Source: Rhodothermales bacterium (lineage in GTDB: Bacteria; Bacteroidota; Rhodothermia; Rhodothermales; JAHQVL01). Taken from it: a DNA stretch of 64,000 nucleotides. Positions 1-64,000 of this stretch are shown piece after piece. Numbering within the stretch: position 1 is the first letter of the stretch; each line of letters starts with the position of its first letter. Where the stretch lies: assembly GCA_034439735.1 (NCBI GenBank), contig JAWXAX010000076.1:536-64535 (forward strand), in the 5' to 3' direction. The translations under genes were made by a program, and so were the position numbers. The notes beneath the pieces were generated by a model that was not told the DNA's origin, made no database searches, and was given only the letters and a program-made list of their open reading frames with translations.

Positions 1-1
1 A

Positions 2-424
2 AAAGGCAGCTCCCGCCCGCTCGACTTCGGCCACTGGGCCGCCCACCGCCTCGAATCCCTCTCCCGTTTCGGCCTCCGCCACGGCGAGGCCGTGGCCATT
101 GGCATCGCGCTGGATTGCCTCTACGCCAACCGCATCGGCCTCCTCGCCAAGGCCCCGCTCGAACGCATCCTGACGTTGTTCACCGACCTCGGCTTCGCCC
201 TCTATCACCCGGCCCTGTCGGACCACCTGGACGATGCCGCTCATCCGCGCTCGCTCTTCAAAGGACTTGCCGAATTCCGAGAGCATCTCGGCGGACAATT
301 GACGATCTTGCTGCTCGAAGGCATCGGATCGACGTGCGAAGTGCACGAGGTGGATCTCGCTACATACCGCGACGCCATCGGCGTCCTGGAAGAGCGCTTT
401 AGCGTACGCACGATGCCGGTCTGA
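2..424 (+). CDS. 3-dehydroquinate synthase-like sugar-phosphate cyclase (EboD-type), C-terminal fragment; 5' end lies outside the window
   Basis: Frame is open from the window edge. Translation ...LDFGHWAAHRLE...LRHGEAVAIGIALD... carries His-rich metal-site motifs of the DHQS superfamily. Directly followed by EboE- and EboF-type genes. Confidence 0.7.
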   Translation, partial: KGSSRPLDFGHWAAHRLESLSRFGLRHGEAVAIGIALDCLYANRIGLLAKAPLERILTLFTDLGFALYHPALSDHLDDAAHPRSLFKGLAEFREHLGGQLTILLLEGIGSTCEVHEVDLATYRDAIGVLEERFSVRTMPV

Positions 425-428
425 TCGC

Positions 429-468
429 CGAGAACTGCCGAGAACTGCCGTGAACTGCCGTGAACTAG
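429..468. repeat. 4 x 10-bp tandem repeat in the spacer between the DHQS-like gene and eboE
   Basis: CGAGAACTGC CGAGAACTGC CGTGAACTGC CGTGAACTAG read directly. Begins 5 nt after the TGA at 422-424 and ends 10 nt before the ATG at 479. Confidence 0.9.
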
Positions 469-478
469 ATCCCTACCC

Positions 479-1702
479 ATGCGCGCCGGCCCCGAGTCCT
501 ACTTCCACCTGTCGTACTGCAGCAACATCCACCCCGGTGAATCCTGGGCACAGGTCGATGAAACGCTGCGCCGCTACGTGCCGGCCCTCGCAGGCCGGCT
601 CGCGCCCAACGCCCCCTTCGGCCTCGGCCTCCGCCTCTCCGACGACGCCTCGCGCTCGCTCATCGAGCCCTCCGTCCTGATGGCATTTTACGACTGGCTC
701 CAGGCGGAAAACCTGTATGTCTTCACCCTAAATGGCTTCCCGTTCGGCGGCTTCCACCGCCAGGTGGTAAAAGACACGGTCTACATGCCCGACTGGCGCA
801 CGCCGGACCGCGTCGGCTACACGGTCCGCCTTGCCCACATCCTTGCCGGCCTGCTGCCAGAGGGGATCGAAGGGGGGATATCGACCTCCCCGCTCTCCTA
901 CAAGCCCTGGCTGCCCGACGACGCCGCCCGCAAGGACGCCTTCCGCACGTCCACACGACATTACGCCAGCGTCGCCTATGCGCTGGCCGAAATCGAAGCG
1001 CGTACCGGCCGGCCGATCCATCTCGATATCGAACCCGAGCCCGACTGCCTCATCGAAAATACGGCCGAAACCGTACTTTTTTTTACCGACTGGCTGTGGA
1101 CGGAGGGCGCCGCCTTCCTGGCCGGCGCGTACGGCCTGGCCACCGCCGAAGCCGAAAAGCTCCTCCGTCACCACATCCGCGTCTGCTACGATACCTGCCA
1201 CTTCGCCGTCGAATACGAAGAACCCGGCGCCTCGCTCCAGACGTTCGTCGACCACGGCATCGGTATCGGTAAGATCCAGGTCAGCGCCGCCATCCGGGTC
1301 GGCCTCCCGGACGACGCCACCGCACGCACGCGCATCGCCGACTACCTGACCGCCTACGCTGAATCAACCTATCTCCACCAGGTCATCGAACGCCGCGCCG
1401 ACGGATCGCTGCGCCATTTCGACGACCTGATCTACGCGCTGCCGCACATCCACTCACCGGAAGCCCGGGAATGGCGGATCCACTTCCACGTCCCGCTATT
1501 CGCCGACCGCTTTGGCCCGCTCGCCTCGACACGGGATAATATCGAGCCCACCTTGCGCATGATGTACGAGCAGCAGCTCTGTAATCACCTGGAGGTGGAA
1601 ACCTACACCTGGGAGGTGTTGCCGGCTGAACTCAAAGTAGACCTGGGCGCCTCCATCGAACGCGAACTCCAGTGGACGCTCGGCCGCTGGAACCGCCCCT
1701 GA
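479..1702 (+). CDS. eboE: EboE-type TIM-barrel (xylose-isomerase-like) protein
   Basis: 407-aa ORF. N-terminus FHLSYCSNIHPGESW and size fit the EboE family as I remember it. Flanked by DHQS-like and alkaline-phosphatase-like genes in the canonical ebo order. Confidence 0.65.
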   Translation: MRAGPESYFHLSYCSNIHPGESWAQVDETLRRYVPALAGRLAPNAPFGLGLRLSDDASRSLIEPSVLMAFYDWLQAENLYVFTLNGFPFGGFHRQVVKDTVYMPDWRTPDRVGYTVRLAHILAGLLPEGIEGGISTSPLSYKPWLPDDAARKDAFRTSTRHYASVAYALAEIEARTGRPIHLDIEPEPDCLIENTAETVLFFTDWLWTEGAAFLAGAYGLATAEAEKLLRHHIRVCYDTCHFAVEYEEPGASLQTFVDHGIGIGKIQVSAAIRVGLPDDATARTRIADYLTAYAESTYLHQVIERRADGSLRHFDDLIYALPHIHSPEAREWRIHFHVPLFADRFGPLASTRDNIEPTLRMMYEQQLCNHLEVETYTWEVLPAELKVDLGASIERELQWTLGRWNRP

Positions 1703-1712
1703 TCCATCCCCC

Positions 1713-3083
1713 ATGCACCGTACTGTCGTCCTCAACATCGTCGGCCTCACCCCCTCGCTCCTGGGCGAGCATACACCGTTTTTGTCGACATGGGCCAGCG
1801 AGGCCGCGCAGGCCTCCATCGATCCGGTCCTGCCCGCCGTCACCTGCTCCGCCCAGGCCACCTACCTCACCGGCGTACGGCCTACCCGGCATGGCATCGT
1901 GGCGAATGGCTGGTACTTCCGCGACGAATGCGAGGTCAAGTTCTGGCGCCAGTCCAATAAACTCGTCCAGGCGCCCAAGATCTGGGAAACAGCCCGCGCC
2001 TCGAACCCCGACTTCACCTGCGCGAACCTGTTCTGGTGGTACAACATGTACTCGTCGGCCGACTTCAGCGTGACGCCGCGGCCCATGTACCCGGCGAACG
2101 GGCTCAAGCTGCCGGACATCTACACGCAACCCGCCGGCCTGCGCGATAGCCTCCAGGAAAAACTGGGCGTCTTCCCCCTATTCGAGTTCTGGGGGCCGGC
2201 CACCACGATCCGATCCAGCCAGTGGATTGCCCGCGCCGCCATGGAGGTGGAGGAACGCCATGCCCCGACCCTCTCGCTGGTGTATCTGCCGCACCTGGAT
2301 TACAACCTCCAGCGCCTCGGCCCCTCGGACCCGGCCATCGCCACCGACCTCCGCGAGATCGACGCACTCTGCGAAGAACTGATCACGTTCTACGAAAAAC
2401 GCGGCATCCGGGTGATCGCCCTGTCGGAGTACGGCATCCACGATGTCGAACACCCGGTTCACCTCAACCGCCTGTTCCGGAAACAGGAGTGGCTCAACGT
2501 CCGTGTCGAACTGGGACGAGAACTGCTCGACGCCGGCGCCAGCCAGGTCTTCGCCGTTGCCGACCACCAGCTGGCCCACGTCTACGTCAACAATCCCGCC
2601 CTGCTGGACGATGTCCGCGCCCTCCTCGAAGCTACTCCGGGTGTCGCCCGGGTGCTCGATGCCGACGGGAAGCGTGAACACGGGCTCCTCCACGAGCGCT
2701 CCGGCGAACTCGTCGCCATCGCCGATCCCGACGCGTGGTTCACCTACTACTACTGGCTGGACAACGACCGCGCGCCCGACTTCGGGCGGACGGTGGATAT
2801 CCACCGTAAACCTGGCTACGACCCCGCCGAGCTGTTTTTCGACCCGGCCCTGCGCCTTCCCAAACTCCGCGCCGGCCGGCGGCTCCTCCAGAAAAAACTC
2901 GGCTTCCGCTACTTGATGGACGTGATCCCGCTCGACGCCTCCGTCGTCCGTGGCTCCCACGGCCACCTCCCGGACGGGCCGGCCGAACGCCCTTTCCTCC
3001 TCACCCGACACGCCCATCTCGTCCCCGAGACCTCCATCGCCGCCACCGCCGTGCACGATGTCATCCTCGCGCATCTTCGGTGA
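1713..3083 (+). CDS. alkaline phosphatase / nucleotide pyrophosphatase family protein (EboF-type)
   Basis: 456-aa ORF starting 10 nt after the eboE stop. N-terminal VVLNIVGLT...PAVTCSAQATYLTG resembles the nucleophile region of AlkP/NPP-superfamily enzymes. Synteny with ebo genes. Confidence 0.6.
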   Translation: MHRTVVLNIVGLTPSLLGEHTPFLSTWASEAAQASIDPVLPAVTCSAQATYLTGVRPTRHGIVANGWYFRDECEVKFWRQSNKLVQAPKIWETARASNPDFTCANLFWWYNMYSSADFSVTPRPMYPANGLKLPDIYTQPAGLRDSLQEKLGVFPLFEFWGPATTIRSSQWIARAAMEVEERHAPTLSLVYLPHLDYNLQRLGPSDPAIATDLREIDALCEELITFYEKRGIRVIALSEYGIHDVEHPVHLNRLFRKQEWLNVRVELGRELLDAGASQVFAVADHQLAHVYVNNPALLDDVRALLEATPGVARVLDADGKREHGLLHERSGELVAIADPDAWFTYYYWLDNDRAPDFGRTVDIHRKPGYDPAELFFDPALRLPKLRAGRRLLQKKLGFRYLMDVIPLDASVVRGSHGHLPDGPAERPFLLTRHAHLVPETSIAATAVHDVILAHLR

Positions 3084-3103
3084 GATACACACAAGGTACA
3101 CTC

Positions 3104-3682
3104 ATGTCCACGCCTCGCGATTCCGCCAACGTCACCCGACTCATCGCCGACTGGCAGGCGGGCAAGGCCGGCGCGGCCGACGCGCTCTTCCACCAGGTCT
3201 ACCAGGAACTCCGGCGCATGGCCCGCGGCTACATCGCGCGCGAACGGCAGGACCATACCCTCACGCCCACTGGCCTCGTCAATCAGGCCTGCCTACGGAT
3301 GCTCGACGACGAACATGTCGATGCAAAAAATCGCGCCCACTTCTTCGCCATCGTGGCGACGAAGATGCGCCACTACCTGGTCGACTACGCCCGCCGGCGC
3401 AACGCAGTCAAACGAAACAAAGGCGCCGCGCACGAGCCCTTCGAGGACGAGCTCTACCAGCTCACCCAGGATCGGGTCGATGAAATCCTGGCGCTCGACG
3501 AAGCCCTCGAACGCCTCGCGCAGGAAGAGCCGCTTCAGAGCCAGATCGTGGAGATGCGCTACTTCGGAGGCTACACCCAGGAGGAAATCGCGGAGATGTT
3601 GGGCATCTCGCTCAAAAAGGTGCGCAACGAGTGGTATATGGCCCGGGAGTGGCTGAAGGAAGTCCTGCGCGCGGAAAACTAG
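3104..3682 (+). CDS. ECF-type RNA polymerase sigma factor (sigma-70 family)
   Basis: ATG at 3104 gives MSTPRDSANVTRLIADWQAG.... The track start 3080 is a GTG overlapping the upstream TGA (GTGA). Region 4 HTH YTQEEIAEMLGISLKKVRNEW is recognisable. Confidence 0.8.
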   Translation: MSTPRDSANVTRLIADWQAGKAGAADALFHQVYQELRRMARGYIARERQDHTLTPTGLVNQACLRMLDDEHVDAKNRAHFFAIVATKMRHYLVDYARRRNAVKRNKGAAHEPFEDELYQLTQDRVDEILALDEALERLAQEEPLQSQIVEMRYFGGYTQEEIAEMLGISLKKVRNEWYMAREWLKEVLRAEN

Positions 3683-3683
3683 G

Positions 3684-5489
3684 CTAAACAGCTGCCGGCG
3701 CCACCGGCGCCAGCGTGTCCCGAAACTGGCGCGACGCCAGCTCCCGATACACCCCTTCTTGCACGAACAGCGCCTCGTGCGTGCCCTCCTGCACGATCCG
3801 CCCCTGATCCAGCACCAGGATCCGGTCCGCATCCTGAACGGTCGACAGCCGGTGCGCGATGATGAACGTCGTCCGGCCTTTCATCAGATGATCCAGCGCT
3901 TCCTGGACGAGCGCCTCGGAGGTGGAGTCGAGCGAGGAAGTGGCCTCATCCAGCAGCAGGATCCGCGCATCGCGCAGGATGGCCCGGGCGATGGCGATGC
4001 GCTGTTTCTGCCCGCCGCTCAGTTTGGTACCCCGCTCGCCCACCACCGTGTCGTACCCCTCAGGCAGCCCGACAATAAAGGCGCGCGCGTTCGCCGCTTC
4101 GGCCGCCGCTTCGATGGCCGCGTCATCGGCGTCGAGCCGGCCGTAGCGTATGTTCTCCCGCACGGAGGCATTAAACAAATGCACATCCTGCGAAACGACG
4201 GCGATCTGCTCGCGCAGCGAAGCCAGCGTGACGTCGCGGAGGTCGTGCCCGTCCACCATCACCTGCCCCGCATCGGGGTCGTAGAATCGGGGGATGAGAT
4301 TCATTAGCGTCGTTTTGCCGGCACCGCTCGGCCCCACCAACGCTACCTTCTCGCCGGGATGGATCACCCGATCGATTGCCTCCAGCACGGGGAAGTCTTC
4401 GCGGTAGCCAAACCGTACATGGGCAAACCGTACCTCGCCCCGCACCGCCGGCAACGGCCGGGCGTCCGGCGAATCGGTCGTCTCGGGAGCCGTATCCAAC
4501 AGCTCAAACAATCGCTCCGATGCACCGGCTGCGTTGTTGAACGTCGTATACAATTGCGACATCCCGCCGACGGTCCGCGCGATATTGAAGGCGTAGAAGA
4601 CAAACGCCACCAGACCGCCCGAGGTAAGCCGGCCGTTGAGCACCGACACGCCGCCGTACCAGAACAGGCCGATAAGTGCCAGCATGAACAGCAGGCCTAC
4701 GGCCGACCAGAACGCGTTTGTGATCACCACCTTCCGGATCGCCGTCTTGAAGAGCACGTCCACCGACCCGTTGAAGCGGTTGACCTCGTACGGCTCCCTG
4801 GCGAACGCCTTGACGACGCGCACGGCCGAGAGCGACTCCTCGGCGACGGCGGTCGAATCCGCCAGCCGATCCTGCACGTCGCGCGCAAGGACGCGGATTT
4901 TGGCCCCGAAGAACCGCGCGAGCAACATCACGGGCGGAACAGTCATGAAGATGAAAAGACTCATCTGCCAGTCCAACACCACCATCAGCACCGCGGACCC
5001 GATGAGCATCATCGTCTGCCGCACGGCATCGACGAACGACGACGTCACGGCGGTGCGGACCGTGCCTACGTCATTGGTAAGGCGCGACGTCAGATCCCCC
5101 GTGCGCTGATTTGAAAAGAACCGCAGATCGAGGTTCAGGAGATGCGCGTACAGCTGCTTGCGGAGGTCGGTCACCAGGCGCTCGCCGGTCCACTCCAGGA
5201 GATACGAGCCGGCGAATCCGATCGCCGATTGGACCAGAAAAAACGCCATCAACCCCAGCGTCATCCGGTTGAGCAGGCTGCGGTCCGCCTGCTCGAAAAC
5301 AGCGTCCACCATGGCTCGCATCCCGAGCGGGAACAGCAGCCATACGCCCGCAGACACGAGCGTGAGCGCCAGCGCCGCCAGTAGCCGGCCGCGGTAAGGG
5401 CGGCTCAGCCGAAAAATCCGGCCCAACGCTTCCAATAATTTCTTGGGTGGGCGTTTGGGCTCGGGAGGGGGCGCATACCCGGTTTTCAT
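3684..5489 (-). CDS. ABC exporter, fused permease/ATPase (MsbA/multidrug-like)
   Basis: 601 aa. N-terminal multi-TM exporter domain, then Walker A GPSGAGKTT, signature LSGGQKQR and Walker B LLLDEATS. Confidence 0.9.
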   Translation of the reverse strand: MKTGYAPPPEPKRPPKKLLEALGRIFRLSRPYRGRLLAALALTLVSAGVWLLFPLGMRAMVDAVFEQADRSLLNRMTLGLMAFFLVQSAIGFAGSYLLEWTGERLVTDLRKQLYAHLLNLDLRFFSNQRTGDLTSRLTNDVGTVRTAVTSSFVDAVRQTMMLIGSAVLMVVLDWQMSLFIFMTVPPVMLLARFFGAKIRVLARDVQDRLADSTAVAEESLSAVRVVKAFAREPYEVNRFNGSVDVLFKTAIRKVVITNAFWSAVGLLFMLALIGLFWYGGVSVLNGRLTSGGLVAFVFYAFNIARTVGGMSQLYTTFNNAAGASERLFELLDTAPETTDSPDARPLPAVRGEVRFAHVRFGYREDFPVLEAIDRVIHPGEKVALVGPSGAGKTTLMNLIPRFYDPDAGQVMVDGHDLRDVTLASLREQIAVVSQDVHLFNASVRENIRYGRLDADDAAIEAAAEAANARAFIVGLPEGYDTVVGERGTKLSGGQKQRIAIARAILRDARILLLDEATSSLDSTSEALVQEALDHLMKGRTTFIIAHRLSTVQDADRILVLDQGRIVQEGTHEALFVQEGVYRELASRQFRDTLAPVAPAAV

Positions 5490-5700
5490 GATGGACGATC
5501 AGCAAGCAGACTCATGGGGCCAGCGGCGCAGACGCCGGCATAAAAAATCAACCTAACCCGCCGCCAACGGGCAACGTTCCAACCTCTCGATAGGACAGGA
5601 CGCTCCCCGACCGTGTTTGGATCAAAATTGGATCCGTGCGTACCTTTACTCTCCCGGGGACAACTTCCACACCACACGCCAGTTTCTCTGTAGGATCCCT

Positions 5701-6006
5701 ATGCACGCCCATTTTGACACCCCCCTGCCCCCCTCAAGGCCCTCCGAACCTCGGCTCCTCGCCGATGACGACTACTTCGACGAAGAGGACCTCAAGGACA
5801 TCGAATTCGAAGAAGACGATTATTTTGAGGAAGAAGACCTCAAGGACAACTTCTTCGACGAAGAAGACCTGAAGGAAGAGGACGCCGCCGAAGAGGATGA
5901 CTTCTTCGACGAAGACGACCTGGACGACGACTTCTTCGACGAGGACGACCTGGCGGACGACGAGTTTGAGGACGAGGACGATGTTATCGACCTCGTTTAC
6001 AACTGA
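5701..6006 (+). CDS. hypothetical hyper-acidic repeat protein (D/E/F-rich)
   Basis: ATG at 5701 (MHAHFDTPLPP...) in the frame of track ORF 5617..6006. Six or more degenerate DDYFDEEDLKD / DDFFDEDDL units. Codon third positions are mostly G/C as in neighbouring genes. No homolog recognised. Confidence 0.5.
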   Translation: MHAHFDTPLPPSRPSEPRLLADDDYFDEEDLKDIEFEEDDYFEEEDLKDNFFDEEDLKEEDAAEEDDFFDEDDLDDDFFDEDDLADDEFEDEDDVIDLVYN

Positions 6007-6029
6007 CCTCCGACCTTCCCGGGCCTCCC

Positions 6030-6686
6030 TCAGAAGCGCAGGAGCGGCCGGCTCCATACGAGATGCCGGCGAGCGGACTCGAACCCTACCCGGTCGACCG
6101 CTTCTCCCCACGGTTTCCAGGCCACCTGCTCGATGCCTTCTTCGGCCTGTGCCGTAAAGGTCTCCTGCCGCGTGGTCATCTGGTACCAGTACGTCGTTTT
6201 GACGCTATATCGTTCGTTACGCACGTACCCATGAACCGTCGCACCCAGTCCCTGAATCACAACAAGGTCCTTGATCCCTACTTCTTCTCGCACTTCGCGC
6301 ATCGCGCACTGGGGGATCGACTCGCCCGCCTCGAGCTTCCCTTTGGGCAGATCCCACAGCCCGTTACGGTAAATCATCAGCACCTCGGGCTCGCCCGATC
6401 CCTCCTGGCGCGTGACAATCCCGCCGGCAGCTACAATCGCCCGAGGTGGGTAATAGGGTTCGATGTTGACTATCGCCGAGGGGGGAATAAAATTGGATTC
6501 GACCTCGCCCTGGTTGGGAAATCCCTCACCCGGCGCCGCCAGGGCATACGCGTTAACCACGAGAATACGCTCCACGCAGGCCGCAACGGCGTCCTCAAGA
6601 CTGGTAAGCAGGTTCACGGGCCCCACAATCCCCTCACGGGCAATATGCGACAGGTCGTCCTTACGAGCGCAAAAAAAGTAAAGCAT
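6030..6686 (-). CDS. Nudix hydrolase with an additional ~85-aa N-terminal module
   Basis: Nudix box GKLEAGESIPQCAMREVREEVGI in the C-terminal two thirds. The N-terminal MLYFFCARKDDLSHIAREGIVGP...ILVVNAYAL...FIPPSAI lies outside the Nudix fold. Confidence 0.85.
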   Translation of the reverse strand: MLYFFCARKDDLSHIAREGIVGPVNLLTSLEDAVAACVERILVVNAYALAAPGEGFPNQGEVESNFIPPSAIVNIEPYYPPRAIVAAGGIVTRQEGSGEPEVLMIYRNGLWDLPKGKLEAGESIPQCAMREVREEVGIKDLVVIQGLGATVHGYVRNERYSVKTTYWYQMTTRQETFTAQAEEGIEQVAWKPWGEAVDRVGFESARRHLVWSRPLLRF

Positions 6687-6919
6687 GAGCGATGTTCGGG
6701 GCAGACCCGGCGGGCCTCTGGCGAAGCGTTCTTAGATCGAATTCCTTTCAATCTAGGGCATGAACCTGCTTCTCGAAAGCCCTCCGTACAAGGTTTTGCG
6801 GGAAGTCCACGCTGAGGCCTCTCGGCGCACGACGCAAAACAGAGGCGCGCCCCTTTTTTCCAAGCCCTGTGTTGCCGATATTGGCTCCACTTCACGACCA
6901 TTCATCATCCCATCCCACT

Positions 6920-7306
6920 ATGAAACTGCTTGTCGTCCTCCTCCTTGCCGCATTCACCTTCTCCGTCGCCGCCTTCATGCAGCCCAATCAGAAAGGCCCC
7001 GTTCGCCACGTGGTCGTCTTCAAGTACAAAGCCGATGCCACCGAAGCCCAGATCGCCGAAATCACGACCGCGTTCCGCGCGCTGAAAGGGAAGATCCCCG
7101 GCATCACCGCGTTTGAACACGGGATCAACAACAGCCCCGAAGGCCTGAACCAGGGCTTCACGCACGTCTACGTGCTCACCTTCACCGATGCTGCCGCTCG
7201 CGACGCCTATCTGCCCCATCCGGAGCATGACCTGTTCGGCGCTCTGCTTCGCGGATCGGGTATCTTCGAAGGGGCGTTTGTGGTCGACTACGAGGTCGGC
7301 GAATAA
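6920..7306 (+). CDS. secreted Dabb (stress-responsive alpha/beta-barrel) family protein
   Basis: ATG at 6920 gives signal-like MKLLVVLLLAAFTFSVAAF. VRHVVVFKYK...GITAFEHG...FTHVYVLTF...YLPHPEH fits the Dabb domain pattern. Confidence 0.75.
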   Translation: MKLLVVLLLAAFTFSVAAFMQPNQKGPVRHVVVFKYKADATEAQIAEITTAFRALKGKIPGITAFEHGINNSPEGLNQGFTHVYVLTFTDAAARDAYLPHPEHDLFGALLRGSGIFEGAFVVDYEVGE

Positions 7307-7314
7307 CTACCTGC

Positions 7315-8526
7315 CTACCACGTCAGCCATTCGATCTCCACCTGCGTCCCGGCCTTCGCCTCGGCCCACGACTCGGGCAGATGAATGATGCAGTTGGCGG
7401 CCAACACCGACGAGTACAGATTCGATGCCTGGGAGCCTGTATCACGCACCGTGAGACGGCCATCGGCTTCGTATCGAGCGACGCCCCGGCTGAAGAAGTG
7501 CAGGCCCGGCACCTTGGCCGTATCCGCGGCCAGTATCGCCGGGTGGCGCGGCCGGGTGAGGGTCGTTCGCCCCAGCATCCGAGCCAGCGCCGGACGTACG
7601 TACTGCTCGAAACACATCGCCGAGGACACGGGGTTGCCCGGTAGGCCGAACACGGGCTTCCCCTGCAGCAACCCGAATGCCAGGGGATTGCCCGGGCGCT
7701 GCTTCACCTTCCAGAACAGCAACTCCATGCCGGCCTCGTCGAGTTGTTGCTTGACGAGGTCGTAGTCGCCGACGGAGACTCCGCCCGAAAACACAAGCAC
7801 ATCCGCCACGAGCGCCTGTTGAATCACCAAGCGGATACTGTCTGCGGTGTCCCGCGCCAGCAGCGGCGGAAGTGGCTCCCCGCCGGCGGCCGCGACCTGC
7901 GCGCAAAGCGCGTAGCCGCTTGAGTTCCGAATCCTGCCCGGCGTCAGCGGCTCGGATGGATGGAGTAGCTCGTCGCCTGTCGCGATGACGGCCACGACCG
8001 GCGCCTTGCGCACGGCCACTCGGGCGTATCCGAGGGTCGCCAGCATCCCGATGCCGGGCGGGGTGACGACCTCGCCGGAGGCCATCATCCGTTGACCTCG
8101 GCGCGCGTCCTGACCGGCCGGCCGCACATGCATACCCGGCGCGGGGGCCCGCTTGATCCGTACGCGCCCATCCGGCAACGCCTCCGTCCATTCCACGGGC
8201 GCGATGGCGTTGGCGCCGGCGGGGACCGGGGCGCCAGTCATGATCCGGGCACACGTCCCGCGGGTTACCTCGCGCGATGGAACCGCGCCGGCGGGAATGT
8301 CGTCGATCACCTCCAGACTCGCCACGCCGCCGGCCACGTCTTCCGCGAGCAGCGCAAACCCGTCCATCGCCGAGTTCGCAAAGGGCGGGATGTCGTCCTG
8401 GCTCACGATGTCCTCCGCCAGCGTCCGCCCCGGGCTCGCGTCAAAATCAATCGTTTCCACGGGCTGCACGCGCACGGCATCGAGTACAATTAATCGGGCA
8501 TTTTCGACGGAGATAAGCGTTTGCAT
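7315..8526 (-). CDS. moeA: molybdopterin molybdenumtransferase MoeA
   Basis: 403 aa. PPFANSAMDGFA and FSGGVSVGDYDLVK motifs and overall MoeA domain order. Confidence 0.9.
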   Translation of the reverse strand: MQTLISVENARLIVLDAVRVQPVETIDFDASPGRTLAEDIVSQDDIPPFANSAMDGFALLAEDVAGGVASLEVIDDIPAGAVPSREVTRGTCARIMTGAPVPAGANAIAPVEWTEALPDGRVRIKRAPAPGMHVRPAGQDARRGQRMMASGEVVTPPGIGMLATLGYARVAVRKAPVVAVIATGDELLHPSEPLTPGRIRNSSGYALCAQVAAAGGEPLPPLLARDTADSIRLVIQQALVADVLVFSGGVSVGDYDLVKQQLDEAGMELLFWKVKQRPGNPLAFGLLQGKPVFGLPGNPVSSAMCFEQYVRPALARMLGRTTLTRPRHPAILAADTAKVPGLHFFSRGVARYEADGRLTVRDTGSQASNLYSSVLAANCIIHLPESWAEAKAGTQVEIEWLTW

Positions 8527-8611
8527 AAAGTGCCGGCTGATTCTGGCGATTATCGACGTAAGTTCATCCCCAATGTACTACTTACACCCCTGTATCCCCT
8601 GAGGAACGTCC

Positions 8612-9934
8612 ATGATTCGTCTCCAGACCGCTTCAGCCGCAGCATTTCTAGAAAAAGATGCCCTGGCCGCCCTGCGCCCGCGCATCGTGGCCGCACACCG
8701 CACCCTGCTCGAGAAGCGCGGCGCAGGTAGCGAATTCCTCGGCTGGAGAGACCTGCTCTTGCAGCCTAACGACGCGCTCCTGGAGGATATCGCGACCAAG
8801 GCCGACGAGATTCGCCGGAAAGCCGACGTCCTCGTCACTATCGGCATCGGGGGCTCGTACCTCGGCTCGATGGCCACGATCCAGGCCCTCACGCCCTACT
8901 TCAACGCCAGGCCGGCCATGGCCTCCACAACCGGCGGCGCCCTGGCGGATGATCGCGAGGAGAGCCCCGAACTCCTCTTCGCCGGCCACCACATGAGCGG
9001 CGCGTATATCCGCCAGCTCCTCGCGCACCTGGAAGGCAAATCGGTCTACCTGAACGTCATCTCCAAAAGCGGTACCACGCTCGAACCGGCGCTCGCCTTC
9101 CGCTTCCTGCGGGCCTGGATGGAAGAGCGGTATACGGACGTCAACGAGCGCATCATCGTCACTACCGACCCCGACAGCGGGGTGCTGAATCAGCTCCAGA
9201 AAGAACGCGGTTACAAGAAATACGTCATCCCGCCGGATGTAGGGGGGCGCTTCTCGGTCCTCACGCCCGTCGGGCTGTTGCCTATCGCCGTGGCCGGCGT
9301 GGATATCCGCTCGCTGTTCTATGGGGCCGTTTCGGCCTGTAAGACCTACTCGGAGGCCACGGAGGACAACATTGCCCTGCAGTACGCCGGCTACCGGTAC
9401 CTGCTCGCCCAGCGCGGCTACGCCACCGAGGTGCTCGCGACCTTCGAGCCGCGCCTTAGCGGCATCGGCGGCTGGTGGCAGCAGCTATTCGGCGAAAGCG
9501 AGGGCAAGGAGCATAAAGGCCTCTTCCCGGTGTCCCTCCAGTATTCTACGGACCTCCACTCGGTCGGGCAATACGTCCAGGAAGGCCAGCGCAAACTCAT
9601 CGAAACCTTCCTCATGGCCGAAGACGACGAGGGGGATGTGGTGGTGCCGGCGCTCGAGGGGAATCTCGACAAACTCAACTACCTCGCCGGCAAGACCTAC
9701 TCGGAAATCAACCGAAAGGCCTACGAAGGCACCGCCAAAGCCCATACGGATGGCGGCGTCCCGAACATGACGCTCTGGCTGAAAGACATCTCGCCGAACA
9801 CGATCGGCGCCGCCTACTACTTCTTCGAACACGCCGTCGCCGTCAGCGGCTACCTCCTGGGCGTCAACCCGTTCGATCAGCCCGGCGTCGAAGCCTATAA
9901 AAAGGAGATGTTCAGTCTGCTCGGGAAGCCGTGA
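8612..9934 (+). CDS. pgi: glucose-6-phosphate isomerase (short, Bacillus-type)
   Basis: 440 aa. GIGGSYLG, ISKSGTTLEP and FDQPGVEAYK motifs. Confidence 0.9.
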   Translation: MIRLQTASAAAFLEKDALAALRPRIVAAHRTLLEKRGAGSEFLGWRDLLLQPNDALLEDIATKADEIRRKADVLVTIGIGGSYLGSMATIQALTPYFNARPAMASTTGGALADDREESPELLFAGHHMSGAYIRQLLAHLEGKSVYLNVISKSGTTLEPALAFRFLRAWMEERYTDVNERIIVTTDPDSGVLNQLQKERGYKKYVIPPDVGGRFSVLTPVGLLPIAVAGVDIRSLFYGAVSACKTYSEATEDNIALQYAGYRYLLAQRGYATEVLATFEPRLSGIGGWWQQLFGESEGKEHKGLFPVSLQYSTDLHSVGQYVQEGQRKLIETFLMAEDDEGDVVVPALEGNLDKLNYLAGKTYSEINRKAYEGTAKAHTDGGVPNMTLWLKDISPNTIGAAYYFFEHAVAVSGYLLGVNPFDQPGVEAYKKEMFSLLGKP

Positions 9935-9942
9935 TCGGGTAT

Positions 9943-10010
9943 GGGAGGATGGGGGTGTGGGTAGACGCTCTTGAAGTAGCATACCCCCAACTCACACACC
10001 CCATACTCCC
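9943..10010. terminator. long imperfect G/T-rich : C/A-rich hairpin between convergent pgi and transporter genes (possible bidirectional terminator)
   Basis: GGGAGGATGGGG-GTGTG-GGTA (9943-9963) pairs with TACC (9982-9985), CACAC (9993-9997) and CCCCATACTCCC (9999-10010). No U-tract. Confidence 0.4.
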
Positions 10011-10017
10011 ACACCCC

Positions 10018-12219
10018 TCACACCAGCGCACTCTCATACCCCGAGTCCCGGACAAAAATGCAGGACGACTCGGTGCGCTCGGGCATCCGGGAGATAAACG
10101 CCAGGTCGACGTGTTCCTGCACGCCGAAGATGGTGATATCGGCCTGGGGGACCTGCTTGAGAAAGGCGTCGAAGACCCCTACGCCTACGATGGGTACGGT
10201 GGACGCCGGCATCCGCCCCAGATCCATCAGCGAACGCAAATAGTGTTCGGCGTTGGCTTTCTCCGAAGCGTCGGCAACGACGGTGATCAGGTTGATCCGC
10301 CCGTTCCAGTTCCGCGCCAGCTGATAGGCCAGCAGGAGCGACAGGTCGAGGTTGGGCAACCGCAGGCCGATCTGCCACTCCGGGCTCTGCTCGCGCATCC
10401 ACACGTTGATCGTCTGCTCCTGACCCAGCGCCGTGTCCGGGCGATCGACATACAGGATCAATCCGAGTTGGTTCAGCGCCGCCTGCTCGGCGATGAACTG
10501 AAGCTTGCCTCGCGTCATCTCCGGCACGATCGGTAGAAACAGGGTATTGGGCCGGAAAAAAGAGCTGGTCGACATCTCCATCGCCGTCTGCAACGTGTAG
10601 CGGAAACCCCTGGACTGGAGCAGCGCGATGCGGGTGAAAATGCCGTCGTTTGCGAACGCCTGCCGATAACTGTGGAGGCCGGCGAGGTGCTCCTTCGTCT
10701 CGTCCGAATAAATGCCCACGATGTGGACTGAACCATTCGGCTTGGTGATCGCCCCCAGAAACCGGTAGCTATACCGGATGGCCGCGGCGGACTGGACGGG
10801 CACGAGCAGGCTCGGCTTCCAGGCGCGGTCCTGACCCGAAGGGAGACTCAACGTCTGCTTCGCCGCCCATTCCGCCACCGTCACGAACATGCCGCTCCGT
10901 ACATCGCTCCAGGGAGTGGTCAGACGCCGCTTCGAGATAAACTGGTATACAAAAAAGATCACGACCGTCGCCACCAGGCTGAAGATCGGGTTGATGAGGT
11001 ACATCGCCGACACCGAGCCGGCCAGCCCGACCAACGGAACCAGCCGTGGGATGACGAACAAAGGCCGAAAACTGGTCAGACGAAGCGACTGTTCGATCAA
11101 CACGACCGCGTTTAAGACGGCATAGGTGATCAGGTTGAACATCGTCATCAGCGGGGCAATTCGGTTTAAGCCATCTCCCGATAGGCCAAACAGGATCGTA
11201 GCCACACCGATCAAGCCGGTCAGATAAAGTGCCGGACGGGGTTCCCCCGTACGCGGCACGTTCGCCAGCTTCTTCCCGAACGGCACCACGTCGTGCGCCG
11301 CCATGGCCTGTAATACCCGCGGCGCTCCGACAAGTGAGTTGAGCGCCGCCGAAAAGGTGGCCGCCAGAATACCGGCCTGGATCGCCCATCCAAACGCCGC
11401 CTTCTCCACCATTACGGCCAGATTGCCCACCAACTCCTCCGGCGTGGCCACGATGGATACCCAGTAGGCCAGGGAAAGGTAGATGATCAGCGAAAGGATG
11501 ATCGCGCCCATCGTGCCGGCGGGTATGCTGATGCGCGGATTCTTAAGCGTTCCCGAGAGATTAACCCCCGTGAGAATGCCGGTAACGGCCGGAAAAAAAA
11601 CGGCGAACACCACCCAGAACGACCCTTGGGAGAAGCTGCCCCACAGTTCGGGCCGCTCGAGCGGGGTTTCCCGGAACGGAGCAAACGTCCCCATAAAGGC
11701 GGCAACAAGCGAGAGGGCGATCACAAACACGATCGTGTAGCGAAGCCTCGCCACGAATCCCATGCTGATATACGCCACCATGAAACACGCCGCATAGGCC
11801 GCAAAAAGCACGATCACGGGTGGGTGAGCCGGGAAAATCGTTAACCACCCCTCGGTAAAGGCAAAAATATAAAAAGCCACCGAGATCGATTGCGCGATGT
11901 ACAGGGGGATGTTGACGCTTCCGCCAACTTCAAGCCCCAGAGCCTGCGAGATGATCGAGAACGACCCGCCGGCTCCCACTCGGATGTTGGTCGCCACCGT
12001 CGATATGGACAGCCCCGTGCAGAACGTGATAGTATTGGCCATCAGGACGATGAGCAACCCGCCCAACAGCCCGGCATTTCCCACCACCCAGCCGACACGC
12101 AGATACATCACGGCGCCCAGGATCGAAAGCAGGGTAGGCAGAAACACGCCCTGGAAGGTGCCAAACTTCTTGCCCTCGTCGGACTCCGCGGAAGGTAGAA
12201 AGGGGACGCTGGGTTGCAT
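10018..12219 (-). CDS. cation:chloride cotransporter (SLC12/CCC)-like APC-superfamily transporter with large cytosolic C-terminal domain
   Basis: 733 aa. N-terminal FGTFQGVFLPTLLSILGAVMYLRVGWVVG closely resembles the first-TM signature of NKCC/KCC proteins. About 12 TM segments, then a soluble domain of roughly 250 aa. Confidence 0.8.
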   Translation of the reverse strand: MQPSVPFLPSAESDEGKKFGTFQGVFLPTLLSILGAVMYLRVGWVVGNAGLLGGLLIVLMANTITFCTGLSISTVATNIRVGAGGSFSIISQALGLEVGGSVNIPLYIAQSISVAFYIFAFTEGWLTIFPAHPPVIVLFAAYAACFMVAYISMGFVARLRYTIVFVIALSLVAAFMGTFAPFRETPLERPELWGSFSQGSFWVVFAVFFPAVTGILTGVNLSGTLKNPRISIPAGTMGAIILSLIIYLSLAYWVSIVATPEELVGNLAVMVEKAAFGWAIQAGILAATFSAALNSLVGAPRVLQAMAAHDVVPFGKKLANVPRTGEPRPALYLTGLIGVATILFGLSGDGLNRIAPLMTMFNLITYAVLNAVVLIEQSLRLTSFRPLFVIPRLVPLVGLAGSVSAMYLINPIFSLVATVVIFFVYQFISKRRLTTPWSDVRSGMFVTVAEWAAKQTLSLPSGQDRAWKPSLLVPVQSAAAIRYSYRFLGAITKPNGSVHIVGIYSDETKEHLAGLHSYRQAFANDGIFTRIALLQSRGFRYTLQTAMEMSTSSFFRPNTLFLPIVPEMTRGKLQFIAEQAALNQLGLILYVDRPDTALGQEQTINVWMREQSPEWQIGLRLPNLDLSLLLAYQLARNWNGRINLITVVADASEKANAEHYLRSLMDLGRMPASTVPIVGVGVFDAFLKQVPQADITIFGVQEHVDLAFISRMPERTESSCIFVRDSGYESALV

Positions 12220-12340
12220 GCAAGCTCGCGTGAAAAGGAATAAAGGCGCACGACGGCGCCTACAACATGCCCGGAGGAGCGCGGTGTTTCCTCACCGCCC
12301 CGGCTCAAGAGAATTTCGCCAGGAACGTTCCAAAACAACG

Positions 12341-12756
12341 TGTGGATTGGTGTACAACCCTGTGGATAAGTGGTGCCAAACCGCCTCGCCGCGAAGACGG
12401 CGACGGACGATGTGTGAACCGGTGGAAAAAAGTGCCGCCGGCCAACAACATGTCCCGACCAATCCACAACCACCTCGCATGTGTACAACCAACGCCCCCC
12501 AAACGCCTGCCCTCATGTGGAAAGCTGTGGATACGTGGAAAGCTTTCACACATCGGCCCGGCGTAGGGGGAAAACCGATACACCACAACGGTCAATACCT
12601 GTGGAGATTCGGGGGATAGAGGTCGTACTTTCCAACATCCCCAGAACGGGAACGTGCACAACCTGTTTGTCCACTTTTCCACATTCCCTACTACTATCCC
12701 TATTACCCTTATATATTAACTTATCTACTAATAGGGATCTCCGGATGTGTGGATAA
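12341..12756. other. DnaA-box cluster with adjacent AT-rich tract: candidate oriC or DnaA-titration/regulatory locus
   Basis: Perfect TGTGGATAA at 12361-12369 and 12748-12756. TGTGGATTG at 12341-12349 and (minus strand) 12460-12468. TGTGGATAC 12526-12534, TGTGGAAAG 12516-12524, TGTGGAGAT 12600-12608. Tandem TTGTCCACT/TTTTCCACA 12667-12683, then CTACTACTA and an AT-rich stretch to 12735. No credible ORF in 12220-12807. Confidence 0.6.
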
Positions 12757-12807
12757 GCAAGACTTTCCCGCCTTCTGGCACTTTCTACCACCTCGCCTCG
12801 CCGAACC

Positions 12808-13650
12808 ATGATCAAACGCATCCTCGTTGCCCTGGACCCGGACGCCGATACCCCGATCGCCAGTCGATACGCGATCGAAATCGCTCAACTCCACGATGCC
12901 GAAGTTACAGGAATTGCCTGTATCGACCTGGAAGCTATCGGTTCGAGTACCGCCGGTGGCGGAATCGGCAGCATGTACTACGCGGAGCGGCTGCGGGAAC
13001 GGCTCACAAAAGAAACCCGGGCTCGTGCGCTGGAACTGATCGGACAGTTCAACGCCGCCCTTTCAGACGCCGGCGTACGCCATCGGGAGGAAGTCCAGGA
13101 AGGCGTACCCTTCGATCGGATTCTGGAGGATATGAAATACCACGACCTACTCATCATCGGTCGAGACCCTCATTTTTTCTATGGCCACCCGAACGTACGT
13201 ACGGAAACGCTGGTCAGGATCGTGAAAGGGACCTCCGCGCCGGTGTTCATCGTCGGCAACGTCCACCTGCCCATCACGCGGGTTGTGATCGCCTACGATC
13301 GCAGCGTGGCCTCCGCCCGCGCCATGCAGCGATTTGCCCAGTTTAACCCGTTCGGCAAGGACCTGGAGATCCAGGTGGTGCACGTCTCCCGAGAGCGAGA
13401 ACATACGGAATCCGAACTCCTCCTCACCCTGGCGACCGGCTATCTGGGAGCTCACGGCTTCCGCGCAAAGGGGCTGAGTATCGTTGGCGACGAGCCTAAA
13501 AAAGAGATCCTGGATTATGCGGTCGCTTTTAAGGCCGATCTCGTGGTCGCCGGCGCCCATTCGCAACACATGCTCCAGAAGCTGGCGTTCGGATCCACCA
13601 CGGAATCGCTCCTCGAAGACAGCCCGATTCCGCTGTTCCTGGAGAGTTGA
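12808..13650 (+). CDS. universal stress protein (tandem UspA domains)
   Basis: 280 aa. Two Usp-like halves (MIKRILVALDPD..., ITRVVIAYDRS...) with C-terminal VVAGAHS...GSTTESLL motif. Confidence 0.85.
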   Translation: MIKRILVALDPDADTPIASRYAIEIAQLHDAEVTGIACIDLEAIGSSTAGGGIGSMYYAERLRERLTKETRARALELIGQFNAALSDAGVRHREEVQEGVPFDRILEDMKYHDLLIIGRDPHFFYGHPNVRTETLVRIVKGTSAPVFIVGNVHLPITRVVIAYDRSVASARAMQRFAQFNPFGKDLEIQVVHVSREREHTESELLLTLATGYLGAHGFRAKGLSIVGDEPKKEILDYAVAFKADLVVAGAHSQHMLQKLAFGSTTESLLEDSPIPLFLES

Positions 13651-13675
13651 GGGAGGGCGGGGAATGATTGTCAGG

Positions 13676-16102
13676 TCAATCGGCGCGCCAGTCCCGGCGG
13701 ACGATGTGTTTCCCATCGCTCACGAGCCAGATGGCCCCTTCCTCCGAGGTCTGGAACAGGAGCATCCCGTGGGCCGGCCAGCGCGCGATCACCTCTTCGT
13801 CCGGTAATCCGTACCGGTTGCGCTTCGCCACGCTTACAATGGCCACCCCGGCTTCCGTGGCCACGTAGGGGACAAACCACGCCGCGCTGCTGGTGGAGGA
13901 ACCATGATGGCCCACTTTGACCACATCGGAGGCTAGCAGATGAGGGTATCGGGCAACGAGGGCCCGCTCCCCCTCTTCCTCTGCGTCGCCGGTGAACAGG
14001 AATCGCGATTCGCCATACTGGAGGCGCAGCACGACCGAGGACTCGTTTACATTCTCATGCGCGCGCAACGCCGGCGCCGGGCCCGCCACGAACACGTGGA
14101 CTGTGGGATCCAGCGCCAGGGTGTCGCCGGCACTCAACACCTGTACCGAAACGCCCAGGCTATCGGCCAGGCGGTCCACCTCCTCCATGAGGTCGCTGGT
14201 ATACGCGGCGCCGCTGACGAGCAGCCGGCCGATCCGCACCCCCCGTAGCAACGTTGGGAGCCCCCCCATGTGGTCGTTGTGCGGATGGGTGATGACCACG
14301 TCATCGATCCGACGGAGGCCATACCGACGGAAATGGGGCAACAACGTCCGCTCGCCCTGATCGATATACGGGTCGGCGGGGCCGGCGTCGACGAGTAGCG
14401 TCCGTCCTCCGGGCATCCGTACCAGCGCGGCGTCGCCCTGGCCGACGTCGAGGTATACAACGGACAGTTCAGGGGCGCGCAGGACGGAGCCGAATTGATG
14501 GCTGGCGAACAACGCGAGGGCCGCGATGGCTGCCCGCCAGCGCCAGCGGGCGGCCATCGCTGTATACAGCGCCACCACACCGGCAACCAGCGCCGCAGCC
14601 GGCAGCGGATGGATGAGCGCCAGTGATACATTGAGCAGCGGCATCCAGCGATCCCCCCAGGCGGCAACGGATAACACAAACAGGGAGGCGGTCTCTGCCA
14701 CGGCGCCAAAGGCGGAAGCCACACCCAAACTCATCGGGCTAGCGAGCAGGGTCAGAATACCACACGCCAGAGCGAGCGATGCGGCGGGAATCGATGGGAT
14801 GTTAAGGAGGATGCCAGCCAGGGCGACCTGCCCGAACTGATGCATCATCACCGGGGCCGTCCCGAGTGTCGCGGCGGCGGACACCAACACCATATCCACC
14901 AACCAGGTCCGCACCTTCCCGGCGCGCCAGGCCTCGGGCAGTGCCTCCTGCCACGCCGGCACAAACAGCACAATCGCGGCGACGGCGGCAAACGAAAGCT
15001 GGAAGCCGGCATCAAACAGGACCCCGGGATTTACGATCAGCAATACCGCCCCCGCCACACTCAGTGCGTTGATCGGGTAACTCGGCCGCTGGAGGACGTG
15101 GCCGCCCAGAAAGGCGCCGGCCATCGTGACGGCCCGCACAACCGAAGGGGCCGCCCCCACCAGCAGGGCGTAGCACGTGAGTACCAGCAAGGTCAGCACA
15201 CTGCGCAACCACTCCATACCCCGCCATCCCAGACCGGCCCGAATGGCAAATGGCCCCAGATGACGGTACAAGAGCATGCCCACCAGCAACACGTGTAATC
15301 CGGATACAGCCAGCAAGTGAGCCAGACCCGTCCGCGCGAGCTGTCCGCGACGCTCCTCGTCCATGTTGTCCCGGCTGCCCGTCAGCAGCGCCTCCAGAAT
15401 GGCGCGAGCTTCCGGATGCACCACATGGAGCCCGAGAGCGGTGAGCATGAAGCGCCTGAGCCGACCCAGAAACCGGGCGACCGGGCGAGGCTGATCGACG
15501 ATGTGGATATCGGACCGGGAGGGCACCGTCCCGACACTCCGCACACCCTGGCGCAGCAGGTACTCCCGATACGAAAAGTCAGCCGGGTTGCGGCGTTCGG
15601 AAGGGACGGCCAGCCGGGCTTTCACTTCGATGCGCTGGCCGGCCCCCAACTCCGGCATAGCCTCTCGTAGCGTAAGGCGGACGCGGCCTCGAACCGGGTC
15701 TTTTTCCGGCCCGACCGCCTCCAACTCCAAGGTAAACCCCGTCCGCACCGAATCCCGCCGCGGTGCACTCACCACGTGGCCGTGAAGCAGCGTCTCGGGG
15801 GAGAGAAGGCCTATCCGGCGGGCTACCTCATCCGACGACGCATAGCCATATCGCGCCATATAACCAGCCGCTCCAAGCCAGACGGCCGCGATCACGACCA
15901 GCGCGGTGGCGAGTAATGGCGCCGGGGAAATGAAGGTCTTGCGGAAGAACGTGAACACGGCCAGGGCCGTCCCGGCGCATGCCACACCGGCGCCAAGGCA
16001 CAGGGGCATCACGCTCGCCGGCACGAGACGACCCACCACAACGCCCGTAGCCAGCCCCAGGGCGAGGTAGAGGGCGGGATATCGATGGAGGCGAGGCGTC
16101 AT
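13676..16102 (-). CDS. comEC: DNA internalization-related competence protein ComEC/Rec2
   Basis: 808 aa. Multi-TM competence domain followed by metallo-beta-lactamase domain (DVGQGDAALV, HPHNDHMGG). Confidence 0.9.
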   Translation of the reverse strand: MTPRLHRYPALYLALGLATGVVVGRLVPASVMPLCLGAGVACAGTALAVFTFFRKTFISPAPLLATALVVIAAVWLGAAGYMARYGYASSDEVARRIGLLSPETLLHGHVVSAPRRDSVRTGFTLELEAVGPEKDPVRGRVRLTLREAMPELGAGQRIEVKARLAVPSERRNPADFSYREYLLRQGVRSVGTVPSRSDIHIVDQPRPVARFLGRLRRFMLTALGLHVVHPEARAILEALLTGSRDNMDEERRGQLARTGLAHLLAVSGLHVLLVGMLLYRHLGPFAIRAGLGWRGMEWLRSVLTLLVLTCYALLVGAAPSVVRAVTMAGAFLGGHVLQRPSYPINALSVAGAVLLIVNPGVLFDAGFQLSFAAVAAIVLFVPAWQEALPEAWRAGKVRTWLVDMVLVSAAATLGTAPVMMHQFGQVALAGILLNIPSIPAASLALACGILTLLASPMSLGVASAFGAVAETASLFVLSVAAWGDRWMPLLNVSLALIHPLPAAALVAGVVALYTAMAARWRWRAAIAALALFASHQFGSVLRAPELSVVYLDVGQGDAALVRMPGGRTLLVDAGPADPYIDQGERTLLPHFRRYGLRRIDDVVITHPHNDHMGGLPTLLRGVRIGRLLVSGAAYTSDLMEEVDRLADSLGVSVQVLSAGDTLALDPTVHVFVAGPAPALRAHENVNESSVVLRLQYGESRFLFTGDAEEEGERALVARYPHLLASDVVKVGHHGSSTSSAAWFVPYVATEAGVAIVSVAKRNRYGLPDEEVIARWPAHGMLLFQTSEEGAIWLVSDGKHIVRRDWRAD

Positions 16103-16356
16103 GGTGGGGATCTCCTTTTCCCTTCAAGACGCTTTTTTGGGGGCCGGCATACCCTCGACCGGCCCGATGGCGCATACCGGAAGCTGGATTTTTTTAGAAC
16201 ATGGGGTGAAATCCCCCCCACTGATGAGAACCATTCGTGTATTGATGAATTGTAACCACCGGTTTAGTTTGCGGCCTCCACCTCCCGGTTGAGTCGTGCA
16301 TCATGCACGGTGCAGGTAAGCATCCATCACAATTTTCAACGATGATGTGACGCGGT

Positions 16357-16836
16357 ATGAGCAGCCGACGCATTGTGAGAGAGCGGGTCATGCAGGCGCT
16401 GTATGCCTACAAGCTGGCCGGCGGGGACCCTCAACACTGCATCAACACAGTGCTGAAGCCCGATTTGGAGGAGAGCGAAGCTAATCTGAAGTTTGCTACG
16501 GCCCTTTTTCTCCGTTCGCTCGATTTCTTTGATGTGGCCGACGAAATCATCGCCAATCATACGCAGAACTGGGAGGTCTCGCGTATTGCATTGATCGACC
16601 GCCTCCTCCTGGTCATGGCGATCTGCGAGTTCTTATCCTTCGAGGACATCCCGCCCAAGGTATCCATCAACGAAGCGATCGAGGTGGCCAAGAAGTACAG
16701 TACGTCGCGAAGCGGTAAGTTCATCAATGGCATCCTGGATGCCGTGCTTCTCGATCTGCAGAAAGAGGGAAAGCTGAAAAAATCAGGGCGTGGGCTGGTC
16801 GGCATGGATACGATTCAAAGCCGAATCGTCACGTAA
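16357..16836 (+). CDS. nusB: transcription antitermination factor NusB
   Basis: 159 aa. RERVMQALYAY..., IDRLLLVMAICEF, NEAIEVAKKY, KFINGILD are typical of NusB. Confidence 0.9.
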   Translation: MSSRRIVRERVMQALYAYKLAGGDPQHCINTVLKPDLEESEANLKFATALFLRSLDFFDVADEIIANHTQNWEVSRIALIDRLLLVMAICEFLSFEDIPPKVSINEAIEVAKKYSTSRSGKFINGILDAVLLDLQKEGKLKKSGRGLVGMDTIQSRIVT

Positions 16837-16839
16837 AAA

Positions 16840-16870
16840 GGCGCCGGCGTGTTTTCTGGCGCCATCTTTA
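16840..16870 (+). terminator. stem-loop after nusB (intrinsic terminator candidate)
   Basis: GGCGCCGG (16840-16847) / CTGGCGCC (16856-16863), loop CGTGTTTT, followed by ATCTTTA. Starts 4 nt after the TAA stop. Confidence 0.5.
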
Positions 16871-16891
16871 AGCCATCTTGTGATCGGATAA

Positions 16892-17554
16892 ATGGGCCTC
16901 ATTGCGATCGGGGATATACATGGGTGTGTAAAAACGCTCGATGCCCTTCTGGAACAACTCTCCCCCCGAGAAGACGATCACCTCGTGTTTATCGGGGATT
17001 ATATCGATCGCGGGCCCGATTCGAAGGGAGTGATCGATCGGTTGATCACGCTCGCCGAAACCGTTCCCTGTACGTTTTTGCGAGGCAATCACGAAGTATT
17101 TCTCCTCAATCACTTTGACGGCAACCGGCACGACGACGAGGTGTGGTACCTCAACGGCGGCCGGCAAACCATGAAAAGCTACGCGGATGGATCCGGTCGC
17201 GAGTCTCTTCCCGAATCCCATCTGCAGTTCATCCGCGATACAAAGCTTTATCTGGACACTGGGGAGTTCTTTTTTGTACACGCCGGCCTCCAACCCCATA
17301 TAAGCGTCGCCGAAAACCTCCGCCACCCGTCTGAGAAGACCTTCCTGTGGGATCGCTCGCACTTCTCGGCGCGCTTCCTGGTATGGGAGAAAACGGTCGT
17401 CTGCGGGCACACACCCCACCCTGAGCCGATCAACCACCGCCAGTTGATCAGCATCGATACCGGTTGCGTGTATTACATGTATCCGGGCATGGGGCGCCTC
17501 TGTGGTGTCCGCTTGCCGGAGCGGGAGTTCGTGATGGTAAACTACATAGGCTGA
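16892..17554 (+). CDS. metallophosphoesterase, PPP-family Ser/Thr phosphatase (ApaH/PrpE-like)
   Basis: 220 aa. GDIHGC, GDYIDRGPDS and GNHE motifs. Confidence 0.85.
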   Translation: MGLIAIGDIHGCVKTLDALLEQLSPREDDHLVFIGDYIDRGPDSKGVIDRLITLAETVPCTFLRGNHEVFLLNHFDGNRHDDEVWYLNGGRQTMKSYADGSGRESLPESHLQFIRDTKLYLDTGEFFFVHAGLQPHISVAENLRHPSEKTFLWDRSHFSARFLVWEKTVVCGHTPHPEPINHRQLISIDTGCVYYMYPGMGRLCGVRLPEREFVMVNYIG

Positions 17555-17646
17555 CGCCGGCGTAACGGAACATTCGCGCGACGCTGTTATTCCTTGCGCT
17601 TGCTTTCTGCGCCCCATCCGCCATCACTCACGCAATCTGAACGTTC

Positions 17647-18741
17647 ATGTCTCTCCGTTGCGGCATCGTCGGTCTTCCGAATGTCGGTAAATCCACGCTT
17701 TTTAATGCGCTGAGCAATGCTGGCGCCGAGTCCGCCAACTACCCGTTCTGCACCATCGAACCCAATGTCGGGGTGGTCGCCGTGCCCGATCCCCGCCTCA
17801 CCCGTCTGGCGGAGACGGCCAGATCGGCCAAGCTGGTGCCGGCAACCATCGAGTTTGTGGACATCGCCGGCCTGGTCGCCGGCGCCTCAAAGGGAGAAGG
17901 CCTGGGCAACCAGTTCCTGGCGCATATCCGCGAAGTAGACGCGATCATACACGTCGTTCGCTGCTTCGACGACGAAAATGTCACCCACGTCGAAGGATCG
18001 GTGGACCCCGCGCGCGACGTGGAGATCATCCACACGGAGCTCCTGCTGAAGGACATGGAGACGGCAGAGAAACGCATCGACCGGACGCGCAAACTGCTCA
18101 AGACGGGCGACAAAAAGGTGCAGACGGAGCTGGCATTTTACGAACGGGTGATGGCCCACCTCGAGACGCCGCTGCTGGCCCGCGCGATGGAGGTAAAAAA
18201 AGAGGAGTTGGAGTGGATGAAGTCGCTGTTCCTCCTCACTCAGAAGCCCGTACTGTTCGCCGCCAACGTCAGGGAATCGGATCTGCCGGACGGCAATGCG
18301 TATGTCGAGACACTGCGCCAGATCGCGGCAGCGGAAAACGCCGCCGTCATCGTCGTCTGCGCCGAACTCGAAGCCCAACTGGGCGAGATCGAGCCCTCCG
18401 AACGCGCGGCGTTCCTGAATGATATGGGGCTCGATGAAGCCGGCCTGGACCGACTGGTACACACGGCCTACTCACTCCTCGGCCTCATCACCTACTTCAC
18501 CGCCGGCCCGAAGGAGGCCCGCGCCTGGACCATTCCGATTGGCACCAAAGCCCCACAGGCCGCCGGCGTGATCCATAGCGATTTCGAACGCGGCTTCATC
18601 CGAGCCGAGACCATCAAATACTCGGATTATATCACCCTCGGCACGGAAGCCGCCGCCCGAGATGCCGGCCTCATGCGCTCCGAAGGCAAGGAATACGTGG
18701 TGCTAGACGGCGATGTGATGCTGTTTCGGTTTAATGTCTGA
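17647..18741 (+). CDS. ychF: redox-regulated ribosome-binding ATPase YchF
   Basis: 364 aa. GIVGLPNVGKSTLFNAL P-loop, DIAGLVAGASKGEGLGN, C-terminal TGS-like GDVMLFRFNV. Confidence 0.95.
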   Translation: MSLRCGIVGLPNVGKSTLFNALSNAGAESANYPFCTIEPNVGVVAVPDPRLTRLAETARSAKLVPATIEFVDIAGLVAGASKGEGLGNQFLAHIREVDAIIHVVRCFDDENVTHVEGSVDPARDVEIIHTELLLKDMETAEKRIDRTRKLLKTGDKKVQTELAFYERVMAHLETPLLARAMEVKKEELEWMKSLFLLTQKPVLFAANVRESDLPDGNAYVETLRQIAAAENAAVIVVCAELEAQLGEIEPSERAAFLNDMGLDEAGLDRLVHTAYSLLGLITYFTAGPKEARAWTIPIGTKAPQAAGVIHSDFERGFIRAETIKYSDYITLGTEAAARDAGLMRSEGKEYVVLDGDVMLFRFNV

Positions 18742-18745
18742 TCGA

Positions 18746-18783
18746 TGGTCGATGGTTAGGCATCGATCATTAACTATCGACCA
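18746..18783. terminator. 13-bp inverted repeat between convergent ychF and OMP genes
   Basis: TGGTCGATGGTTA (18746-18758) / TAACTATCGACCA (18771-18783), one mismatch, 12-nt loop. Confidence 0.45.
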
Positions 18784-18793
18784 TTAACATCAG

Positions 18794-19480
18794 CTAGAAC
18801 AACCGTCCAAACGTAATGCTGATCGATGGGGTGCCGAAGAATCGGGCCGGCGTGGTGGCTTCATCGATCTCCAGGAGTTGGATCGGGTCGAAAAAGTAAT
18901 TGAAGCTATAGCCCACCCGCATACCCTGGGCGACACGGGTGCTCTCGCCGAAATGAGCCCCCAACCCAACCATCCCGCCAATGCCGAAACGTAATTCTCC
19001 TTTCAGCAGCGACCCAAACCCTTCGTAGCGCCGCTCGCCGGAGTCGTAGGACCCATTGTCGTTGTCGTCGTCGAAATACGGGTAGACCCAGCCGAGTGTG
19101 GGGCCAAACGTGAACTGGGTGTAGGGCCTGAAATTGTCCTCGATATGCTCTTTCCACAGCCGGCGCTGGATACCCAGACGCACGGGGATACGCAGGAAAT
19201 AGTTCGCTTTGTCCGGAATGAAGTTCTGGCCGATGCCGATGAACTTGACCTCACGCTCACTTTTTTCGGAGCCGATGTTGAGGTCCACCGCGAGGGATGT
19301 GCGTGTGCCAATGGCCCCGTTGACGTACGCCCCCAGCCCAAACCCGCTGTTGGTGATGACCACCTCCAGGCCGGCGCCCGTGCCATATGCGGTGGCCAGG
19401 GAGTCTGCCTCGCCGGCCTCCTGTGCGTAGGCGCCTGTTGCCGCGGGTAGAATGAGGAGGATGAGGAAGAGACGATTCAT
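18794..19480 (-). CDS. outer-membrane beta-barrel protein (hypothetical)
   Basis: ATG at 19480 gives MNRLFLILLILPAATGAYAQ signal peptide. Alternating beta-strand pattern, C-terminal ...ITFGRLF with terminal Phe. The upstream extension of track ORF 18794..19852 looks non-coding. Confidence 0.7.
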   Translation of the reverse strand: MNRLFLILLILPAATGAYAQEAGEADSLATAYGTGAGLEVVITNSGFGLGAYVNGAIGTRTSLAVDLNIGSEKSEREVKFIGIGQNFIPDKANYFLRIPVRLGIQRRLWKEHIEDNFRPYTQFTFGPTLGWVYPYFDDDNDNGSYDSGERRYEGFGSLLKGELRFGIGGMVGLGAHFGESTRVAQGMRVGYSFNYFFDPIQLLEIDEATTPARFFGTPSISITFGRLF

Positions 19481-19585
19481 GGCGGAGGCGTCGCTGAACA
19501 GTCTGGTGAGAACTTGAGCCGGAAAGCTTTGTTCTGTAGCCATGCCGGCCGAGGCGCCCCTCCCGCACCATCCCAGTTTGCCTAC

Positions 19586-20875
19586 GTGGATTACCGCCTG
19601 CTCATCGCGCGCCGCTACCTGTTCAGTCCCCGACGCGTCACGCTGATCTCGATCATCACGGGTATTTCGGTGTTCGGTGTCGCGCTGGGCGTGGCGTCGC
19701 TCATCGTCGTTTTGTCCGTGATGAATGGCTTCTCGGAGGTGGTGCGCGGGCTGCTGGTCGGGCTTGATCCCCATGTCCGCATCGTCGCTGTGGACAACCG
19801 CGAGCCGGTGCCATCGGATTCGTTGCTCGCTATCGCGGCGGCCCTCCCTCATGTGATTTCCGCTGCGCCCTATGTGCAGGGCAAGGCGCTCCTGGTCATG
19901 GAGGGGATGAGCGACATGAACCGGGTGGTGATCGTGCGCGGCGTAGAAACGGCGTCGGCGGGCAAGGTGAGCGATGTGGTGGAGAAGACGACTATGGGCG
20001 CATTCGATCTGGATCGGCGCGCCGGCCGGGCCGGCGTGGTCGTTGGCCGGAATCTGGGGCAGAGCCTGGGGCTGTTTCCGCCCGCGACGGCCGAGGGTCT
20101 CCCGTCTACCGGAGAGGAACGGGGCAGCAGCGTCTATCTGCTGACGGCGCCGGGTATCGAGCGCATGATGACCCAGCTGCTTGGCGCCATGCCCTCCAGC
20201 CCGTACGAGGTCCGCGGCTTATATGAAATGGAGCCGGTATACGACGAGACGCACGTGTTTATCGACCTCGCCGAAGCACAACGCCTGTACCGGATGAACG
20301 ACCGCGTCTCGGGCATCGAACTCCGCCTGGACGACCTCAACCGCGCCGCCGAGGTCAAGGAGCTCCTGACCGCTCGCCTGGATACCGCGCGCGTGGAGAT
20401 CTTTACGTGGTACGATCTCAAGAAGTCCCTCTACGAGGTGATGGAACTCGAGAAATGGGGTGCCTCGCTCGTTCTCTTCCTCATCGTAGTCGTCGCCGCG
20501 TTTAATATCGTCGGGTCGCTGACGATGGTGGTGATCGAGAAACGCCACGACATTGGGGTCCTGAAAGCAATGGGGGTGTCCAGGCGCAATGTGCTGACGA
20601 TCTTCCTGACGGAAGGCGCCCTGATCGGCGCGATCGGCACCGGGGTCGGCCTCTTTTTTGGCCTCGGCCTGTCGCTTGCGCAACACCATCTGCACCTGGT
20701 GCCGATGGCCGAGGCGGAGTCCTTCATCCTGGACGCGTACCCGATCGCCATCCGCGGCTTCGATGTCGGACTCATCGTGGTGGTCGCGCTCGGGCTCTGT
20801 ATCGCTGCCGCCATCTATCCCTCGCTCCGCGCCGCCGCGATCGAGCCGGCGGACGCCGTCCGAATCGGAGATTAA
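19586..20875 (+). CDS. lipoprotein-releasing system permease (LolC/LolE, FtsX family)
   Basis: GTG at 19586 gives VDYRLLIARRYLFSPRR, typical of LolC/E N-termini (track start 19514 is possible). MacB-like periplasmic domain and C-terminal FtsX TM bundle. Confidence 0.85.
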   Translation: MDYRLLIARRYLFSPRRVTLISIITGISVFGVALGVASLIVVLSVMNGFSEVVRGLLVGLDPHVRIVAVDNREPVPSDSLLAIAAALPHVISAAPYVQGKALLVMEGMSDMNRVVIVRGVETASAGKVSDVVEKTTMGAFDLDRRAGRAGVVVGRNLGQSLGLFPPATAEGLPSTGEERGSSVYLLTAPGIERMMTQLLGAMPSSPYEVRGLYEMEPVYDETHVFIDLAEAQRLYRMNDRVSGIELRLDDLNRAAEVKELLTARLDTARVEIFTWYDLKKSLYEVMELEKWGASLVLFLIVVVAAFNIVGSLTMVVIEKRHDIGVLKAMGVSRRNVLTIFLTEGALIGAIGTGVGLFFGLGLSLAQHHLHLVPMAEAESFILDAYPIAIRGFDVGLIVVVALGLCIAAAIYPSLRAAAIEPADAVRIGD

Positions 20876-20969
20876 TAACGAACGTTCGGTAAAGCCGAAA
20901 CTTTTCCACAGGGTGCTTATTTTAAGCCCTTCTGTCCGATACAATCACTCAGTGCTGAAAGGCCATATC

Positions 20970-21206
20970 ATGGCACGGAAAGACCAGATCACCGGTAAGG
21001 GCCCTATGTCGGGGAATCACGTTTCGCATGCGAATAACAAGGTTCGCCGGCGTTTCAACGTGAATCTGCAGAAGAAGCGGTTCTATATTCCGGAAGAGAA
21101 GCGGTGGATCACGTTGCGGGTTTCCGCGCAGACGATCAAGACGATCAACAAGAACGGCATCGCGGCTGTTCTGAAAGAAGCGCGCGCCCAGGGCGTTCGC
21201 GTCTGA
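20970..21206 (+). CDS. rpmB: 50S ribosomal protein L28
   Basis: ATG at 20970: MARKDQITGKGPMSGNHVSHANNKVRRRFNVNLQKKRF.... The longer track ORF 20658..21206 is the same frame with a spurious 5' extension. Confidence 0.95.
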   Translation: MARKDQITGKGPMSGNHVSHANNKVRRRFNVNLQKKRFYIPEEKRWITLRVSAQTIKTINKNGIAAVLKEARAQGVRV

Positions 21207-21256
21207 TCGCGGACCCTCCACGCCCCCATCCACTCTGTTAGCTCGGCTATACGGCA

Positions 21257-21427
21257 ATGGCAAAAGGAAAAGAAACTCGGATCAAGGTGATTCTGGAGTG
21301 CACCGAAGCTCCCGGCACCTCCCGCTACTCCACGATCAAGAACCGGCGTAATACGCCGGCCCGCATGGAGTTGAAGAAGTACAACCCGGTGCTTCGCAAG
21401 ATGACGCTCCATAAGGAGATCAAGTAA
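21257..21427 (+). CDS. rpmG: 50S ribosomal protein L33
   Basis: Hand translation: [56 protein letters not shown] (56 aa). Below the length cut-off of the ORF track. Confidence 0.9.
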
Positions 21428-21551
21428 GCGAAGTCAGGTATGCCTGGCCGGCGGTCGCCGGCTCGGCACTCGGTAGAATAATCAGGTGGCATCCGGCGGG
21501 CGTATCGCTTAAGTCGGATCTTGCGTTATACCAGCATCACGAGGTGAAGCT

Positions 21552-21731
21552 ATGGCTAAGAAAGTTAGTAAGAACCAGCGTACGGACCGCGGTAAGAACA
21601 AGGTCACCATCAAGATGGCCAAGATTATCACCGCGGACAAGAAGGAGAACGGGCAGTACCGCTTCGTTCATAAGATGGTCAATGCGGACGACTTGCAGAG
21701 CGAGTTGGCCGCGGCGAAGGCGAACATCTAG
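21552..21731 (+). CDS. small basic protein, DUF4295-type (conserved after rpmB-rpmG in Bacteroidota)
   Basis: Hand translation: [59 protein letters not shown] (59 aa). Position after L28/L33. Confidence 0.7.
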
Positions 21732-21748
21732 TTCGCGAGACCGCCGTT

Positions 21749-21822
<74 letters not shown>

Positions 21823-21847
21823 CATCGTGTTGGATCAGTGTTCTGTT

Positions 21848-21924
21848 GCGCCCGTAGCTCAACTGGATAGAGCAGCGGACTTCTAATCCGCAGGTTGCAG
21901 GTTCGAGCCCTGCCGGGCGCGCCA
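21848..21924 (+). tRNA. tRNA-Arg (anticodon TCT), CCA encoded
   Basis: Acceptor GCGCCCG/CGGGCGC, D-arm TAGCTCAACTGGATAGAGC, anticodon loop CTTCTAA, T-arm GCAGGTTCGAGCCCTGC. Confidence 0.9.
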
Positions 21925-21963
21925 TGTTCGCCCGGCGGCTCTGTCTGAAACGTGCTTTAAGCC

Positions 21964-22037
21964 GGTGACGTGGCCGAGTGGCTAGGCAAAGGTCTGCAAA
22001 ACCTTCTACGGCGGTTCGAATCCGCCCGTCACCTCCA
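21964..22037 (+). tRNA. tRNA-Cys (anticodon GCA), CCA encoded
   Basis: Acceptor GGTGACG/CGTCACC, anticodon stem AAGGT/ACCTT with loop CTGCAAA, T-arm GGCGGTTCGAATCCGCC. Confidence 0.85.
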
Positions 22038-22116
22038 GGGGTTCCCGTTTAAGGGCGCCCCTTTTTTATTTGCCGGGAGGGTATGCGGCGGCCTCGCGTT
22101 GCGTCTTGAAGGATAT

Positions 22117-23010
22117 ATGCCCTCAACGCAACCGGCCCACCTCATGCGGATCTTTTTACCTCCCTACCTCAGCGCGCGAACTATCTACAGTGTGATCGGC
22201 CAGGTACTGAGCGAAACCAATGCACTGCGGGCGGACCGCTTCAGCTTCGATCTTTCGCCGCTTATTGCCGTGGAGCCCGCCGGCGTAGCGGCCTTCGCCG
22301 CCCTCGTCGAATGGATACGCCTCCGCGAATCGATCTGTGTCCTCGCACCAGGCACCTGCGCTCCCAACGAACCCGTCGCACTCACCCTACGCCGTATCGG
22401 CTTCTTCCCTCGGGTCCTCCACCACCCCGTGGCGTTCTCCGCCCCTCCCGACACCCACTGGATGCCACTTGCGATCGTTCCTCCGGAAGCCTCGGGTCGT
22501 ATGTTGGCGGAGGACGTGCTGCCGTGGATCGCCGCCCGGTCCGGTGTCAGCCGGTTTGCGGTGGAGTGGAACCTGTCATCCCTGGGAGCTCTCTTCACTC
22601 CGGTCACAGAACCCACCCGGCAGCCCTTCTTCGTGGTCGGACGCATTGATCCGCAACGCGCCAGGCTTGAACTGGCCGTCGCCGCATGGCCGGCGCATGC
22701 AGAGGTCGCCCGCGCGGATCGCCACGAAGGAAAATCCGCTTTCGATCAGCTGCTGGCCGGCCTGTCAGACCAGGTCGTGGGGTGGTTTGCACTCCATGAA
22801 GGATGGCAGATCGCCACGGCCGTGCCCGATGGGATCCACCGGGTCCGCTCGACGTACCCGGCGCCGGTGGCCTACCCCGGTCGGTTGTTTGATCTCGTGA
22901 TCGATCTGACGGCTTTCTCCATACAACCGATGCTTAACGAGCCCAGCGAGCCAGTCACAGTGCCGTGGACGTACGCTCTGTCGGTCCTGGAATCGGGAGG
23001 GCCGGCCTGA
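22117..23010 (+). CDS. hypothetical protein (297 aa)
   Basis: ATG at 22117 (MPSTQPAHLMRIF...). The track ORF start at 21970 would overlap tRNA-Cys. No motif recognised. Confidence 0.55.
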   Translation: MPSTQPAHLMRIFLPPYLSARTIYSVIGQVLSETNALRADRFSFDLSPLIAVEPAGVAAFAALVEWIRLRESICVLAPGTCAPNEPVALTLRRIGFFPRVLHHPVAFSAPPDTHWMPLAIVPPEASGRMLAEDVLPWIAARSGVSRFAVEWNLSSLGALFTPVTEPTRQPFFVVGRIDPQRARLELAVAAWPAHAEVARADRHEGKSAFDQLLAGLSDQVVGWFALHEGWQIATAVPDGIHRVRSTYPAPVAYPGRLFDLVIDLTAFSIQPMLNEPSEPVTVPWTYALSVLESGGPA

Positions 23011-23192
23011 GAGGGGCGGGAGGCATCGATTTGTTTGTCGAATAGCCGCGAAAGCGGCTCGTTGGTAAGAGAAGAATATAAAAAGCGAAACGGCTTGGTT
23101 TCCCGGGCGTACCCTGCTAACGTATTCCATCTGGCAGGTTGGCCCACGCCGCTGTTATTCTGCTTTCGCACGCTAGGTTAAAAGGAAATTCC

Positions 23193-23555
23193 ATGACAGC
23201 CCTGGGTTTTGTGAGCATCACGCTGATCGTGCTCGTCTTTTTTGCTGCGCTTTATGGCGTGGTGGAACTGATCGGGCGCGCCGCGGAACGCCGTTACCGC
23301 ACGGCGGCCCAGGAGGCCCTGGATCGATACTGGAAGCAAAACAAAGACGAACTGCGACTCGATGTCCCCTGTCCGAACTGCAACCTTCGGTTCGACGCGC
23401 CGGACCAGACCTATTTCGAGTGCCCGCACTGTGCCTTCTTGCTCACCACCGAATGGATCAAAAACTACCACCACCGAAAGATGAAGGAGGAGTGGGAGAA
23501 TAGCTTCTCCGGGCGCTTCTATCGCATTGCGCCCGAGGCGCCGGCCAAACGATGA
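23193..23555 (+). CDS. hypothetical membrane-anchored zinc-ribbon protein
   Basis: ATG at 23193: one N-terminal TM (ALGFVSITLIVLVFFAALYGVV), then CPNC...x15...CPHC. Confidence 0.55.
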   Translation: MTALGFVSITLIVLVFFAALYGVVELIGRAAERRYRTAAQEALDRYWKQNKDELRLDVPCPNCNLRFDAPDQTYFECPHCAFLLTTEWIKNYHHRKMKEEWENSFSGRFYRIAPEAPAKR

Positions 23556-23558
23556 ACG

Positions 23559-26225
23559 TTACCAGGAGACCGACAGGTCGAACGAAGGCTGTAAACCCAG
23601 GTCGTATACGTCTACATTGACGAACGAAAAGCCAAGCGCCGGCCGGTCCGGATTGTACACCTGCACCGGGTCCCTGTACCAGGTATTCGCCCGGCCGTAG
23701 AGGTTGTAAACCGATACTCGCGCATCGACGCGGATACCCCCGAATGGCCGGCTGAACCGTACCCCCCCGTCGAGCCGGTGGTAGTCGGGCAAATAGTCCC
23801 GCTCGATGGGATCGTCGTACGCCAGAATGTTGGGGGTGCCCGTGGCGTAGTACCAGGTGGCGTACGCCGTGAACGTGCGAAGCAAGGGGATGGCGATATG
23901 CGATGAAAACTGGTGCCTCCGATCCCACTCCGCCGGAAACCGCTCTCCCTGATTGACACGCCCGTTCTGCAACTCTACCCGAGACAGGGTATAACTGGAC
24001 GTCCAGCTGATCGTACCGATCAGCTGACGGTACATCGCCTCGATACCTGTCGCATACGCCCTGTTATCCGAAAACCAGGGCACAAAACGGTTGTCGTTGG
24101 CGGTGGTGATGCCCGCAGGCGCGTTGATTTCGTGACGCCGGATGTTCGCGTGATTTCGCGAGTAGGCCTCGACTTGCAGCGAGGCGGAACGGTGCGGTTT
24201 GATGTATACGCCGGCCGTGAGGTTGTTGACCTCGCTGGGCTTCGATGCCCCCGTGGTCATGATCCACACGCTCGCGCTGTTCGTGTTCTGAAGATAGAGG
24301 TGGTGTAAAAACTGGTAATTCTTGCTAAACCCGAGCTTAAACGAAATCGGTTTGCCCGGTAACACCGTCACTTGCGCGCGAGGCGACAGTTTGAAGGTGT
24401 TCCCCTGCGTGAAATAGTGACTCCGGAGGCCGAGGTGAAGATCGACATATTCCAGATCCGTTGTTTCATACTGCACAAAAGCATCACCCTGGATGGCAAA
24501 ATAATCTTCCTGAAACTCCGGCCGGCTCGCCGAACGCTCATGGTAAAACAGGGCGTAATAGTTCGCGGCCATCCCCATCGTCCATTGACCCGAATACGCC
24601 GGCGTCAGATTGAGAAACTCGGCCCATTGTAGATCGAACAACTCATTTTCGTACTCGAATGGGAAGATGAAATTTCTCGGCTGCCCCGTCTGATTGTTGA
24701 TGCGCGTGAATACAAAGTCATCTTTCCCGAAGAAGCTGCGATAGTGGCTGCCGGCAAGTAGGGACTGCAGATATGCGCGCCGGCCGATCGGCCGATAAAA
24801 TTGAAGGCTCAAGGCCTCATTCCCCCACCGGTTGCGTGTCTCGACATCGCGAGTGACCGCCCCAAGGACATTGGTCACGGAGTCCCGCTCGGCGTAGACA
24901 CGCTCTGCATTGAGCAGGGTGTGATTCCCGCCGAGGTACAACGTCGCCATGCGCCGGCGTCCATCCGGGGCCTCCGTGTAGATCTTGGCGTGGAGGTCAT
25001 AGAAGCGAGCCGCGCCGGCGCGGGGGGTTACAAGGCGGTTTTCAACGCCGGCGTATTCTGGCGGCAGGGCGCTTTTCGACCGACTTACGTCCAACCCCAT
25101 CAGGACGAGGTTCTCGTTATTCAACCAGTCTATGGCGTCGATGTACGAATGCCGGCCCGAAACCAGCCAACTCGATCGGCCGACCCCGATAGGGCCTTCA
25201 AGCGTCCCGCGGACGGCGGTGCTGCTTGCCCCAAGTGCTCCGCGCAGCCGGTTCAACGAACCCGTGCGGGTGATAAACGACATAGTACCCCCTGGTGGGG
25301 CGAAGTAACTGGCCGGAGCGATGTCGTAATAAAACCCGACCGTCTGCAGCGCATCGCTATTAAAGACGTCGAAGAAGCCGAAGAAGTGGTTCTGGTTGTA
25401 GATCGAGGCGCCATCCAGCAGCACTTGAAACCCATCGGCCTTGCTGCCGCGCACGTTTAGCCCGTCGGTCATGGCCGGTGAGACGGCTACCATGGGCAAA
25501 GGCTGCAGGCCGCGCAGTACGCTGCTCTCGCTAAGCGAAGAAAACCGGTCTGTGTGCAACAGGTAGAGCCAGGTCGTATCCAGATCCGTCTGCAATATCG
25601 AGCTACTCACGAGCACTTCCTGTCCCCGAATGGGCTCCGGCACAAGTCGGATCGAGAGTTCTTCCGGGTAGGCGCCGGCCACCATGCGCCATACCGTGGT
25701 CTGGTATCCGATGTAGGAGATGTGCAGGTCGACGGTCGGCTGTGCGGCAAATGCGTTGTCGATCCGCAAGGTAAATACGCCGGCATCATTCGTCGTAACG
25801 CCGCGAATGCGGCCGTCCTGTACCCAGGAAACGCTGGCGAAGGGCAGCCGACCCCCGCTCTCCGCGTCGATCACCTGGCCCGAGACGACCCCGGGCGCCG
25901 GGCTGGCGTCCGCCGCCGGCTCGAACAGCAGAATCTGACGATGGGCGGCGTCGAAGCGCATGTCGATGCGCTGCGTGGCCAGGGCGGCTTCGAGCGACGG
26001 CACGAGGTCGATGGCCTGACAATTCAGGGTGATGAGCTTACTGACGATCAGCGCGTCGCGAAACAGGAATCGGTATCCCCCACGGAGTTGGATGTCCGCG
26101 ATGACCTCGTTGAGCGGGGCGTTGGTGTAGGAGAACGTCTGGGCCGATGCGGTGCCGGTGGTGCCCACGAGCAACAGCAGGGCATAAAGAAAAGAAACGC
26201 AGCGAAGTTCAGGGACGCGTTTCAA
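23559..26225 (-). CDS. TonB-dependent receptor with N-terminal STN/FecR-signalling extension and CarboxypepD_reg-like domain
   Basis: Proposed TTG start at 26225 gives signal peptide (M)KRVPELRCVSFLYALLLLVGTTGTASA. STN-like NAPLNEVIADIQ...LEAAL, then GQVIDAESGGRLPFASV, plug and barrel ending ...FDLSVSW. The track start 26390 would overlap fecR by 180 nt. Confidence 0.85.
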   Translation of the reverse strand: MKRVPELRCVSFLYALLLLVGTTGTASAQTFSYTNAPLNEVIADIQLRGGYRFLFRDALIVSKLITLNCQAIDLVPSLEAALATQRIDMRFDAAHRQILLFEPAADASPAPGVVSGQVIDAESGGRLPFASVSWVQDGRIRGVTTNDAGVFTLRIDNAFAAQPTVDLHISYIGYQTTVWRMVAGAYPEELSIRLVPEPIRGQEVLVSSSILQTDLDTTWLYLLHTDRFSSLSESSVLRGLQPLPMVAVSPAMTDGLNVRGSKADGFQVLLDGASIYNQNHFFGFFDVFNSDALQTVGFYYDIAPASYFAPPGGTMSFITRTGSLNRLRGALGASSTAVRGTLEGPIGVGRSSWLVSGRHSYIDAIDWLNNENLVLMGLDVSRSKSALPPEYAGVENRLVTPRAGAARFYDLHAKIYTEAPDGRRRMATLYLGGNHTLLNAERVYAERDSVTNVLGAVTRDVETRNRWGNEALSLQFYRPIGRRAYLQSLLAGSHYRSFFGKDDFVFTRINNQTGQPRNFIFPFEYENELFDLQWAEFLNLTPAYSGQWTMGMAANYYALFYHERSASRPEFQEDYFAIQGDAFVQYETTDLEYVDLHLGLRSHYFTQGNTFKLSPRAQVTVLPGKPISFKLGFSKNYQFLHHLYLQNTNSASVWIMTTGASKPSEVNNLTAGVYIKPHRSASLQVEAYSRNHANIRRHEINAPAGITTANDNRFVPWFSDNRAYATGIEAMYRQLIGTISWTSSYTLSRVELQNGRVNQGERFPAEWDRRHQFSSHIAIPLLRTFTAYATWYYATGTPNILAYDDPIERDYLPDYHRLDGGVRFSRPFGGIRVDARVSVYNLYGRANTWYRDPVQVYNPDRPALGFSFVNVDVYDLGLQPSFDLSVSW

Positions 26226-27198
26226 ACCGGTAGACCTGGGCGCCGGCCTGAATTCCGACGCTGTTCGTCGCGGCCCCCAATTGATCCAGCGCACTTCGTG
26301 GAGAATCGAGAATGATCGTCCCCGATATCGTCTCAGCCAGCCTTTCCGAAGGAAATTCAATGACAACACCGAAATGGAATGCAAGCTCATCCACTACCCG
26401 AGCAATAGGCTGCTGTGCAAAGCGCAACTCGTCGTCGATCCAGTCCAGCGCGTCTTCCTCCGAACCGCCAGTGCCTGCTACCTCCGCGCCCAGGCTATTG
26501 ACGCGCCCGAGGTCCCCCGGTTTCAACACAACGGCGCTGCCGGAGGGCGCGTGCTGCAACGAAACACTCCCTGATTTGAGAAATACCTCGACCGATTCGC
26601 CCCAGGTTCTGACGACAAACTGTGTGCCCAGCACGGCCACGACGGCGTCGGCGGAATGGACCGTGAACAAACGCGATTGGTCGTGGACAACGTCGAAGTA
26701 AGCTTCGCCGTCGAGGCGGAATTGACGTGTGGATTCCACACTACCGAATCGATAGAGGCGGGAGTGAGGGCGCATGGTGATGATCGAGCCTTCTTCCGTC
26801 GTGTAGATGACGGCGGCCTCGGCGGCCTCGGCCAGCAGCTCGGGCGCCTCGGCGCGTTGGGTGATGAGCCAGACTAGCGCCAGGACCCCCACAAGGCTGG
26901 CGGCAATGGAGAGCCGAATGAAACGGCTCCGCGTCCGTTGCCTTCGGACCGGTGGGCGGGCGCCGGCTTCTGCCGGCGTCGTCACCTGCTGTACGATGGC
27001 TTGCCAAAGGCGGGCAGACTGGTCAGGCGACGGCAGATGTGCGGCGCGGTGGGTCTCGGTGGCGGTCCTGAATCGGTCCAATAACACTACGAGAGGATCC
27101 GAGGAGCCGGCCGTCGTGCCTTCTTCGAGACGTTTCCCCAGGAGGCGCGCTGCGATTAGCTCGCGGTCGCTATCAGGCAGGGAGGAATCGTCGTGCAT
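26209..27198 (-). CDS. FecR-family anti-sigma factor / transmembrane sensor
   Basis: ATG at 27198 (MHDDSSLPDSDREL...), single TM (LSIAASLVGVLALVWLI), C-terminal FecR-like beta-rich domain. Sits between an ECF sigma and a TonB receptor. Confidence 0.8.
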   Translation of the reverse strand: MHDDSSLPDSDRELIAARLLGKRLEEGTTAGSSDPLVVLLDRFRTATETHRAAHLPSPDQSARLWQAIVQQVTTPAEAGARPPVRRQRTRSRFIRLSIAASLVGVLALVWLITQRAEAPELLAEAAEAAVIYTTEEGSIITMRPHSRLYRFGSVESTRQFRLDGEAYFDVVHDQSRLFTVHSADAVVAVLGTQFVVRTWGESVEVFLKSGSVSLQHAPSGSAVVLKPGDLGRVNSLGAEVAGTGGSEEDALDWIDDELRFAQQPIARVVDELAFHFGVVIEFPSERLAETISGTIILDSPRSALDQLGAATNSVGIQAGAQVYRFETRP

Positions 27199-27295
27199 GG
27201 CACGCACCGAGGGATAAAGCGTGAAAGTAGGGGCGGGGCGGGGCGCCCTCCTTCGCCCACCCGGTCTGGCGGCGAAGGAGGGCGTAGGAACAGGA

Positions 27296-28300
27296 TCAGC
27301 CGGCGTTGCGGCCAGAGTCGTCGTTTTTATTACCTCCGCGGTCTTCACCGTTCTGGCGCTCCCGCTGTCCATCGCGCAGGTTGACGCGGTAGATCGGGTT
27401 CAACCCGAGGAAGCGGAGCAGGGCATGGCCGTCGCCAGTGAGGTCAATCGTGCCCTCCGTCTCCTTCAACGTCGTTTCGCCGTTGATGGTCTCCGTCAGC
27501 GACATGTGGTAGCTGATGGTGCCCGTCACGTTTGTTTCGAGGTCTTCGTCACCTCCTGTGGTATCGTCGGCCAGCGCCATCTGCGAGATCGTCACATCTA
27601 CGGTTTCCATCGTCAGCGTGTAAGACCCTTCGACATCGAGAGAGTCTCCCATTGTACGCGAGAAGGTCCCTTCCTTGATCTGCGAGCCGGTAAGCGTGGC
27701 AACGGTATCGGTGCCGTTCAGGCCGGCCAGGTTCCACTGGGCGTCCTGGTCGATGGTCGCTGAACGGGTGTCGCCCGAATCGTAGGTGTAGGCGGCTGTA
27801 CCCGTACGGTTGCCGGCGAAAGCGATGGCTGCGATCTCTTCGCGCTGGTCGATTGGCTCGGCGACAAATCCACCCAGGCTATCGGTGAACACATACTGGA
27901 GCGTCACATCGACGGACTTCGTGCAATTCTCCGCTTCGTGCTGGCGGCTATAGGCGATCGTGAAGGTCCCGGTGGCGGGGTCGTACGTCCGGTCGTAGTC
28001 CCGGTTGATACCGCGGCACGGGCGCAGGCCCGGGTTGTTCCAGAATTGCCGGCCGCTGTACAGGAGGCGCTGGTTATCCACCCGGGCGGTCATGTCGTTC
28101 AGATCGGCCATGAGGCCTTCGCTTTGATCAGCCAGCGACTCGGCCATGAGTTCGGAGGCCAGCTCCAGGTCTTCAGCGGTCATCGCCGCCACTTCGGGCT
28201 CGTCGTTGTTGAGAATGTCGCAGCCCGTCAGTGTGAAGGCGAAGAGCGCGGAGAGCACCGTGACGCGCTTCAGGTTGGGGATAAGATCTATGCGTTTCAT
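27296..28300 (-). CDS. hypothetical lipoprotein
   Basis: ATG at 28300: MKRIDLIPNLKRVTVLSALFAFTLTGC lipobox. Acidic, Thr/Asp-rich. No family recognised. Confidence 0.65.
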   Translation of the reverse strand: MKRIDLIPNLKRVTVLSALFAFTLTGCDILNNDEPEVAAMTAEDLELASELMAESLADQSEGLMADLNDMTARVDNQRLLYSGRQFWNNPGLRPCRGINRDYDRTYDPATGTFTIAYSRQHEAENCTKSVDVTLQYVFTDSLGGFVAEPIDQREEIAAIAFAGNRTGTAAYTYDSGDTRSATIDQDAQWNLAGLNGTDTVATLTGSQIKEGTFSRTMGDSLDVEGSYTLTMETVDVTISQMALADDTTGGDEDLETNVTGTISYHMSLTETINGETTLKETEGTIDLTGDGHALLRFLGLNPIYRVNLRDGQRERQNGEDRGGNKNDDSGRNAG

Positions 28301-28407
28301 GATAGGATGTCGGTTGAAGTTTATCAAGAGATAGGCGATAGCATGTCATACAGACAACAACGGTACACCTGATTTCGGCATCACCCCCAAGTGGCGTGTC
28401 TACCGGC

Positions 28408-28941
28408 CTAGCGGAAATGGGCCATCGCGCCCCGGATGTTCTTTAGCGCAAACGCCATCTGATTTTCCACTGTTTTGATGCTGATGTTCAGCATGTCGGC
28501 CGCCTCGCGGTACGAGAGATCTTCCATGAAACACAGTTCGAATACCGCCCGCCGGCGCTCGGGGAGTGAGGCGATCGCCCGGAGGAGCGCGTCCTGCATG
28601 GCGCTGTAATCGTGTCCGATCGGATCGGTGGTCGACCGACTGTCCAAGTCGGCGTGATGGTCGAACTTGGCGTTGTCGCGGAAATAGTTGAGTGCGCGGG
28701 TATAACCGATGCGGAAGAGAAAGGCGCGCAGCGACTTATTCTCATCGATCTGGTCGCGTTTGTCCCATATCATCACGAAGGCATTCTGGACGATATCGGC
28801 CGTCGTCTCTTCGTCGATGCCGCGCCGGCGCAGGTAGCCGAACAGTGCCCCATGATACCGATCGAAAAAATGCTTGAACGCGCCATGGTCTCCCCGCTTG
28901 ATACGGCGTGCCAGCTCGGCATCCTCCACCGCCTTGGCCAT
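28408..28941 (-). CDS. ECF RNA polymerase sigma factor
   Basis: ATG at 28941: MAKAVEDAELARRIKRGDHGAFKHFFDRYHGALFGYL..., region 4 LSYREAADMLNISIKTVENQM. Confidence 0.9.
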   Translation of the reverse strand: MAKAVEDAELARRIKRGDHGAFKHFFDRYHGALFGYLRRRGIDEETTADIVQNAFVMIWDKRDQIDENKSLRAFLFRIGYTRALNYFRDNAKFDHHADLDSRSTTDPIGHDYSAMQDALLRAIASLPERRRAVFELCFMEDLSYREAADMLNISIKTVENQMAFALKNIRGAMAHFR

Positions 28942-29249
28942 ATGAACGGCCAGATAAATGAGTAGCGAGGCGAGGGTAAGCGGGGTCAGCACGGTGGTCT
29001 TCAGGCGTATGGAAGAGATGTGGGAGAAGGTACGGCTGGAGGCGACGCCTCGGCCGGCGCAATCACTGTGCCGCTTAAGGTCTCGCCCCGGGAGTATGAG
29101 GCGCGACCTCATCTCATCCATCATGCGAAGAAAAGGGCTCCTCCTTCATCAACAAGCGGCCCGCCGGCCAGGCGATAGGCTCGTGGTGAAACCGAGAAGG
29201 ACGTTCATAGTTCTAAAATGAGGCTCCCACACACCCACTGTACCCCGAA

Positions 29250-29600
29250 TTGCGCATCAAGAGACGACATATTGGCGTTCTGATGCTCCTCGTATTGATC
29301 GGGGGGGGCGTGCTTTCGCCTACGGTGCATATTCTCCTGCACGATGTCGCGAACGCCCACGGAGAATGGGACCCGCACGCCGACGTGGAGTCCGTTACTG
29401 TTGGGAATGAATGCAGCCGGCCCCACGCGCCTGAACGGCCGTGTATCTTCTGTACGCAGATCTCCATCTATGCCGGCGTCCTCTCCGATCCGCCTTCCGT
29501 ATGGCTGCCGGTCGGGACGCTGACGGTGCCGGCCGGCCTCGTCCACCTGGCCTCTGCGTCCCTCGGCGAGGGTATTCGCGGCCCTCCCGCCTACGCCTGA
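29250..29600 (+). CDS. hypothetical small membrane protein, His/Cys-rich
   Basis: 116 aa. N-terminal TM (IGVLMLLVLIGGGVL), then HILLHDVANAHGEWDPH and C..x13..CIFC. 108 nt upstream of a TonB receptor. Confidence 0.45.
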   Translation: MRIKRRHIGVLMLLVLIGGGVLSPTVHILLHDVANAHGEWDPHADVESVTVGNECSRPHAPERPCIFCTQISIYAGVLSDPPSVWLPVGTLTVPAGLVHLASASLGEGIRGPPAYA

Positions 29601-29708
29601 CCTCTCCCGTCTTGCCGCCCCGAGTGGCTAGCAGGCGGTGAACGACCCCATCTATTCTGGAAATCGCCCGGTATTCGCGGGTGGTCTCCGTGGTCATGCA
29701 GCGCCCCT

Positions 29709-32069
29709 ATGCCATATCCTTTGTTTTTAGGACGGATGTTTATACCCGTCGTGATCCTTCTCGCCTGGGCTGCCTATGGTGGGGGCCTCCACGCACAAAC
29801 GCTCCACGGCATCGTTCGTGCGGCGGACGCCGACCCCCTGCCGGGCGCCAATGTCTATCTGCCCGCCCTCCAGCGCGGCGCGGTAACCGATCCGTCGGGC
29901 CGGTACGAGATCGATAATCTGGCCGTGGGCACGTACGAGGTGGTCTTCAGCTTCATTGGTTTTCGCTCGGAGACGCGGACGGTAACAGTCGGCGCCGGTC
30001 GGAATCGCATCGAGGTGACGCTACAGTCGGACATAGTGTGGACGGATGAAGTGCTCGTCGCCGCTGAACAGGAAGGCCGGTTGACCCTCGATACGCGATC
30101 GGTAGCCATACTGGATGCTGCCGCGCTGGATGAGGTGCGCGGACAGACCCTTGGCGAAACCCTCGAACACCTACCTGGGATGACAGCGCTTCAAACCGGC
30201 CCGTCGATCTCTAAGCCGGTTGTACGTGGCCTCCACAGCCAGCGTGTGCTGGTACTGAACGCCGGCGTGTCGCAGGAAGGGCAACAATGGGGGGGTGAAC
30301 ACGCACCGGAAATCGACCCGTTCGCGCCGGTGCGGATCGAGGTGATCAAAGGGGTAGCCGGCGTAGAATACGGTGTCGGGGCGATCGGCGGGGTGATCCG
30401 GCTCGAACCCCTCGAACTGCCCTACGTCCCCGGCACGTCGCTCCGAGGACAGTTCGCCGGCAACGGATTTTCCAACAACCGCCAGGGCGCCACCGCCCTG
30501 TATCTGGAGGGCGTCGCCAACCGGCTGCCGGGCTTTGGATGGCGTGTGCAGGGCAGTTTTCGCAAAGCCGGCGATGCCCAGGCCCCCCGGTATATCATCC
30601 CCAATTCGGCTTTTCAGGAACAGAATGGCGCCCTGACCCTCGGGTTTCGTCGAGGTCCCTGGAATCTCCTGGGTCATATCAGCCACTTCGGAACGGAACT
30701 GGGCATCTTCAGCGGCGCCCATATCGGTAATCTGGACGATCTGCTCCGCGCGATCGAACGCGGCCAGCCTTCTACCAACGGGACGTTCGGGTTCGATATC
30801 GCTCCGCCCAAACAGCTCATCTCGCACGATCTGGCCTCGTTGCGGAGCCGGTATACGCTGGATTCGGGAGCACGCTTCGAAATACAGTACGGGATTCAGC
30901 GGAATCACCGTCAGGAGTTCGATGCCCACCGACCATACAGCGATTCACTCGCGGCGCTGGATCGGCCGGCCTTTGAGCTGAGCCTCTTCTCGCAAAGCGT
31001 CGAAGCGCGATTTCACCACCGCCCCGTCGGTCGTTTCTTCGGCGTAATGGGGGTGAGCGGTATGAATCAGCTTAATCTAAACGGACGCAGCGGCTTTCTT
31101 ATCCCCAACTTCCGCTCGTTCAGCAGCGGGGTATTTGCGCGGGAGACGTGGGTAAACGGCGACTGGCAGGTGGAAGCCGGCGCCCGCTACGACTATCGCT
31201 GGGTGCGCGCCTGGCCCCGCGAAAACGGGGCGAGCGGCGAATTCGTTCGACGCGTAAACGACTACGGAAGCCTATCCGCCGTGTTCGGCGCCATCTGGCA
31301 GTTTGCGCCGGCGTGGTCGCTCGCTACCAATGTGGGCACGGCCTGGCGGCCTCCGAGTGTGAACGAGCATTATAACTTTGGCGTCCACCACGGCACGGCC
31401 CAGTTCGAAATCGGGGATCCCGACCTCGAGGCCGAGCGAAGCCTGGGCCTCGACGCCACCCTGCGCCACGATATCGCGGGCGCGCGCCTCGAAGTCAGCG
31501 CCTACTCAACGCAGTTTCAGCGGTTTATCTATCTCTATCCCGATCCATCACCCCGCGTCACGATCCGCGGCACGTTCCCCACGTTCCGGTATGCGCAGGC
31601 TGATGCCCGGTTGAACGGTTTCGATGCTTCCGTCGAGTACGACCTGAACCGGATCCTTACACTCGGAATGGTCACGTCCGTCGTTCGGGGCCAGAACCTG
31701 GACGACGACGAGCCGCTGTACCAGATGCCGGGGGATCGGCTGCGCATGGTCGCGCATGTCAACCTGCCAGGCAGTGCGACCGTGCAAGCACCTCATTTCG
31801 AGGTCGAGTCCGCCCATGTCGCCCGGCAATCGAGGTTCACCCCCGGCGTGGACTATGCCGAGCCGCCTCCGGGATACCACCTTATCAACGCGTCGTTCGC
31901 GACGGACCTGTTGGTCAACCACACTCCCGTACACGTCCATCTGTCGGTGCAAAATGCACTCGACACGGTCTATCGGGATTACCTGAGCCGCTTCCGGTAT
32001 TTTATCGACGACCCCGGAAGAAGCTTTGTCCTGCGACTGAGCGTGCCAATTGGCGCCCCACGCGTGTGA
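29709..32069 (+). CDS. TonB-dependent receptor (CarboxypepD_reg + plug + beta-barrel)
   Basis: 786 aa (alternative ATG at 29736). HGIVRAADADPLPGANVYL..., plug GVEYGVGAIGGVIRLE, barrel to the end. Confidence 0.9.
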   Translation: MPYPLFLGRMFIPVVILLAWAAYGGGLHAQTLHGIVRAADADPLPGANVYLPALQRGAVTDPSGRYEIDNLAVGTYEVVFSFIGFRSETRTVTVGAGRNRIEVTLQSDIVWTDEVLVAAEQEGRLTLDTRSVAILDAAALDEVRGQTLGETLEHLPGMTALQTGPSISKPVVRGLHSQRVLVLNAGVSQEGQQWGGEHAPEIDPFAPVRIEVIKGVAGVEYGVGAIGGVIRLEPLELPYVPGTSLRGQFAGNGFSNNRQGATALYLEGVANRLPGFGWRVQGSFRKAGDAQAPRYIIPNSAFQEQNGALTLGFRRGPWNLLGHISHFGTELGIFSGAHIGNLDDLLRAIERGQPSTNGTFGFDIAPPKQLISHDLASLRSRYTLDSGARFEIQYGIQRNHRQEFDAHRPYSDSLAALDRPAFELSLFSQSVEARFHHRPVGRFFGVMGVSGMNQLNLNGRSGFLIPNFRSFSSGVFARETWVNGDWQVEAGARYDYRWVRAWPRENGASGEFVRRVNDYGSLSAVFGAIWQFAPAWSLATNVGTAWRPPSVNEHYNFGVHHGTAQFEIGDPDLEAERSLGLDATLRHDIAGARLEVSAYSTQFQRFIYLYPDPSPRVTIRGTFPTFRYAQADARLNGFDASVEYDLNRILTLGMVTSVVRGQNLDDDEPLYQMPGDRLRMVAHVNLPGSATVQAPHFEVESAHVARQSRFTPGVDYAEPPPGYHLINASFATDLLVNHTPVHVHLSVQNALDTVYRDYLSRFRYFIDDPGRSFVLRLSVPIGAPRV

Positions 32070-32162
32070 GGCGTCTGATGAACACGCTCGGAAGCCCCGG
32101 GTGCTCGGCCGCCAACGCTGGGGACCTGGTTTTGCATCAATAAACAAACCTACCTAGAAGCT

Positions 32163-32732
32163 ATGAACCTCTTTCATAAGTTACCCATACGCGTTTTTCT
32201 CTTCTGCTCGCTGGCTTTGCTGGCCGTGATGTCGGGGTGTGACTCCGGGGAGCCCGACGATGACGCCGGCGAAAACGAACTCATCACCCGCGTCACACTC
32301 ATCCTCACGCCTGTGGCGGGCGGTGACCTCATCATTGCCGAGGCCGAAGACCCGGATGGAGACGGTGCCAACCTCACCATCGACTCACTCCAACTCACAT
32401 CCGGTGCGATCTATCAGGGTGAAATAACCCTGTTTGATGGAGTCAATAACGAGGACATCACGGCCGAGGTGGAAGATGAAGAAGAGGAGCACCAGTTCTG
32501 GTACACGGCGGAAGGTGGTATCGCCGATCGTGTAACGGTGGCCATCACGGATACGGATGCCAACGACCTGCCCGTCGGGCTGGCCTTCACTGTTTCGGTT
32601 TCTGTCGGCGCAGATACCACAGGGACAATGAACGTAGTGCTTAACCACTACGAAGAAGGTGAAAAAGAGGGTACCGACCGGAGTGACGAAACGGATATCG
32701 ACATCGACTTCCCGGTTTCGATCATCCAATAA
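32163..32732 (+). CDS. hypothetical acidic lipoprotein downstream of the TonB receptor
   Basis: 189 aa. LLAVMSGC lipobox, strongly acidic mature part with only two His (EEHQFWY, LNHYEEG). Confidence 0.65.
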   Translation: MNLFHKLPIRVFLFCSLALLAVMSGCDSGEPDDDAGENELITRVTLILTPVAGGDLIIAEAEDPDGDGANLTIDSLQLTSGAIYQGEITLFDGVNNEDITAEVEDEEEEHQFWYTAEGGIADRVTVAITDTDANDLPVGLAFTVSVSVGADTTGTMNVVLNHYEEGEKEGTDRSDETDIDIDFPVSIIQ

Positions 32733-32780
32733 CCCCGGGTCAATAACCCGCAACCAGTAACCGCCCGGTCCGTGATAATC

Positions 32781-32822
32781 GGTCGCGGGTCTTCGAGAAT
32801 CGAATTCCGGAGACCCGCGGCC
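32781..32822. terminator. 12-bp (one mismatch) inverted repeat between convergent lipoprotein gene and dnaB
   Basis: GGTCGCGGGTCT (32781-32792) / AGACCCGCGGCC (32811-32822). Confidence 0.4.
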
Positions 32823-32844
32823 GGCGGTCCGGACGCATGGCGTG

Positions 32845-34428
32845 TTAGAAGGGCGCTTCGGCGCCCGGAGGCAGGGGAATGGAAGGGGCGCCTCCCCGAC
32901 TTTCGCCTCGATCCCCACCGTACGCGTACGCGCCGGCGCCCTGTTCCTGGATGTACGTAGTGAGGTTCTCGAAGCGGGCAAACTGGTTGACGAAGGCCAG
33001 TTGTACCTCGCCGATGGGGCCGTTACGTTGCTTCCCGATGATAATCTCCCCGATGCCTTCGGTCGAGTTACCGTTTTCGTCCACGGTAATCCCGTACCGC
33101 TCGGCCCGGTAGATAAAGGCGACGAGGTCGGCGTCCTGCTCGATGGAGCCGGACTCGCGGAGGTCGGACAACTGCGGCCGTTTATCGCCGCCGCGGGTTT
33201 CGACCGCACGGCTGAGCTGGGATAGAGCGATCACCGGCACATCAATTTCCTTGGCGAGGGATTTTAACGACCGCGAGATCTGGGCGATTTCTTGTTCTCG
33301 ATTCGAGTTCTTCGAATTACCGCTTCCGTGCATGAGTTGGAGATAATCCACGATGACCAGGCCGATGTCGTGCTCGGCCTTGAGCCTGCGGCTCTTGGCG
33401 CGTAACTCCAGCACGCTTAGGCCGGGCGTGTCGTCGATAAAGATGGGGGCGGCGGAGAGCTTGCCAGCGGCGCGCGCCAGCTTGGGCCATTCCTCATCCC
33501 GCAGCCGGCCCGTTCGCGCCGCCTGGGCATCAACGCGGGCCTCGGAGGTCAGCAGGCGCTGCGCCAACTGCTGTGCACCCATTTCGAGCGAAAAGTAGGC
33601 GACGCCGGTCGGTTTTTCCGCGTGCAACGCCGCATTACGCGCCACCGCCAGGCTGAAGGCGGTTTTTCCCATAGAAGGACGCGCGGCGATGATGATGAGG
33701 TCGGTTTTCTGCCATCCGCCGGTCATGTCATCCAGCCGTGAAAACCCGCTGGGTATCCCGGTAATCCCACCTTCACGGCCATGTACGGCCTCAAGCGCGG
33801 CCAGGGTACCTTTCAGCACATCGTTCATCGACGTGGCCGAGCGGCGCAGCTGGTTGTCCGAAATTTTGAAGATCTCCCGTTCGCTCGAATCCAGCAACTC
33901 GAAGGCGTCCGTGCCTGGATCGTACGCCGTTCCGATGATCCCGGTCATCGTTTCGATCAATTTGCGCAGTAACGACTTCTCGGCGATGATGCGCGCGTGA
34001 TACTCGACATTCGCAGCGGTGTCGACGGCGGTGGATAACTCGGTTAGATAATACGAGCCCCCGATGTCGTCGAGCTGGCCGCGGCGGCGTAACTCCTCGG
34101 AAAGCGTGATGTGATCGACCGGGTTGCCGCGTTCGAACAGCGCAAGAATGCCCTGATAGATGAGATGGTGTTTGGAGAGATAAAAGGTATCCGCCGGCAA
34201 GATTTCAATGGCCCGCGGGATCGCGTCACGCTCGATGAGCATCGCGCCGAGCACCGAACGCTCCACGTCGGTGGCCTGGGGCGGCGTCCGCCCGGCCTTA
34301 TTGTTCGATCGTTTGACCTCGGCTTTTGGCGCGTGCTCACGCTCTCGCAAAGGCGGCGGATCGTGCGAATAGTCGGCGTCGTCGTCCGCGAAATGATAGG
34401 GAGGGGTGGAGTCGTCGAAGTCGGACAT
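32845..34428 (-). CDS. dnaB: replicative DNA helicase DnaB
   Basis: 527 aa. PPQATDVERSVLGAMLI N-domain, Walker A AARPSMGKTAF, IVDYLQLM, SQLSRAVE. Acidic N-terminal extension of about 50 aa. Confidence 0.95.
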   Translation of the reverse strand: MSDFDDSTPPYHFADDDADYSHDPPPLREREHAPKAEVKRSNNKAGRTPPQATDVERSVLGAMLIERDAIPRAIEILPADTFYLSKHHLIYQGILALFERGNPVDHITLSEELRRRGQLDDIGGSYYLTELSTAVDTAANVEYHARIIAEKSLLRKLIETMTGIIGTAYDPGTDAFELLDSSEREIFKISDNQLRRSATSMNDVLKGTLAALEAVHGREGGITGIPSGFSRLDDMTGGWQKTDLIIIAARPSMGKTAFSLAVARNAALHAEKPTGVAYFSLEMGAQQLAQRLLTSEARVDAQAARTGRLRDEEWPKLARAAGKLSAAPIFIDDTPGLSVLELRAKSRRLKAEHDIGLVIVDYLQLMHGSGNSKNSNREQEIAQISRSLKSLAKEIDVPVIALSQLSRAVETRGGDKRPQLSDLRESGSIEQDADLVAFIYRAERYGITVDENGNSTEGIGEIIIGKQRNGPIGEVQLAFVNQFARFENLTTYIQEQGAGAYAYGGDRGESRGGAPSIPLPPGAEAPF

Positions 34429-34526
34429 GGCGCGGGCGGATGCCGGGTTCCAGGGTTAACATGCCAGGTTCAGAGGGGCGCACGGAAGGTGATGGGGACG
34501 CGCCGGCTGGCCGGGTTCCTACGCCG

Positions 34527-35342
34527 TCAGCCGGCTGTAAGTTCGTCGTACCGAGCGCGGAGTTTCTGGACGTCCTCCCACGTCGGGCGCTTCCACTCCG
34601 GGTTGCGGAGCAGCGCGGCGGGGTGGTAGGTGACCATCGTCGGGATACCGTAAAAATCGTTAAACGTGCCGCGAAGAGCGGCCAGGGAAGCCTGCTTCTT
34701 CAGCAGATTGTTGCCGGCCGTCCTCCCCACGCACAGGATAAGACGCGGCCGGATGAGCGCAATCTGTTTGTAGAGGATGGGGATGTGCGCGGCCACCTCA
34801 TCTGGCTGAGGTTCGCGGTTGTTCGGTGGCCGGCTCTTGAGGATATTCGCGATGTACACGTGGTCCCGCGAAAAGCCTATCGCATCCAGGATTTTCGTCA
34901 GCAACTGGCCGGCGCGTCCGACAAACGGCTCGCCCTGCTCGTCCTCGTCGGCGCCCGGCGCTTCGCCAATGACCATGAGGTCCGCCTCCGGATTGCCTAC
35001 ACCAAAAACGGGCTGGATACGGGTCTCGTCCAGCGGAATGAGGATCGTGTTCGCCACATAGTCGCGCACGGCGTCCAGCGTATGTAGGGCATGGAGAGGC
35101 GACGACGGGGAAATGAGCGCTTCAATACGCTCGTATGGGGATTTATCGGACGAGGGCGCCGAAACGGCGTCGGATGCGGTCGTCGGTGTTGGGAATGCGG
35201 GAGGATGGGAATACAGATCCGGCTCCGTTGCGGAAACCACTGCGCCGGCCGGATCGTCGCCCGATTCGATGGGAACGATCGGGCCAAGCAGGTCGATCTG
35301 AAAGGACAGTGCCTGGCGAAGCAGGGTACGGGGATCATCCAT
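34527..35342 (-). CDS. uracil-DNA glycosylase, family 4, with N-terminal extension
   Basis: 271 aa. [13 protein letters not shown] (GEAPG motif), [22 protein letters not shown]. Confidence 0.85.
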
Positions 35343-35468
35343 GGCGTCGTATCAGGGCGGGGTTGCGGAATGCGGGATACAGACCGCCGGCGAGGGCAGC
35401 GGGTTGAAGATAGGAAACGTTCAGCTTACTCGTCGGGTTCACTCTGCCATCCTTCCCTGCGATTGTCT

Positions 35469-36311
35469 ATGGACCCCATCATCCTCGCGCTACAACAGAC
35501 CCAGACGGCGGTTATGATAGCCGGCCTGGTGCTGCTCTCGCTGTTCGAACACACGCACCCGCTCTTTGATTTTTTTAGTCGCCAGCCCGGCGCTCGAGGT
35601 CGGCATGCTCTCCGCAACCTGATGCTGGGTGGTCTGAACGGCATTGTCGTCTCGTTCGGTTTTGTCTGGCTCTGGTTCATCGTCACCGTCTGGGCCGATA
35701 CGCAGCGGTTTGGCGTCATGAACATGCTCCAGGATGCATTCGGCTTGCCGGCGTGGGTGCATGCTGTCGGTGTGATGGTGTTGCTCGACGGGTGGATGTA
35801 TTTCTGGCATCGCATCAACCACGTAGTCCCCTTTCTCTGGCGCTTTCACCGGGTGCACCACGCGGATCCATTCATGGATGTGACCACCGCCAGCCGGTTT
35901 CATCTGGGTGAGATCGTTCTTTCGTCGCTGCTGCGCGCTCCCGTCCTTACGCTCGCCGGAGCGCATCTGTGGGAGTTACTCGTCTACGAAACGCTCATGT
36001 TCGCCGTCGTCCAGGCCCAACATGCTAACATGGCCTTTCCGGAGCGCCTGGATCGGGTGTTGCGCACGGTGATCGCGACGCCGGCCATGCATAAAGTACA
36101 CCACTCCCGCTGGCGTTTGGAGACGGATTCCAACTACGGCTCGCTGTTCTCCTTCTGGGACCGCCTCGGGCGATCGTTTCGGCTTCGGGAAGACCTCTCT
36201 ACGCTGAAGATGGGGCTGGATGAGATGGATGACGACCGATTCCAGACGGTGCGCGGGATGATCAAGACGCCGTTTCAGGCGGTGCCGCGGAGCGAAGGGG
36301 GCTCTGCCTGA
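35469..36311 (+). CDS. sterol desaturase / fatty acid hydroxylase superfamily membrane protein
   Basis: ATG at 35469 (MDPIILALQ...). His boxes HRINH, HRVHH, HKVHH. The 5' part of track ORF 35091..36311 overlaps the UDG gene and looks non-coding. Confidence 0.8.
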   Translation: MDPIILALQQTQTAVMIAGLVLLSLFEHTHPLFDFFSRQPGARGRHALRNLMLGGLNGIVVSFGFVWLWFIVTVWADTQRFGVMNMLQDAFGLPAWVHAVGVMVLLDGWMYFWHRINHVVPFLWRFHRVHHADPFMDVTTASRFHLGEIVLSSLLRAPVLTLAGAHLWELLVYETLMFAVVQAQHANMAFPERLDRVLRTVIATPAMHKVHHSRWRLETDSNYGSLFSFWDRLGRSFRLREDLSTLKMGLDEMDDDRFQTVRGMIKTPFQAVPRSEGGSA

Positions 36312-36323
36312 ACCGTTCCGGGG

Positions 36324-37529
36324 TTACAGGATGCGCGCCAGAATGGCGGCGGCCACCTCGGGTTTGCTCATGAGCGGCAGGTCTTCACGCCGGCCGTCTC
36401 GAGCCAGCATCGTCACCCGGTTGGTTTGCGTGCCGAAGCCTGCGCCGGGCTCGGTCATATCGTTCAGCACGATCCAGTCCAGGTTCTTCCTGTGCAGCTT
36501 GTCCTTCGCGTGAGCTTCGCCCTGATCGGTTTCGAGGGCAAAGCCGACCAGGACCTGGCCGGCGCGTTTCCGAGCACCCAGCGAGGCGAGGATGTCCGTC
36601 GTCCGCTTGAATACGAGGGTGAGGTCCCCATCCTGCTTCTTTACTTTGGTCTCTGAGCGTTCTGCCGGTGTGTAATCGGCCACGGCGGCGGCCATAATGA
36701 CGATGTCGGCATCGGCATAGGTGAAAACGGCTTCAGCCATTTCCGCGGCAGATTCAGTGAAGTGGGTGGTGACGCCGGCAGGTGGGGTAAGCGACGTCGG
36801 GCCGCTGATGAGCGTGACCTCGGCGCCGGCGGCGGCCGCGGCGGCGGCGAGGGCATACCCCATCGTCCCGGTCGAACGGTTGCTGATGAAACGGACGGGG
36901 TCGATGGCTTCGCGGGTCGGCCCGGCGGTAACGAGGACGCGGCGTCCGACAAGCGCGGGATTGGGCGAGGCGCCAAACGCCAGCACGACGCGCTCCAGGA
37001 TATGCTCGGGTTCCGGCAGCCGGCCCTGCCCGATCAACCCACTGGCCAGAGGGCCATGTTCGGGCGGCATGATCTGGTATCCGTAGGAAGCCAGCGTGGC
37101 CAGGTTGGCGCGGGTGGCCGGGTGAAGAAACATGTCGTGGTCCATCGCCGGGCACACGAGAATCGGGCAGCGCGCGGAGAGCGCGGTGGCCGTCAGCATG
37201 GAGTCGCACCGTCCGTGCGCCAGTTTGGCGAGCGTATCGGCGGTGGCGGGGGCGATGATGAAGAGGTCCGCCCACAGCCCAAGCTCGACGTGGCGTGTCC
37301 ACCCCATGGCCGGCGTATCGGGGAAGATCTCGATCGGGACATCGCGGCCCGAGAGTGTGCCGAGGGTCAGCGGCGAGATAAACCGGGTGGCGCCGGGCGT
37401 CATGATGGGCTGAACGTCCGCGCCCGATGTTTTGAGCAGACGCAGCAACTCCGCGGCTTTGTAGGCGGCGATGCTGCCGCAGACGCCGAGCAGGAGCTTG
37501 CGACCGGTAAGAGGGAGCGGCAGGCTCAT
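36324..37529 (-). CDS. coaBC: bifunctional phosphopantothenoylcysteine decarboxylase / phosphopantothenate-cysteine ligase
   Basis: 401 aa. Flavoprotein N-domain (LLLGVCGSIAAYKAAEL) and DFP C-domain (ISNRSTGTMG). Confidence 0.9.
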   Translation of the reverse strand: MSLPLPLTGRKLLLGVCGSIAAYKAAELLRLLKTSGADVQPIMTPGATRFISPLTLGTLSGRDVPIEIFPDTPAMGWTRHVELGLWADLFIIAPATADTLAKLAHGRCDSMLTATALSARCPILVCPAMDHDMFLHPATRANLATLASYGYQIMPPEHGPLASGLIGQGRLPEPEHILERVVLAFGASPNPALVGRRVLVTAGPTREAIDPVRFISNRSTGTMGYALAAAAAAAGAEVTLISGPTSLTPPAGVTTHFTESAAEMAEAVFTYADADIVIMAAAVADYTPAERSETKVKKQDGDLTLVFKRTTDILASLGARKRAGQVLVGFALETDQGEAHAKDKLHRKNLDWIVLNDMTEPGAGFGTQTNRVTMLARDGRREDLPLMSKPEVAAAILARIL

Positions 37530-37560
37530 AGCCGGCGGCCTGAAAGAGAGGGGTGTACGC

Positions 37561-37863
37561 TCAGAGCGTTTCTTCCTCGTTCGGATTACGGAAGTAGATC
37601 TCGCGATTCATCATTTCGTTGATCGCGACTTCCGGCGGCTTCGCGCGCTTCTCGTAGTCGACCGAAGTACGCACCTGCTCTTCCGTCATGCGCGTATCTT
37701 CGATCTCACTGCCAAAGCCTTCGAAGTAGGAAAGCTTCTCGTCCAACTCGGCTTTGCCTTTCGCTGATATCTGACGGGCGCGTTTGGCGAGGATGGCGAC
37801 GGTTTCGAAGAGACTGCCGGTTTCGCCGGTCAAAACGCTAACGTCGATAGTGCGGATAGCCAT
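37561..37863 (-). CDS. rpoZ: DNA-directed RNA polymerase subunit omega
   Basis: ATG at 37863 (MAIRTIDVSVL...). SLFETVAILAKRARQIS core. Located between gmk and coaBC. Confidence 0.75.
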   Translation of the reverse strand: MAIRTIDVSVLTGETGSLFETVAILAKRARQISAKGKAELDEKLSYFEGFGSEIEDTRMTEEQVRTSVDYEKRAKPPEVAINEMMNREIYFRNPNEEETL

Positions 37864-37943
37864 GGCTACAGAGGTAGGAAGAATGGATCGATAGGGGCGA
37901 TTCGGTATCGCGTACACAAAAACGGGAGCCGGCGCTTCAGGGA

Positions 37944-38546
37944 TCAGATGCCTGTCGTCGCGTGATTGCGTTCCGCGAGAAACTCCCGGATAAGTTCCAA
38001 TGTTTCCTCGACGGCCGTCTCGAGGTCGTCGTTGAGTACGATGTGATCGCAGAGCGGGGCATACTCCATCTCCATGGTGGCGCGGTCCAGTCGAACTTTC
38101 AGCCGCTCCGGGGACTCGGTTCCGCGGTTGGATAGGCGTTCGGCGAGGGAATTGAGGGAAGGCGGGCGGATGAAGAGGACGAGCGCCTCATCGCCGAGCA
38201 GTTCCTTGACCCGCATGGCGCCTCGTACGTCGAGGTCCAGCAGCGCCGTTCCGACACGTCCGATACGTTCTATCTCGGACAGAAGGGTGCCATAGAAGCA
38301 GCCCGGGTAGACCTCCTCATGCTCGAGGAAGTCGCCGGCGGCTACCCGTTCCATGAAGGCGTCTCGTTGGATGAAGTAGTAGTGGATGCCATCCTTCTCG
38401 TAATCACGCGGAGGTCGCGTGGTTGCGGAGACCGAAAACGTAAGCGTGGGGCATGCCGCGAGCACCCGCCGCGCAATCGTTGTCTTTCCCGCGCCGCTCG
38501 GGGCCGTGAGGGCAACGACGCCGAATCGGGGAGTCTGTGCGTTCAT
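37944..38546 (-). CDS. gmk: guanylate kinase
   Basis: 200 aa. P-loop APSGAGKTT, SATTRPPRDYEKDGIHYYF. Confidence 0.95.
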   Translation of the reverse strand: MNAQTPRFGVVALTAPSGAGKTTIARRVLAACPTLTFSVSATTRPPRDYEKDGIHYYFIQRDAFMERVAAGDFLEHEEVYPGCFYGTLLSEIERIGRVGTALLDLDVRGAMRVKELLGDEALVLFIRPPSLNSLAERLSNRGTESPERLKVRLDRATMEMEYAPLCDHIVLNDDLETAVEETLELIREFLAERNHATTGI

Positions 38547-39424
38547 TCAATATTTTGAACTTGCTCTCGAATTTTTTCGAGTTCTTCTTTCATCTCGACG
38601 GCCAGGTGAGCGACGCGAGCGTCGTTGGCTTTCGAGCCGATGGTGTTTACTTCGCGGTTGATTTCCTGTACGATGAAATTCAGCTTGCGGCCTACGGGCT
38701 CATCGCTCGCCATGGCGTCGCGAAACATATGCAGGTGCGAGGCCAGCCGCACACATTCTTCCGTCACATCGAGCCGATCGGCCAGCAGGGTAATTTCCAT
38801 CTCCAACCGGTCTCGATCCACGCGATCATCGCTGAACAATTCCGCGAGGCGGTCGGTCATGCGATCGCGGGCCTCGGCGATGCGTTCCGGAGCGCGGGTT
38901 TCAACTTCGCTGAGCCCCGCATCGATGGCGCGGAGACGCATTTCCAGATCATGGCGCAGGGCTTCACCCTCCTGAAACCGCATGGCGGTGAAGTTGGCGA
39001 TGGCCTCGGCGGTCGCGGCGACCAGCAGATCGCGGGTAGAGTCGCCGGGCGCGAGCGTTTCTTCGACAGTACTGATAAGATCCGGGAAGTTCAAGAGATG
39101 GGCCAGAGAAACCGGCTCGTCGATGCCGGCTTCGCGGGCGATGGTGCGCAGTAAGTGCGCGTAGGCGCGCACCTGGACGAGGTCTACCTGGACGGGCATC
39201 GCCACGTCGCCGGCGGTTTCCGGTTGCACGGAGATGCTGATTCGGCCGCGGGTGATGGATTGTTTGACCTGATTCTGAATGGCCGTTTCGTACTCGGCGA
39301 GTTGGCGGGGCATACGGGCGGACATCTCGCAGTACCGACCGTTCACCGAGCGGATTTCCACGACGAGCGCCAGGGAGTCGTTCTGGGCGCGGCCTCTGCC
39401 GAACCCGGTCATACTAGCTATCAT
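38543..39424 (-). CDS. yicC: YicC/YloC family (stress-induced endoribonuclease) protein
   Basis: 293 aa. MIASMTGFGR...EIRSVNGRY...C-terminal EINREVNTIGSKAND...VEMKEELEKIREQVQNIE. 4-nt overlap with gmk. Confidence 0.9.
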   Translation of the reverse strand: MIASMTGFGRGRAQNDSLALVVEIRSVNGRYCEMSARMPRQLAEYETAIQNQVKQSITRGRISISVQPETAGDVAMPVQVDLVQVRAYAHLLRTIAREAGIDEPVSLAHLLNFPDLISTVEETLAPGDSTRDLLVAATAEAIANFTAMRFQEGEALRHDLEMRLRAIDAGLSEVETRAPERIAEARDRMTDRLAELFSDDRVDRDRLEMEITLLADRLDVTEECVRLASHLHMFRDAMASDEPVGRKLNFIVQEINREVNTIGSKANDARVAHLAVEMKEELEKIREQVQNIE

Positions 39425-39473
39425 AACGTTTGGGATGACAGGTGGATGGATCCGCCGGGAGGCCTCAGGCCGT

Positions 39474-39509
39474 TTACAAAAGAGCCGGACCGCGCTGGCG
39501 ATCCGGCTC
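39474..39509 (-). terminator. intrinsic terminator after tRNA-Ser
   Basis: Minus strand reads GAGCCGGA-tcgccagcgcgg-TCCGGCTC followed by TTTTGT. Lies 10 nt downstream of the tRNA 3' end. Confidence 0.6.
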
Positions 39510-39519
39510 CTGGGCGCGG

Positions 39520-39608
39520 CGGAGAGAGAGGGATTCGAACCCTCGGTACCCCGTTAGGAGTACACACGCTTTCCAGGCGTGCACCTTCAGCCACTCGGTC
39601 ATCTCTCC
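39520..39608 (-). tRNA. tRNA-Ser (anticodon GGA), long variable arm
   Basis: Reverse complement GGAGAGATGACCGAGTGGCTGAAGGTGCACGCCTGGAAAGCGTG...GGGTTCGAATCCCTCTCTCTCCG. Acceptor GGAGAGA/TCTCTCC. Confidence 0.9.
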
Positions 39609-39676
39609 GACTGGGCAGGCATTCAGGGCGTAAGCATATCGCAGTACCGAGTACAAGTTCCTGCGAACCTCGCGCC

Positions 39677-40246
39677 TCATACCTCCATGATTTCCTCTTC
39701 CTTTCGATGCATCAGTTTATCGATGCCTTCGATGTGGCGATCCGTCATGGCCTGCAGTCGCTCTTCCGCTTCGTAGCGCATGTCTTCGGGCAGGTTTTCG
39801 GACAGCTGGATGGACTTGACTTCGTCCTTAGCGTGCCGGCGGATATTGCGGATGACGATTCGTGCATCTTCTCCGCGGACGCGTGCAGCCTTTGCCAGAT
39901 CTTTTCGGCGCTCCTCGGAGAGCGGGGGCACCGGAACGCGAATCAGCATGCCGTCATTGGAGGGCGTTACGCCGATATTGGCGGCTGAAATGGCTTTTTC
40001 GATATCCCCCAGCGAGGATTTATCCCACGGCTGGATCACGAGAAGGTCCGGCTGGGGCGCAGCGACGTTGGCCATTTGGTTCAGTGGTGTGCTCGATCCG
40101 TAGTAGTTCACCCGGATGTTTTCGAGCATGGCCGGCGTGGCGCGGCCGGCGCGAATGCTGCTGAGTTCGTGACGCAAGTGCTCGATCGCGCGATTCATCT
40201 TGTCTTCGGCGTCGTCGAGCACCATGGTGATCATCTCGTCAAGCAT
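39677..40246 (-). CDS. frr: ribosome recycling factor
   Basis: 189 aa. HELSSIRAGRATPAMLENIRVNYYGS..., LSEERRKDLAK. Confidence 0.95.
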   Translation of the reverse strand: MLDEMITMVLDDAEDKMNRAIEHLRHELSSIRAGRATPAMLENIRVNYYGSSTPLNQMANVAAPQPDLLVIQPWDKSSLGDIEKAISAANIGVTPSNDGMLIRVPVPPLSEERRKDLAKAARVRGEDARIVIRNIRRHAKDEVKSIQLSENLPEDMRYEAEERLQAMTDRHIEGIDKLMHRKEEEIMEV

Positions 40247-40275
40247 CGTACAACCTGTCAGTCAAGGTTCGGGGG

Positions 40276-41061
40276 TTAAGCGTTGAGTCCTGCCGTGCGT
40301 GGAGCCATCGTGGGGGGCTGTGTTTCACCCCAGTACACGAGGGTGCCGATCTGCTCGCCCTGGATGACGCGCAGCAGGTTGCCAGGGTCGTCCATATTAA
40401 ACACGATGATGGGCAGGCGGCTTTCCTTGCACAGCGTAAAGGCCGTCATATCCATAACGCGCAACTCCCGCTTGATCACTTCGCTCCCATGGATCCGGAT
40501 AAAACGCTCGGCGGAAAGATCCTTTTCGGGGTCGGCCGTAAAGATGCCATCGACGCGGGTGCCTTTGAGGATGACATGAGCGTCGATTTCAAGGGCGCGA
40601 AGGGAGGCGGCGGTATCGGTCGTAAAATACGGATTCCCGGTGCCGGCGCCAAAGATAACGACGCGTCCTTTTTCGAGGTGGCGGATGGCGCGTCGCCGGA
40701 TGAACGGTTCGGCGATCTCGTCCATATGGATACTGGACTGGAGGCGGGTTTTGAGGCCGGCCTGCTCCAGGGCGTCCTGGAGGGCCATCGCATTGATCAT
40801 GGTAGCGAGCATGCCCATGTAGTCCGCATGGGCACGTTTCATCCCCTTATTCGCCTCGATCCCTCGGAATATATTGCCCCCGCCGATGACGATGGCGACT
40901 TCGGCGCCGAGGTTCTGGGCGTCCCGAACAGCGCGGGCGTAGCCGTTGAGTACCTCTTCGTCGATCCCGAACTCCCTGTTTCCAAGCAGCGCTTCGCCGC
41001 TTAATTTGAGCAGAACACGTTTATAGTGGGGAGCGTCGCGTTTGGGCTGATCCTCAGGCAT
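40276..41061 (-). CDS. pyrH: UMP kinase
   Basis: ATG at 41061 ([25 protein letters not shown]). [26 protein letters not shown]. Confidence 0.95.
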
Positions 41062-41313
41062 AGTATAGAGACGCGGGGTGCATCGGTGAACGAACAATGA
41101 AACGATCCTTCCTGGCGCGCGATCGACGGGATCCAGCGAGGGGCGCCAGCACGAAGAGGCGTGGAACGCGGCAGGCGCTCAGGGGGGGCCGGGCGGAGGG
41201 GATGGGTGGATGAATCCGGCCGGCCTTGCCATCCCGGAGCACTCCGGGGGTATCATGAAACGCACTACTGAAATGCCCTGGCCGGCGCATGCCAGGGCGT
41301 TCGTACGAACAGG

Positions 41314-42144
41314 TCAATCTCCCAGCGCGAAGCGATGGAAGCCGCGAACATCCACCTGCGCTTTGCGGAGCATTTCTTTGACCGAGACCGAGGAGTCCTT
41401 GACAAAAGGCTGCTCGATCAACACGTTGTCTTTATAAAAGCGCTGCAGCTTACCCTGGGCGATTTTATCCAGCATGGCTTCCGCCTTGCCTTCGGCCTGC
41501 GCGGCTTCGCGGGCGATCTCCATTTCCTTCTGCTTGATGTCCGCCGGCACTTCGTCCGGCGTCGTGGCGATCGGATTCAGTGCGGCCACTTGCATGGCGA
41601 CATCGCGGCCGGCTTCGGCCGTGTTGCCCTCACCGGTCATTTCGACCAGTACACCAAGGCGAGCGCCCGGGTGTACGTAGGGGACGATGACTCCGCCTGT
41701 GGAGGAGGCCACTTTGAAGCGACGGATATCCACCTTTTCGCCGACCTTCCCGGTGAGCGCGAGCGCGGCGGAGCCCACCGTTTCAGCGCTACCGAAGGGG
41801 AGCGCGAGCAGGGCGTCTCCGTCGGCCGGGTTGCTGGCGAGGACGATGCCGGCAACAGCCTCGGCGAACGTCTTGAAGTCGTCGCTTCGGGCCACAAAAT
41901 CCGTCTCGCAGTTCACTTCGGCAATCGCACCTTTCTTGCGGTCGGCACTGACGGCCGTAACCACCAGCCCTTCCTTCGCTTCGCGGTCCGCACGATTGGC
42001 GGCAACCTTCTGGCCTTTTTTACGCAGCAAGTCGATGGCGGCGTCGAAGTCGCCATTCGCCTCAGCAAGGGCCTTTTTGCAATCCATCATACCGACTCCG
42101 GTGATTTCGCGGAGCCGCATTACATCCTGGGCAGAGATCGACAT
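41314..42144 (-). CDS. tsf: translation elongation factor Ts
   Basis: 276 aa. [29 protein letters not shown]-like N-terminus. Confidence 0.95.
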
Positions 42145-42201
42145 GGTATCGTTTGATTTTAATCTGTACGCAATCCTTCAGAGCGGGACGGGGCGAAGCG
42201 A

Positions 42202-43026
42202 TCACGCTTCGTCTTCCTCGCCTTCGCCCACTTCGTCGACAAAATCCTCTTCCGACTCGTCGCCCTCGTATTCCGAAGCGAGGCGTTCGTTCTCCGCTTC
42301 TTCCACGGCAGAATCGACGCCCTTCGCCCTGTAGCCCTCATTGATGGCGTCGGCGATGACCGAGGTGATGAGGTCGATCGACTTGAGTGCGTCGTCGTTG
42401 GCCGGAATTGGGAAGTCAACCAGGTCCGGGTCGCAGTTGGTATCCACGATGGCGATGATGGGGATACCCAGCTTGCGCGCCTCCTTGACCGCGATGTGTT
42501 CGCGGTTGATGTCCACCACGAACGCGGCGCCCGGGAGCTTCGGCATGTCGGCAATGCCCTTCAACACGCGCTGGAGCTTATCGAGCTCGCGCTGCTTCAT
42601 GAGCCGCTCTTTCTTCTTGAGCTGTTCGACGGTCCCATCATCTTCCATCTTCTTGATGTCCTCCATCCGCCGGATGCTCTTGCGGATAGTCTGGAAGTTC
42701 GTCAGGGTGCCGCCCAGCCAGCGCTCCACCGTATAGGGGGATTTGCAGGCTTCAGCGTGCTGCCGGATGATGTCCTTGGCCTGTTTTTTCGTGCCGATGA
42801 ACAGGATACGCCGGCCCATTTTCGTGAAGCGCGTCGCGGCATCAGCGGCCGCATCCAGCAACGCCTGTGTCTGCATCAGGTCGATAATGTGGATGCCGTT
42901 CCGCTCCATGAAGATGTAATTTTTCATCTTCGGATTCCACCGGCGGGTCAGGTGGCCGAAGTGCGTGCCTGCTTTTAACAGGGCTTCGATCTGGACGCGA
43001 TGTCCGTTGCTTTGTGCCTGGCTCAT
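42202..43026 (-). CDS. rpsB: 30S ribosomal protein S2 (acidic C-terminal tail)
   Basis: 274 aa. LLKAGTHFGHLTRRWNPKM, ERWLGGTLTNF. Confidence 0.95.
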   Translation of the reverse strand: MSQAQSNGHRVQIEALLKAGTHFGHLTRRWNPKMKNYIFMERNGIHIIDLMQTQALLDAAADAATRFTKMGRRILFIGTKKQAKDIIRQHAEACKSPYTVERWLGGTLTNFQTIRKSIRRMEDIKKMEDDGTVEQLKKKERLMKQRELDKLQRVLKGIADMPKLPGAAFVVDINREHIAVKEARKLGIPIIAIVDTNCDPDLVDFPIPANDDALKSIDLITSVIADAINEGYRAKGVDSAVEEAENERLASEYEGDESEEDFVDEVGEGEEDEA

Positions 43027-43136
43027 GGTATCGGGTTGTGTTTCCGCTACACCCGTCGTGTACGTGGCCAGACCTCTTGCGAGGCCACCCGGCCGTGTAT
43101 CGGGGCGTATGAGTGATAAGCGCTAAACGACACTCG

Positions 43137-43532
43137 TTAGCGCTTCGAGAACTGGAAGCGTTTGCGCGCTTTGGGCTGGCCGTATTTCTTGCGCTCGACC
43201 ATGCGCGGATCGCGCGTGAGCAGGTCCGCGTCGCGGAGCTGCTTCTTGAGCGTTTCGTCATACTTGACGAGCGCACGGGCGATGCCCAGGCGAATCGCTT
43301 CGGCCTGGCCGGTCGGTCCGCCGCCGTTCGTGTTCACCACGACGTCGAAGTTGCCGGTCGTTCCCGTCTTGTCAAACGGGGCGAGAATCTCCTTGCGTCG
43401 CCACGAAAGGGGGAAATAATCTTCGATCGTGCGCTTGTTGATCGTGATCGTGCCGTTGCCCGAGCGCAGATACACGCGCGCTACAGACGTTTTACGCCGG
43501 CCGATCGCCGTGAATTGTACGAGTGCAGACAT
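43137..43532 (-). CDS. rpsI: 30S ribosomal protein S9
   Basis: 131 aa. [12 protein letters not shown]..., C-terminal [17 protein letters not shown]. Confidence 0.95.
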
Positions 43533-43572
43533 AATGGATTGGTTGCCGTGCTACGGTGTAAAGGTCAGGATC

Positions 43573-44016
43573 TCAGAACGAGATGGGCTGCGGATTCTGG
43601 GCTTCATGCGGATGCTCCGGCCCCGCATACACCTTCAGTTTCTTGATCATCTGGCGCCCCAGAGGGCCCTTCGGCAACATCCCCTTCACCGCGTTCTCAA
43701 GCGCAAACGTCGGCTTCTTCGTCCGCAATTCCTTCGGCGTACGGATCTTCACGCCGCCGGGATACCCGGTGTGGCTGAAGTATTCCTTGTCCGTTTCTTT
43801 CTTGCCGGTGAAGCGAATCTTGTCCGCATTGATGATGATGACATGGTCGCCCGTGTCAATGTGCGGGGTGTAGCTCGCTTTGTGCTTCCCGCGTAACAGG
43901 GTGGCCACATGCGACGCGAGACGACCTACGACCTCGTTCTCCGCGTCGACTACGTGCCACGCACGCACGACTTCCACCGGCCGGGCACTATAGGTCTTAA
44001 AGCTGTTGGTATCCAT
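43573..44016 (-). CDS. rplM: 50S ribosomal protein L13
   Basis: 147 aa. [27 protein letters not shown].... Confidence 0.95.
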
Positions 44017-44311
44017 CGGGACCCCTCGTTCAGCGTTTCTTTAGGAAATAAAGGCAAATTGGCAGGCTAACGCCAGGTTCCAATGAGGCTAGAGCCCGCC
44101 TTGAACGGGCGTGGGCTCCCCGGGATCCCGACATTTTTATGCGAAGACTCACACGCCAGGGGTATCGCGATGTTTTCAATTCAAACAATCTTCCTCCAAT
44201 CTTGACGAATCCCCCCACGGACCCGCGCATGCCGGCGATGTTTAGTAGATCCATAAACGACTGGCGCTGGCTTCGGACAACACGTATTTTGTGCACAGAG
44301 CCAACCCCCCC

Positions 44312-44989
44312 ATGCCCGTATTCCACGCCCTCCACGCCCTCAAACGCCGCCTGCCGTTTCCTCTGGATGCCATCGACCAGGTGAACGCGCTGTATCGCCG
44401 TTGGCTAAGCCTCCGTGCGCAGGACGATTTACGACTCGTCGACCTGTGGACCTATTGTTTCATCTGGCGCTACCTCCTCATCAAGTTTGCCCGAGATCCG
44501 GAACTGAATGAAGTGGATCTGGACGTTCAATTGGGCAAGATCTACGAACAGGTTGTGGGCAAACGCCATACGATTCAAAATCTGGATGGCTATGCCAGCT
44601 GGGTCAGCGTGGTATGCCACAACCAACACATCAATTACCTGCGTGCCCACCACCCTGAAACGATCCCGTTCGCCCTCACGTTTGACACACCCCTGGATCC
44701 CCTTGAGCCCGACGTGGACGCGGTGGTGCTTTTTAAGGCGATCATCGCCGCCATAGGCCGGCTGCCGGACTACCTGGGCGCGATCGCCGAGCTGCGGGTC
44801 ATCCACGAACGCTCCTATGAGGAAATCGCGTTGTTGACCGGTAAAAACGTGGTCGTGGTGCGTTCCTATGCCAACAAGGCGCTGCAGCGGCTCCGGTCCG
44901 ACCCCGACTTTCTCTGGTTCTGTCGATTTAATTTCGATGAAGACATGGGACGAGAGGGTATTTCCAGGGAGCAACCCTTGTCTGATTAG
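44312..44989 (+). CDS. divergent sigma-70/ECF-like sigma factor (putative)
   Basis: ATG at 44312. Region-2-like YASWVSVVCHNQHINYLR and clear region-4 HTH ERSYEEIALLTGKNVVVVRSYANKALQRL. Atypical N-terminal extension of about 50 aa. Confidence 0.55.
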   Translation: MPVFHALHALKRRLPFPLDAIDQVNALYRRWLSLRAQDDLRLVDLWTYCFIWRYLLIKFARDPELNEVDLDVQLGKIYEQVVGKRHTIQNLDGYASWVSVVCHNQHINYLRAHHPETIPFALTFDTPLDPLEPDVDAVVLFKAIIAAIGRLPDYLGAIAELRVIHERSYEEIALLTGKNVVVVRSYANKALQRLRSDPDFLWFCRFNFDEDMGREGISREQPLSD

Positions 44990-45010
44990 ACAGATGGAGG
45001 ATCACTTTTT

Positions 45011-45925
45011 ATGGACCACATGACGACCGAGCATATACTGAGCTACGGCTACCTTACCGAGGACGAACGTCGCAGCGTCGAGGCCTATGTGGCACGGCAT
45101 CCGGAGCTTGCGCCGGTGCTAGCTGAGGCTCGGACCCTTTTTGATTCGATACACGCCGAGTACGAAGAAAATGCCGGGGGATTAACGGACGAAGAGCTGC
45201 TCGCCCACCTCGTTGACACTCAGCTGGGGCATCCGGGCCTGAACGACACGCGGATACGCCGCGCGCTCGACAGTTCTTCGGCGCTCCGTTCGCGGTACGA
45301 CGCCCTGGCGGGCCGGCTGGATCGGTTATCTTCGGCCATGGACCCCGTCGCGCATTTTGAACAGCTCTCGGGGTATCGCCTGAAGGAGGAAGCCCCCCTC
45401 CGAATGGATCGCCCGGCACAAGCCGGCACGCGCCCTTTCGCATGGCGCCGCCTGACACTCGCGGTCGGCTGCATGGCCCTCGCGCTGCTGGCGGTCGCCA
45501 TCCCCTCCGCGCGGCTTCGCGCTATCGATCGACTGGCCTATATCGAACCCGAGGAACTCGACCTGCCCGGATTTGATGCTATTCAACGCGGCGCGGCGGC
45601 GCCGACTGAACCGGCGTCTCCCGATGTCTTGTATCGCCACGCGCTCTCCTCGTTCAAACACGCCCGCAAGGCCGGCCTCGGCCTGTTTCCGCGGTATGAG
45701 GCGGCGTTATTAGACCGGGCGGAAAAGGAGCTCGAACGGGTGATCGCCGTCGAGCCCGCGACCTCATTCTTGTCTCATGAGGCTCGTTATACGCTGGCGC
45801 GGGTGTATCTGGCCGGAGACCATCGTGATGCCGCACGGGATGAACTGGCCGAGGTGGCGGCCGGTGAGAGTCACCGCGCGGCCGCCGCACGTGAGTTGCT
45901 TACACGCATCGCAGCCCGACGGTGA
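45011..45925 (+). CDS. putative single-pass anti-sigma factor (hypothetical)
   Basis: 304 aa. Cytoplasmic N-domain, one TM (LTLAVGCMALALLAVAI), helical TPR-like C-terminus. 21 nt after the sigma-like gene. Confidence 0.45.
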   Translation: MDHMTTEHILSYGYLTEDERRSVEAYVARHPELAPVLAEARTLFDSIHAEYEENAGGLTDEELLAHLVDTQLGHPGLNDTRIRRALDSSSALRSRYDALAGRLDRLSSAMDPVAHFEQLSGYRLKEEAPLRMDRPAQAGTRPFAWRRLTLAVGCMALALLAVAIPSARLRAIDRLAYIEPEELDLPGFDAIQRGAAAPTEPASPDVLYRHALSSFKHARKAGLGLFPRYEAALLDRAEKELERVIAVEPATSFLSHEARYTLARVYLAGDHRDAARDELAEVAAGESHRAAAARELLTRIAARR

Positions 45926-45984
45926 CACGCTCGCACGGGTGTTCGACACGGCAGGCCAATCCTCCACCAACACTATCCAAATCG

Positions 45985-47391
45985 ATGCGAACGGCTCTCT
46001 GGTCCCTGCTTCTTTGTTCGCTTGCTCTGCCCGTGGCCGGGCAAACGGCGTCCTTTATCCTGGGCGCGGATGTGAGTTTTTTGGAGGAGGTGGAAGCCGG
46101 CGACGGCGTGTTTACCGTAGACGCCCTGCCGGCGGATCCGCTGGACATCCTCGCTTCGAACGGATTTGGCGCCATTCGCCTCCGCGTCTGGCACACACCG
46201 CCGGATGGCCGCAATACGCTTGAAGAGACGCTGGCGACGGCCGCCCGTGCCCGCGAGGCAGGCCTGGATCTCTTACTCGATCTTCATTATTCGGACACAT
46301 GGGCCGACCCCGGCAAACAGTTCGTCCCCACCGCCTGGGCCGGGCAGTCCTTCGATGCGCTCCGCGACAGCGTACGAGCCTACACATTCTCCGTCGTTGA
46401 CGCCCTCGCCAGACAGAATACCCTGCCGGACATCGTCCAGCTGGGCAACGAAATCATTTGCGGGATGCTCTGGGATGCCGGACGCGTGTGTAATGCGTTT
46501 AATACAGGCACCCAGTGGGAGCAACTCGCCAGCCTGTTATCCGCCGCTCGGGAGGGCGCGTTGGAGGCCGTGCCGGCTGGAGATTCGTTGCGCATCATGA
46601 TCCACATAGACCGAGGGGCGGACAACGCTGGCAGCCGCTGGTTCTTCGATCAGCTGATGGCGGAGGACATCGCGTTTGACCTCATCGGTCTGTCCTATTA
46701 CCCCTGGTGGCATGGATCGCTCGATGATCTCTCTCGCAACCTGACCGACCTCGCCGGCCGCTACGGCAAGGATATCGTCGTCGTCGAGACGGGGTACCCG
46801 TGGACCCTGGCATGGAACGATACCGTCAACAACCTGGTGGGCGACCCGACTCAGTTGTTGCCCGGCTACCCCGCCACCGTCGCCGGTCAGGAGGCTTTTT
46901 TTCGCGAACTGCACCGTCGGGTGAAGGCGACGCCGGCCAACCGCGGGATAGGGGTATTCCTGTGGGAGCCGCTTGCCATAAGTGGGCCCTCGTTTGGCTC
47001 GGTGATGGAAAACCTTGCATTATTCAACTTCGCCGGGGAAGTGCTTGCGTCGATGCGTGCATTCGCGCCGGAGTCGACCACCGGCGTAACTTCCGAGTCA
47101 GAACCGGTAGCCGGTGCAATTGACGTGTATCCCACGCCTTTCCATACGACGGTAGAGATTGTTTATGAGGGGAAGAATGCACGAGGGACCCTCCAGCCGA
47201 TGCATGCGCACATCCTGGATAGCCTGGGGCGAAGCGTGGTTTCGTTGGGCCCGGGTCGATCGTCCGGGGACGGGGTGAGGTGGCAGTGGGATGGGCAGGA
47301 TGGCGCGGGACGTCGTATGCCGGCCGGTCTGTACTTCTGTGCGATCGAAGCACCCGAAGGAAGCGTGTTTGCGCGTATCGTTCGGCAATGA
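45985..47391 (+). CDS. arabinogalactan endo-beta-1,4-galactanase (GH53) with T9SS C-terminal sorting domain
   Basis: ATG at 45985 gives signal MRTALWSLLLCSLALPVAG. GADVSFLEEVE..., IRLRVWHTP, QLGNEI. C-terminal VYPTPFHTTVEI...GLYFCAIEAPEGSVFARIV resembles the Por secretion tail. Confidence 0.8.
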   Translation: MRTALWSLLLCSLALPVAGQTASFILGADVSFLEEVEAGDGVFTVDALPADPLDILASNGFGAIRLRVWHTPPDGRNTLEETLATAARAREAGLDLLLDLHYSDTWADPGKQFVPTAWAGQSFDALRDSVRAYTFSVVDALARQNTLPDIVQLGNEIICGMLWDAGRVCNAFNTGTQWEQLASLLSAAREGALEAVPAGDSLRIMIHIDRGADNAGSRWFFDQLMAEDIAFDLIGLSYYPWWHGSLDDLSRNLTDLAGRYGKDIVVVETGYPWTLAWNDTVNNLVGDPTQLLPGYPATVAGQEAFFRELHRRVKATPANRGIGVFLWEPLAISGPSFGSVMENLALFNFAGEVLASMRAFAPESTTGVTSESEPVAGAIDVYPTPFHTTVEIVYEGKNARGTLQPMHAHILDSLGRSVVSLGPGRSSGDGVRWQWDGQDGAGRRMPAGLYFCAIEAPEGSVFARIVRQ

Positions 47392-47406
47392 CGCCGGCGA
47401 TGACGA

Positions 47407-48534
47407 TCAGGCGTAGGTATTCAGCATCACCGGCATGATCAGCATGAGCAGATCTTCGCCTTCGCGTTGTTCGAGGGGGGTGACGATGCCGGCGCGATTG
47501 GGTGTACTCAACTCAAAAACGATGTCGTCCGCGGCGATGTGTCCGAGCACGTCGGTCAGGTAGATGGCATTAAAGCCGATCACCATCGGATCGCCACTAT
47601 ATTCGCATAAGACCGTTTCGCGCGCTTCGCTGGAGCGTTCGATGTCTTCGGCCGAGATCTCCAGGCGGTTCGCATCGAGTGAGAGCCGGATCTGGTTCGT
47701 CATGCTGGACGAATAGAGGCCGACGCGTTTGACGGCGGCGAGCATCGCATCGCGGTTGATGACGAGGCGGCGGTCGTTTTCTATCGGGATGACCGCCTCG
47801 TAGTTCGGGTAGTTTTCGTCGACGAGCCGAGTGAGCACTTGTCCGGTGCCCAGGTCGAACGCGGCATAACTGTCGTCCACGGCAATCGTGCAGGCTTCGT
47901 CGCCGACTACGCGGGCGGCGAGGGCCAGGGCTTTTTCGGGGACGATAAAGTTTTTAGGTTGCTCGCTGGTGACATCGTCCATCGTGAGGCGGACGAGGCG
48001 GTGGCCATCGGTGGACACCATGCGGCTGTTTTCCGGTTTGACCTGGAAGTAGATGCCCATCATGGCCGGCCGCAGGGCGTCCTTGCTGACGGCGAAGCTG
48101 GCGATCTGGATGGCGCGTCGAAGGACCGCGCCGGCGAGTTCGATGGTGTGTTTGTGGGAGATCTCCGGCAGGGCCGGGTAATCGGCGCCATCGAATCCGA
48201 CCATTTTATAGACGCCCTGATCCGTCTTTAATGTAATGTGGAATTCCTCGTCGGCGGTAAAGGAAATGGGCAGCGAGGGGAGGGCGCGGAGCGTATCGAG
48301 CAGGCGCTTGGCCGGCACGGCGATGCGGCTACGACCGGGAAACGCGGCGTCGAAATGCACCGGAAGCGACTGGACGATCGAGATCTCGAGGTCTGTTGCG
48401 GTCAGCTTCAGCCGACCTTCTTCCTGTGTAAACAGGATACATTCCAGCACGGGCAGCGTGCTCTTCGTCGGGACAGCGCCGCCCACGGTGGTGAGCGCTT
48501 TCAACAGGTCGGCACTCGATGCGGTGAACTTCAT
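47407..48534 (-). CDS. dnaN: DNA polymerase III subunit beta
   Basis: ATG at 48534 (MKFTASSADLLKALTTVGG...). Three-domain clamp length. Directly downstream of dnaA. Confidence 0.95.
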   Translation of the reverse strand: MKFTASSADLLKALTTVGGAVPTKSTLPVLECILFTQEEGRLKLTATDLEISIVQSLPVHFDAAFPGRSRIAVPAKRLLDTLRALPSLPISFTADEEFHITLKTDQGVYKMVGFDGADYPALPEISHKHTIELAGAVLRRAIQIASFAVSKDALRPAMMGIYFQVKPENSRMVSTDGHRLVRLTMDDVTSEQPKNFIVPEKALALAARVVGDEACTIAVDDSYAAFDLGTGQVLTRLVDENYPNYEAVIPIENDRRLVINRDAMLAAVKRVGLYSSSMTNQIRLSLDANRLEISAEDIERSSEARETVLCEYSGDPMVIGFNAIYLTDVLGHIAADDIVFELSTPNRAGIVTPLEQREGEDLLMLIMPVMLNTYA

Positions 48535-48715
48535 GATCCGGGTAGCTAATGAAGGGACGGAATTCGATGTCAAATCTACGCGCTGGAGAGGGGCTTGTCC
48601 ATCCCCGGGAATCGCGAACCGGGGGTAAGGCTATATAAATAGCGCCAGGGATATAGCGGTGTGCACGGCAACGATCCGGGATCGAGAAGGTTTCGAGCCG
48701 GGATCGTTGCGTGGG

Positions 48716-50266
48716 TTATCGGCTACGCACGTCGAGCCGTTGCCGGATTTCGTTCATAATGCCGGCGAACTTCGGGTTGGTATCGATCTGGTTCTCGACA
48801 CTCTGATTCGCATGAATCACCGTCGAATGATCTCGCCCACCGAAATACAGGCCGATGGTCTTGAGGGAGTGCTGGGTCAATTCCTTGCTGAAGTACATGG
48901 CGACCTGGCGGGCCTGGACGACTTCGCGTTTCCGAGTTTTGCCGCGCACGAGGTCTTCCGTGATCTCGAAGTACTCGCAGCAGATACGCTGGATTTCATC
49001 GATCGTCAGGTTGATGCGCGTGTCTTTGATGAGGTCTTTCAGCATCTCGCGCGCGAGGGGCAGGTCGATCTCACGGTTATGCAGGGTGGCATGCGCCAGG
49101 AGGCGGATGAGCGCCCCTTCCAGTTCGCGTATGTTGCTTTTAACATGGTGCGCGACGAACTCGACCACGTCGCGGGCGACCTGGATGCCGTCGTCTTCGG
49201 CGCGTCGTTGCAGGATGGCGATGCGTGTTTCGAACTCGGGCGGCTGGACGTCCGCCGTGAGGCCCCACTGGAAGCGGGAGAGCAAGCGCTCCTCAATGCC
49301 CGGGATATCGCGGGGTGGGCGATCGGCGGACAGGATGATCTGCTTGCCGGACTGGTGCAGGGTGTTGAATATGTGGAAGAACTCTTCCTGCGTTTTCTCT
49401 TTTCCGCCGAAGAACTGCACGTCGTCCACGATGAGCAGGTCGATCTGGCGGTAAAAAAGGGAGAACTCGCTCACCCGGTTGTTCTGGATGGCCTGGACGA
49501 ATTCGTTCGTAAACCGTTCGCTGGAGATGTAGAGGACCGAGCGGGCGTTGTGGTTCGCGAGGGCATAGTTTCCGATGGCCTGGATCAGATGCGTCTTTCC
49601 AAGCCCGACGCCTCCGTAGATCATGAACGGGTTGAAGCTCGTGGCGCCCGGCTGCTGGCCGATCGCGAGCGAGGCGCTGCGGGCCAGGCGGTTGCAGTCG
49701 CCTTCGATGAACCGCTCAAAGGTGTACGAGGGGTTGAGGTTACTCTCGACCGGCGCCGGCTTGATGCCCGGGATGATAAAGGGGTTGGAGAACGGGCCAG
49801 GTTTAGCGGGCGGGGGCGGGCTGAACCGCGGGCCTGCCGTTTGCCCGTTCGTGACGCCGGCCGTGTCAAACGACGGATGCGGAGCGGTGGGCGAGGACCG
49901 GCTGGGGGGGCGGTTCGGCGACACAGGCGCGGGTTCGGCGTCCGCCTGCCGCGCGGCTACCTGCATCGACGAGCCTTCGTGCCCCGTCTCGGCATCTTCC
50001 TTTTCGATCACGACATTGTAGATCAGGCGGCCCTGCGGCCCTACGACCTTGACTATCGTTCTGCGAAGGAGCGCATAGTAGTGCTCTTCGAGCCACTCAT
50101 AATAAAATCGGCTCGGAAGCTGGATAGTTAGCTTCCGTTGGCCATCTTCCTCCAGGAGGCTCAGTGCCTTGAGCGGCTCGAACCAGGTTTTGAAGCTCTG
50201 CCGGCTGACGTTGTCTCGTATGATATCGAGACACGTTTGCCAGACTTGATTGGCCGATAGTTCCAT
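48716..50266 (-). CDS. dnaA: chromosomal replication initiator protein DnaA
   Basis: 516 aa. Walker A GGVGLGKTHL, IDLLIVDDVQFF, C-terminal DNA-binding REVVQARQVAMYFSKELT...GGRDHSTV. Confidence 0.97.
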   Translation of the reverse strand: MELSANQVWQTCLDIIRDNVSRQSFKTWFEPLKALSLLEEDGQRKLTIQLPSRFYYEWLEEHYYALLRRTIVKVVGPQGRLIYNVVIEKEDAETGHEGSSMQVAARQADAEPAPVSPNRPPSRSSPTAPHPSFDTAGVTNGQTAGPRFSPPPPAKPGPFSNPFIIPGIKPAPVESNLNPSYTFERFIEGDCNRLARSASLAIGQQPGATSFNPFMIYGGVGLGKTHLIQAIGNYALANHNARSVLYISSERFTNEFVQAIQNNRVSEFSLFYRQIDLLIVDDVQFFGGKEKTQEEFFHIFNTLHQSGKQIILSADRPPRDIPGIEERLLSRFQWGLTADVQPPEFETRIAILQRRAEDDGIQVARDVVEFVAHHVKSNIRELEGALIRLLAHATLHNREIDLPLAREMLKDLIKDTRINLTIDEIQRICCEYFEITEDLVRGKTRKREVVQARQVAMYFSKELTQHSLKTIGLYFGGRDHSTVIHANQSVENQIDTNPKFAGIMNEIRQRLDVRSR

Positions 50267-50510
50267 ACGCGTGGACTGGCAGTATCAAAGCGTACCGGCG
50301 TATACACGAGCGAGCGCGTACGACCGGTTTCATGGGTGGATGATGCTTTTCCCGGATAGGCCAGATACCTCAAGACGGCGAAGCCGACACAAGGACAACA
50401 GATGGAATGCGTCCGCCGCAAGGACGTGCGGCATAGATATGCACTACTTATTCACACAGGCCCGGACACAACCCTGCGCCACGGTACGACTGGTTCGCCC
50501 AAATTCTGTA

Positions 50511-50533
50511 CTTGTTGACAAGTTATCAACAAG
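50511..50533. promoter_or_regulatory. 8-bp inverted repeat CTTGTTGA-N7-TCAACAAG upstream of dnaA (contains TTGACA and the DnaA-box-like TTATCAACA)
   Basis: Read directly. TTATCAACA lies at 50523-50531. About 245 nt upstream of the dnaA start. Confidence 0.5.
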
Positions 50534-50903
50534 GGCACATGCGCCACCAGGCGCAAAAATCACAGATACATTCGCCGGGTGTGTCATTTAGTATACACAC
50601 GCAGGCACGAAGCTACCCTCCGCCCATAATGGTGATGGCGTTGGCGCGCCCTCATTCATCCGGGTGTACACATGTTGTGCACAGAGCGGCCTAACGTCGT
50701 AGGGCATCGGGTCAAAACCGGGCGTGCTGCAGTGTGTCGCCGGTTAGGGTACCCGATGCAGGCGTGCACAGGTTCGCGCTTGACCGTCGATACATGCTGC
50801 GGATGTATGCTCGGTATCGCCTGCGCGGGGCCTGTGAGTGGCGTCGTGAGGCAGGGCCTCGGTATAGTGCCGTAACTAAAAGCGTGGTTAGTAACGGAGC
50901 TGG

Positions 50904-50940
50904 AATCGTGTGACAAAATCGTGTGACAGAATCGTGTGCG
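50904..50940. repeat. 3 x 13-bp direct repeat (AATCGTGTGACAa / AATCGTGTGACAg / AATCGTGTGCG)
   Basis: Read directly in the gene-free dnaA-yceD spacer. Confidence 0.85.
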
Positions 50941-51180
50941 TAGGCACGTCGATGCATTCCCCTACCTGGGATTTTATGGTAACCATAATGGCCGGTAACG
51001 TCAAGCAAGTGGTCCTGGTTTTTTGGCTTCAAGCGGTAACGAAGTTGCAAACCGCTAGATGGCATTTTTAGAAAGTTCACGGGCTTTTTGGGCGAAATAT
51101 GGAAACCTTCTGTAGGGGTAGGGATTAAAGCCAAGCTGTATCAGTGCCACAGCGTCCCGTGTGTTTGTACGGCGTCAACC

Positions 51181-51222
51181 GTGCCGGTGACAGGGTGCCG
51201 GTGACAGCGTGCCGGTGACAGG
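51181..51222. repeat. 3 x 14-bp perfect tandem repeat (GTGCCGGTGACAG[G/C])
   Basis: 51181-51194, 51195-51208, 51209-51222. Followed by TACAAT at 51225-51230 and the yceD ATG at 51278. Confidence 0.9.
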
Positions 51223-51277
51223 GGTACAATACAGGTAGTGCCTCTTGTAACCCGACGTACTGAAAGGGGTCAGCGTC

Positions 51278-51775
51278 ATGGTTCGAATTGATCTCAAGCC
51301 GTTAAAAAGCGGCCCGCACGAGTTCGACAGGGAGCCTGAGCCGGAATCGCTCGGGCTGGATCCTGCCGTCTTTAGCGACATTCGGCTCCATGTGCGCCTT
51401 GATGTGCAGCCCGAGAACGTGTTTGTGCGTCTGACGGCCAGCGGGGTGGCGACACTGATCTGCGACCGGACCCTCGTTCCCTATGACGAACCGGTGGCGG
51501 GTGATTTTGCGATGCTCTATGTTTTGGGCAGCGGGACCGAGCCGCGGGATGAATCGTTGGACGACGTGATCGAACTCGCTCCTGAAGAGGAGGAGATCGA
51601 CCTTACGGAAGCCGTCCGGGATACGTTGCTGCTGGCGTTGCCGCATCGCCGTGTGGCGCCAGGTGCGGATGCGTTGGAGTTACCGCTGCAATATGGCGCG
51701 CCGGCCGATGATGAGGTGGTGGATCCCCGCTGGGATGCGCTCCGTAATCTTCGGACCGATGACGGCGCCTTGTGA
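51278..51775 (+). CDS. yceD: YceD/DUF177 family protein (large-subunit rRNA accumulation protein)
   Basis: 165 aa. Acidic, with ATLICDRTLVPYDE-like core. Canonical position upstream of rpmF-plsX. Confidence 0.8.
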   Translation: MVRIDLKPLKSGPHEFDREPEPESLGLDPAVFSDIRLHVRLDVQPENVFVRLTASGVATLICDRTLVPYDEPVAGDFAMLYVLGSGTEPRDESLDDVIELAPEEEEIDLTEAVRDTLLLALPHRRVAPGADALELPLQYGAPADDEVVDPRWDALRNLRTDDGAL

Positions 51776-51852
51776 AGCGGTTCGCCGGATCGATCTGGCG
51801 GCCGTCGTACTATGTTTACCCTGTTGATCCCGGTAAATGAGGAATACCTACC

Positions 51853-52044
51853 ATGGCCAATCCAAAACGAAAACACTCGAAAGCCCGCTCGCGTTCGCGC
51901 CGCGCGGTCTATTACAACAGTCTTGTGAAGCCACAGATGGCCGAATGCACCAACTGCGGCAATACCAAGGTACGCCATCGTGCGTGCCCGAGCTGTGGTT
52001 ACTACCGCGGCCGCAAGATCGTCGAAGGCGTCGAAGCGGCGTGA
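51853..52044 (+). CDS. rpmF: 50S ribosomal protein L32
   Basis: MANPKRKHSKARSRSRRA..., CxxC...CxxC zinc ribbon (CTNCGN...CPSCGYY). Confidence 0.95.
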   Translation: MANPKRKHSKARSRSRRAVYYNSLVKPQMAECTNCGNTKVRHRACPSCGYYRGRKIVEGVEAA

Positions 52045-52173
52045 CCTCCCGTCCCTGGAGTCCTGGTCTTTTTGCGCTTTTTGCAGCGAACCAGTATTCT
52101 TAAGGCCTTCCCGTCACGGCGTGCAGGCATGAATCGGTGCCCTGTGCGGTTTAGCTAGATAATCGGACATTAC

Positions 52174-53184
52174 ATGGCTATTCGAGTTGCAGTGGATGCG
52201 ATGGGGGGAGATCATGCCCCATCCGTGGTTGTTCGAGGGGTCGTGCAAGCATTGCAACGGGCCGAGGGCCAGTTGGAGATTCTGCTGGTTGGCCCGGAAG
52301 CCATCGTAGCCGAGGAGATGCAACGCTGCGGAAATTGTGAGGGGCTGCCGATCAGGATCGTAGACGCACCGGAGGTAATCGGGATGGGCGAGCAGCCGGC
52401 ATCGGCTGTGAAGAACAAGCCGAAGTCGTCGATCCATATCGGGCTCAAGGCCCAGAAAGAGGGGCTGGCGGATGCGTTCATCAGTGCCGGCAATACGGGG
52501 GCGGTCATGGCCGCATCCTTGTTTATCCTGGGGCGGCTTCCCAACGTGGCGCGCCCCACATTGCTCGGGTTTATCCCTACCACCAAAGGGAAACACACGA
52601 TTAGCGTCGACATGGGGACGAACGTCGACTGCAAGCCCGAGCACCTCGTCCAGTTCGCGCAGATGGGTTCCATCTTTGTCGAGCAGGTACTGCAACGCCC
52701 CCGCCCCACCGTCGCCCTGATGAACATCGGCGAGGAGCCGGGCAAAGGCAACGAGCAGGCCAAAGCCGCCTACGAGCTGCTCAAAGTGGATGGGTCGATC
52801 AATTTCATCGGCAACATCGAGGGGCGGGACCTGCTCAATTATGCGGCCGACGTCGTTGTATTCGATGGCTTTGTCGGCAACATCGTGCTGAAGTTTGGTG
52901 AGAGCTGCATGACGACCGTGTTATCCACCATGGTCGCTGAAGAGATGGAACGTCTTCAATTTTCGCCGGAGCAGCGCCAACTCGTCAAGACGCTACTGGG
53001 CAGTATCCAGAAGCGATTCAACTACGAGGAATACGGCGGCGCGCCCCTGTTGGGCATTGCCGGCAATGTGTTGATCGGACACGGCAGCTCTACCCCACGC
53101 GCCATCGAGCAGCTGATCGTGACCGCTTCTCGTATCGTCAATCAACATCTGTCCGATCGGCTCTCCGAGAACTTCAGCGACTGA
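52174..53184 (+). CDS. plsX: phosphate acyltransferase PlsX
   Basis: 336 aa. IAVDAMGGDHAP, SAGNTGA, GHGSS motifs. Confidence 0.95.
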   Translation: MAIRVAVDAMGGDHAPSVVVRGVVQALQRAEGQLEILLVGPEAIVAEEMQRCGNCEGLPIRIVDAPEVIGMGEQPASAVKNKPKSSIHIGLKAQKEGLADAFISAGNTGAVMAASLFILGRLPNVARPTLLGFIPTTKGKHTISVDMGTNVDCKPEHLVQFAQMGSIFVEQVLQRPRPTVALMNIGEEPGKGNEQAKAAYELLKVDGSINFIGNIEGRDLLNYAADVVVFDGFVGNIVLKFGESCMTTVLSTMVAEEMERLQFSPEQRQLVKTLLGSIQKRFNYEEYGGAPLLGIAGNVLIGHGSSTPRAIEQLIVTASRIVNQHLSDRLSENFSD

Positions 53185-53223
53185 CTCGATCTCTGTTATC
53201 CTATTTCGTTAGCCGTGTTGTCC

Positions 53224-54258
53224 ATGTTTAAGGCTGCTATTACCGCCGTCGGTCATTACCTCCCCTCGTATCGGTTGACCAACGCCGAACTGGAACGTAT
53301 GGTAGATACTACCGACGAGTGGATCGTGTCGCGGACGGGTATCCGTGAACGGCGCATCCTGAAGGAAGAAGGTAAGGCCACCGCGTTTATGGCTTCGGAG
53401 GCGGCGCGTGAGGCGCTGCGGAAACGCGGGATCACGGCCGACGAAGTCGAACTCATCATCGTCGCGACCGTCACTCCGGACATGGTGTTTCCGGCGACGG
53501 CCTGTCTCGTCCAGGCGCAAATCGGAGCATCGAAGGCCTGGGGTTTCGACCTTTCAGCGGCGTGCAGCGGATTTTTGTTCGCCCTGTCCGCCGGCGCATC
53601 CTTTATCACGTCCGGCAAGCATAAAAAGGTGCTGGTGATCGGCGCGGACAAAATGTCCAGCATCGTCGATTATACCGACCGCACCACCTGTGTCCTGTTC
53701 GGCGACGGCGCCGGCGCGGTACTGCTCGAAGCCGATACCGAGGGGTATGGCGTCCTGGACACGATCGAGTACATGGATGGCTCGAACTCGTCGGCCCTGT
53801 GTATGGTTGCCGGCGGTAGCCTCCACCCCGCCTCCCACCAGACCGTCGACGCCCGGCAACACTACGCCTACCAGGATGGCAAGACGGTGTTTAAATATGC
53901 CGTGACGGGGATGGCCGATGTAGCCGAAGAGATCATGAAACGTAATGAACTCACCGGCGACGAAGTCCGCTTCCTGGTCCCCCACCAGGCCAACCAGCGC
54001 ATCATCGACGCCACGGCGCGGCGTATGGGCGTGGACAATGAGAAGGTGATGCTCAACATCGAGCGGTACGGCAATACGACCGCCGCCACGATTCCACTGT
54101 GCCTGTACGACTGGGAGGCCGACCTCAAGAAGGGTGACAACATCATCCTGACCGCCTTTGGGGGCGGCTTCACCTGGGGCGCCGCGTACGTTCGATGGGC
54201 CTACGATGGGGCGACCGTTCGCGCCGAGGCCAGCGCCGCCGCGGGCGCCAACGCTTAA
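53224..54258 (+). CDS. fabH: 3-oxoacyl-ACP synthase III
   Basis: ATG at 53224 ([14 protein letters not shown]). Active-site [27 protein letters not shown]. Confidence 0.95.
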
Positions 54259-54270
54259 CTCGATCCGATC

Positions 54271-55020
54271 ATGTCGTTCGACTTCAAGGGCAAGAACATT
54301 CTCGTTACGGGCGGTACGCGCGGCATCGGCCGGGCGATGGCAGGAGCCTTCGCCGCCGCCGGCGCTCGGGTCGCGTTCACTTTTCGCTCTTCCGCCGAAC
54401 AGGCTGAATCCTTCCGCGCCGAGCTCGAACAAAACGGCGGGCAGGCCCTTGCCTTCCAGGTCGACGCCGCCTCCTTCGACGACGCCCAGAAAACGGTCGA
54501 TGCCGTCGTTTCGGCGTGGGGATCCATCGACGTGCTCGTCAACAACGCCGGCATCACACGCGACGGGTTGATGATCCGCATGAGCGAATCGGACTGGGAT
54601 GCCGTGATCGACACGAACCTGAAGAGCGTGTTTAATTACGCCAAAGCGGCCTACCGGCCCATGATGAAGCAGCGCTCCGGTAAGATCATCAACATTTCTT
54701 CGGTGGTCGGCGTTACAGGAAATGCCGGACAGGCCAACTACGCGGCCTCAAAAGCCGGCATCATCGGGTTCTCGAAAAGCCTGGCCAAGGAACTCGGCAA
54801 ACGCGGCGTCACGGTCAATGTGGTGGCCCCCGGCTATGTGGATACCGATATGACGGCCGAACTATCGGAAAAAGCACGCGAGGAGCTCACTAACCAGATC
54901 CCCCTGGGGCGCACCGCGCGCCCGGAAGAAATCGCAGACGCCGTTCTCTTTCTGGCTTCTCCTCAGGCCGACTATATTACCGGACAGGTCCTCCTCGTCG
55001 ATGGCGGGCTGGCGATGTGA
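54271..55020 (+). CDS. fabG: 3-oxoacyl-ACP reductase
   Basis: 249 aa. TGGTRGIGRA, NNAGI, YAASKAG SDR motifs. Confidence 0.9.
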   Translation: MSFDFKGKNILVTGGTRGIGRAMAGAFAAAGARVAFTFRSSAEQAESFRAELEQNGGQALAFQVDAASFDDAQKTVDAVVSAWGSIDVLVNNAGITRDGLMIRMSESDWDAVIDTNLKSVFNYAKAAYRPMMKQRSGKIINISSVVGVTGNAGQANYAASKAGIIGFSKSLAKELGKRGVTVNVVAPGYVDTDMTAELSEKAREELTNQIPLGRTARPEEIADAVLFLASPQADYITGQVLLVDGGLAM

Positions 55021-55200
55021 ACGGTCCTGCCCTATACTGTCCCCTGATTTTCTACTATCTTACCGAGTCTGGTCGGTGCGCGTTCGACGCCTACCGGGCT
55101 TCTCCATTCGCGTATTTCGAACGACCGCCCGTCTGAAACGACAGTAAGACGCTTGTATCGTGTACCCTCCGGCGACCTGAGGGGAATAGTTTGATGACAT

Positions 55201-56982
55201 ATGGTTTCTGAAGAATCGGATAAACCCGCGTTTACCCAGGTAATCGACCTGACGTCCAGGGCTCAGCAGAACGCCCGTGAGGAACGCACTGTCGCCACCC
55301 TGCAAGAACCCGACCCGGCACTGCCTCGTGCCACCATCGATACGCTGTCCGACACGATCCGACGCGCCGTGATCTCCGCCGGCTGGAACAGCCTGATGCC
55401 GGTGCAGGAGTTGTCGATACCGTACCTCGTCGCCGGCCGCGACATGATCGTCCAATCCCGAACAGGCAGCGGCAAGACGGGCGCCTTCCTCCTTCCGTTG
55501 TTCGAGCGCCTCGATTCCCGCTCGGCCACGACGCAGGCCCTACTCCTCTGCCCGACGCGCGAGCTCGCCCGCCAGATCCATGAGGAGTTCGAGGCCATGC
55601 AGCGCGCCTTCGTCGATGACGAATACCGGCTCGAATCGGCCCTGGTCTACGGCGGCGTCAAGTACAAATCCCAGAACACGTCGCTTAAAGGCGGCGCCCA
55701 GGTGGTCATTGGTACGCCCGGTCGTATCCTCGACCACCTCGAGCGCCGCACGTTTACGCTGGACGATCTCAAGGTGCTCGTGCTCGATGAGGCGGACGAA
55801 ATGCTTTCGATGGGGTTTTACCCCGCGATGAAGCAACTGCGTCGCTACCTGCCGGCCAGCCGTAATTCGTACATGTTCAGCGCGACGATGCCGCCCAAAG
55901 TGCGGTCGCTGGCCCAGGACTTTCTGCGCGACCCCGGCTTCCTCTCGTTGAGTTCTGGACAGATCGGCGTAGACAGCATCGAACATCGGTATTATGTGGC
56001 CAGCCCGATGGAAAAAGACCGCGTGTTGGTCCGCATCATCGAGATGGAAAACCCGGATTCGGCCATCATCTTCGCCAATACGAAACGCGACGTGGAGTAC
56101 CTCGCCAAGTTCTTGCGCAACTTCGGGTACGACGCAAGTGAGATTTCAGGGGATCTGGACCAGCGCGCTCGCGAGAAGGTGATGGATCGGATCCGAAAAG
56201 GCGATCTGCGTTATCTGGTCGCCACGGATGTGGCGGCGCGCGGCATCGATATCTCCGATCTGAGCCACGTCTTTATGTACGACGTGCCGCAGGACCCCGA
56301 GTACTATATCCATCGGTCGGGCCGGACCGCTCGCGCCGGCAAGACGGGCACCGCGATCGTCGTGACGACGGCGACGGAGAAAAACGGCCTGCTCCGCATC
56401 ACCAAAAAATATGGGGTGGATACGCAGCAGCACGAGGTGCCGAGCTCCGAGGACGTGGAGGTCCGCGTGGCCGAGCGCATGACGATTGTACTCGAAGAGC
56501 GGATGCGCGAGAAGACCGACTATGCGCGGGAGCACCTGGGTTATTTCGTCCCGCTGGTCGAGCGGCTTTCGGCGGAAAAGCCGACGCTGCTCAGCATCCT
56601 GGTGGACGACGTGTACCTGGCGCACTCGCTCGGCCGGCTCGCCGAGCCCGAAGAGATTCCTGAGGACGCGCGTGGATCCAACGAAGAACTCATGGAGGAT
56701 CGGCTCGAAGCACACCTCAAGGGTAAATCCAACCTGACCCGCGTCCGCGGCGAGCGGTTTGTCCCGCTTGTTCAGCAGTTGGTGGCGGAGGAGCCGGAAT
56801 TGCTGGCGATGCTGGTTGACGAGCTAGATTTGGAGCAGGGCGCGTTTGTCTACCGCGAGCCGCCGCCTCCCGAGCCGCGTCGCGACCGCGAAGAGGAGGA
56901 ACGCCTCGCCAGCCGGCGGCCGCCTCGGTCCGGCAGTGGACGCCCGGGGGGCCGTTCGGGTGGCGGTGGGCGTCGACGGTGA
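55201..56982 (+). CDS. DEAD-box ATP-dependent RNA helicase with long C-terminal extension and Arg/Gly-rich tail
   Basis: 593 aa. SRTGSGKTGAF, PTRELARQI, VLDEADEML, SAT, HRSGRTARAG. Tail ...RPGGRSGGGGRRR. Confidence 0.9.
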   Translation: MVSEESDKPAFTQVIDLTSRAQQNAREERTVATLQEPDPALPRATIDTLSDTIRRAVISAGWNSLMPVQELSIPYLVAGRDMIVQSRTGSGKTGAFLLPLFERLDSRSATTQALLLCPTRELARQIHEEFEAMQRAFVDDEYRLESALVYGGVKYKSQNTSLKGGAQVVIGTPGRILDHLERRTFTLDDLKVLVLDEADEMLSMGFYPAMKQLRRYLPASRNSYMFSATMPPKVRSLAQDFLRDPGFLSLSSGQIGVDSIEHRYYVASPMEKDRVLVRIIEMENPDSAIIFANTKRDVEYLAKFLRNFGYDASEISGDLDQRAREKVMDRIRKGDLRYLVATDVAARGIDISDLSHVFMYDVPQDPEYYIHRSGRTARAGKTGTAIVVTTATEKNGLLRITKKYGVDTQQHEVPSSEDVEVRVAERMTIVLEERMREKTDYAREHLGYFVPLVERLSAEKPTLLSILVDDVYLAHSLGRLAEPEEIPEDARGSNEELMEDRLEAHLKGKSNLTRVRGERFVPLVQQLVAEEPELLAMLVDELDLEQGAFVYREPPPPEPRRDREEEERLASRRPPRSGSGRPGGRSGGGGRRR

Positions 56983-56987
56983 TACGT

Positions 56988-57060
56988 GAAGGGTTAAGGT
57001 TCTTGGTTCGAGGTTTAAAGGGATCTCCGTTGAGCGTTATACCTCAAAACCTTAACCCTC
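56988..57060. terminator. inverted repeat between convergent helicase and sulfatase genes
   Basis: GGGTTAAGGTT (56991-57001) / AACCTTAACCC (57048-57058), with inner GAGGT/ACCTC pair. The right arm abuts the sulfatase stop codon. Confidence 0.35.
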
Positions 57061-58552
57061 ATTCTGCCCACGCCGGCGTGCCGAACCAGTCGTGCATCTC
57101 CTGCTCGAAGGGGGCGATGATGCTGTCCGGCTCCGGCCATTCGCCGCGGTCCCCGGTCTCTGCGATCCAGGTGTCGAGCGCGCCGCGCAGCCGGGATAAC
57201 GCGGCCTGGTGTTCGGGGTGGGTGGACGTCGCGAGGTTACCGATCTCATGCGGGTCCGCCTCGGTGTCGAACAGCTGCTCGTAGGGAAGGGGTTTCATGA
57301 GATCGAGCGCGGGGCCGGTGAGCGTGCCGGCAGCGAGCATCTCCCGCATGATGGGCTGGATGATGAAGCACTTCTCCTTGTAGCGGTTCAGCGACGCGAA
57401 GCCCATCTCGGGCATGTAGTTGCGGATGTAGTGGTAGCGGGACTCGCGGACCGAGCGCATGCGGTTGAGCGTTTCGTCGACCCGGTCGCGGGCGCTGAAG
57501 GCATAGGTGCGGGGAGGGTCCGGCCGATCGCCCAGGAACACCCGGCTCTGCATGTTCATCGGTCGCTCGATGCCGGCCATCCAGAGCGTCGTCGCCGTGA
57601 GGTCCAGCACGCTGATCACATCGTCGATGACGCCGCCAGGGGTGTATTGGGGCGGAGGAGCAAGCGCCGGCGGATAATAGACGATCATCGGGACGTGGAT
57701 GCCGGTATCGTACAGCCAGTGGATGCCGCGGGGCTCCATCCGGCCGTTGTCGCCAAAAAATACAATGATGGTGTTATCGGCCAGCCCTTCCTGGCGGAGC
57801 CGGTCCAGGATCCACCCGATCCGCACGTCCATCCCCGATACCGAGTTCAGATACCGCGCCCATTCCTCCCGGACAACCGGGTGATCCGGGTAATACGGTG
57901 GCGGCGTGACGTTCTCCGGTGTGGCTATGCGGGGGTGTTGATCTTCCCCATACCATTTCACCCGCTCGTGCTTGTAGGATTGCCGGTCGTAGATATCGTA
58001 TTCGCTCTCCGGCATGTTGATCTGCGCGAAGAAGGGCTCGTTGGCCTTGAGGTCGTTCCATTCGTTCGACTGGTAGATCGGCCCCTCGTTCACGAAGTTG
58101 AGGTCCAGCTTGGCTGTTCCCACCTCCAGCGAATCGATATACTTGATGTTGGCCGTGAAGTAGCCGGCGTCCTGGAGGCGGTGGGTGAGTGGGCGGACAC
58201 CCTCGGGCAGACGATAGTCGTCCGTTCGATGCGACCGCATGTTGTGCGTGTCGGTGGTTGTCTGATACATCCCCGTCATAAACGCCGAGCGGCTCGGGGC
58301 GCACACAGGCGAGGTCGAGAAAACCCGTGTGTAGCGGATTCCGAGGCGGGCGAGGGAGTCCAGGTGGGGCGTGTGAACCTGTCGAGCGCCGTAGATGCCC
58401 AGGTCCAACTTCATGTTCTCGCCGACGAGCCACAGGATATTAGGCCGGACTGAGGCGGATTGCGATTCCACATCCGCCTCTGACTCGGGCGCGGGGGATT
58501 CGCAGCCGAGGAGCGCGAGCAGCAGCCCGTAGCAGGCGAGGCGTGACGTCAT
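57059..58552 (-). CDS. sulfatase (formylglycine-dependent), lipoprotein
   Basis: 497 aa. LLALLGC lipobox, SPVCAPSRSAFMTG (C-x-P-x-R) motif, DNGRMEPRG. Confidence 0.9.
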   Translation of the reverse strand: MTSRLACYGLLLALLGCESPAPESEADVESQSASVRPNILWLVGENMKLDLGIYGARQVHTPHLDSLARLGIRYTRVFSTSPVCAPSRSAFMTGMYQTTTDTHNMRSHRTDDYRLPEGVRPLTHRLQDAGYFTANIKYIDSLEVGTAKLDLNFVNEGPIYQSNEWNDLKANEPFFAQINMPESEYDIYDRQSYKHERVKWYGEDQHPRIATPENVTPPPYYPDHPVVREEWARYLNSVSGMDVRIGWILDRLRQEGLADNTIIVFFGDNGRMEPRGIHWLYDTGIHVPMIVYYPPALAPPPQYTPGGVIDDVISVLDLTATTLWMAGIERPMNMQSRVFLGDRPDPPRTYAFSARDRVDETLNRMRSVRESRYHYIRNYMPEMGFASLNRYKEKCFIIQPIMREMLAAGTLTGPALDLMKPLPYEQLFDTEADPHEIGNLATSTHPEHQAALSRLRGALDTWIAETGDRGEWPEPDSIIAPFEQEMHDWFGTPAWAE

Positions 58553-58570
58553 GGGGGGGTTTCCTGGGGG

Positions 58571-59962
58571 TTAACGAAGGACGGCGGCAACCATGTCGTC
58601 GATGCGGGTGAACTTTACACGCGGCCGGCCCAGTGCTTCGCCGGCCGCCGTCTCCAGAGCGTCGAGCTTGAGCCAGTCGGCGTACGTGAAAACCTCCGAC
58701 TGCCGGCTTCGGACAAAGGCCTCAGCCTCCGCGGCTGTGGAGTGGGCGGGATGAAGATGTTCGCCGCGCGCGGCATCCTCCATCATCCGATCCACGGTAT
58801 CGACGGCGCAGGCTTTGTTGGTGCCGATGACGCCGCTGGGGCCGCGTTTTATCCATCCAGCCACGTATTCGCCCGTCACGGGCTGGCCGGAAGTTGGATC
58901 GACGACGCGACTGTTGGTATTGTTGATGAGGCCGGCGCGTGCGTTGAACGGGATCCCCGGTAGGGGGACGCCAAGGTAACCGACGGAGCGGAAGATGAGC
59001 CCGACGGGCATTTCTTCAATGACGCCGGTGCCCACCGGGCGGACACCTCCGCGGCCGTCGTCTGACAGCGAGTTTTTCTCCAACCGGAGGGCGCGTACGG
59101 TTCCGTGTTCATCGCCTACGATTTCGGTGGGGGATACCAGAAAGCGGATGATGAGTTTTTTGGCTCGGGTGAGGGGGCGCTCGACGGCCATTTCCTGGAG
59201 GATTTCGATCTTCCGGTCGATGGCCCGGTCCGGATTTCGTTCCAGCATGGCCTGGCTGAGTGGGTCGAGGGCGACTTCTGCCGGGAGGGTGATTGCGTCG
59301 GCGTCTTCCATTTCGCCGAGTTCCTTGATTTCCGGGTTGGTGAACGCGGCCTGGGCGGGTCCGCGCCGGCCGAGCATGACCACTTCGCGGACCTTGCTGT
59401 GTCGAAGCGCTTCCAGGGCATAGTCGGCCATGTCCGTCCGGGCGAGTTCCTCCGGGGTGCGGCAGAGGATACGGGCGACATCGACGGCCACGTTGCCGAC
59501 GCCGACGACGGCGACGCGCTCCTGGGAGAGGTCGAACGACAGGTCCCGGAAGTCGGGATGGCCATTATACCAGGCGACGAACTCGGTCGCCGAGTGGCTG
59601 CCGGCGAGGGCTTCTCCCGGAATACCCAGGGTGCGATCGGTCTGGGCGCCCGTCGTGTAGCAGATCAGGTGGTAGAACTGGTGGAGGTCCTCGACGGACA
59701 GGTGTCGGCCGAGCTCTACGTTGCCAAAGAATCGGAAGCGGGGGTCTTGGGCCGTTTTGTCGTACTGGCGCACGACCGTTTTAATCTTCTGGTGGTCCGG
59801 AGCGACACCCCCGCGCACGAGTCCATAAGGGGTGGGGAGGCGATCGAAAAGGTCCACTTCAACGGAGGGATTCTTGAGGAGGTGGGCCGCGGCGTAAAAA
59901 CCGGAGGGGCCGGCGCCAACGATGGCTACGCGAAAGGGTTGGTCGGGTGATCCTGCTGCCAT
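58571..59962 (-). CDS. FprA / adrenodoxin-reductase-like NADPH:ferredoxin oxidoreductase
   Basis: 463 aa. VAIVGAGPSGFYAA and VAVVGVGNVAVDVA dinucleotide folds, GWIKRGPSGVIGTNK. Confidence 0.8.
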   Translation of the reverse strand: MAAGSPDQPFRVAIVGAGPSGFYAAAHLLKNPSVEVDLFDRLPTPYGLVRGGVAPDHQKIKTVVRQYDKTAQDPRFRFFGNVELGRHLSVEDLHQFYHLICYTTGAQTDRTLGIPGEALAGSHSATEFVAWYNGHPDFRDLSFDLSQERVAVVGVGNVAVDVARILCRTPEELARTDMADYALEALRHSKVREVVMLGRRGPAQAAFTNPEIKELGEMEDADAITLPAEVALDPLSQAMLERNPDRAIDRKIEILQEMAVERPLTRAKKLIIRFLVSPTEIVGDEHGTVRALRLEKNSLSDDGRGGVRPVGTGVIEEMPVGLIFRSVGYLGVPLPGIPFNARAGLINNTNSRVVDPTSGQPVTGEYVAGWIKRGPSGVIGTNKACAVDTVDRMMEDAARGEHLHPAHSTAAEAEAFVRSRQSEVFTYADWLKLDALETAAGEALGRPRVKFTRIDDMVAAVLR

Positions 59963-60032
59963 AGGAGTACGAACGAAGGCGGGGAACGAATAGGTCGCCG
60001 CAAGCTAACGGGCGACTGGCACTTTGTAAAGA

Positions 60033-60102
60033 GTGCAACGTGCAATGTGAAAAATGCAACGTGCAACGTGCAAAGGGCAACATGCAACGTGCAACATGCG
60101 CC
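60033..60102. repeat. ten tandem degenerate heptamers (consensus GTGCAAC)
   Basis: GTGCAAC GTGCAAT GTGAAAA ATGCAAC GTGCAAC GTGCAAA GGGCAAC ATGCAAC GTGCAAC ATGCGCC. A partial inverted copy GCATTGTTCACTTTGCAT lies at 60125-60142. Confidence 0.9.
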
Positions 60103-60159
60103 GTGAGCTATCCCTTTTCATTTTGCATTGTTCACTTTGCATTTATTCGTGGCTCCGCC

Positions 60160-61995
60160 TCATCCCGCCTGCGGATCGGCGCGTCTCGGGAGGGTGATAG
60201 TGAAGCGTGCGCCCTGGCCCGGGGAGGAGATACAGGAGATCGTACCTTCGTGGTCGTCCACGATTTTCTTGACAATAGCGAGGCCGAGGCCGGTGCCGCC
60301 TTTTTTTCCGGCGGTGGCGAAGGGGGTGAAGAGGCGGCCGAGGAGAGACTCGGGTATGCCTGGGCCGGTGTCGCCGAGATCGAGGTAGATGGCATCCGGG
60401 TCCGCGGAGGTGCGGATGCTGAAACGTCCGCCTTCCGGCATGGCGTCGGCGGCATTCCGCGCCAGGTTATGGATGACGCGCATCATCTTATGCTCGTCGA
60501 AATAGGCGATGCCGGTGTAATCCGCCTGGAGGGTGATTTCGATCCCTTTGCCGGCGAGTTCATGGCGTAGATGGGCGGTGACTTCGTCCAGGAAGCGGGC
60601 GAGGAAGACCTTTCGGATGAGGAGCTGGCTCTCGCCGCGCGCGAAGGCCAGCACCTCGCGGGTCATTCCGTTCATGAGGTCGAACTGCCGTTTGATCAAC
60701 TCCGTATACTCGCGACGCTTGTCGGCGTCCGCCAGTTCAGTCATCATCTCCGCATACCAGGAGACAATGGTCATCGGCGTCTTGAGGTCGTGCATGACGC
60801 CGGCCATCATCTGGCCGATGGTGGCGAGCCGGTTCTCGTTTTCGCGGTCCATCTTGGCGCGTGCGAGTTGGATCGCGCGGGACGCCTGGCCGGCGATGAG
60901 TTGCAGTAGGCGCAGATCCCCTTCGTCGAAGCCGGCGGACGAAAGGCCGTTGCCGCCGGCGTCCAATTTTTTATCGATCAACTCGAGCGCACCGACGGTA
61001 TCGTCGCCTAGGATGAGGGGGGCGCAGAGCAGGTTGCGCGGCCGGGCGCCGAGTTTTTCAGCGAAGGCGTGGGCGACACGGTCGTCAGTATCGGGATCGT
61101 TGACAAGCGCCGGCTCGCCGCGCGCCGCGACCCATCCGATGATACCCACACCCATGGGGATGCGCTGGCGGATGACGCGCGCCTCGTGTTCGCCGGCGGT
61201 GGTATGGAAGCGGAGGTCACCCTGTTTCCGGGAGCGGAGCGCCACGGAGCCGGCCTCGGCGCCGACGGCCGCGATGGCCTGCTGGAGGATGCGGTCGAGC
61301 AGCTCATCCAGGTCGTCCGCGGCGTGCATCTCTCGCTCGATGGCGTAGAGCACGTTGATCTCGCGGTTGCGCTGCTCGAGGTCCCATCGGGCCCGGGACA
61401 ACGCGACGTTTTTGTTTAGGAGCGACTCGTTTAGTTTCGTGTTTTCGATGGCAATGGCCGCCTGGCTGGCGAGGGCGCCCAGGAGCGATTCGTCGCCGGC
61501 GTCGAACGTGCCTTCCCGTTTATTCAGCACCTGGACGGCCCCGATCGTCTGGCCATCGTGATTGCGCATGGGCATACAGAGGATGGTGCGGGTGCGGTAG
61601 CCGGATTTGCGGTCGAACGACGGCTGGAAGCGGGAGTCGCTGTAGGCGTCCGGGATGTTGAGTGTCTCGCCAGAGGCGACCACCCAGCCGGCGATGCCCT
61701 CACCCGGTTTGAGCCGGATCTCGACGGATTCCTCCCCCTGCGCGAGGCGTGACCAAAGGGACTTCCGGTCGTCGGACATCAGGTAGAGCGTGGACCGGTC
61801 GGCCTCCATCAGCAGCGTGATATGCTCCATGATGAGCACGAGTAGGGCCTCAAGGTCGATACCGGACGAGAGGGCCCGGCCGACTTCCTGGACCAGCACC
61901 AGTTTTTTGCGTTCCGCAAGCAACTGCGCCTCGAGCGCCTTCGGATCCATGCCGTCAGAAGGAGTGGCGGACGGCTTGCCGGGTGGAGCTGGCAT
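60160..61995 (-). CDS. cytoplasmic sensor histidine kinase with tandem GAF domains
   Basis: 611 aa, no TM segment. H-box [13 protein letters not shown]-box [13 protein letters not shown]-boxes DTGPGIPE and GTGLGLAIV. Confidence 0.9.
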
Positions 61996-62091
61996 GCGGG
62001 TACCGGTGATACAAATGGATGAGATTCCGGGGCAGTCCCGGTCGAAAGCGGCGCACCAGGGGGGAGCGGGCGGGCGACGCTGTGCGGTTCG

Positions 62092-62616
62092 CTACTCAAG
62101 CGTCAGCTCAAAATCCGAATCTCCGGGGACAAAATACAGTGACCATTCTTTTTCGCTCGGGAAGTGCTTCACCCGAAACACATTCTTCTGGTCCGAGAAC
62201 ACCTCCATGAGCACATCGTGTTGGATATGGATCGCGGCGAACGCCTCCGGCGCCTCGTACGAGAGCGTGTACCACCACACGGGGATGCCGTTTTGCAATT
62301 CTTCCCCGCTGGACACAATGACGCCGGGCACGGGGATGCCGCCGGCCGACAGCACCAGCTTCTCATTCAGATATACGCCGAAGAGGGAGTCTACCTCGGG
62401 ATCGGCGCGCATCGTAAGGTCGGAGATGCCAAACCGATTCTGCAGGCCGGCTTCCAGGTCGTCCTTGAACAGCCGGATCTGCATCATGCCCATGGGTCCT
62501 TCCACCGCAAGCCGGGCGTAGGAGACGTGGAACTCGTGCGGCGCCACCAAGCGGCTGGCCATCAAGAGGCAGCCGGCGAGCAGGGTCAGTACGAGCGGGA
62601 CGATGCGGTGGAGCAT
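62092..62616 (-). CDS. hypothetical secreted protein (DUF6702-like, usually next to M1 peptidases)
   Basis: 174 aa. Signal-like MLHRIVPLVLTLLAGCLLMA, then HEFHVSYARLAVEG.... Family name from memory only. Confidence 0.5.
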   Translation of the reverse strand: MLHRIVPLVLTLLAGCLLMASRLVAPHEFHVSYARLAVEGPMGMMQIRLFKDDLEAGLQNRFGISDLTMRADPEVDSLFGVYLNEKLVLSAGGIPVPGVIVSSGEELQNGIPVWWYTLSYEAPEAFAAIHIQHDVLMEVFSDQKNVFRVKHFPSEKEWSLYFVPGDSDFELTLE

Positions 62617-62630
62617 GGGTTGGGTGTTTC

Positions 62631-62690
62631 GGGTTCAGAGTTCCGGGGTCCGAGCGGATCCAGCCAGGGCACACACGGAACTCCGAACCC
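62631..62690. repeat. 15-bp inverted repeat in the peptidase-DUF6702 spacer
   Basis: GGGTTCAGAGTTCCG (62631-62645) / CGGAACTCCGAACCC (62676-62690), one mismatch. Flanked by CGAACCC-type direct repeats up to 62706. Confidence 0.6.
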
Positions 62691-62711
62691 GGAACCCCGA
62701 ACCCGCTTCGC

Positions 62712-64000
62712 TTATTCGTTCGATCCTTCGGTGGGCGGCGTCACTTCGGGCGCTTCCCACAGATTGTCCTCGCGGTCGATATCCGCGAAAGCCTCATCGG
62801 GGTCAAGTTCGACACGGACGACCTTTTTGTCCGAGAAGAAGCCTTTTTTGAAGCTCACCTCGTTGGAGCGCCATACATCGGCCGGCATATCGAAGCGTTC
62901 GCTGGAACCGTCCTCGTAGGTAACTTCGAGTTCGACGGGCATGATGAGCTGGCCGTCGTTCTGGACCTCGACGCGGTAGTAGTGTTGGCCGTTTTCGGTG
63001 TTGCCGAGGAGTTGTTCAGAGGGTTGTTCGCTGACGCCGGCGATGGCCTGGTCGTTGGCGTAACTCGTATAGAACCAGCCGCGCCAGAACCACGAGAGAT
63101 TCTCGCCGGCGGTCTCCTCGAGCGACCGGAAGAAGTCGGCCGGCTGCGGGTGCTTGAAGGCCCACTTTTCGGAGTACTTCCGAAAGGCGTCGTCGAATGT
63201 CTCGGGGCCGAGGATGTGTTCACGGAGCATGAACAGGCCGGCGGCCGGCTTCGAGTAGCCGTTGTTGCCGAAGTTGTTCTGGATGATGTCCGACTCCGTC
63301 ATGATCGGCACCTGCTCCTCGCCGCGCATGTAGTCGACGATATTCCGGGCCGGGCCGCGCCGGCTGGGGAAGGTGCCGTCGGTGGTCTGGGACCAGATGG
63401 GGGTGTTCTTGAACTTGGTGGCGTAGTCCTGCTCCCCGTAATACTGCAGGAACGAGTTCAGCCCTTCATCCATCCAGGTCCACTTCCGTTCGTCGGAGGC
63501 GACGATCATAGGGAACCAGTTGTGGCCCACTTCATGGATCGTGACGCCAATGAGGGCGCGTTCGACGGCCTCCGAGTAGGTGCCGTCCGACTGGGGGCGG
63601 GCGCCGCAGAAGGCGATCATCGGGTACTCCATGCCAAACACCGGGCCATGGATGTTGGCGGCCTTCGGGTACGGGTATTCGAGGGACATCCGTCCGTACG
63701 TTTCCATCGTGACGATGGTGGCGCGGGTGGACACCTTGTCCCAGAGTGGCATGGCGTCGCGCGGGTAGAACGAGTGGATCTGGATGGGCGTCTGGCCCGG
63801 GCGGTAGGTGAAGCCGGCGGCGTCCCACACGTACGTCTTCGAGGAGACCCACGAGAAGTCGCGCACGTTGTCGGCCTTGAAGTGCCACGTGAGGGTGCCG
63901 CGTTGTTTCGGCCGGCTCTCGGCCGTCATCACCTCGTCCGGCCCGATGATAAAGACGGGCTCCTGGCCCTGGTAGGCCTGCTGGAGGCGGTCGCGCTGGG
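62712..64000 (-). CDS. M1-family zinc metallopeptidase; N-terminus outside the window
   Basis: HEVGHNWF (HExxH) followed by WMDEGLNSF. The frame stays open upstream of the track ATG (63932) to the window edge. Confidence 0.85.
   Translation of the reverse strand, partial: QRDRLQQAYQGQEPVFIIGPDEVMTAESRPKQRGTLTWHFKADNVRDFSWVSSKTYVWDAAGFTYRPGQTPIQIHSFYPRDAMPLWDKVSTRATIVTMETYGRMSLEYPYPKAANIHGPVFGMEYPMIAFCGARPQSDGTYSEAVERALIGVTIHEVGHNWFPMIVASDERKWTWMDEGLNSFLQYYGEQDYATKFKNTPIWSQTTDGTFPSRRGPARNIVDYMRGEEQVPIMTESDIIQNNFGNNGYSKPAAGLFMLREHILGPETFDDAFRKYSEKWAFKHPQPADFFRSLEETAGENLSWFWRGWFYTSYANDQAIAGVSEQPSEQLLGNTENGQHYYRVEVQNDGQLIMPVELEVTYEDGSSERFDMPADVWRSNEVSFKKGFFSDKKVVRVELDPDEAFADIDREDNLWEAPEVTPPTEGSNE

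Follow-up and report, generated by a model that had tools for sequence, protein, structure and literature searches.

A conserved DnaA-box cluster with an unwinding module, 36 kb from dnaA, as the probable chromosomal origin of a Rhodothermales bacterium

In some replication origins a DnaA box, a row of DnaA-trios and an AT-rich stretch follow one another; together they make up the basal unwinding system, reportedly set out by Richardson in 2016 and 2019 and by Pelliciari in 2021. Clusters of DnaA boxes are also found in loci of another kind. The datA, DARS1 and DARS2 loci of Escherichia coli have neither trios nor an unwinding element, do not lie at a strand-composition switch, and are documented mainly in enterobacteria; datA acts by IHF-dependent stimulation of DnaA-ATP hydrolysis and DARS by stimulation of ADP release. 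Both dnaA-distant origins and origins with a box/trio unwinding module are already well documented and neither is a new concept; an origin 36 kb from the initiator gene is uncommon, but known in other bacteria. A literature search on Rhodothermales replication origins found no paper and no experimentally studied origin. In Bacillus subtilis, the top strand of the module reads TTATCCACA AATCCACA GGCC CTACTATTACTTCTACTA (PMC8287927 supplement), and the spacer from the upstream box to the trios has an optimum of 10–13 nt and a maximum of 16 nt (PMC8287927). For Salinibacter ruber, the sequence TTATCCACA TTTCCACA cga CTAATAATA is listed inside the DoriC origin ORI10020025, and DoriC places the origin of Rhodothermus marinus at the genome start (PMC8287927 supplement). 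The E. coli oriC is separate from dnaA and has a weak unwinding-module score (PMC8287927).

The locus described here lies in a 64-kb window, the whole stretch of DNA that was analysed, from a Rhodothermales bacterium. A preliminary description of this DNA pointed to a 588-bp gap between a CCC transporter gene and a universal stress protein gene, and this gap is present as described:

10018–12219, minus strand: CCC transporter, with Pfam CCC_C_1st/2nd_pro and AA_permease matches, left flank of the gap
12220–12807, no strand: whole intergenic region, 588 bp and gene-free, the proposed oriC
12808–13650, plus strand: tandem-Usp protein (usp), right flank of the gap

The region 12220–12807 is very probably the chromosomal oriC of the Rhodothermales bacterium, uncoupled from dnaA. 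The marks of an oriC, namely a box cluster, an unstable AT-rich element, a composition switch and conservation in relatives, are all found with the gap. An Rfam scan of the gap, relaxed thresholds included, matched no family, and a sigma-70 promoter scan of it found none. The gap also has one terminator-like hairpin, which is at chance level.

DnaA-box-like 9-mers (at most two mismatches to TTATCCACA) number 12 in 12301–12800, where the window average is 1.1 per 500 bp; the second-densest region, at 50.2–50.7 kb upstream of dnaA, has 6 per 500 bp. The heptamer TGTGGAT/ATCCACA has 13 copies in the window, and five of these are in the gap, at 12341, 12361, 12462 (minus strand), 12526 and 12748, exactly where the preliminary description had put them. 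Shuffled versions of the full window with dinucleotides preserved contain 6.1 copies per 64 kb, equivalent to about 0.04 in 414 bp. The Poisson probability of at least five copies by chance is about 1e-9 per position, and about 1e-7 when corrected for window scanning. The two perfect TGTGGATAA boxes noted earlier, at 12361 and 12748, are the only ones in the whole 64 kb. Variant boxes reported earlier were recovered as well: two copies of TGTGGAA (12516, and 12677 on the minus strand), one of TGTGGAG (12600) and a GTCCAC that is part of 12667–12675. The boxes in the left and central part of the gap are as follows:

12341–12369, plus strand: distal box pair, TGTGGATTG (2 mismatches) and the perfect TGTGGATAA (12361–12369)
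12421–12429, plus strand: weak box GGTGGAAAA (2 mismatches), with CGGTGGAAAAAA invariant in alignment A1
12460–12468, minus strand: box CAATCCACA, read as TGTGGATTG on the minus strand, in the orientation opposite to its neighbours, with CAATCCACAACC invariant in A1
12480–12488, plus strand: variant box TGTGTACAA (2 mismatches), of the GTGYAYAACC repeat family
12516–12542, plus strand: tight array TGTGGAAAG, c, TGTGGATAC, GTGGAAAG, conserved in A1
12600–12608, plus strand: box TGTGGAGAT (2 mismatches), part of a conserved block, ACGGTCAATACCTGTGGAnATTCGGGGGATA

The block TGTGGATTGGTGTACAACCCTGTGGATAAG, which belongs to the distal pair, is almost invariant in A1. A box-like variant, GTGTACAACC, stands between the two distal boxes. 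Other GTGYAYAACC repeats are found at 12350 and 12654, and TGTGCATAA boxes, related to the variant box at 12480, occur in the homologous loci L088 and L090.

Boxes packed this densely, at 36 kb from dnaA, are also what a datA/DARS-like locus would display; there, they would titrate DnaA or alter its nucleotide state, and the start of replication would be elsewhere. Near-consensus boxes are in excess over the whole window (18 observed, 5.7 expected), which suggests that DnaA-binding sites are not confined to one spot and is compatible with such a locus. A datA/DARS-like locus would be a cluster without an unwinding element or trios, away from a composition switch, and the gap does not answer to this description. 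It has the complete module of boxes, spacer, trios and AT-rich stretch at its right-hand end:

12667–12683, plus strand: tandem same-orientation boxes TTGTCCACT and TTTCCACA (9 + 8 nt), candidate platform boxes
12684–12687, plus strand: 4-nt spacer TTCC, at the position of the GC-cluster (GGCC in B. subtilis)
12688–12705, minus strand: DnaA-trios; the plus strand reads CTA CTA CTA tcc CTA TTA
12697–12737, no strand: AT-rich DNA unwinding element, from the AT content and duplex stability of the window
12748–12756, plus strand: perfect box TGTGGATAA, facing back to the unwinding element, 64 bp past the tandem pair, with the start codon of usp 51 bp further on

The two tandem boxes of the preliminary description are present as a 17-nt sequence, TTGTCCACTTTTCCACA, which consists of 9 + 8 nt with one shared T and not of two full 9-mers. 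The triplets CTA CTA CTA (CTACTACTA, 12688–12696) follow after the TTCC spacer, four nucleotides from the boxes as originally seen, and the proposed order of box, DnaA-trio and AT-rich stretch is there. The strand of the trios had been left open. It is correct relative to the boxes when set against the published B. subtilis module (PMC8287927 supplement): the trios read 3′-GAT GAT GAT agg GAT AAT-5′ on the minus strand, the candidate strand to be bound as ssDNA. Thus TTGTCCACT-TTTCCACA-ttcc-CTACTACTA has the geometry and strand of the B. subtilis basal unwinding system. A box lies within 16 bp of the first trio, at least three trios are on the right strand, and the tandem pair has the typical spacer. 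The nearer box, TTTTCCACA (1 mismatch), is 4 nt from the trios and TTGTCCACT (2 mismatches) is 12 nt from them. Only three consecutive trios are perfect, which is the published minimum for a row of 3′-NAN-5′ trios (consensus 3′-GAT-5′) downstream of the box.

Both strands of the 64 kb were scanned for a box (at most two mismatches), a spacer of at most 16 nt and at least three CTA/TTA trios, and this site alone was found. Beyond the trios comes the duplex with the highest AT content and the lowest stability anywhere in the window. The stretch at about 12660–12740 or, more narrowly, 12674–12740 is the most AT-rich at scanning sizes of 30, 40 and 60, which bears out the earlier remark on the AT-rich stretch after the CTA trios, and it is the least stable at sizes of 30, 50 and 80, at about 4.7–5 SD from the mean. 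The unwinding element has a 10-nt inverted repeat, ATCCCTATTA and TAATAGGGAT; its dyad symmetry was set aside as a signature, being modest (z = −2.45) and not clearly conserved. A two-sided trio module was also considered, with minus-strand CTA TTA GTA 13 nt from the 12748 box, and is not supported, as this trio set is not conserved in loci L001, L092 or L088.

A close likeness in detail is to incC of the B. subtilis oriC (DnaA-boxes 6/7, trios and an AT-rich 27-mer). Shared properties are two same-orientation boxes of 9 + 8 nt, the 4-nt spacer, the 12-nt spacer from the upstream box, 3′-GAT-5′ trios on the strand opposite TTATCCACA, the AT-rich stretch that follows, and further upstream boxes of variable orientation. 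There are also differences. The B. subtilis module is in the region between dnaA and dnaN and acts jointly with a second box cluster upstream of dnaA, whereas the module described here is 36 kb away; B. subtilis has at least six trios and the window has three uninterrupted ones; and the upstream tandem box of the window is weaker (2 mismatches), which is not so in its relatives. In addition, the window has a conserved inward-facing box at the far side of the unwinding element, and we know of no such box past the unwinding element in B. subtilis.

The predicted origin of S. ruber DSM 13855, a member of the same broad lineage (Rhodothermaceae in the table), displays a near-identical tandem pair, a short spacer and CTA-type trios. 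It differs in its 3-nt spacer and in its listed trios, which are only CTA ATA ATA. Its module is about 13 kb into the genome record and not at the start, where dnaA is presumably at position 1. The E. coli oriC (mnmG/gidA–mioC) resembles the gap in its distance of tens of kb from dnaA and in having a box cluster beside an AT-rich unwinding element; it has features of its own in 13-mer repeats, IHF and Fis sites, and GATC/SeqA control. The likeness extends to gene neighbourhood in one relative, L090, where the gap is 4–9 kb from the classical origin-linked cluster rpmH-rnpA-yidC-mnmE-mnmG. With datA and DARS1/2, the gap shares a DnaA-box cluster located away from dnaA.

Orthologous intergenic regions keep their boxes, a point raised for checking in the preliminary description, in L002/L003, L001, L092, L088 and L090, and the spacers between the boxes have diverged; this was seen in alignments A1 and A3 and in scans of L001, L002, L088, L090 and L092. 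The unwinding module (tandem boxes, 4 nt, trios, AT-rich stretch and inward-facing box) is conserved in five further sequences, which come from four Rhodothermales organisms besides that of the window, each time in the orthologous gap that precedes usp; their Usp proteins are 87% down to 57% identical to that of the window. These include the complete genome of Rhodocaloribacter litoris (CP076718.1), with the gap at about 2,394,150 and dnaA, at 2,323,600, 69 kb from it. In the 5.41-Mb circular contig of ERZ25070591 the gap is near 1,583,500. All six sequences share an unchanged TCCACnTnTCCACA, followed by 4 nt, CTA, the AT-rich stretch and the inverted box. Within a sample of five or six lineages of one order, no part of the gap is as well conserved between genera as the module, a property that argues against a datA/DARS-like locus.

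Two further searches for relatives gave little. A ComEC search of genome contigs found one close relative, which is the metagenome-assembled genome that L003 also represents; a further 79 loci found with ComEC are distant and have no box cluster near comEC. A search of metagenome contigs with the Usp alignment found two distant homologues (42–45% identity, 41–43% GC) that are without an origin-like neighbour. The CCC transporter was tried as a synteny anchor and discarded: beyond the closest relatives it is found in unrelated contexts (L004, L005), its homologues are mostly from Chloroflexota, and an exact look-up of the protein gave no record. The CCC gene is an insertion next to the putative origin and a poor anchor.

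Conservation also bears on the possibility that the gap is a DnaA-controlled divergent promoter, the boxes of which would serve solely for transcriptional control of usp, the CCC gene or both. DnaA is a transcription factor in many bacteria, and the perfect box at 12748 is close to the usp start codon. However, 12 boxes over 420 bp, together with trios and an unwinding element, go far beyond known DnaA operators, and the CCC gene is missing from the orthologous gaps of R. litoris and L090, in which the module is unchanged. The inward-facing box is 55–64 bp past the tandem pair in all six sequences and 36 to 190 bp from usp. Because its distance to the tandem boxes is nearly constant and that to usp is variable, this box belongs with the unwinding module rather than with the promoter. 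A purely regulatory role of the gap is thus extremely unlikely.

The strand composition of the window was analysed by cumulative GC skew and by a change-point model in which transcription-strand effects are separated from replication-strand effects. Cumulative GC skew has its minimum at 19.0 kb and rises after it, and the best change point is at 16.2 kb. For GC skew, the residual sum of squares is 121 with the change point at 16.2 kb and 145 with it at 12.5 kb; it is 234 for a change point upstream of dnaA and 280 if there is none. GC3 and AT skew behave in the same way. With a change point at 12.5 kb the fit is therefore much closer than with one upstream of dnaA, and the compositional strand switch is at 12.5–19 kb, not at dnaA. 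The skew minimum and the best change point are 4–6 kb to the right of the box cluster, which counts against an origin in the gap and in favour of a datA/DARS-like locus; usp and especially comEC have left-type composition. The comEC–nusB gap (16103–16356), which is nearest to the best change point, was considered as an alternative origin and discarded, as it has no boxes.

In a 20.8-kb locus of the complete R. litoris genome, 18 gene boundaries were compared, and the GC3-skew change point that fits best coincides exactly with the pgi–usp gap, with a residual sum of squares of 87.6, compared with 144 at the next-best boundary and 267.5 without a change point. The replication coefficient is +0.122 in this locus and +0.125 in the window. 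The 20-kb loci L090 and L001 gave no clear composition switch of their own. The R. litoris change point falls in the same gap as the module, and no comparable cluster or unwinding element is found elsewhere in the 64 kb that spans the switch; both points speak against a datA/DARS-like locus, which is very unlikely. The preliminary description had offered an uncoupled oriC and a datA/DARS-like locus side by side. The strand of the trios, the composition switch and conservation of the module across genera strongly favour the first, and the complete, conserved unwinding module with a switch nearby disfavours the second.

Another candidate for the true origin is located directly upstream of dnaA, where most bacteria have theirs, in a non-coding region of 1 kb (50267–51277); in that case the cluster at 12.5 kb would be auxiliary or a relic. 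The genes concerned are:

32845–34428: dnaB (helicase)
39.7–44.0 kb, all minus strand: rplM, rpsI, rpsB, tsf, pyrH, frr
47407–48573, minus strand: dnaN
48716–50266, minus strand: dnaA, with Bac_DnaA, Bac_DnaA_C and DnaA_N domains, 36 kb away from the gap, as first described, and pointing toward the proposed origin
50335–50683, no strand: a weaker group of DnaA boxes within the 1 kb upstream of dnaA, probably no part of the unwinding module

This region ranks second in the window for box density, relatives have about five boxes there, two of them perfect in R. litoris, and the DoriC assignment for R. marinus is in keeping with an origin of this kind. Yet 50267–51277 lacks both a perfect box and a module of box and trios, and neither its AT content nor its duplex instability is outstanding. 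A change point there is almost as bad as none, also for GC3 (999 vs 1157). Moreover, dnaA and dnaN, like the genes on their left side, have the lagging-strand composition of genes located to the right of an origin. An Rfam scan upstream of dnaA with relaxed thresholds gave nothing meaningful. The boxes have the same orientation and adjoin a promoter-like conserved block, which fits autoregulation of dnaA; upstream boxes serve dnaA autoregulation in E. coli and B. subtilis. Similar box groups without the trio module are found upstream of dnaA in L094 and L095. The 50335–50683 group is probably autoregulatory, and it is highly improbable that the chromosomal origin is there.

With an origin in the 12220–12807 gap, the ribosomal-protein genes, dnaB and dnaA-dnaN would be head-on to the rightward fork. 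The preliminary description had raised this as a concern. The minus-strand location of rplM-rpsI, rpsB-tsf-pyrH-frr and dnaA-dnaN is correct, but it does not speak against an origin in the gap. In R. litoris the ribosomal-protein cluster adjoins the same gap in co-directional orientation, and therefore the lineage of the window appears to differ by an inversion from usp to dnaN.

A sequence of events can be proposed from the arrangement of the boxes, in which DnaA would bind, unwind the duplex and fire replication within 12220–12807. DnaA encoded 36 kb away would fill the strong boxes at 12361, 12526, 12675 and 12748 first and then occupy the weaker boxes across 12341–12608. A filament of ATP-DnaA would grow from the tandem boxes at 12667–12683 onto the adjacent trios, along 3′-GAT GAT GAT-5′ on the minus strand (12688–12696) and, imperfectly, on to 12705. 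Stretching of the trio strand by the filament would open the AT-rich element at 12697–12737, after which DnaB would be loaded and forks would leave bidirectionally. The role of the distal boxes is probably to supply or stabilise DnaA by looping or oligomerisation, a role demonstrated for the distal boxes of B. subtilis. The conserved inward box at 12748 would close off the melted region, and may aid in loading the second helicase or may link transcription of usp to initiation. Perhaps Rhodothermales use a closed unwinding module, with the melted region between convergent DnaA boxes 55–64 bp apart, an idea that is rather doubtful. If it is true, the inward box would mark where the bubble ends on the far side, or nucleate the loading of DnaA or helicase on the opposite strand, and would offer a simple built-in means to load two helicases.

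The gap would provide a well-delimited origin for the Rhodothermales, a Bacteroidota-related order, in which an unwinding module of the B. subtilis type appears to be kept almost nucleotide for nucleotide. It would also make dnaA a poor origin marker in this order; the pgi–usp gap and the motif TCCACnTnTCCACA-N4-CTACTA would be better ones, with uses in genome rotation, in skew-based analyses and in growth-rate estimates from metagenome coverage. The head-on dnaA-dnaN, the inverted ribosomal-protein block and the inward-facing box are open to testing in R. litoris, for which an isolate genome exists. One rather doubtful possibility is that the pgi–usp origin, and not the dnaA-adjacent site given by DoriC for Rhodothermus marinus, holds across the order. 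If so, dnaA would be kept head-on to replication in the Rhodothermales, at a distance of 36–70 kb.

On the evidence of its sequence, the 588 bp non-coding gap at 12220-12807 is very likely a replication origin. It is flanked by two genes:

10018-12219, minus strand, prokaryotic cation-chloride cotransporter (CCC) gene
12808-13650, plus strand, tandem-domain universal stress protein gene (usp)

The heptamer TGTGGAT/ATCCACA is found 13 times in the 64 kb, and five copies are in the gap (12341, 12361, 12462 on the minus strand, 12526 and 12748). Shuffling the window with its dinucleotide composition kept yields 6.1 copies per 64 kb, which corresponds to ~0.04 expected per 414 bp where five are observed (Poisson ~1e-7, whole-window scanning allowed for). 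Both copies of the perfect 9-mer TGTGGATAA/TTATCCACA in the window lie inside the gap. DnaA-box-like 9-mers with ≤2 mismatches to the consensus number 12 in 12301-12800, compared with a window mean of 1.1 per 500 bp; the second-densest region, upstream of dnaA, has six per 500 bp by the same measure. All sequence statements of the preliminary description are borne out, among them the heptamer positions, the two perfect boxes, the box density and the AT-rich stretch.

Other repeated sequences are also present. Three copies of the 10-mer GTGTACAACC or GTGCACAACC lie in the gap (12350-12359, 12481-12490 and 12654-12663), each close to a DnaA box, and the counterpart GTGCATAAC(C/T) is present in Rhodocaloribacter litoris and in the related locus L090. 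This 10-mer probably represents a low-affinity DnaA-box variant of the TGTGCATAA type, and a second binding factor is possible. The repeat CAACATGYCCSGA is found at 12263, 12446 and 12633, a spacing of ~185 bp. Over the whole window, near-consensus DnaA boxes (≤1 mismatch) number 18 versus 5.7 expected from shuffles, some of them thinly spread within genes at 15502-34038, to the right of the proposed origin.

The gap has the architecture of the basal unwinding system, predicted in 85% of 2070 DoriC origins (Pelliciari et al., 2021; PMC8287927). The supplement of that paper gives unwinding modules as the lower strand, 3′ to 5′, and the Bacillus subtilis module as AATAGGTGT TTAGGTGT CCGG GATGATAATGAAGATGAT; converted to the top strand, this is 5′-TTATCCACA AATCCACA GGCC CTACTATTACTTCTACTA. 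The window plus strand at 12667-12705 reads 5′-TTGTCCACT TTTCCACA TTCC CTACTACTA TCC CTATTA. Both have a 9-nt box directly adjoined by an 8-nt box, a 4-nt spacer between boxes and trios, trios reading 3′-GAT-5′ on the opposite strand, and an AT-rich stretch beyond the trios. The strand of the trios relative to the boxes, previously left unverified, is correct and the same as in the B. subtilis entry. From the upstream box to the trios the spacer is 12 nt in both; published spacers peak at 10-13 nt with a maximum of 16 nt, and the published minimum of three trios (PMC8287927) is just reached in the window. A scan of both strands of the 64 kb after the published rules (box with ≤2 mismatches, spacer ≤16 nt, at least three CTA/TTA-type trios) has the module at 12667-12705 as its sole match. 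The locus had alternatively been proposed to be of the datA/DARS type, which titrates DnaA; such loci are defined by having no unwinding module, and the proposal fails, as the gap has one.

The stretch 12674-12740 has the highest AT content in the window and is its least stable duplex by nearest-neighbour energies (30, 50 and 80 bp windows), ~4.7-5 SD from the mean. Within this element is a perfect 10-nt inverted repeat, ATCCCTATTA/TAATAGGGAT, at 12696-12705 and 12729-12738 (single-strand DNA fold z = -2.45); clear conservation of the repeat was not found in L001, a close relative, or in more distant ones.

A mechanism can be proposed from these sequence features. The strong boxes would be bound by DnaA, and ATP-DnaA would grow from the tandem boxes at 12667-12683 onto the minus-strand trios at 12688-12705, its extension opening the AT-rich element at 12697-12737 and DnaB being loaded after opening. 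The distal boxes at 12341-12608 would assist in DnaA assembly or delivery, a role shown for their counterparts in B. subtilis incC (PMC6669920). The right-hand box at 12748 appears to belong with the unwinding module and not with the usp promoter, because the spacing between it and the tandem pair is conserved among relatives (55-64 bp) and that between it and usp is variable (36-190 bp).

The CCC, Usp and DnaA proteins led to the orthologous loci. P0121, annotated from a Rhodothermales metagenome-assembled genome, has the same sequence as the Usp protein of the window. L002/L003 and L001, the two closest relatives, have a gap of the same length as the window, and their alignment displays a footprint pattern: boxes and trio/AT-rich block hardly vary and the intervening sequence has diverged. 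More distant loci are L092 (75% Usp identity to the window), L090 (a 5.41-Mb circular contig, 59%) and L088 (the complete R. litoris genome, CP076718.1, 57%). All six sequences retain TCCACnTnTCCACA, the 4-nt spacer, CTA-type trios (R. litoris having four perfect CTA), a 64-71% AT stretch and an inward-facing box 55-64 bp past the tandem pair. Retention of the boxes in relatives, proposed earlier as a check, is therefore found for the module as a whole. In the trio-module scan the gap is the sole match in L001, L002, L088 and L092; there is no match in L090, where the trios are degenerate, or in the relatives' dnaA loci L094 and L095. The L090 gap is 4 kb from rpmH-rnpA-yidC-mnmE-mnmG, a classical origin neighbourhood. 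In L088 and L090 the gap is flanked by pgi and usp, and the absence of a CCC gene there suggests that this gene is an insertion next to the origin in the window lineage. The next-closest homologues of the CCC gene are mostly from Chloroflexota, in unrelated contexts, and it looks to have been horizontally acquired and inserted right at the side of the origin.

GC skew rises from ~-0.18 at the left end of the window to ~+0.1 at the right end, and such a negative-to-positive change is an origin-type switch. The cumulative curve bottoms out at 19.0 kb, in a shallow valley spanning 12-34 kb, and the turning point of AT skew and keto/amino disparity coincides with this minimum. Because third codon positions are rich in C on the coding strands here, per-gene skew was modelled with a replication term, a transcription-strand term and a movable change point. 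For GC skew the fit is best with the change point at 16.2 kb, the comEC/nusB boundary (residual sum of squares 121), compared with 145 when forced to 12.5 kb and 234 upstream of dnaA, hardly below the 280 obtained with no change point; GC3 and AT skew rank the change points in the same way. The origin is therefore within the 12.5-19 kb region and not beside dnaA. By composition only usp and comEC are on the wrong side of the box cluster, and no DnaA boxes are present in the comEC-nusB gap. The 4-6 kb offset between cluster and skew minimum does not exceed the scatter that is usual for curves of this kind, and most of the offset comes from comEC alone. Skew analysis covered the 64-kb window and 20-kb pieces of relatives, of which L090 and L001 show no clear switch of their own. 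When 18 gene boundaries of the R. litoris locus are compared for GC3, the pgi-usp gap itself gives the best change point (residual sum of squares 87.6, versus 144 for the runner-up boundary and 267.5 for a fit without a change point), and the replication coefficient of +0.122 matches the +0.125 of the window.

The suggestion of an oriC uncoupled from dnaA is thus supported by boxes, trio module, skew switch and conservation. The dnaA-dnaN genes (47407-50266, minus strand) lie to the right of the gap, at a distance of 36 kb, and are oriented toward it. The distance is also 36 kb in the L001 genome (dnaA 159,635-161,191, gap 197,131-197,720 of the contig), and it is 69 kb in R. litoris (dnaA 2,323,613-2,325,145, module ~2,394,150), where dnaA again points toward the origin; uncoupling is therefore old within the group.

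The 1-kb region upstream of dnaA, in the window and relatives, has a smaller group of weaker, same-orientation boxes (two perfect boxes in R. litoris), with no trio module or outstanding AT-rich stretch. By analogy with E. coli and B. subtilis, dnaA autoregulation would be the simplest reading. Conservation of a ~150-nt block at ~50950-51100 (minus strand, in the direction of dnaA), ~700 nt ahead of the dnaA start, is strong in L095 and partial in R. litoris. The block carries a promoter-like CTTGACGTT...TTGGTTACCATAAAATCCC and matches no Rfam family; it may be either the promoter of dnaA or a small RNA that is not annotated. Tandem repeats are found at 50904-50938 and 51181-51223 (AATCGTGTGACAA, 2.7 copies; GTGCCGGTGACAGG, 3.1 copies), and a 23-nt near-palindrome at 50511-50533, CTTGTTGACAAGTTATCAACAAG, consists of two weak DnaA-like boxes; relatives keep the TGTTGATAAC core.

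Minus-strand genes had been raised as an objection, and rplM-rpsI, rpsB-tsf-pyrH-frr, yicC, gmk, coaBC, dnaB and dnaN-dnaA are indeed head-on to a rightward fork. In R. litoris, an ECF sigma factor gene comes after usp and precedes a co-directional rplM-rpsI-rpsB-tsf-pyrH-frr-yicC-gmk-coaBC series, and comEC-nusB come after dnaN; L090 has usp-comEC-nusB, as in the window. This opposite order and orientation points to inversion of the whole usp-dnaN segment (window 13651-47406) between the R. litoris and window/L090 types, which explains most of the head-on genes; dnaA-dnaN are head-on in both arrangements. The replicative helicase gene dnaB (32845-34428, minus strand) is 20 kb from the proposed origin, and dnaA, dnaN and dnaB are all within 38 kb of it and head-on. 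A tRNA cluster, Pro(TGG)-Arg(TCT)-Cys(GCA), is at 21749-22037. The mechanically called open reading frame at 21970-23010 is doubtful, in its start or as a whole, because it overlaps tRNA-Cys and has no Pfam match.

The Ori-Finder and DoriC literature recognises that origins can lie away from dnaA, E. coli being the classical case. In Salinibacter ruber the predicted origin, 13.0 kb into the genome record, has a near-identical tandem pair with trios (PMC8287927). The Rhodothermus marinus origin is placed by DoriC at the genome start, with weak trios, CAC AAA AAA CAT, of score 5 (PMC8287927 supplement). Since the pgi-usp module is conserved in other Rhodothermales, the R. marinus assignment may merit re-checking.

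Follow-up and report, generated by a model that had tools for sequence, protein, structure and literature searches.

The spacer described here occupies positions 50267-51277 (exactly 1011 bp) of the window, that is, the whole 64-kb stretch of DNA, from an uncultured member of the Rhodothermales, that was analysed, and lies between the divergently oriented genes dnaA and yceD. On the minus strand, dnaA (48716-50266) encodes a protein of 516 aa with the Pfam domains Bac_DnaA, DnaA_N, and Bac_DnaA_C, and its downstream neighbour was dnaN (47407-48573). On the plus strand, yceD (51278-51775; DUF177 by Pfam) was the first gene of yceD-rpmF-plsX-fabH-fabG, after which came a DEAD-box helicase gene. 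The original prediction had placed a switch of strand polarity at this tract; however, plus-strand genes (45011-47391) lie directly left of dnaN, and the arrangement is only a local divergent pair. The lower GC content that had been predicted was confirmed, at 0.552 in the spacer versus 0.612 across the window.

No protein gene was found by a Pfam search on six ORFs of the spacer. The two ORFs that had been dismissed as junk-like, 50250-50591 (plus strand, 113 aa) and 50712-51134 (minus strand, 140 aa), both with a TTG start, were without a Pfam match, and a six-frame tblastn comparison of spacer peptides with 80 related loci matched only the N-termini of dnaA and yceD. The earlier description of 1011 bp without a credible ORF before dnaA therefore held, and neither a protein gene nor a known RNA family was found in the tract by Pfam, tblastn, and Rfam. 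On JGI and Logan contigs carrying the exact YceD sequence, the spacer DNA was identical to that of the window. A metagenome search with YceD returned only relatives at 28-30% identity. Close relatives (L092, L093, L095, and a partial L096) were reached by protein search and exact-sequence look-up, and were 87-95% identical to the window in DnaA and 70-82% identical in YceD.

DnaA boxes and predicted promoter elements upstream of dnaA

DnaA boxes were counted against the consensus TTATNCACA with at most one mismatch, and a wider set of sites was scored with up to two mismatches. Four boxes of the stricter set, all on the plus strand, fell within 235 bp of the spacer, against a window mean of 0.44 per kb, making this the second densest cluster in the 64-kb window, behind 12.3-12.8 kb. 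The wider set comprised seven DnaA-box-like sites, again all on the plus strand and confined to the dnaA-proximal 420 bp of the spacer, six of which formed three head-to-tail pairs with an 11-bp start-to-start spacing. The proximal pair (50437-50456), ATATGCACT-AC-TTATTCACA, was invariant in L092, L093, and L095. The middle pair (50512-50531) reads TTGTTGACA-AG-TTATCAACA, and was followed by a single box, GTATACACA, with one mismatch (50591-50599) and by the distal pair (50664-50683), GTGTACACA-TG-TTGTGCACA, which was conserved in close relatives. None of the seven sites was a perfect TTATCCACA, and four had two mismatches to the counting consensus. The two weak boxes originally seen, at 50448-50456 and 50523-50531, were both present as the second members of the proximal and middle pairs, and the box content was greater than had been recognized.

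The palindrome that had been reported in the tract was present at 50511-50533, with 11-nt arms that were 91% complementary, and coincided with the middle pair. As a site for a dimeric factor it was rejected, as the tandem box pair fitted better. The middle pair reads CTTGTyGACAAGTTwTCAACAA in L092, L093, and L095; its counterparts in other relatives were not palindromic, and its symmetry was therefore regarded as incidental.

The same layout recurred across the order. A search with DnaA retrieved 80 Rhodothermales and Balneolales loci, 51 of which (Rhodothermales) had divergent dnaA and yceD-rpmF-plsX separated by a spacer of 480-1100 bp, and in every dnaA-yceD case the GC content of the spacer was somewhat below that of its own locus. 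The commonest 9-mers shared among spacers were DnaA boxes, namely TTATCCACA (in 22 spacers), TTGTCCACA (18), TTATCAACA (13), and TTATTCACA (12). In 55 Rhodothermales spacers, we counted 172 boxes with at most one mismatch, versus 21±5 in shuffled sequences; one strand carried 158 of these and the other 14, and half of all boxes lay 168-365 nt upstream of the dnaA ATG. The dominant box-to-box spacing was 11 bp (91 cases), and tandem pairs were present in 47 of the 55 spacers. In many relatives, dnaA was preceded at 123-173 nt by a counterpart of the proximal pair, (A/C)TATGCACC-NN-TTATyMACA, and in 12 genomes the proximal and distal pairs were 214-238 bp apart. In the alignment with close relatives, the box pairs stood out as islands of identity, with diverged DNA between them. 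Several more distant relatives (e.g., L025 and L020) had an AT-rich stretch after the middle pair, which could be a promoter and also resembles a degenerate unwinding element.

A predicted σ70-like promoter directed toward dnaA lies on the minus strand at 51004-50976, with a -35 hexamer TTGACG (51004-50999), a 17-nt spacer, and a -10 hexamer TACCAT (50981-50976). It was the only σ70-like site on the dnaA strand in a scan with a consensus that may not be that of the host. The promoter type could not be read from tRNA upstream regions, as the tRNAs follow coding genes. Support for the element came from its recurrence; a promoter element of the same orientation was found 460-840 nt upstream of dnaA in approximately 30 spacers, including that of the cultured Rhodocaloribacter litoris. 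The order-wide variants of the -10 (TACCAT, TACTAT, TATAAT, TACAAT) and of the -35 (TTGACG, TTGATG, TTGACC) respected a TTGACA/TAnnnT consensus, the spacer was almost always 17 nt, and the position of an UP element was occupied by the A/T-rich motif TGTGAAATC or, in the window lineage, by A6 (T6 at 51019-51024). Promoter-like sites on the dnaA-directed strand numbered 34 in 56 spacers versus 11.7±3.0 in shuffles, an approximately threefold excess, while the opposite strand had 15 versus 12.6.

From the position of these hexamers, transcription would start near 50969, giving a putative dnaA leader of approximately 700 nt. In the window's spacer, all of the boxes are located downstream of the predicted promoter and ahead of the dnaA ATG (50266), an order also observed in relatives; if the promoter is used, every one would be within the leader. 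Such a length is unusual for a leader, and the analysis may have overlooked a promoter nearer to dnaA; a search of the DNA that separates the box pairs gave no convincing candidate for one.

The yceD-proximal block and the small repeats

The best-conserved block in the alignment of close relatives was 51005-51155, continuing left to approximately 50906. It holds the T6 run, an invariant GTAACGAAGTTGCAAAC (51036-51052), TTCACGGGCTTTTTGG (51076-51091), GGAAACCTT, and GGGATTAAAGCCAAGCTGTATC, while its leftward continuation also includes the dnaA-directed promoter and a 13-mer repeat. The stretch 51005-51155 probably serves both divergent promoters as control DNA from upstream. A version of TTCACGGGCTTTTTGG, the motif TTCACnnGCTTTT (also written TTCACACGCTTTTCGG), was found in 17 of 55 spacers, approximately 110-220 nt upstream of yceD and never on the minus strand. 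In more distant relatives, TTCACACGCTTTTCGG was followed by TTGCGT-18-TATCTT (ca. 75 nt upstream of yceD) and by TCTGTATCCGA, which together are a plausible yceD promoter. In the window lineage, the conserved block gave no convincing match to a yceD promoter of the Bacteroidetes type (-33/-7) or the σ70 type. The best plus-strand promoter match in the window's spacer was GTGACA-18-TACAAT (51201-51230), 47 nt before the yceD ATG, and it overlapped a plus-strand 14-mer repeat (51181-51223).

Both direct repeats that had been described as three copies of 13 and 14 bp were present. The 14-mer comprised 3.1 copies of GTGCCGGTGACAGG; it was absent, along with the overlapping promoter match, from all four close relatives, so both are considered young, and a role for the repeat as a conserved regulatory module was rejected owing to this lineage-specific occurrence. 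The 13-mer comprised 2.7 copies of AATCGTGTGACAA on the plus strand (50904-50938), was unique within the window, and would correspond to approximately +30 to +65 of the putative dnaA-directed transcript. It was kept as copies of CGTGTGACAGAATCG in L092, L093, and L095, but at genus or family level rather than order-wide, and is a candidate operator. Iterons are expected as conserved direct repeats of approximately 17-22 bp with a nearby Rep; the repeats found here were 13 and 14 bp long with about three copies each, and no rep gene was among the annotated neighbours of the spacer. The suggestion of an iteron-like regulatory module was therefore upheld in part, as the tract is a gene-free module acting at the DNA level, but one built of a DnaA-box array and divergent promoters instead of iterons.

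Replication origin and structured RNA as readings of the tract

The original prediction also had the tract competing for the role of oriC with a cluster near 12.5 kb. That cluster lies at 12220-12807, in the spacer that separates a usp gene from a cation-chloride cotransporter gene. Five boxes with no more than one mismatch occur there, two of which are perfect. The core of the cluster is TTGTCCAC-TTTTCCACA (12667-12683)-TTCC-CTA CTA CTA TCC CTA TTA CCC TTA; the CTA/TTA trios and an AT-rich element extend over approximately 12684-12735 (25-30% GC), flanked by TGTGGATAA at 12748-12756. Boxes were screened for at least three DnaA-trios (3'-GAT-5', read as CTA on the box strand) within approximately 16 nt. 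The box at 12675 was followed, after a 4-nt spacer, by six CTA/TTA triplets out of eight, and was the sole box in the 64 kb with at least four trios. At each of the three sizes scanned (40, 60, and 100 bp), the GC minimum of the window fell at 12666-12735, with GC contents of 0.25-0.37. The arrangement of box, box, CTACTACTA, and AT-rich DNA was kept in four relatives, including a complete genome; upstream of their usp orthologue, the core was TTGTCCACATTTCCACAG-nn-CCTACTACTAC, followed by AT-rich DNA. Its distance to dnaA was approximately 38 kb in L095 and 52 kb in L038, in both of which it was on the same contig as dnaA, and approximately 70 kb in the complete genome of R. litoris. Within the limited resolution of a 64-kb window, cumulative GC skew fell to a minimum at 19039 and rose thereafter. 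Owing to the trios, the AT-rich element, the conserved core, and the skew, the 12.5-kb locus is probably the true oriC, of the basal unwinding system (BUS) type, 38 kb from the dnaA tract.

An origin function for the tract itself was not supported, and we judge it very unlikely, whether the tract is taken as a second origin, as one half of a split origin (the dsDNA-binding one), or as what is left, still partly active, of an ancestral oriC linked to dnaA. The tract does adjoin dnaA, which is the commonest context of an origin; tandem 11-bp box pairs like its own stand at the head of the basal unwinding system (PMC8287927), the array was conserved order-wide, and some relatives had the AT-rich stretch behind the middle pair noted above. 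However, the DNA following the four stricter boxes of the spacer contained 0-1 trios in eight triplets, compared with six of eight at 12675, and the AT content of the 60 nt after these boxes was 0.33-0.47, compared with 0.65. No strong AT-rich unwinding element was found in the spacer, whose GC minimum was 0.35 over 40 bp, 0.40 over 60 bp, and 0.43 over 100 bp, compared with 0.25-0.37 at 12.7 kb. Skew was positive on either side of the spacer (+0.041 over 30000-50267 and +0.062 over 51277-64000) and did not change sign there, again at the resolution that 64 kb allows. Finally, five genomes retained a complete BUS origin at the usp spacer, 38-70 kb from dnaA, a separation far too great for the bipartite kind of origin known from B. 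subtilis or H. pylori.

The possibility that the tract hides a noncoding RNA fared no better. Here, the 250-bp block at approximately 50906-51155, or the long leader, would be a structured RNA or riboswitch-like leader for dnaA, or would sense L32 for yceD-rpmF. In its favour, the block was better conserved among close relatives than the YceD protein, the yceD-side motif was strand-specific, and a short inverted repeat at 50789-50808 (ATACAT-N7-ATGTAT) had both arms changed in L092 and L093 (ATACAC-N7-GTGTAT). That change was the sole two-sided one found, and no T-run followed the repeat on either strand as a terminator-like tail. A covariance-model search of the spacer with Rfam, at the gathering threshold and at E≤10, gave only a spurious match to a eukaryotic lncRNA (E=4.3). 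Folding z-scores against shuffled sequences were +1.5 (plus strand) and -1.0 (minus strand) for the conserved block, and -1.3 and +0.9 for the putative dnaA and yceD leaders, respectively; none was a folding signal. In the alignment with relatives, the RNAalifold covariation term was +1.24, where positive values are a penalty, and one pair among 34 was compensatory. The predicted stem AGCGGT/ACCGCT (51032-51056) and the three T-runs (51019-51024, 51065-51069, and 51085-51089) were present in the sequence; however, the stem was rejected as a hairpin, as its arms varied without compensation in L092, L093, L095, and L096 around an invariant loop. The conserved pieces were islands of primary sequence coinciding with promoter hexamers and DnaA boxes, and we consider a structured RNA highly improbable.

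Proposed control of dnaA and comparison with known systems

Our findings suggested that the tract is likely a control region common to the divergent dnaA-dnaN and yceD-rpmF-plsX-fabHG operons, not a replication origin, and that it is probably autoregulatory for dnaA. The σ70-type promoter predicted approximately 700 nt upstream would fire toward dnaA, placing the boxes within the transcribed leader. As free DnaA rises, the paired sites would be filled cooperatively, and filled pairs would lower dnaA-dnaN transcription by reducing read-through from the distal promoter, a form of negative autoregulation. Repression could proceed by a block to elongation or by bridging of the proximal and distal pairs, which the conserved distance of approximately 225 bp between them would permit. 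As a side effect, the array could soak up or buffer some DnaA close to the origin. The yceD-proximal 300 bp would carry the promoter of the ribosomal-protein and lipid-synthesis operon together with its upstream DNA, as well as the 14-bp repeat, probably young and a product of slippage. Repression of its own promoter by DnaA through boxes was reported in several phyla, with examples from E. coli, B. subtilis, Vibrio harveyi, Streptomyces lividans, and mycobacteria (PMC8203912). In Pseudomonas putida, by contrast, 12 boxes lie upstream of dnaA, yet overproduction of its own DnaA did not produce autorepression (PMC8203912); the presence of boxes therefore does not prove repression.

The side effect of buffering could instead be the main task of the array, which would then control the initiator pool by titration or conversion of DnaA near the origin, in the manner of datA, DARS, or the DnaA-binding clusters (DBCs) of Bacillus. 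The cluster is dense, oriented, conserved, and paired, and lies outside oriC yet within 38-70 kb of it, and the kept geometry of 214-238 bp between pairs suggests a defined nucleoprotein complex. Bacillus has species-specific DnaA-binding clusters near oriC, and in B. subtilis, stable DnaA binding at sites near oriC was set by local box density and affinity (PMC2533591). Against such a role, the array was always located directly between the dnaA-directed promoter and the dnaA ATG, a placement that autoregulation accounts for without extra assumptions, and no IHF-type site or other hallmark of datA or DARS was identified on non-systematic inspection. We regard pool control as the main function as unlikely, although the two roles are not mutually exclusive. 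Quite unlikely, in our estimation, is a dedicated DnaA-loading or sequestering station, possibly the fossil of an ancestral dnaA-linked origin, that tunes the remote origin; if true, it would represent a datA/DARS-like element of new architecture.

The origin assignment has practical consequences for annotation. The tract upstream of dnaA should not be annotated as oriC, and the origin question for the window is decided toward the 12.5-kb spacer upstream of usp. Automatic predictors that favour box clusters adjacent to dnaA could choose the wrong site, as the two are only 38 kb apart. This study also provides a comparative map of the Rhodothermales dnaA control region, comprising the box pairs, the distal promoter, and the yceD-side motifs. 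A literature search targeting Rhodothermales found nothing specific on origins or on the control of dnaA. For the host phylum as a whole, we know of no experimental replication data.

Several known systems share parts of this architecture. The basal unwinding system consists of a box pair, a short spacer, DnaA-trios, and AT-rich DNA (PMC8287927, PMC6669920); the tract has its head-to-tail box pair with a 2-bp gap, but its pairs are without trios or an AT-rich element, whereas the full module is located at 12667-12735. Box clusters outside oriC, such as the DBCs of B. subtilis (PMC2533591) and datA of E. coli (PMC5742627), likewise have dense boxes near the origin and could titrate DnaA, but the array described here is fixed between a putative promoter and dnaA, and no accessory-factor site was identified on the non-systematic inspection mentioned above. 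In the dnaA promoter regions known to be autoregulated (E. coli dnaAp1/p2, B. subtilis, S. lividans, and mycobacteria), boxes likewise occur immediately upstream of dnaA, within the promoter or adjacent to it (PMC8203912). As in E. coli, the origin is probably tens of kilobases from dnaA, so that the boxes would serve regulation and not unwinding. In E. coli, oriC and dnaA are roughly 40 kb apart. Compared with the known autoregulated regions, the Rhodothermales array is larger and more ordered, with three same-strand tandem pairs at 11-bp spacing, and it lies wholly downstream of a predicted promoter approximately 700 nt from the ATG. The element is thus of an expected, ordinary kind in a new lineage.

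Candidate replication origin and gene direction

The true oriC was probably located at window positions 12220-12807. Five DnaA boxes were found within this intergenic spacer, which carried the tandem boxes TTGTCCAC/TTTTCCACA, a TTCC spacer, and trios of the CTA/TTA type; the AT content of the window peaked inside it. The core of the spacer was kept upstream of usp, the adjoining gene, in four relatives, with a distance to dnaA of 38-70 kb. Were replication to begin at 12.7 kb, transcription of dnaA-dnaN (47407-50266, minus strand) would run head-on to the rightward fork, and the yceD-rpmF-plsX operon would be co-directional with that fork.

Inverted repeat in the dnaA-yceD spacer and ORFs in homologous spacers

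The spacer between dnaA and yceD contained an inverted repeat, ATACAT-N7-ATGTAT, at 50789-50808. Both arms were changed jointly to ATACAC-N7-GTGTAT in the loci of two close relatives (L092 and L093), and no terminator tail followed the repeat. The repeat may form a small hairpin or serve as a site for a dimeric factor.

ORFs were also noted in homologous spacers of two relatives. In L093, a minus-strand gene of 215 aa (2287-2934) was called inside the spacer, overlapping the conserved promoter block (about 50906-51155 in the window) and having no Pfam match; the call is probably spurious. That assembly also had yceD cut to 106 aa. In the locus of a more distant relative, a Rhodothermus sp. MAG, a small ORF at about spacer positions 501-686 encoded CxxC...CxxC motifs and a hydrophobic tail, and its product looks like a zinc-ribbon membrane peptide. 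This small ORF was absent from the window.

Repeats elsewhere in the window

Tandem repeats of 48 and 30 bp were present at 5767-5961; their coding-type, GAC/GAA-rich composition indicated a putative acidic repeat protein. The spacer separating two ORFs on the minus strand (58571..59962 and 60160..61995) contained, at 60033-60143, the heptamer (G/A)TGCAAC repeated in tandem about 9.6 times and then two TTTGCAT motifs, an array that looks like a set of binding sites.
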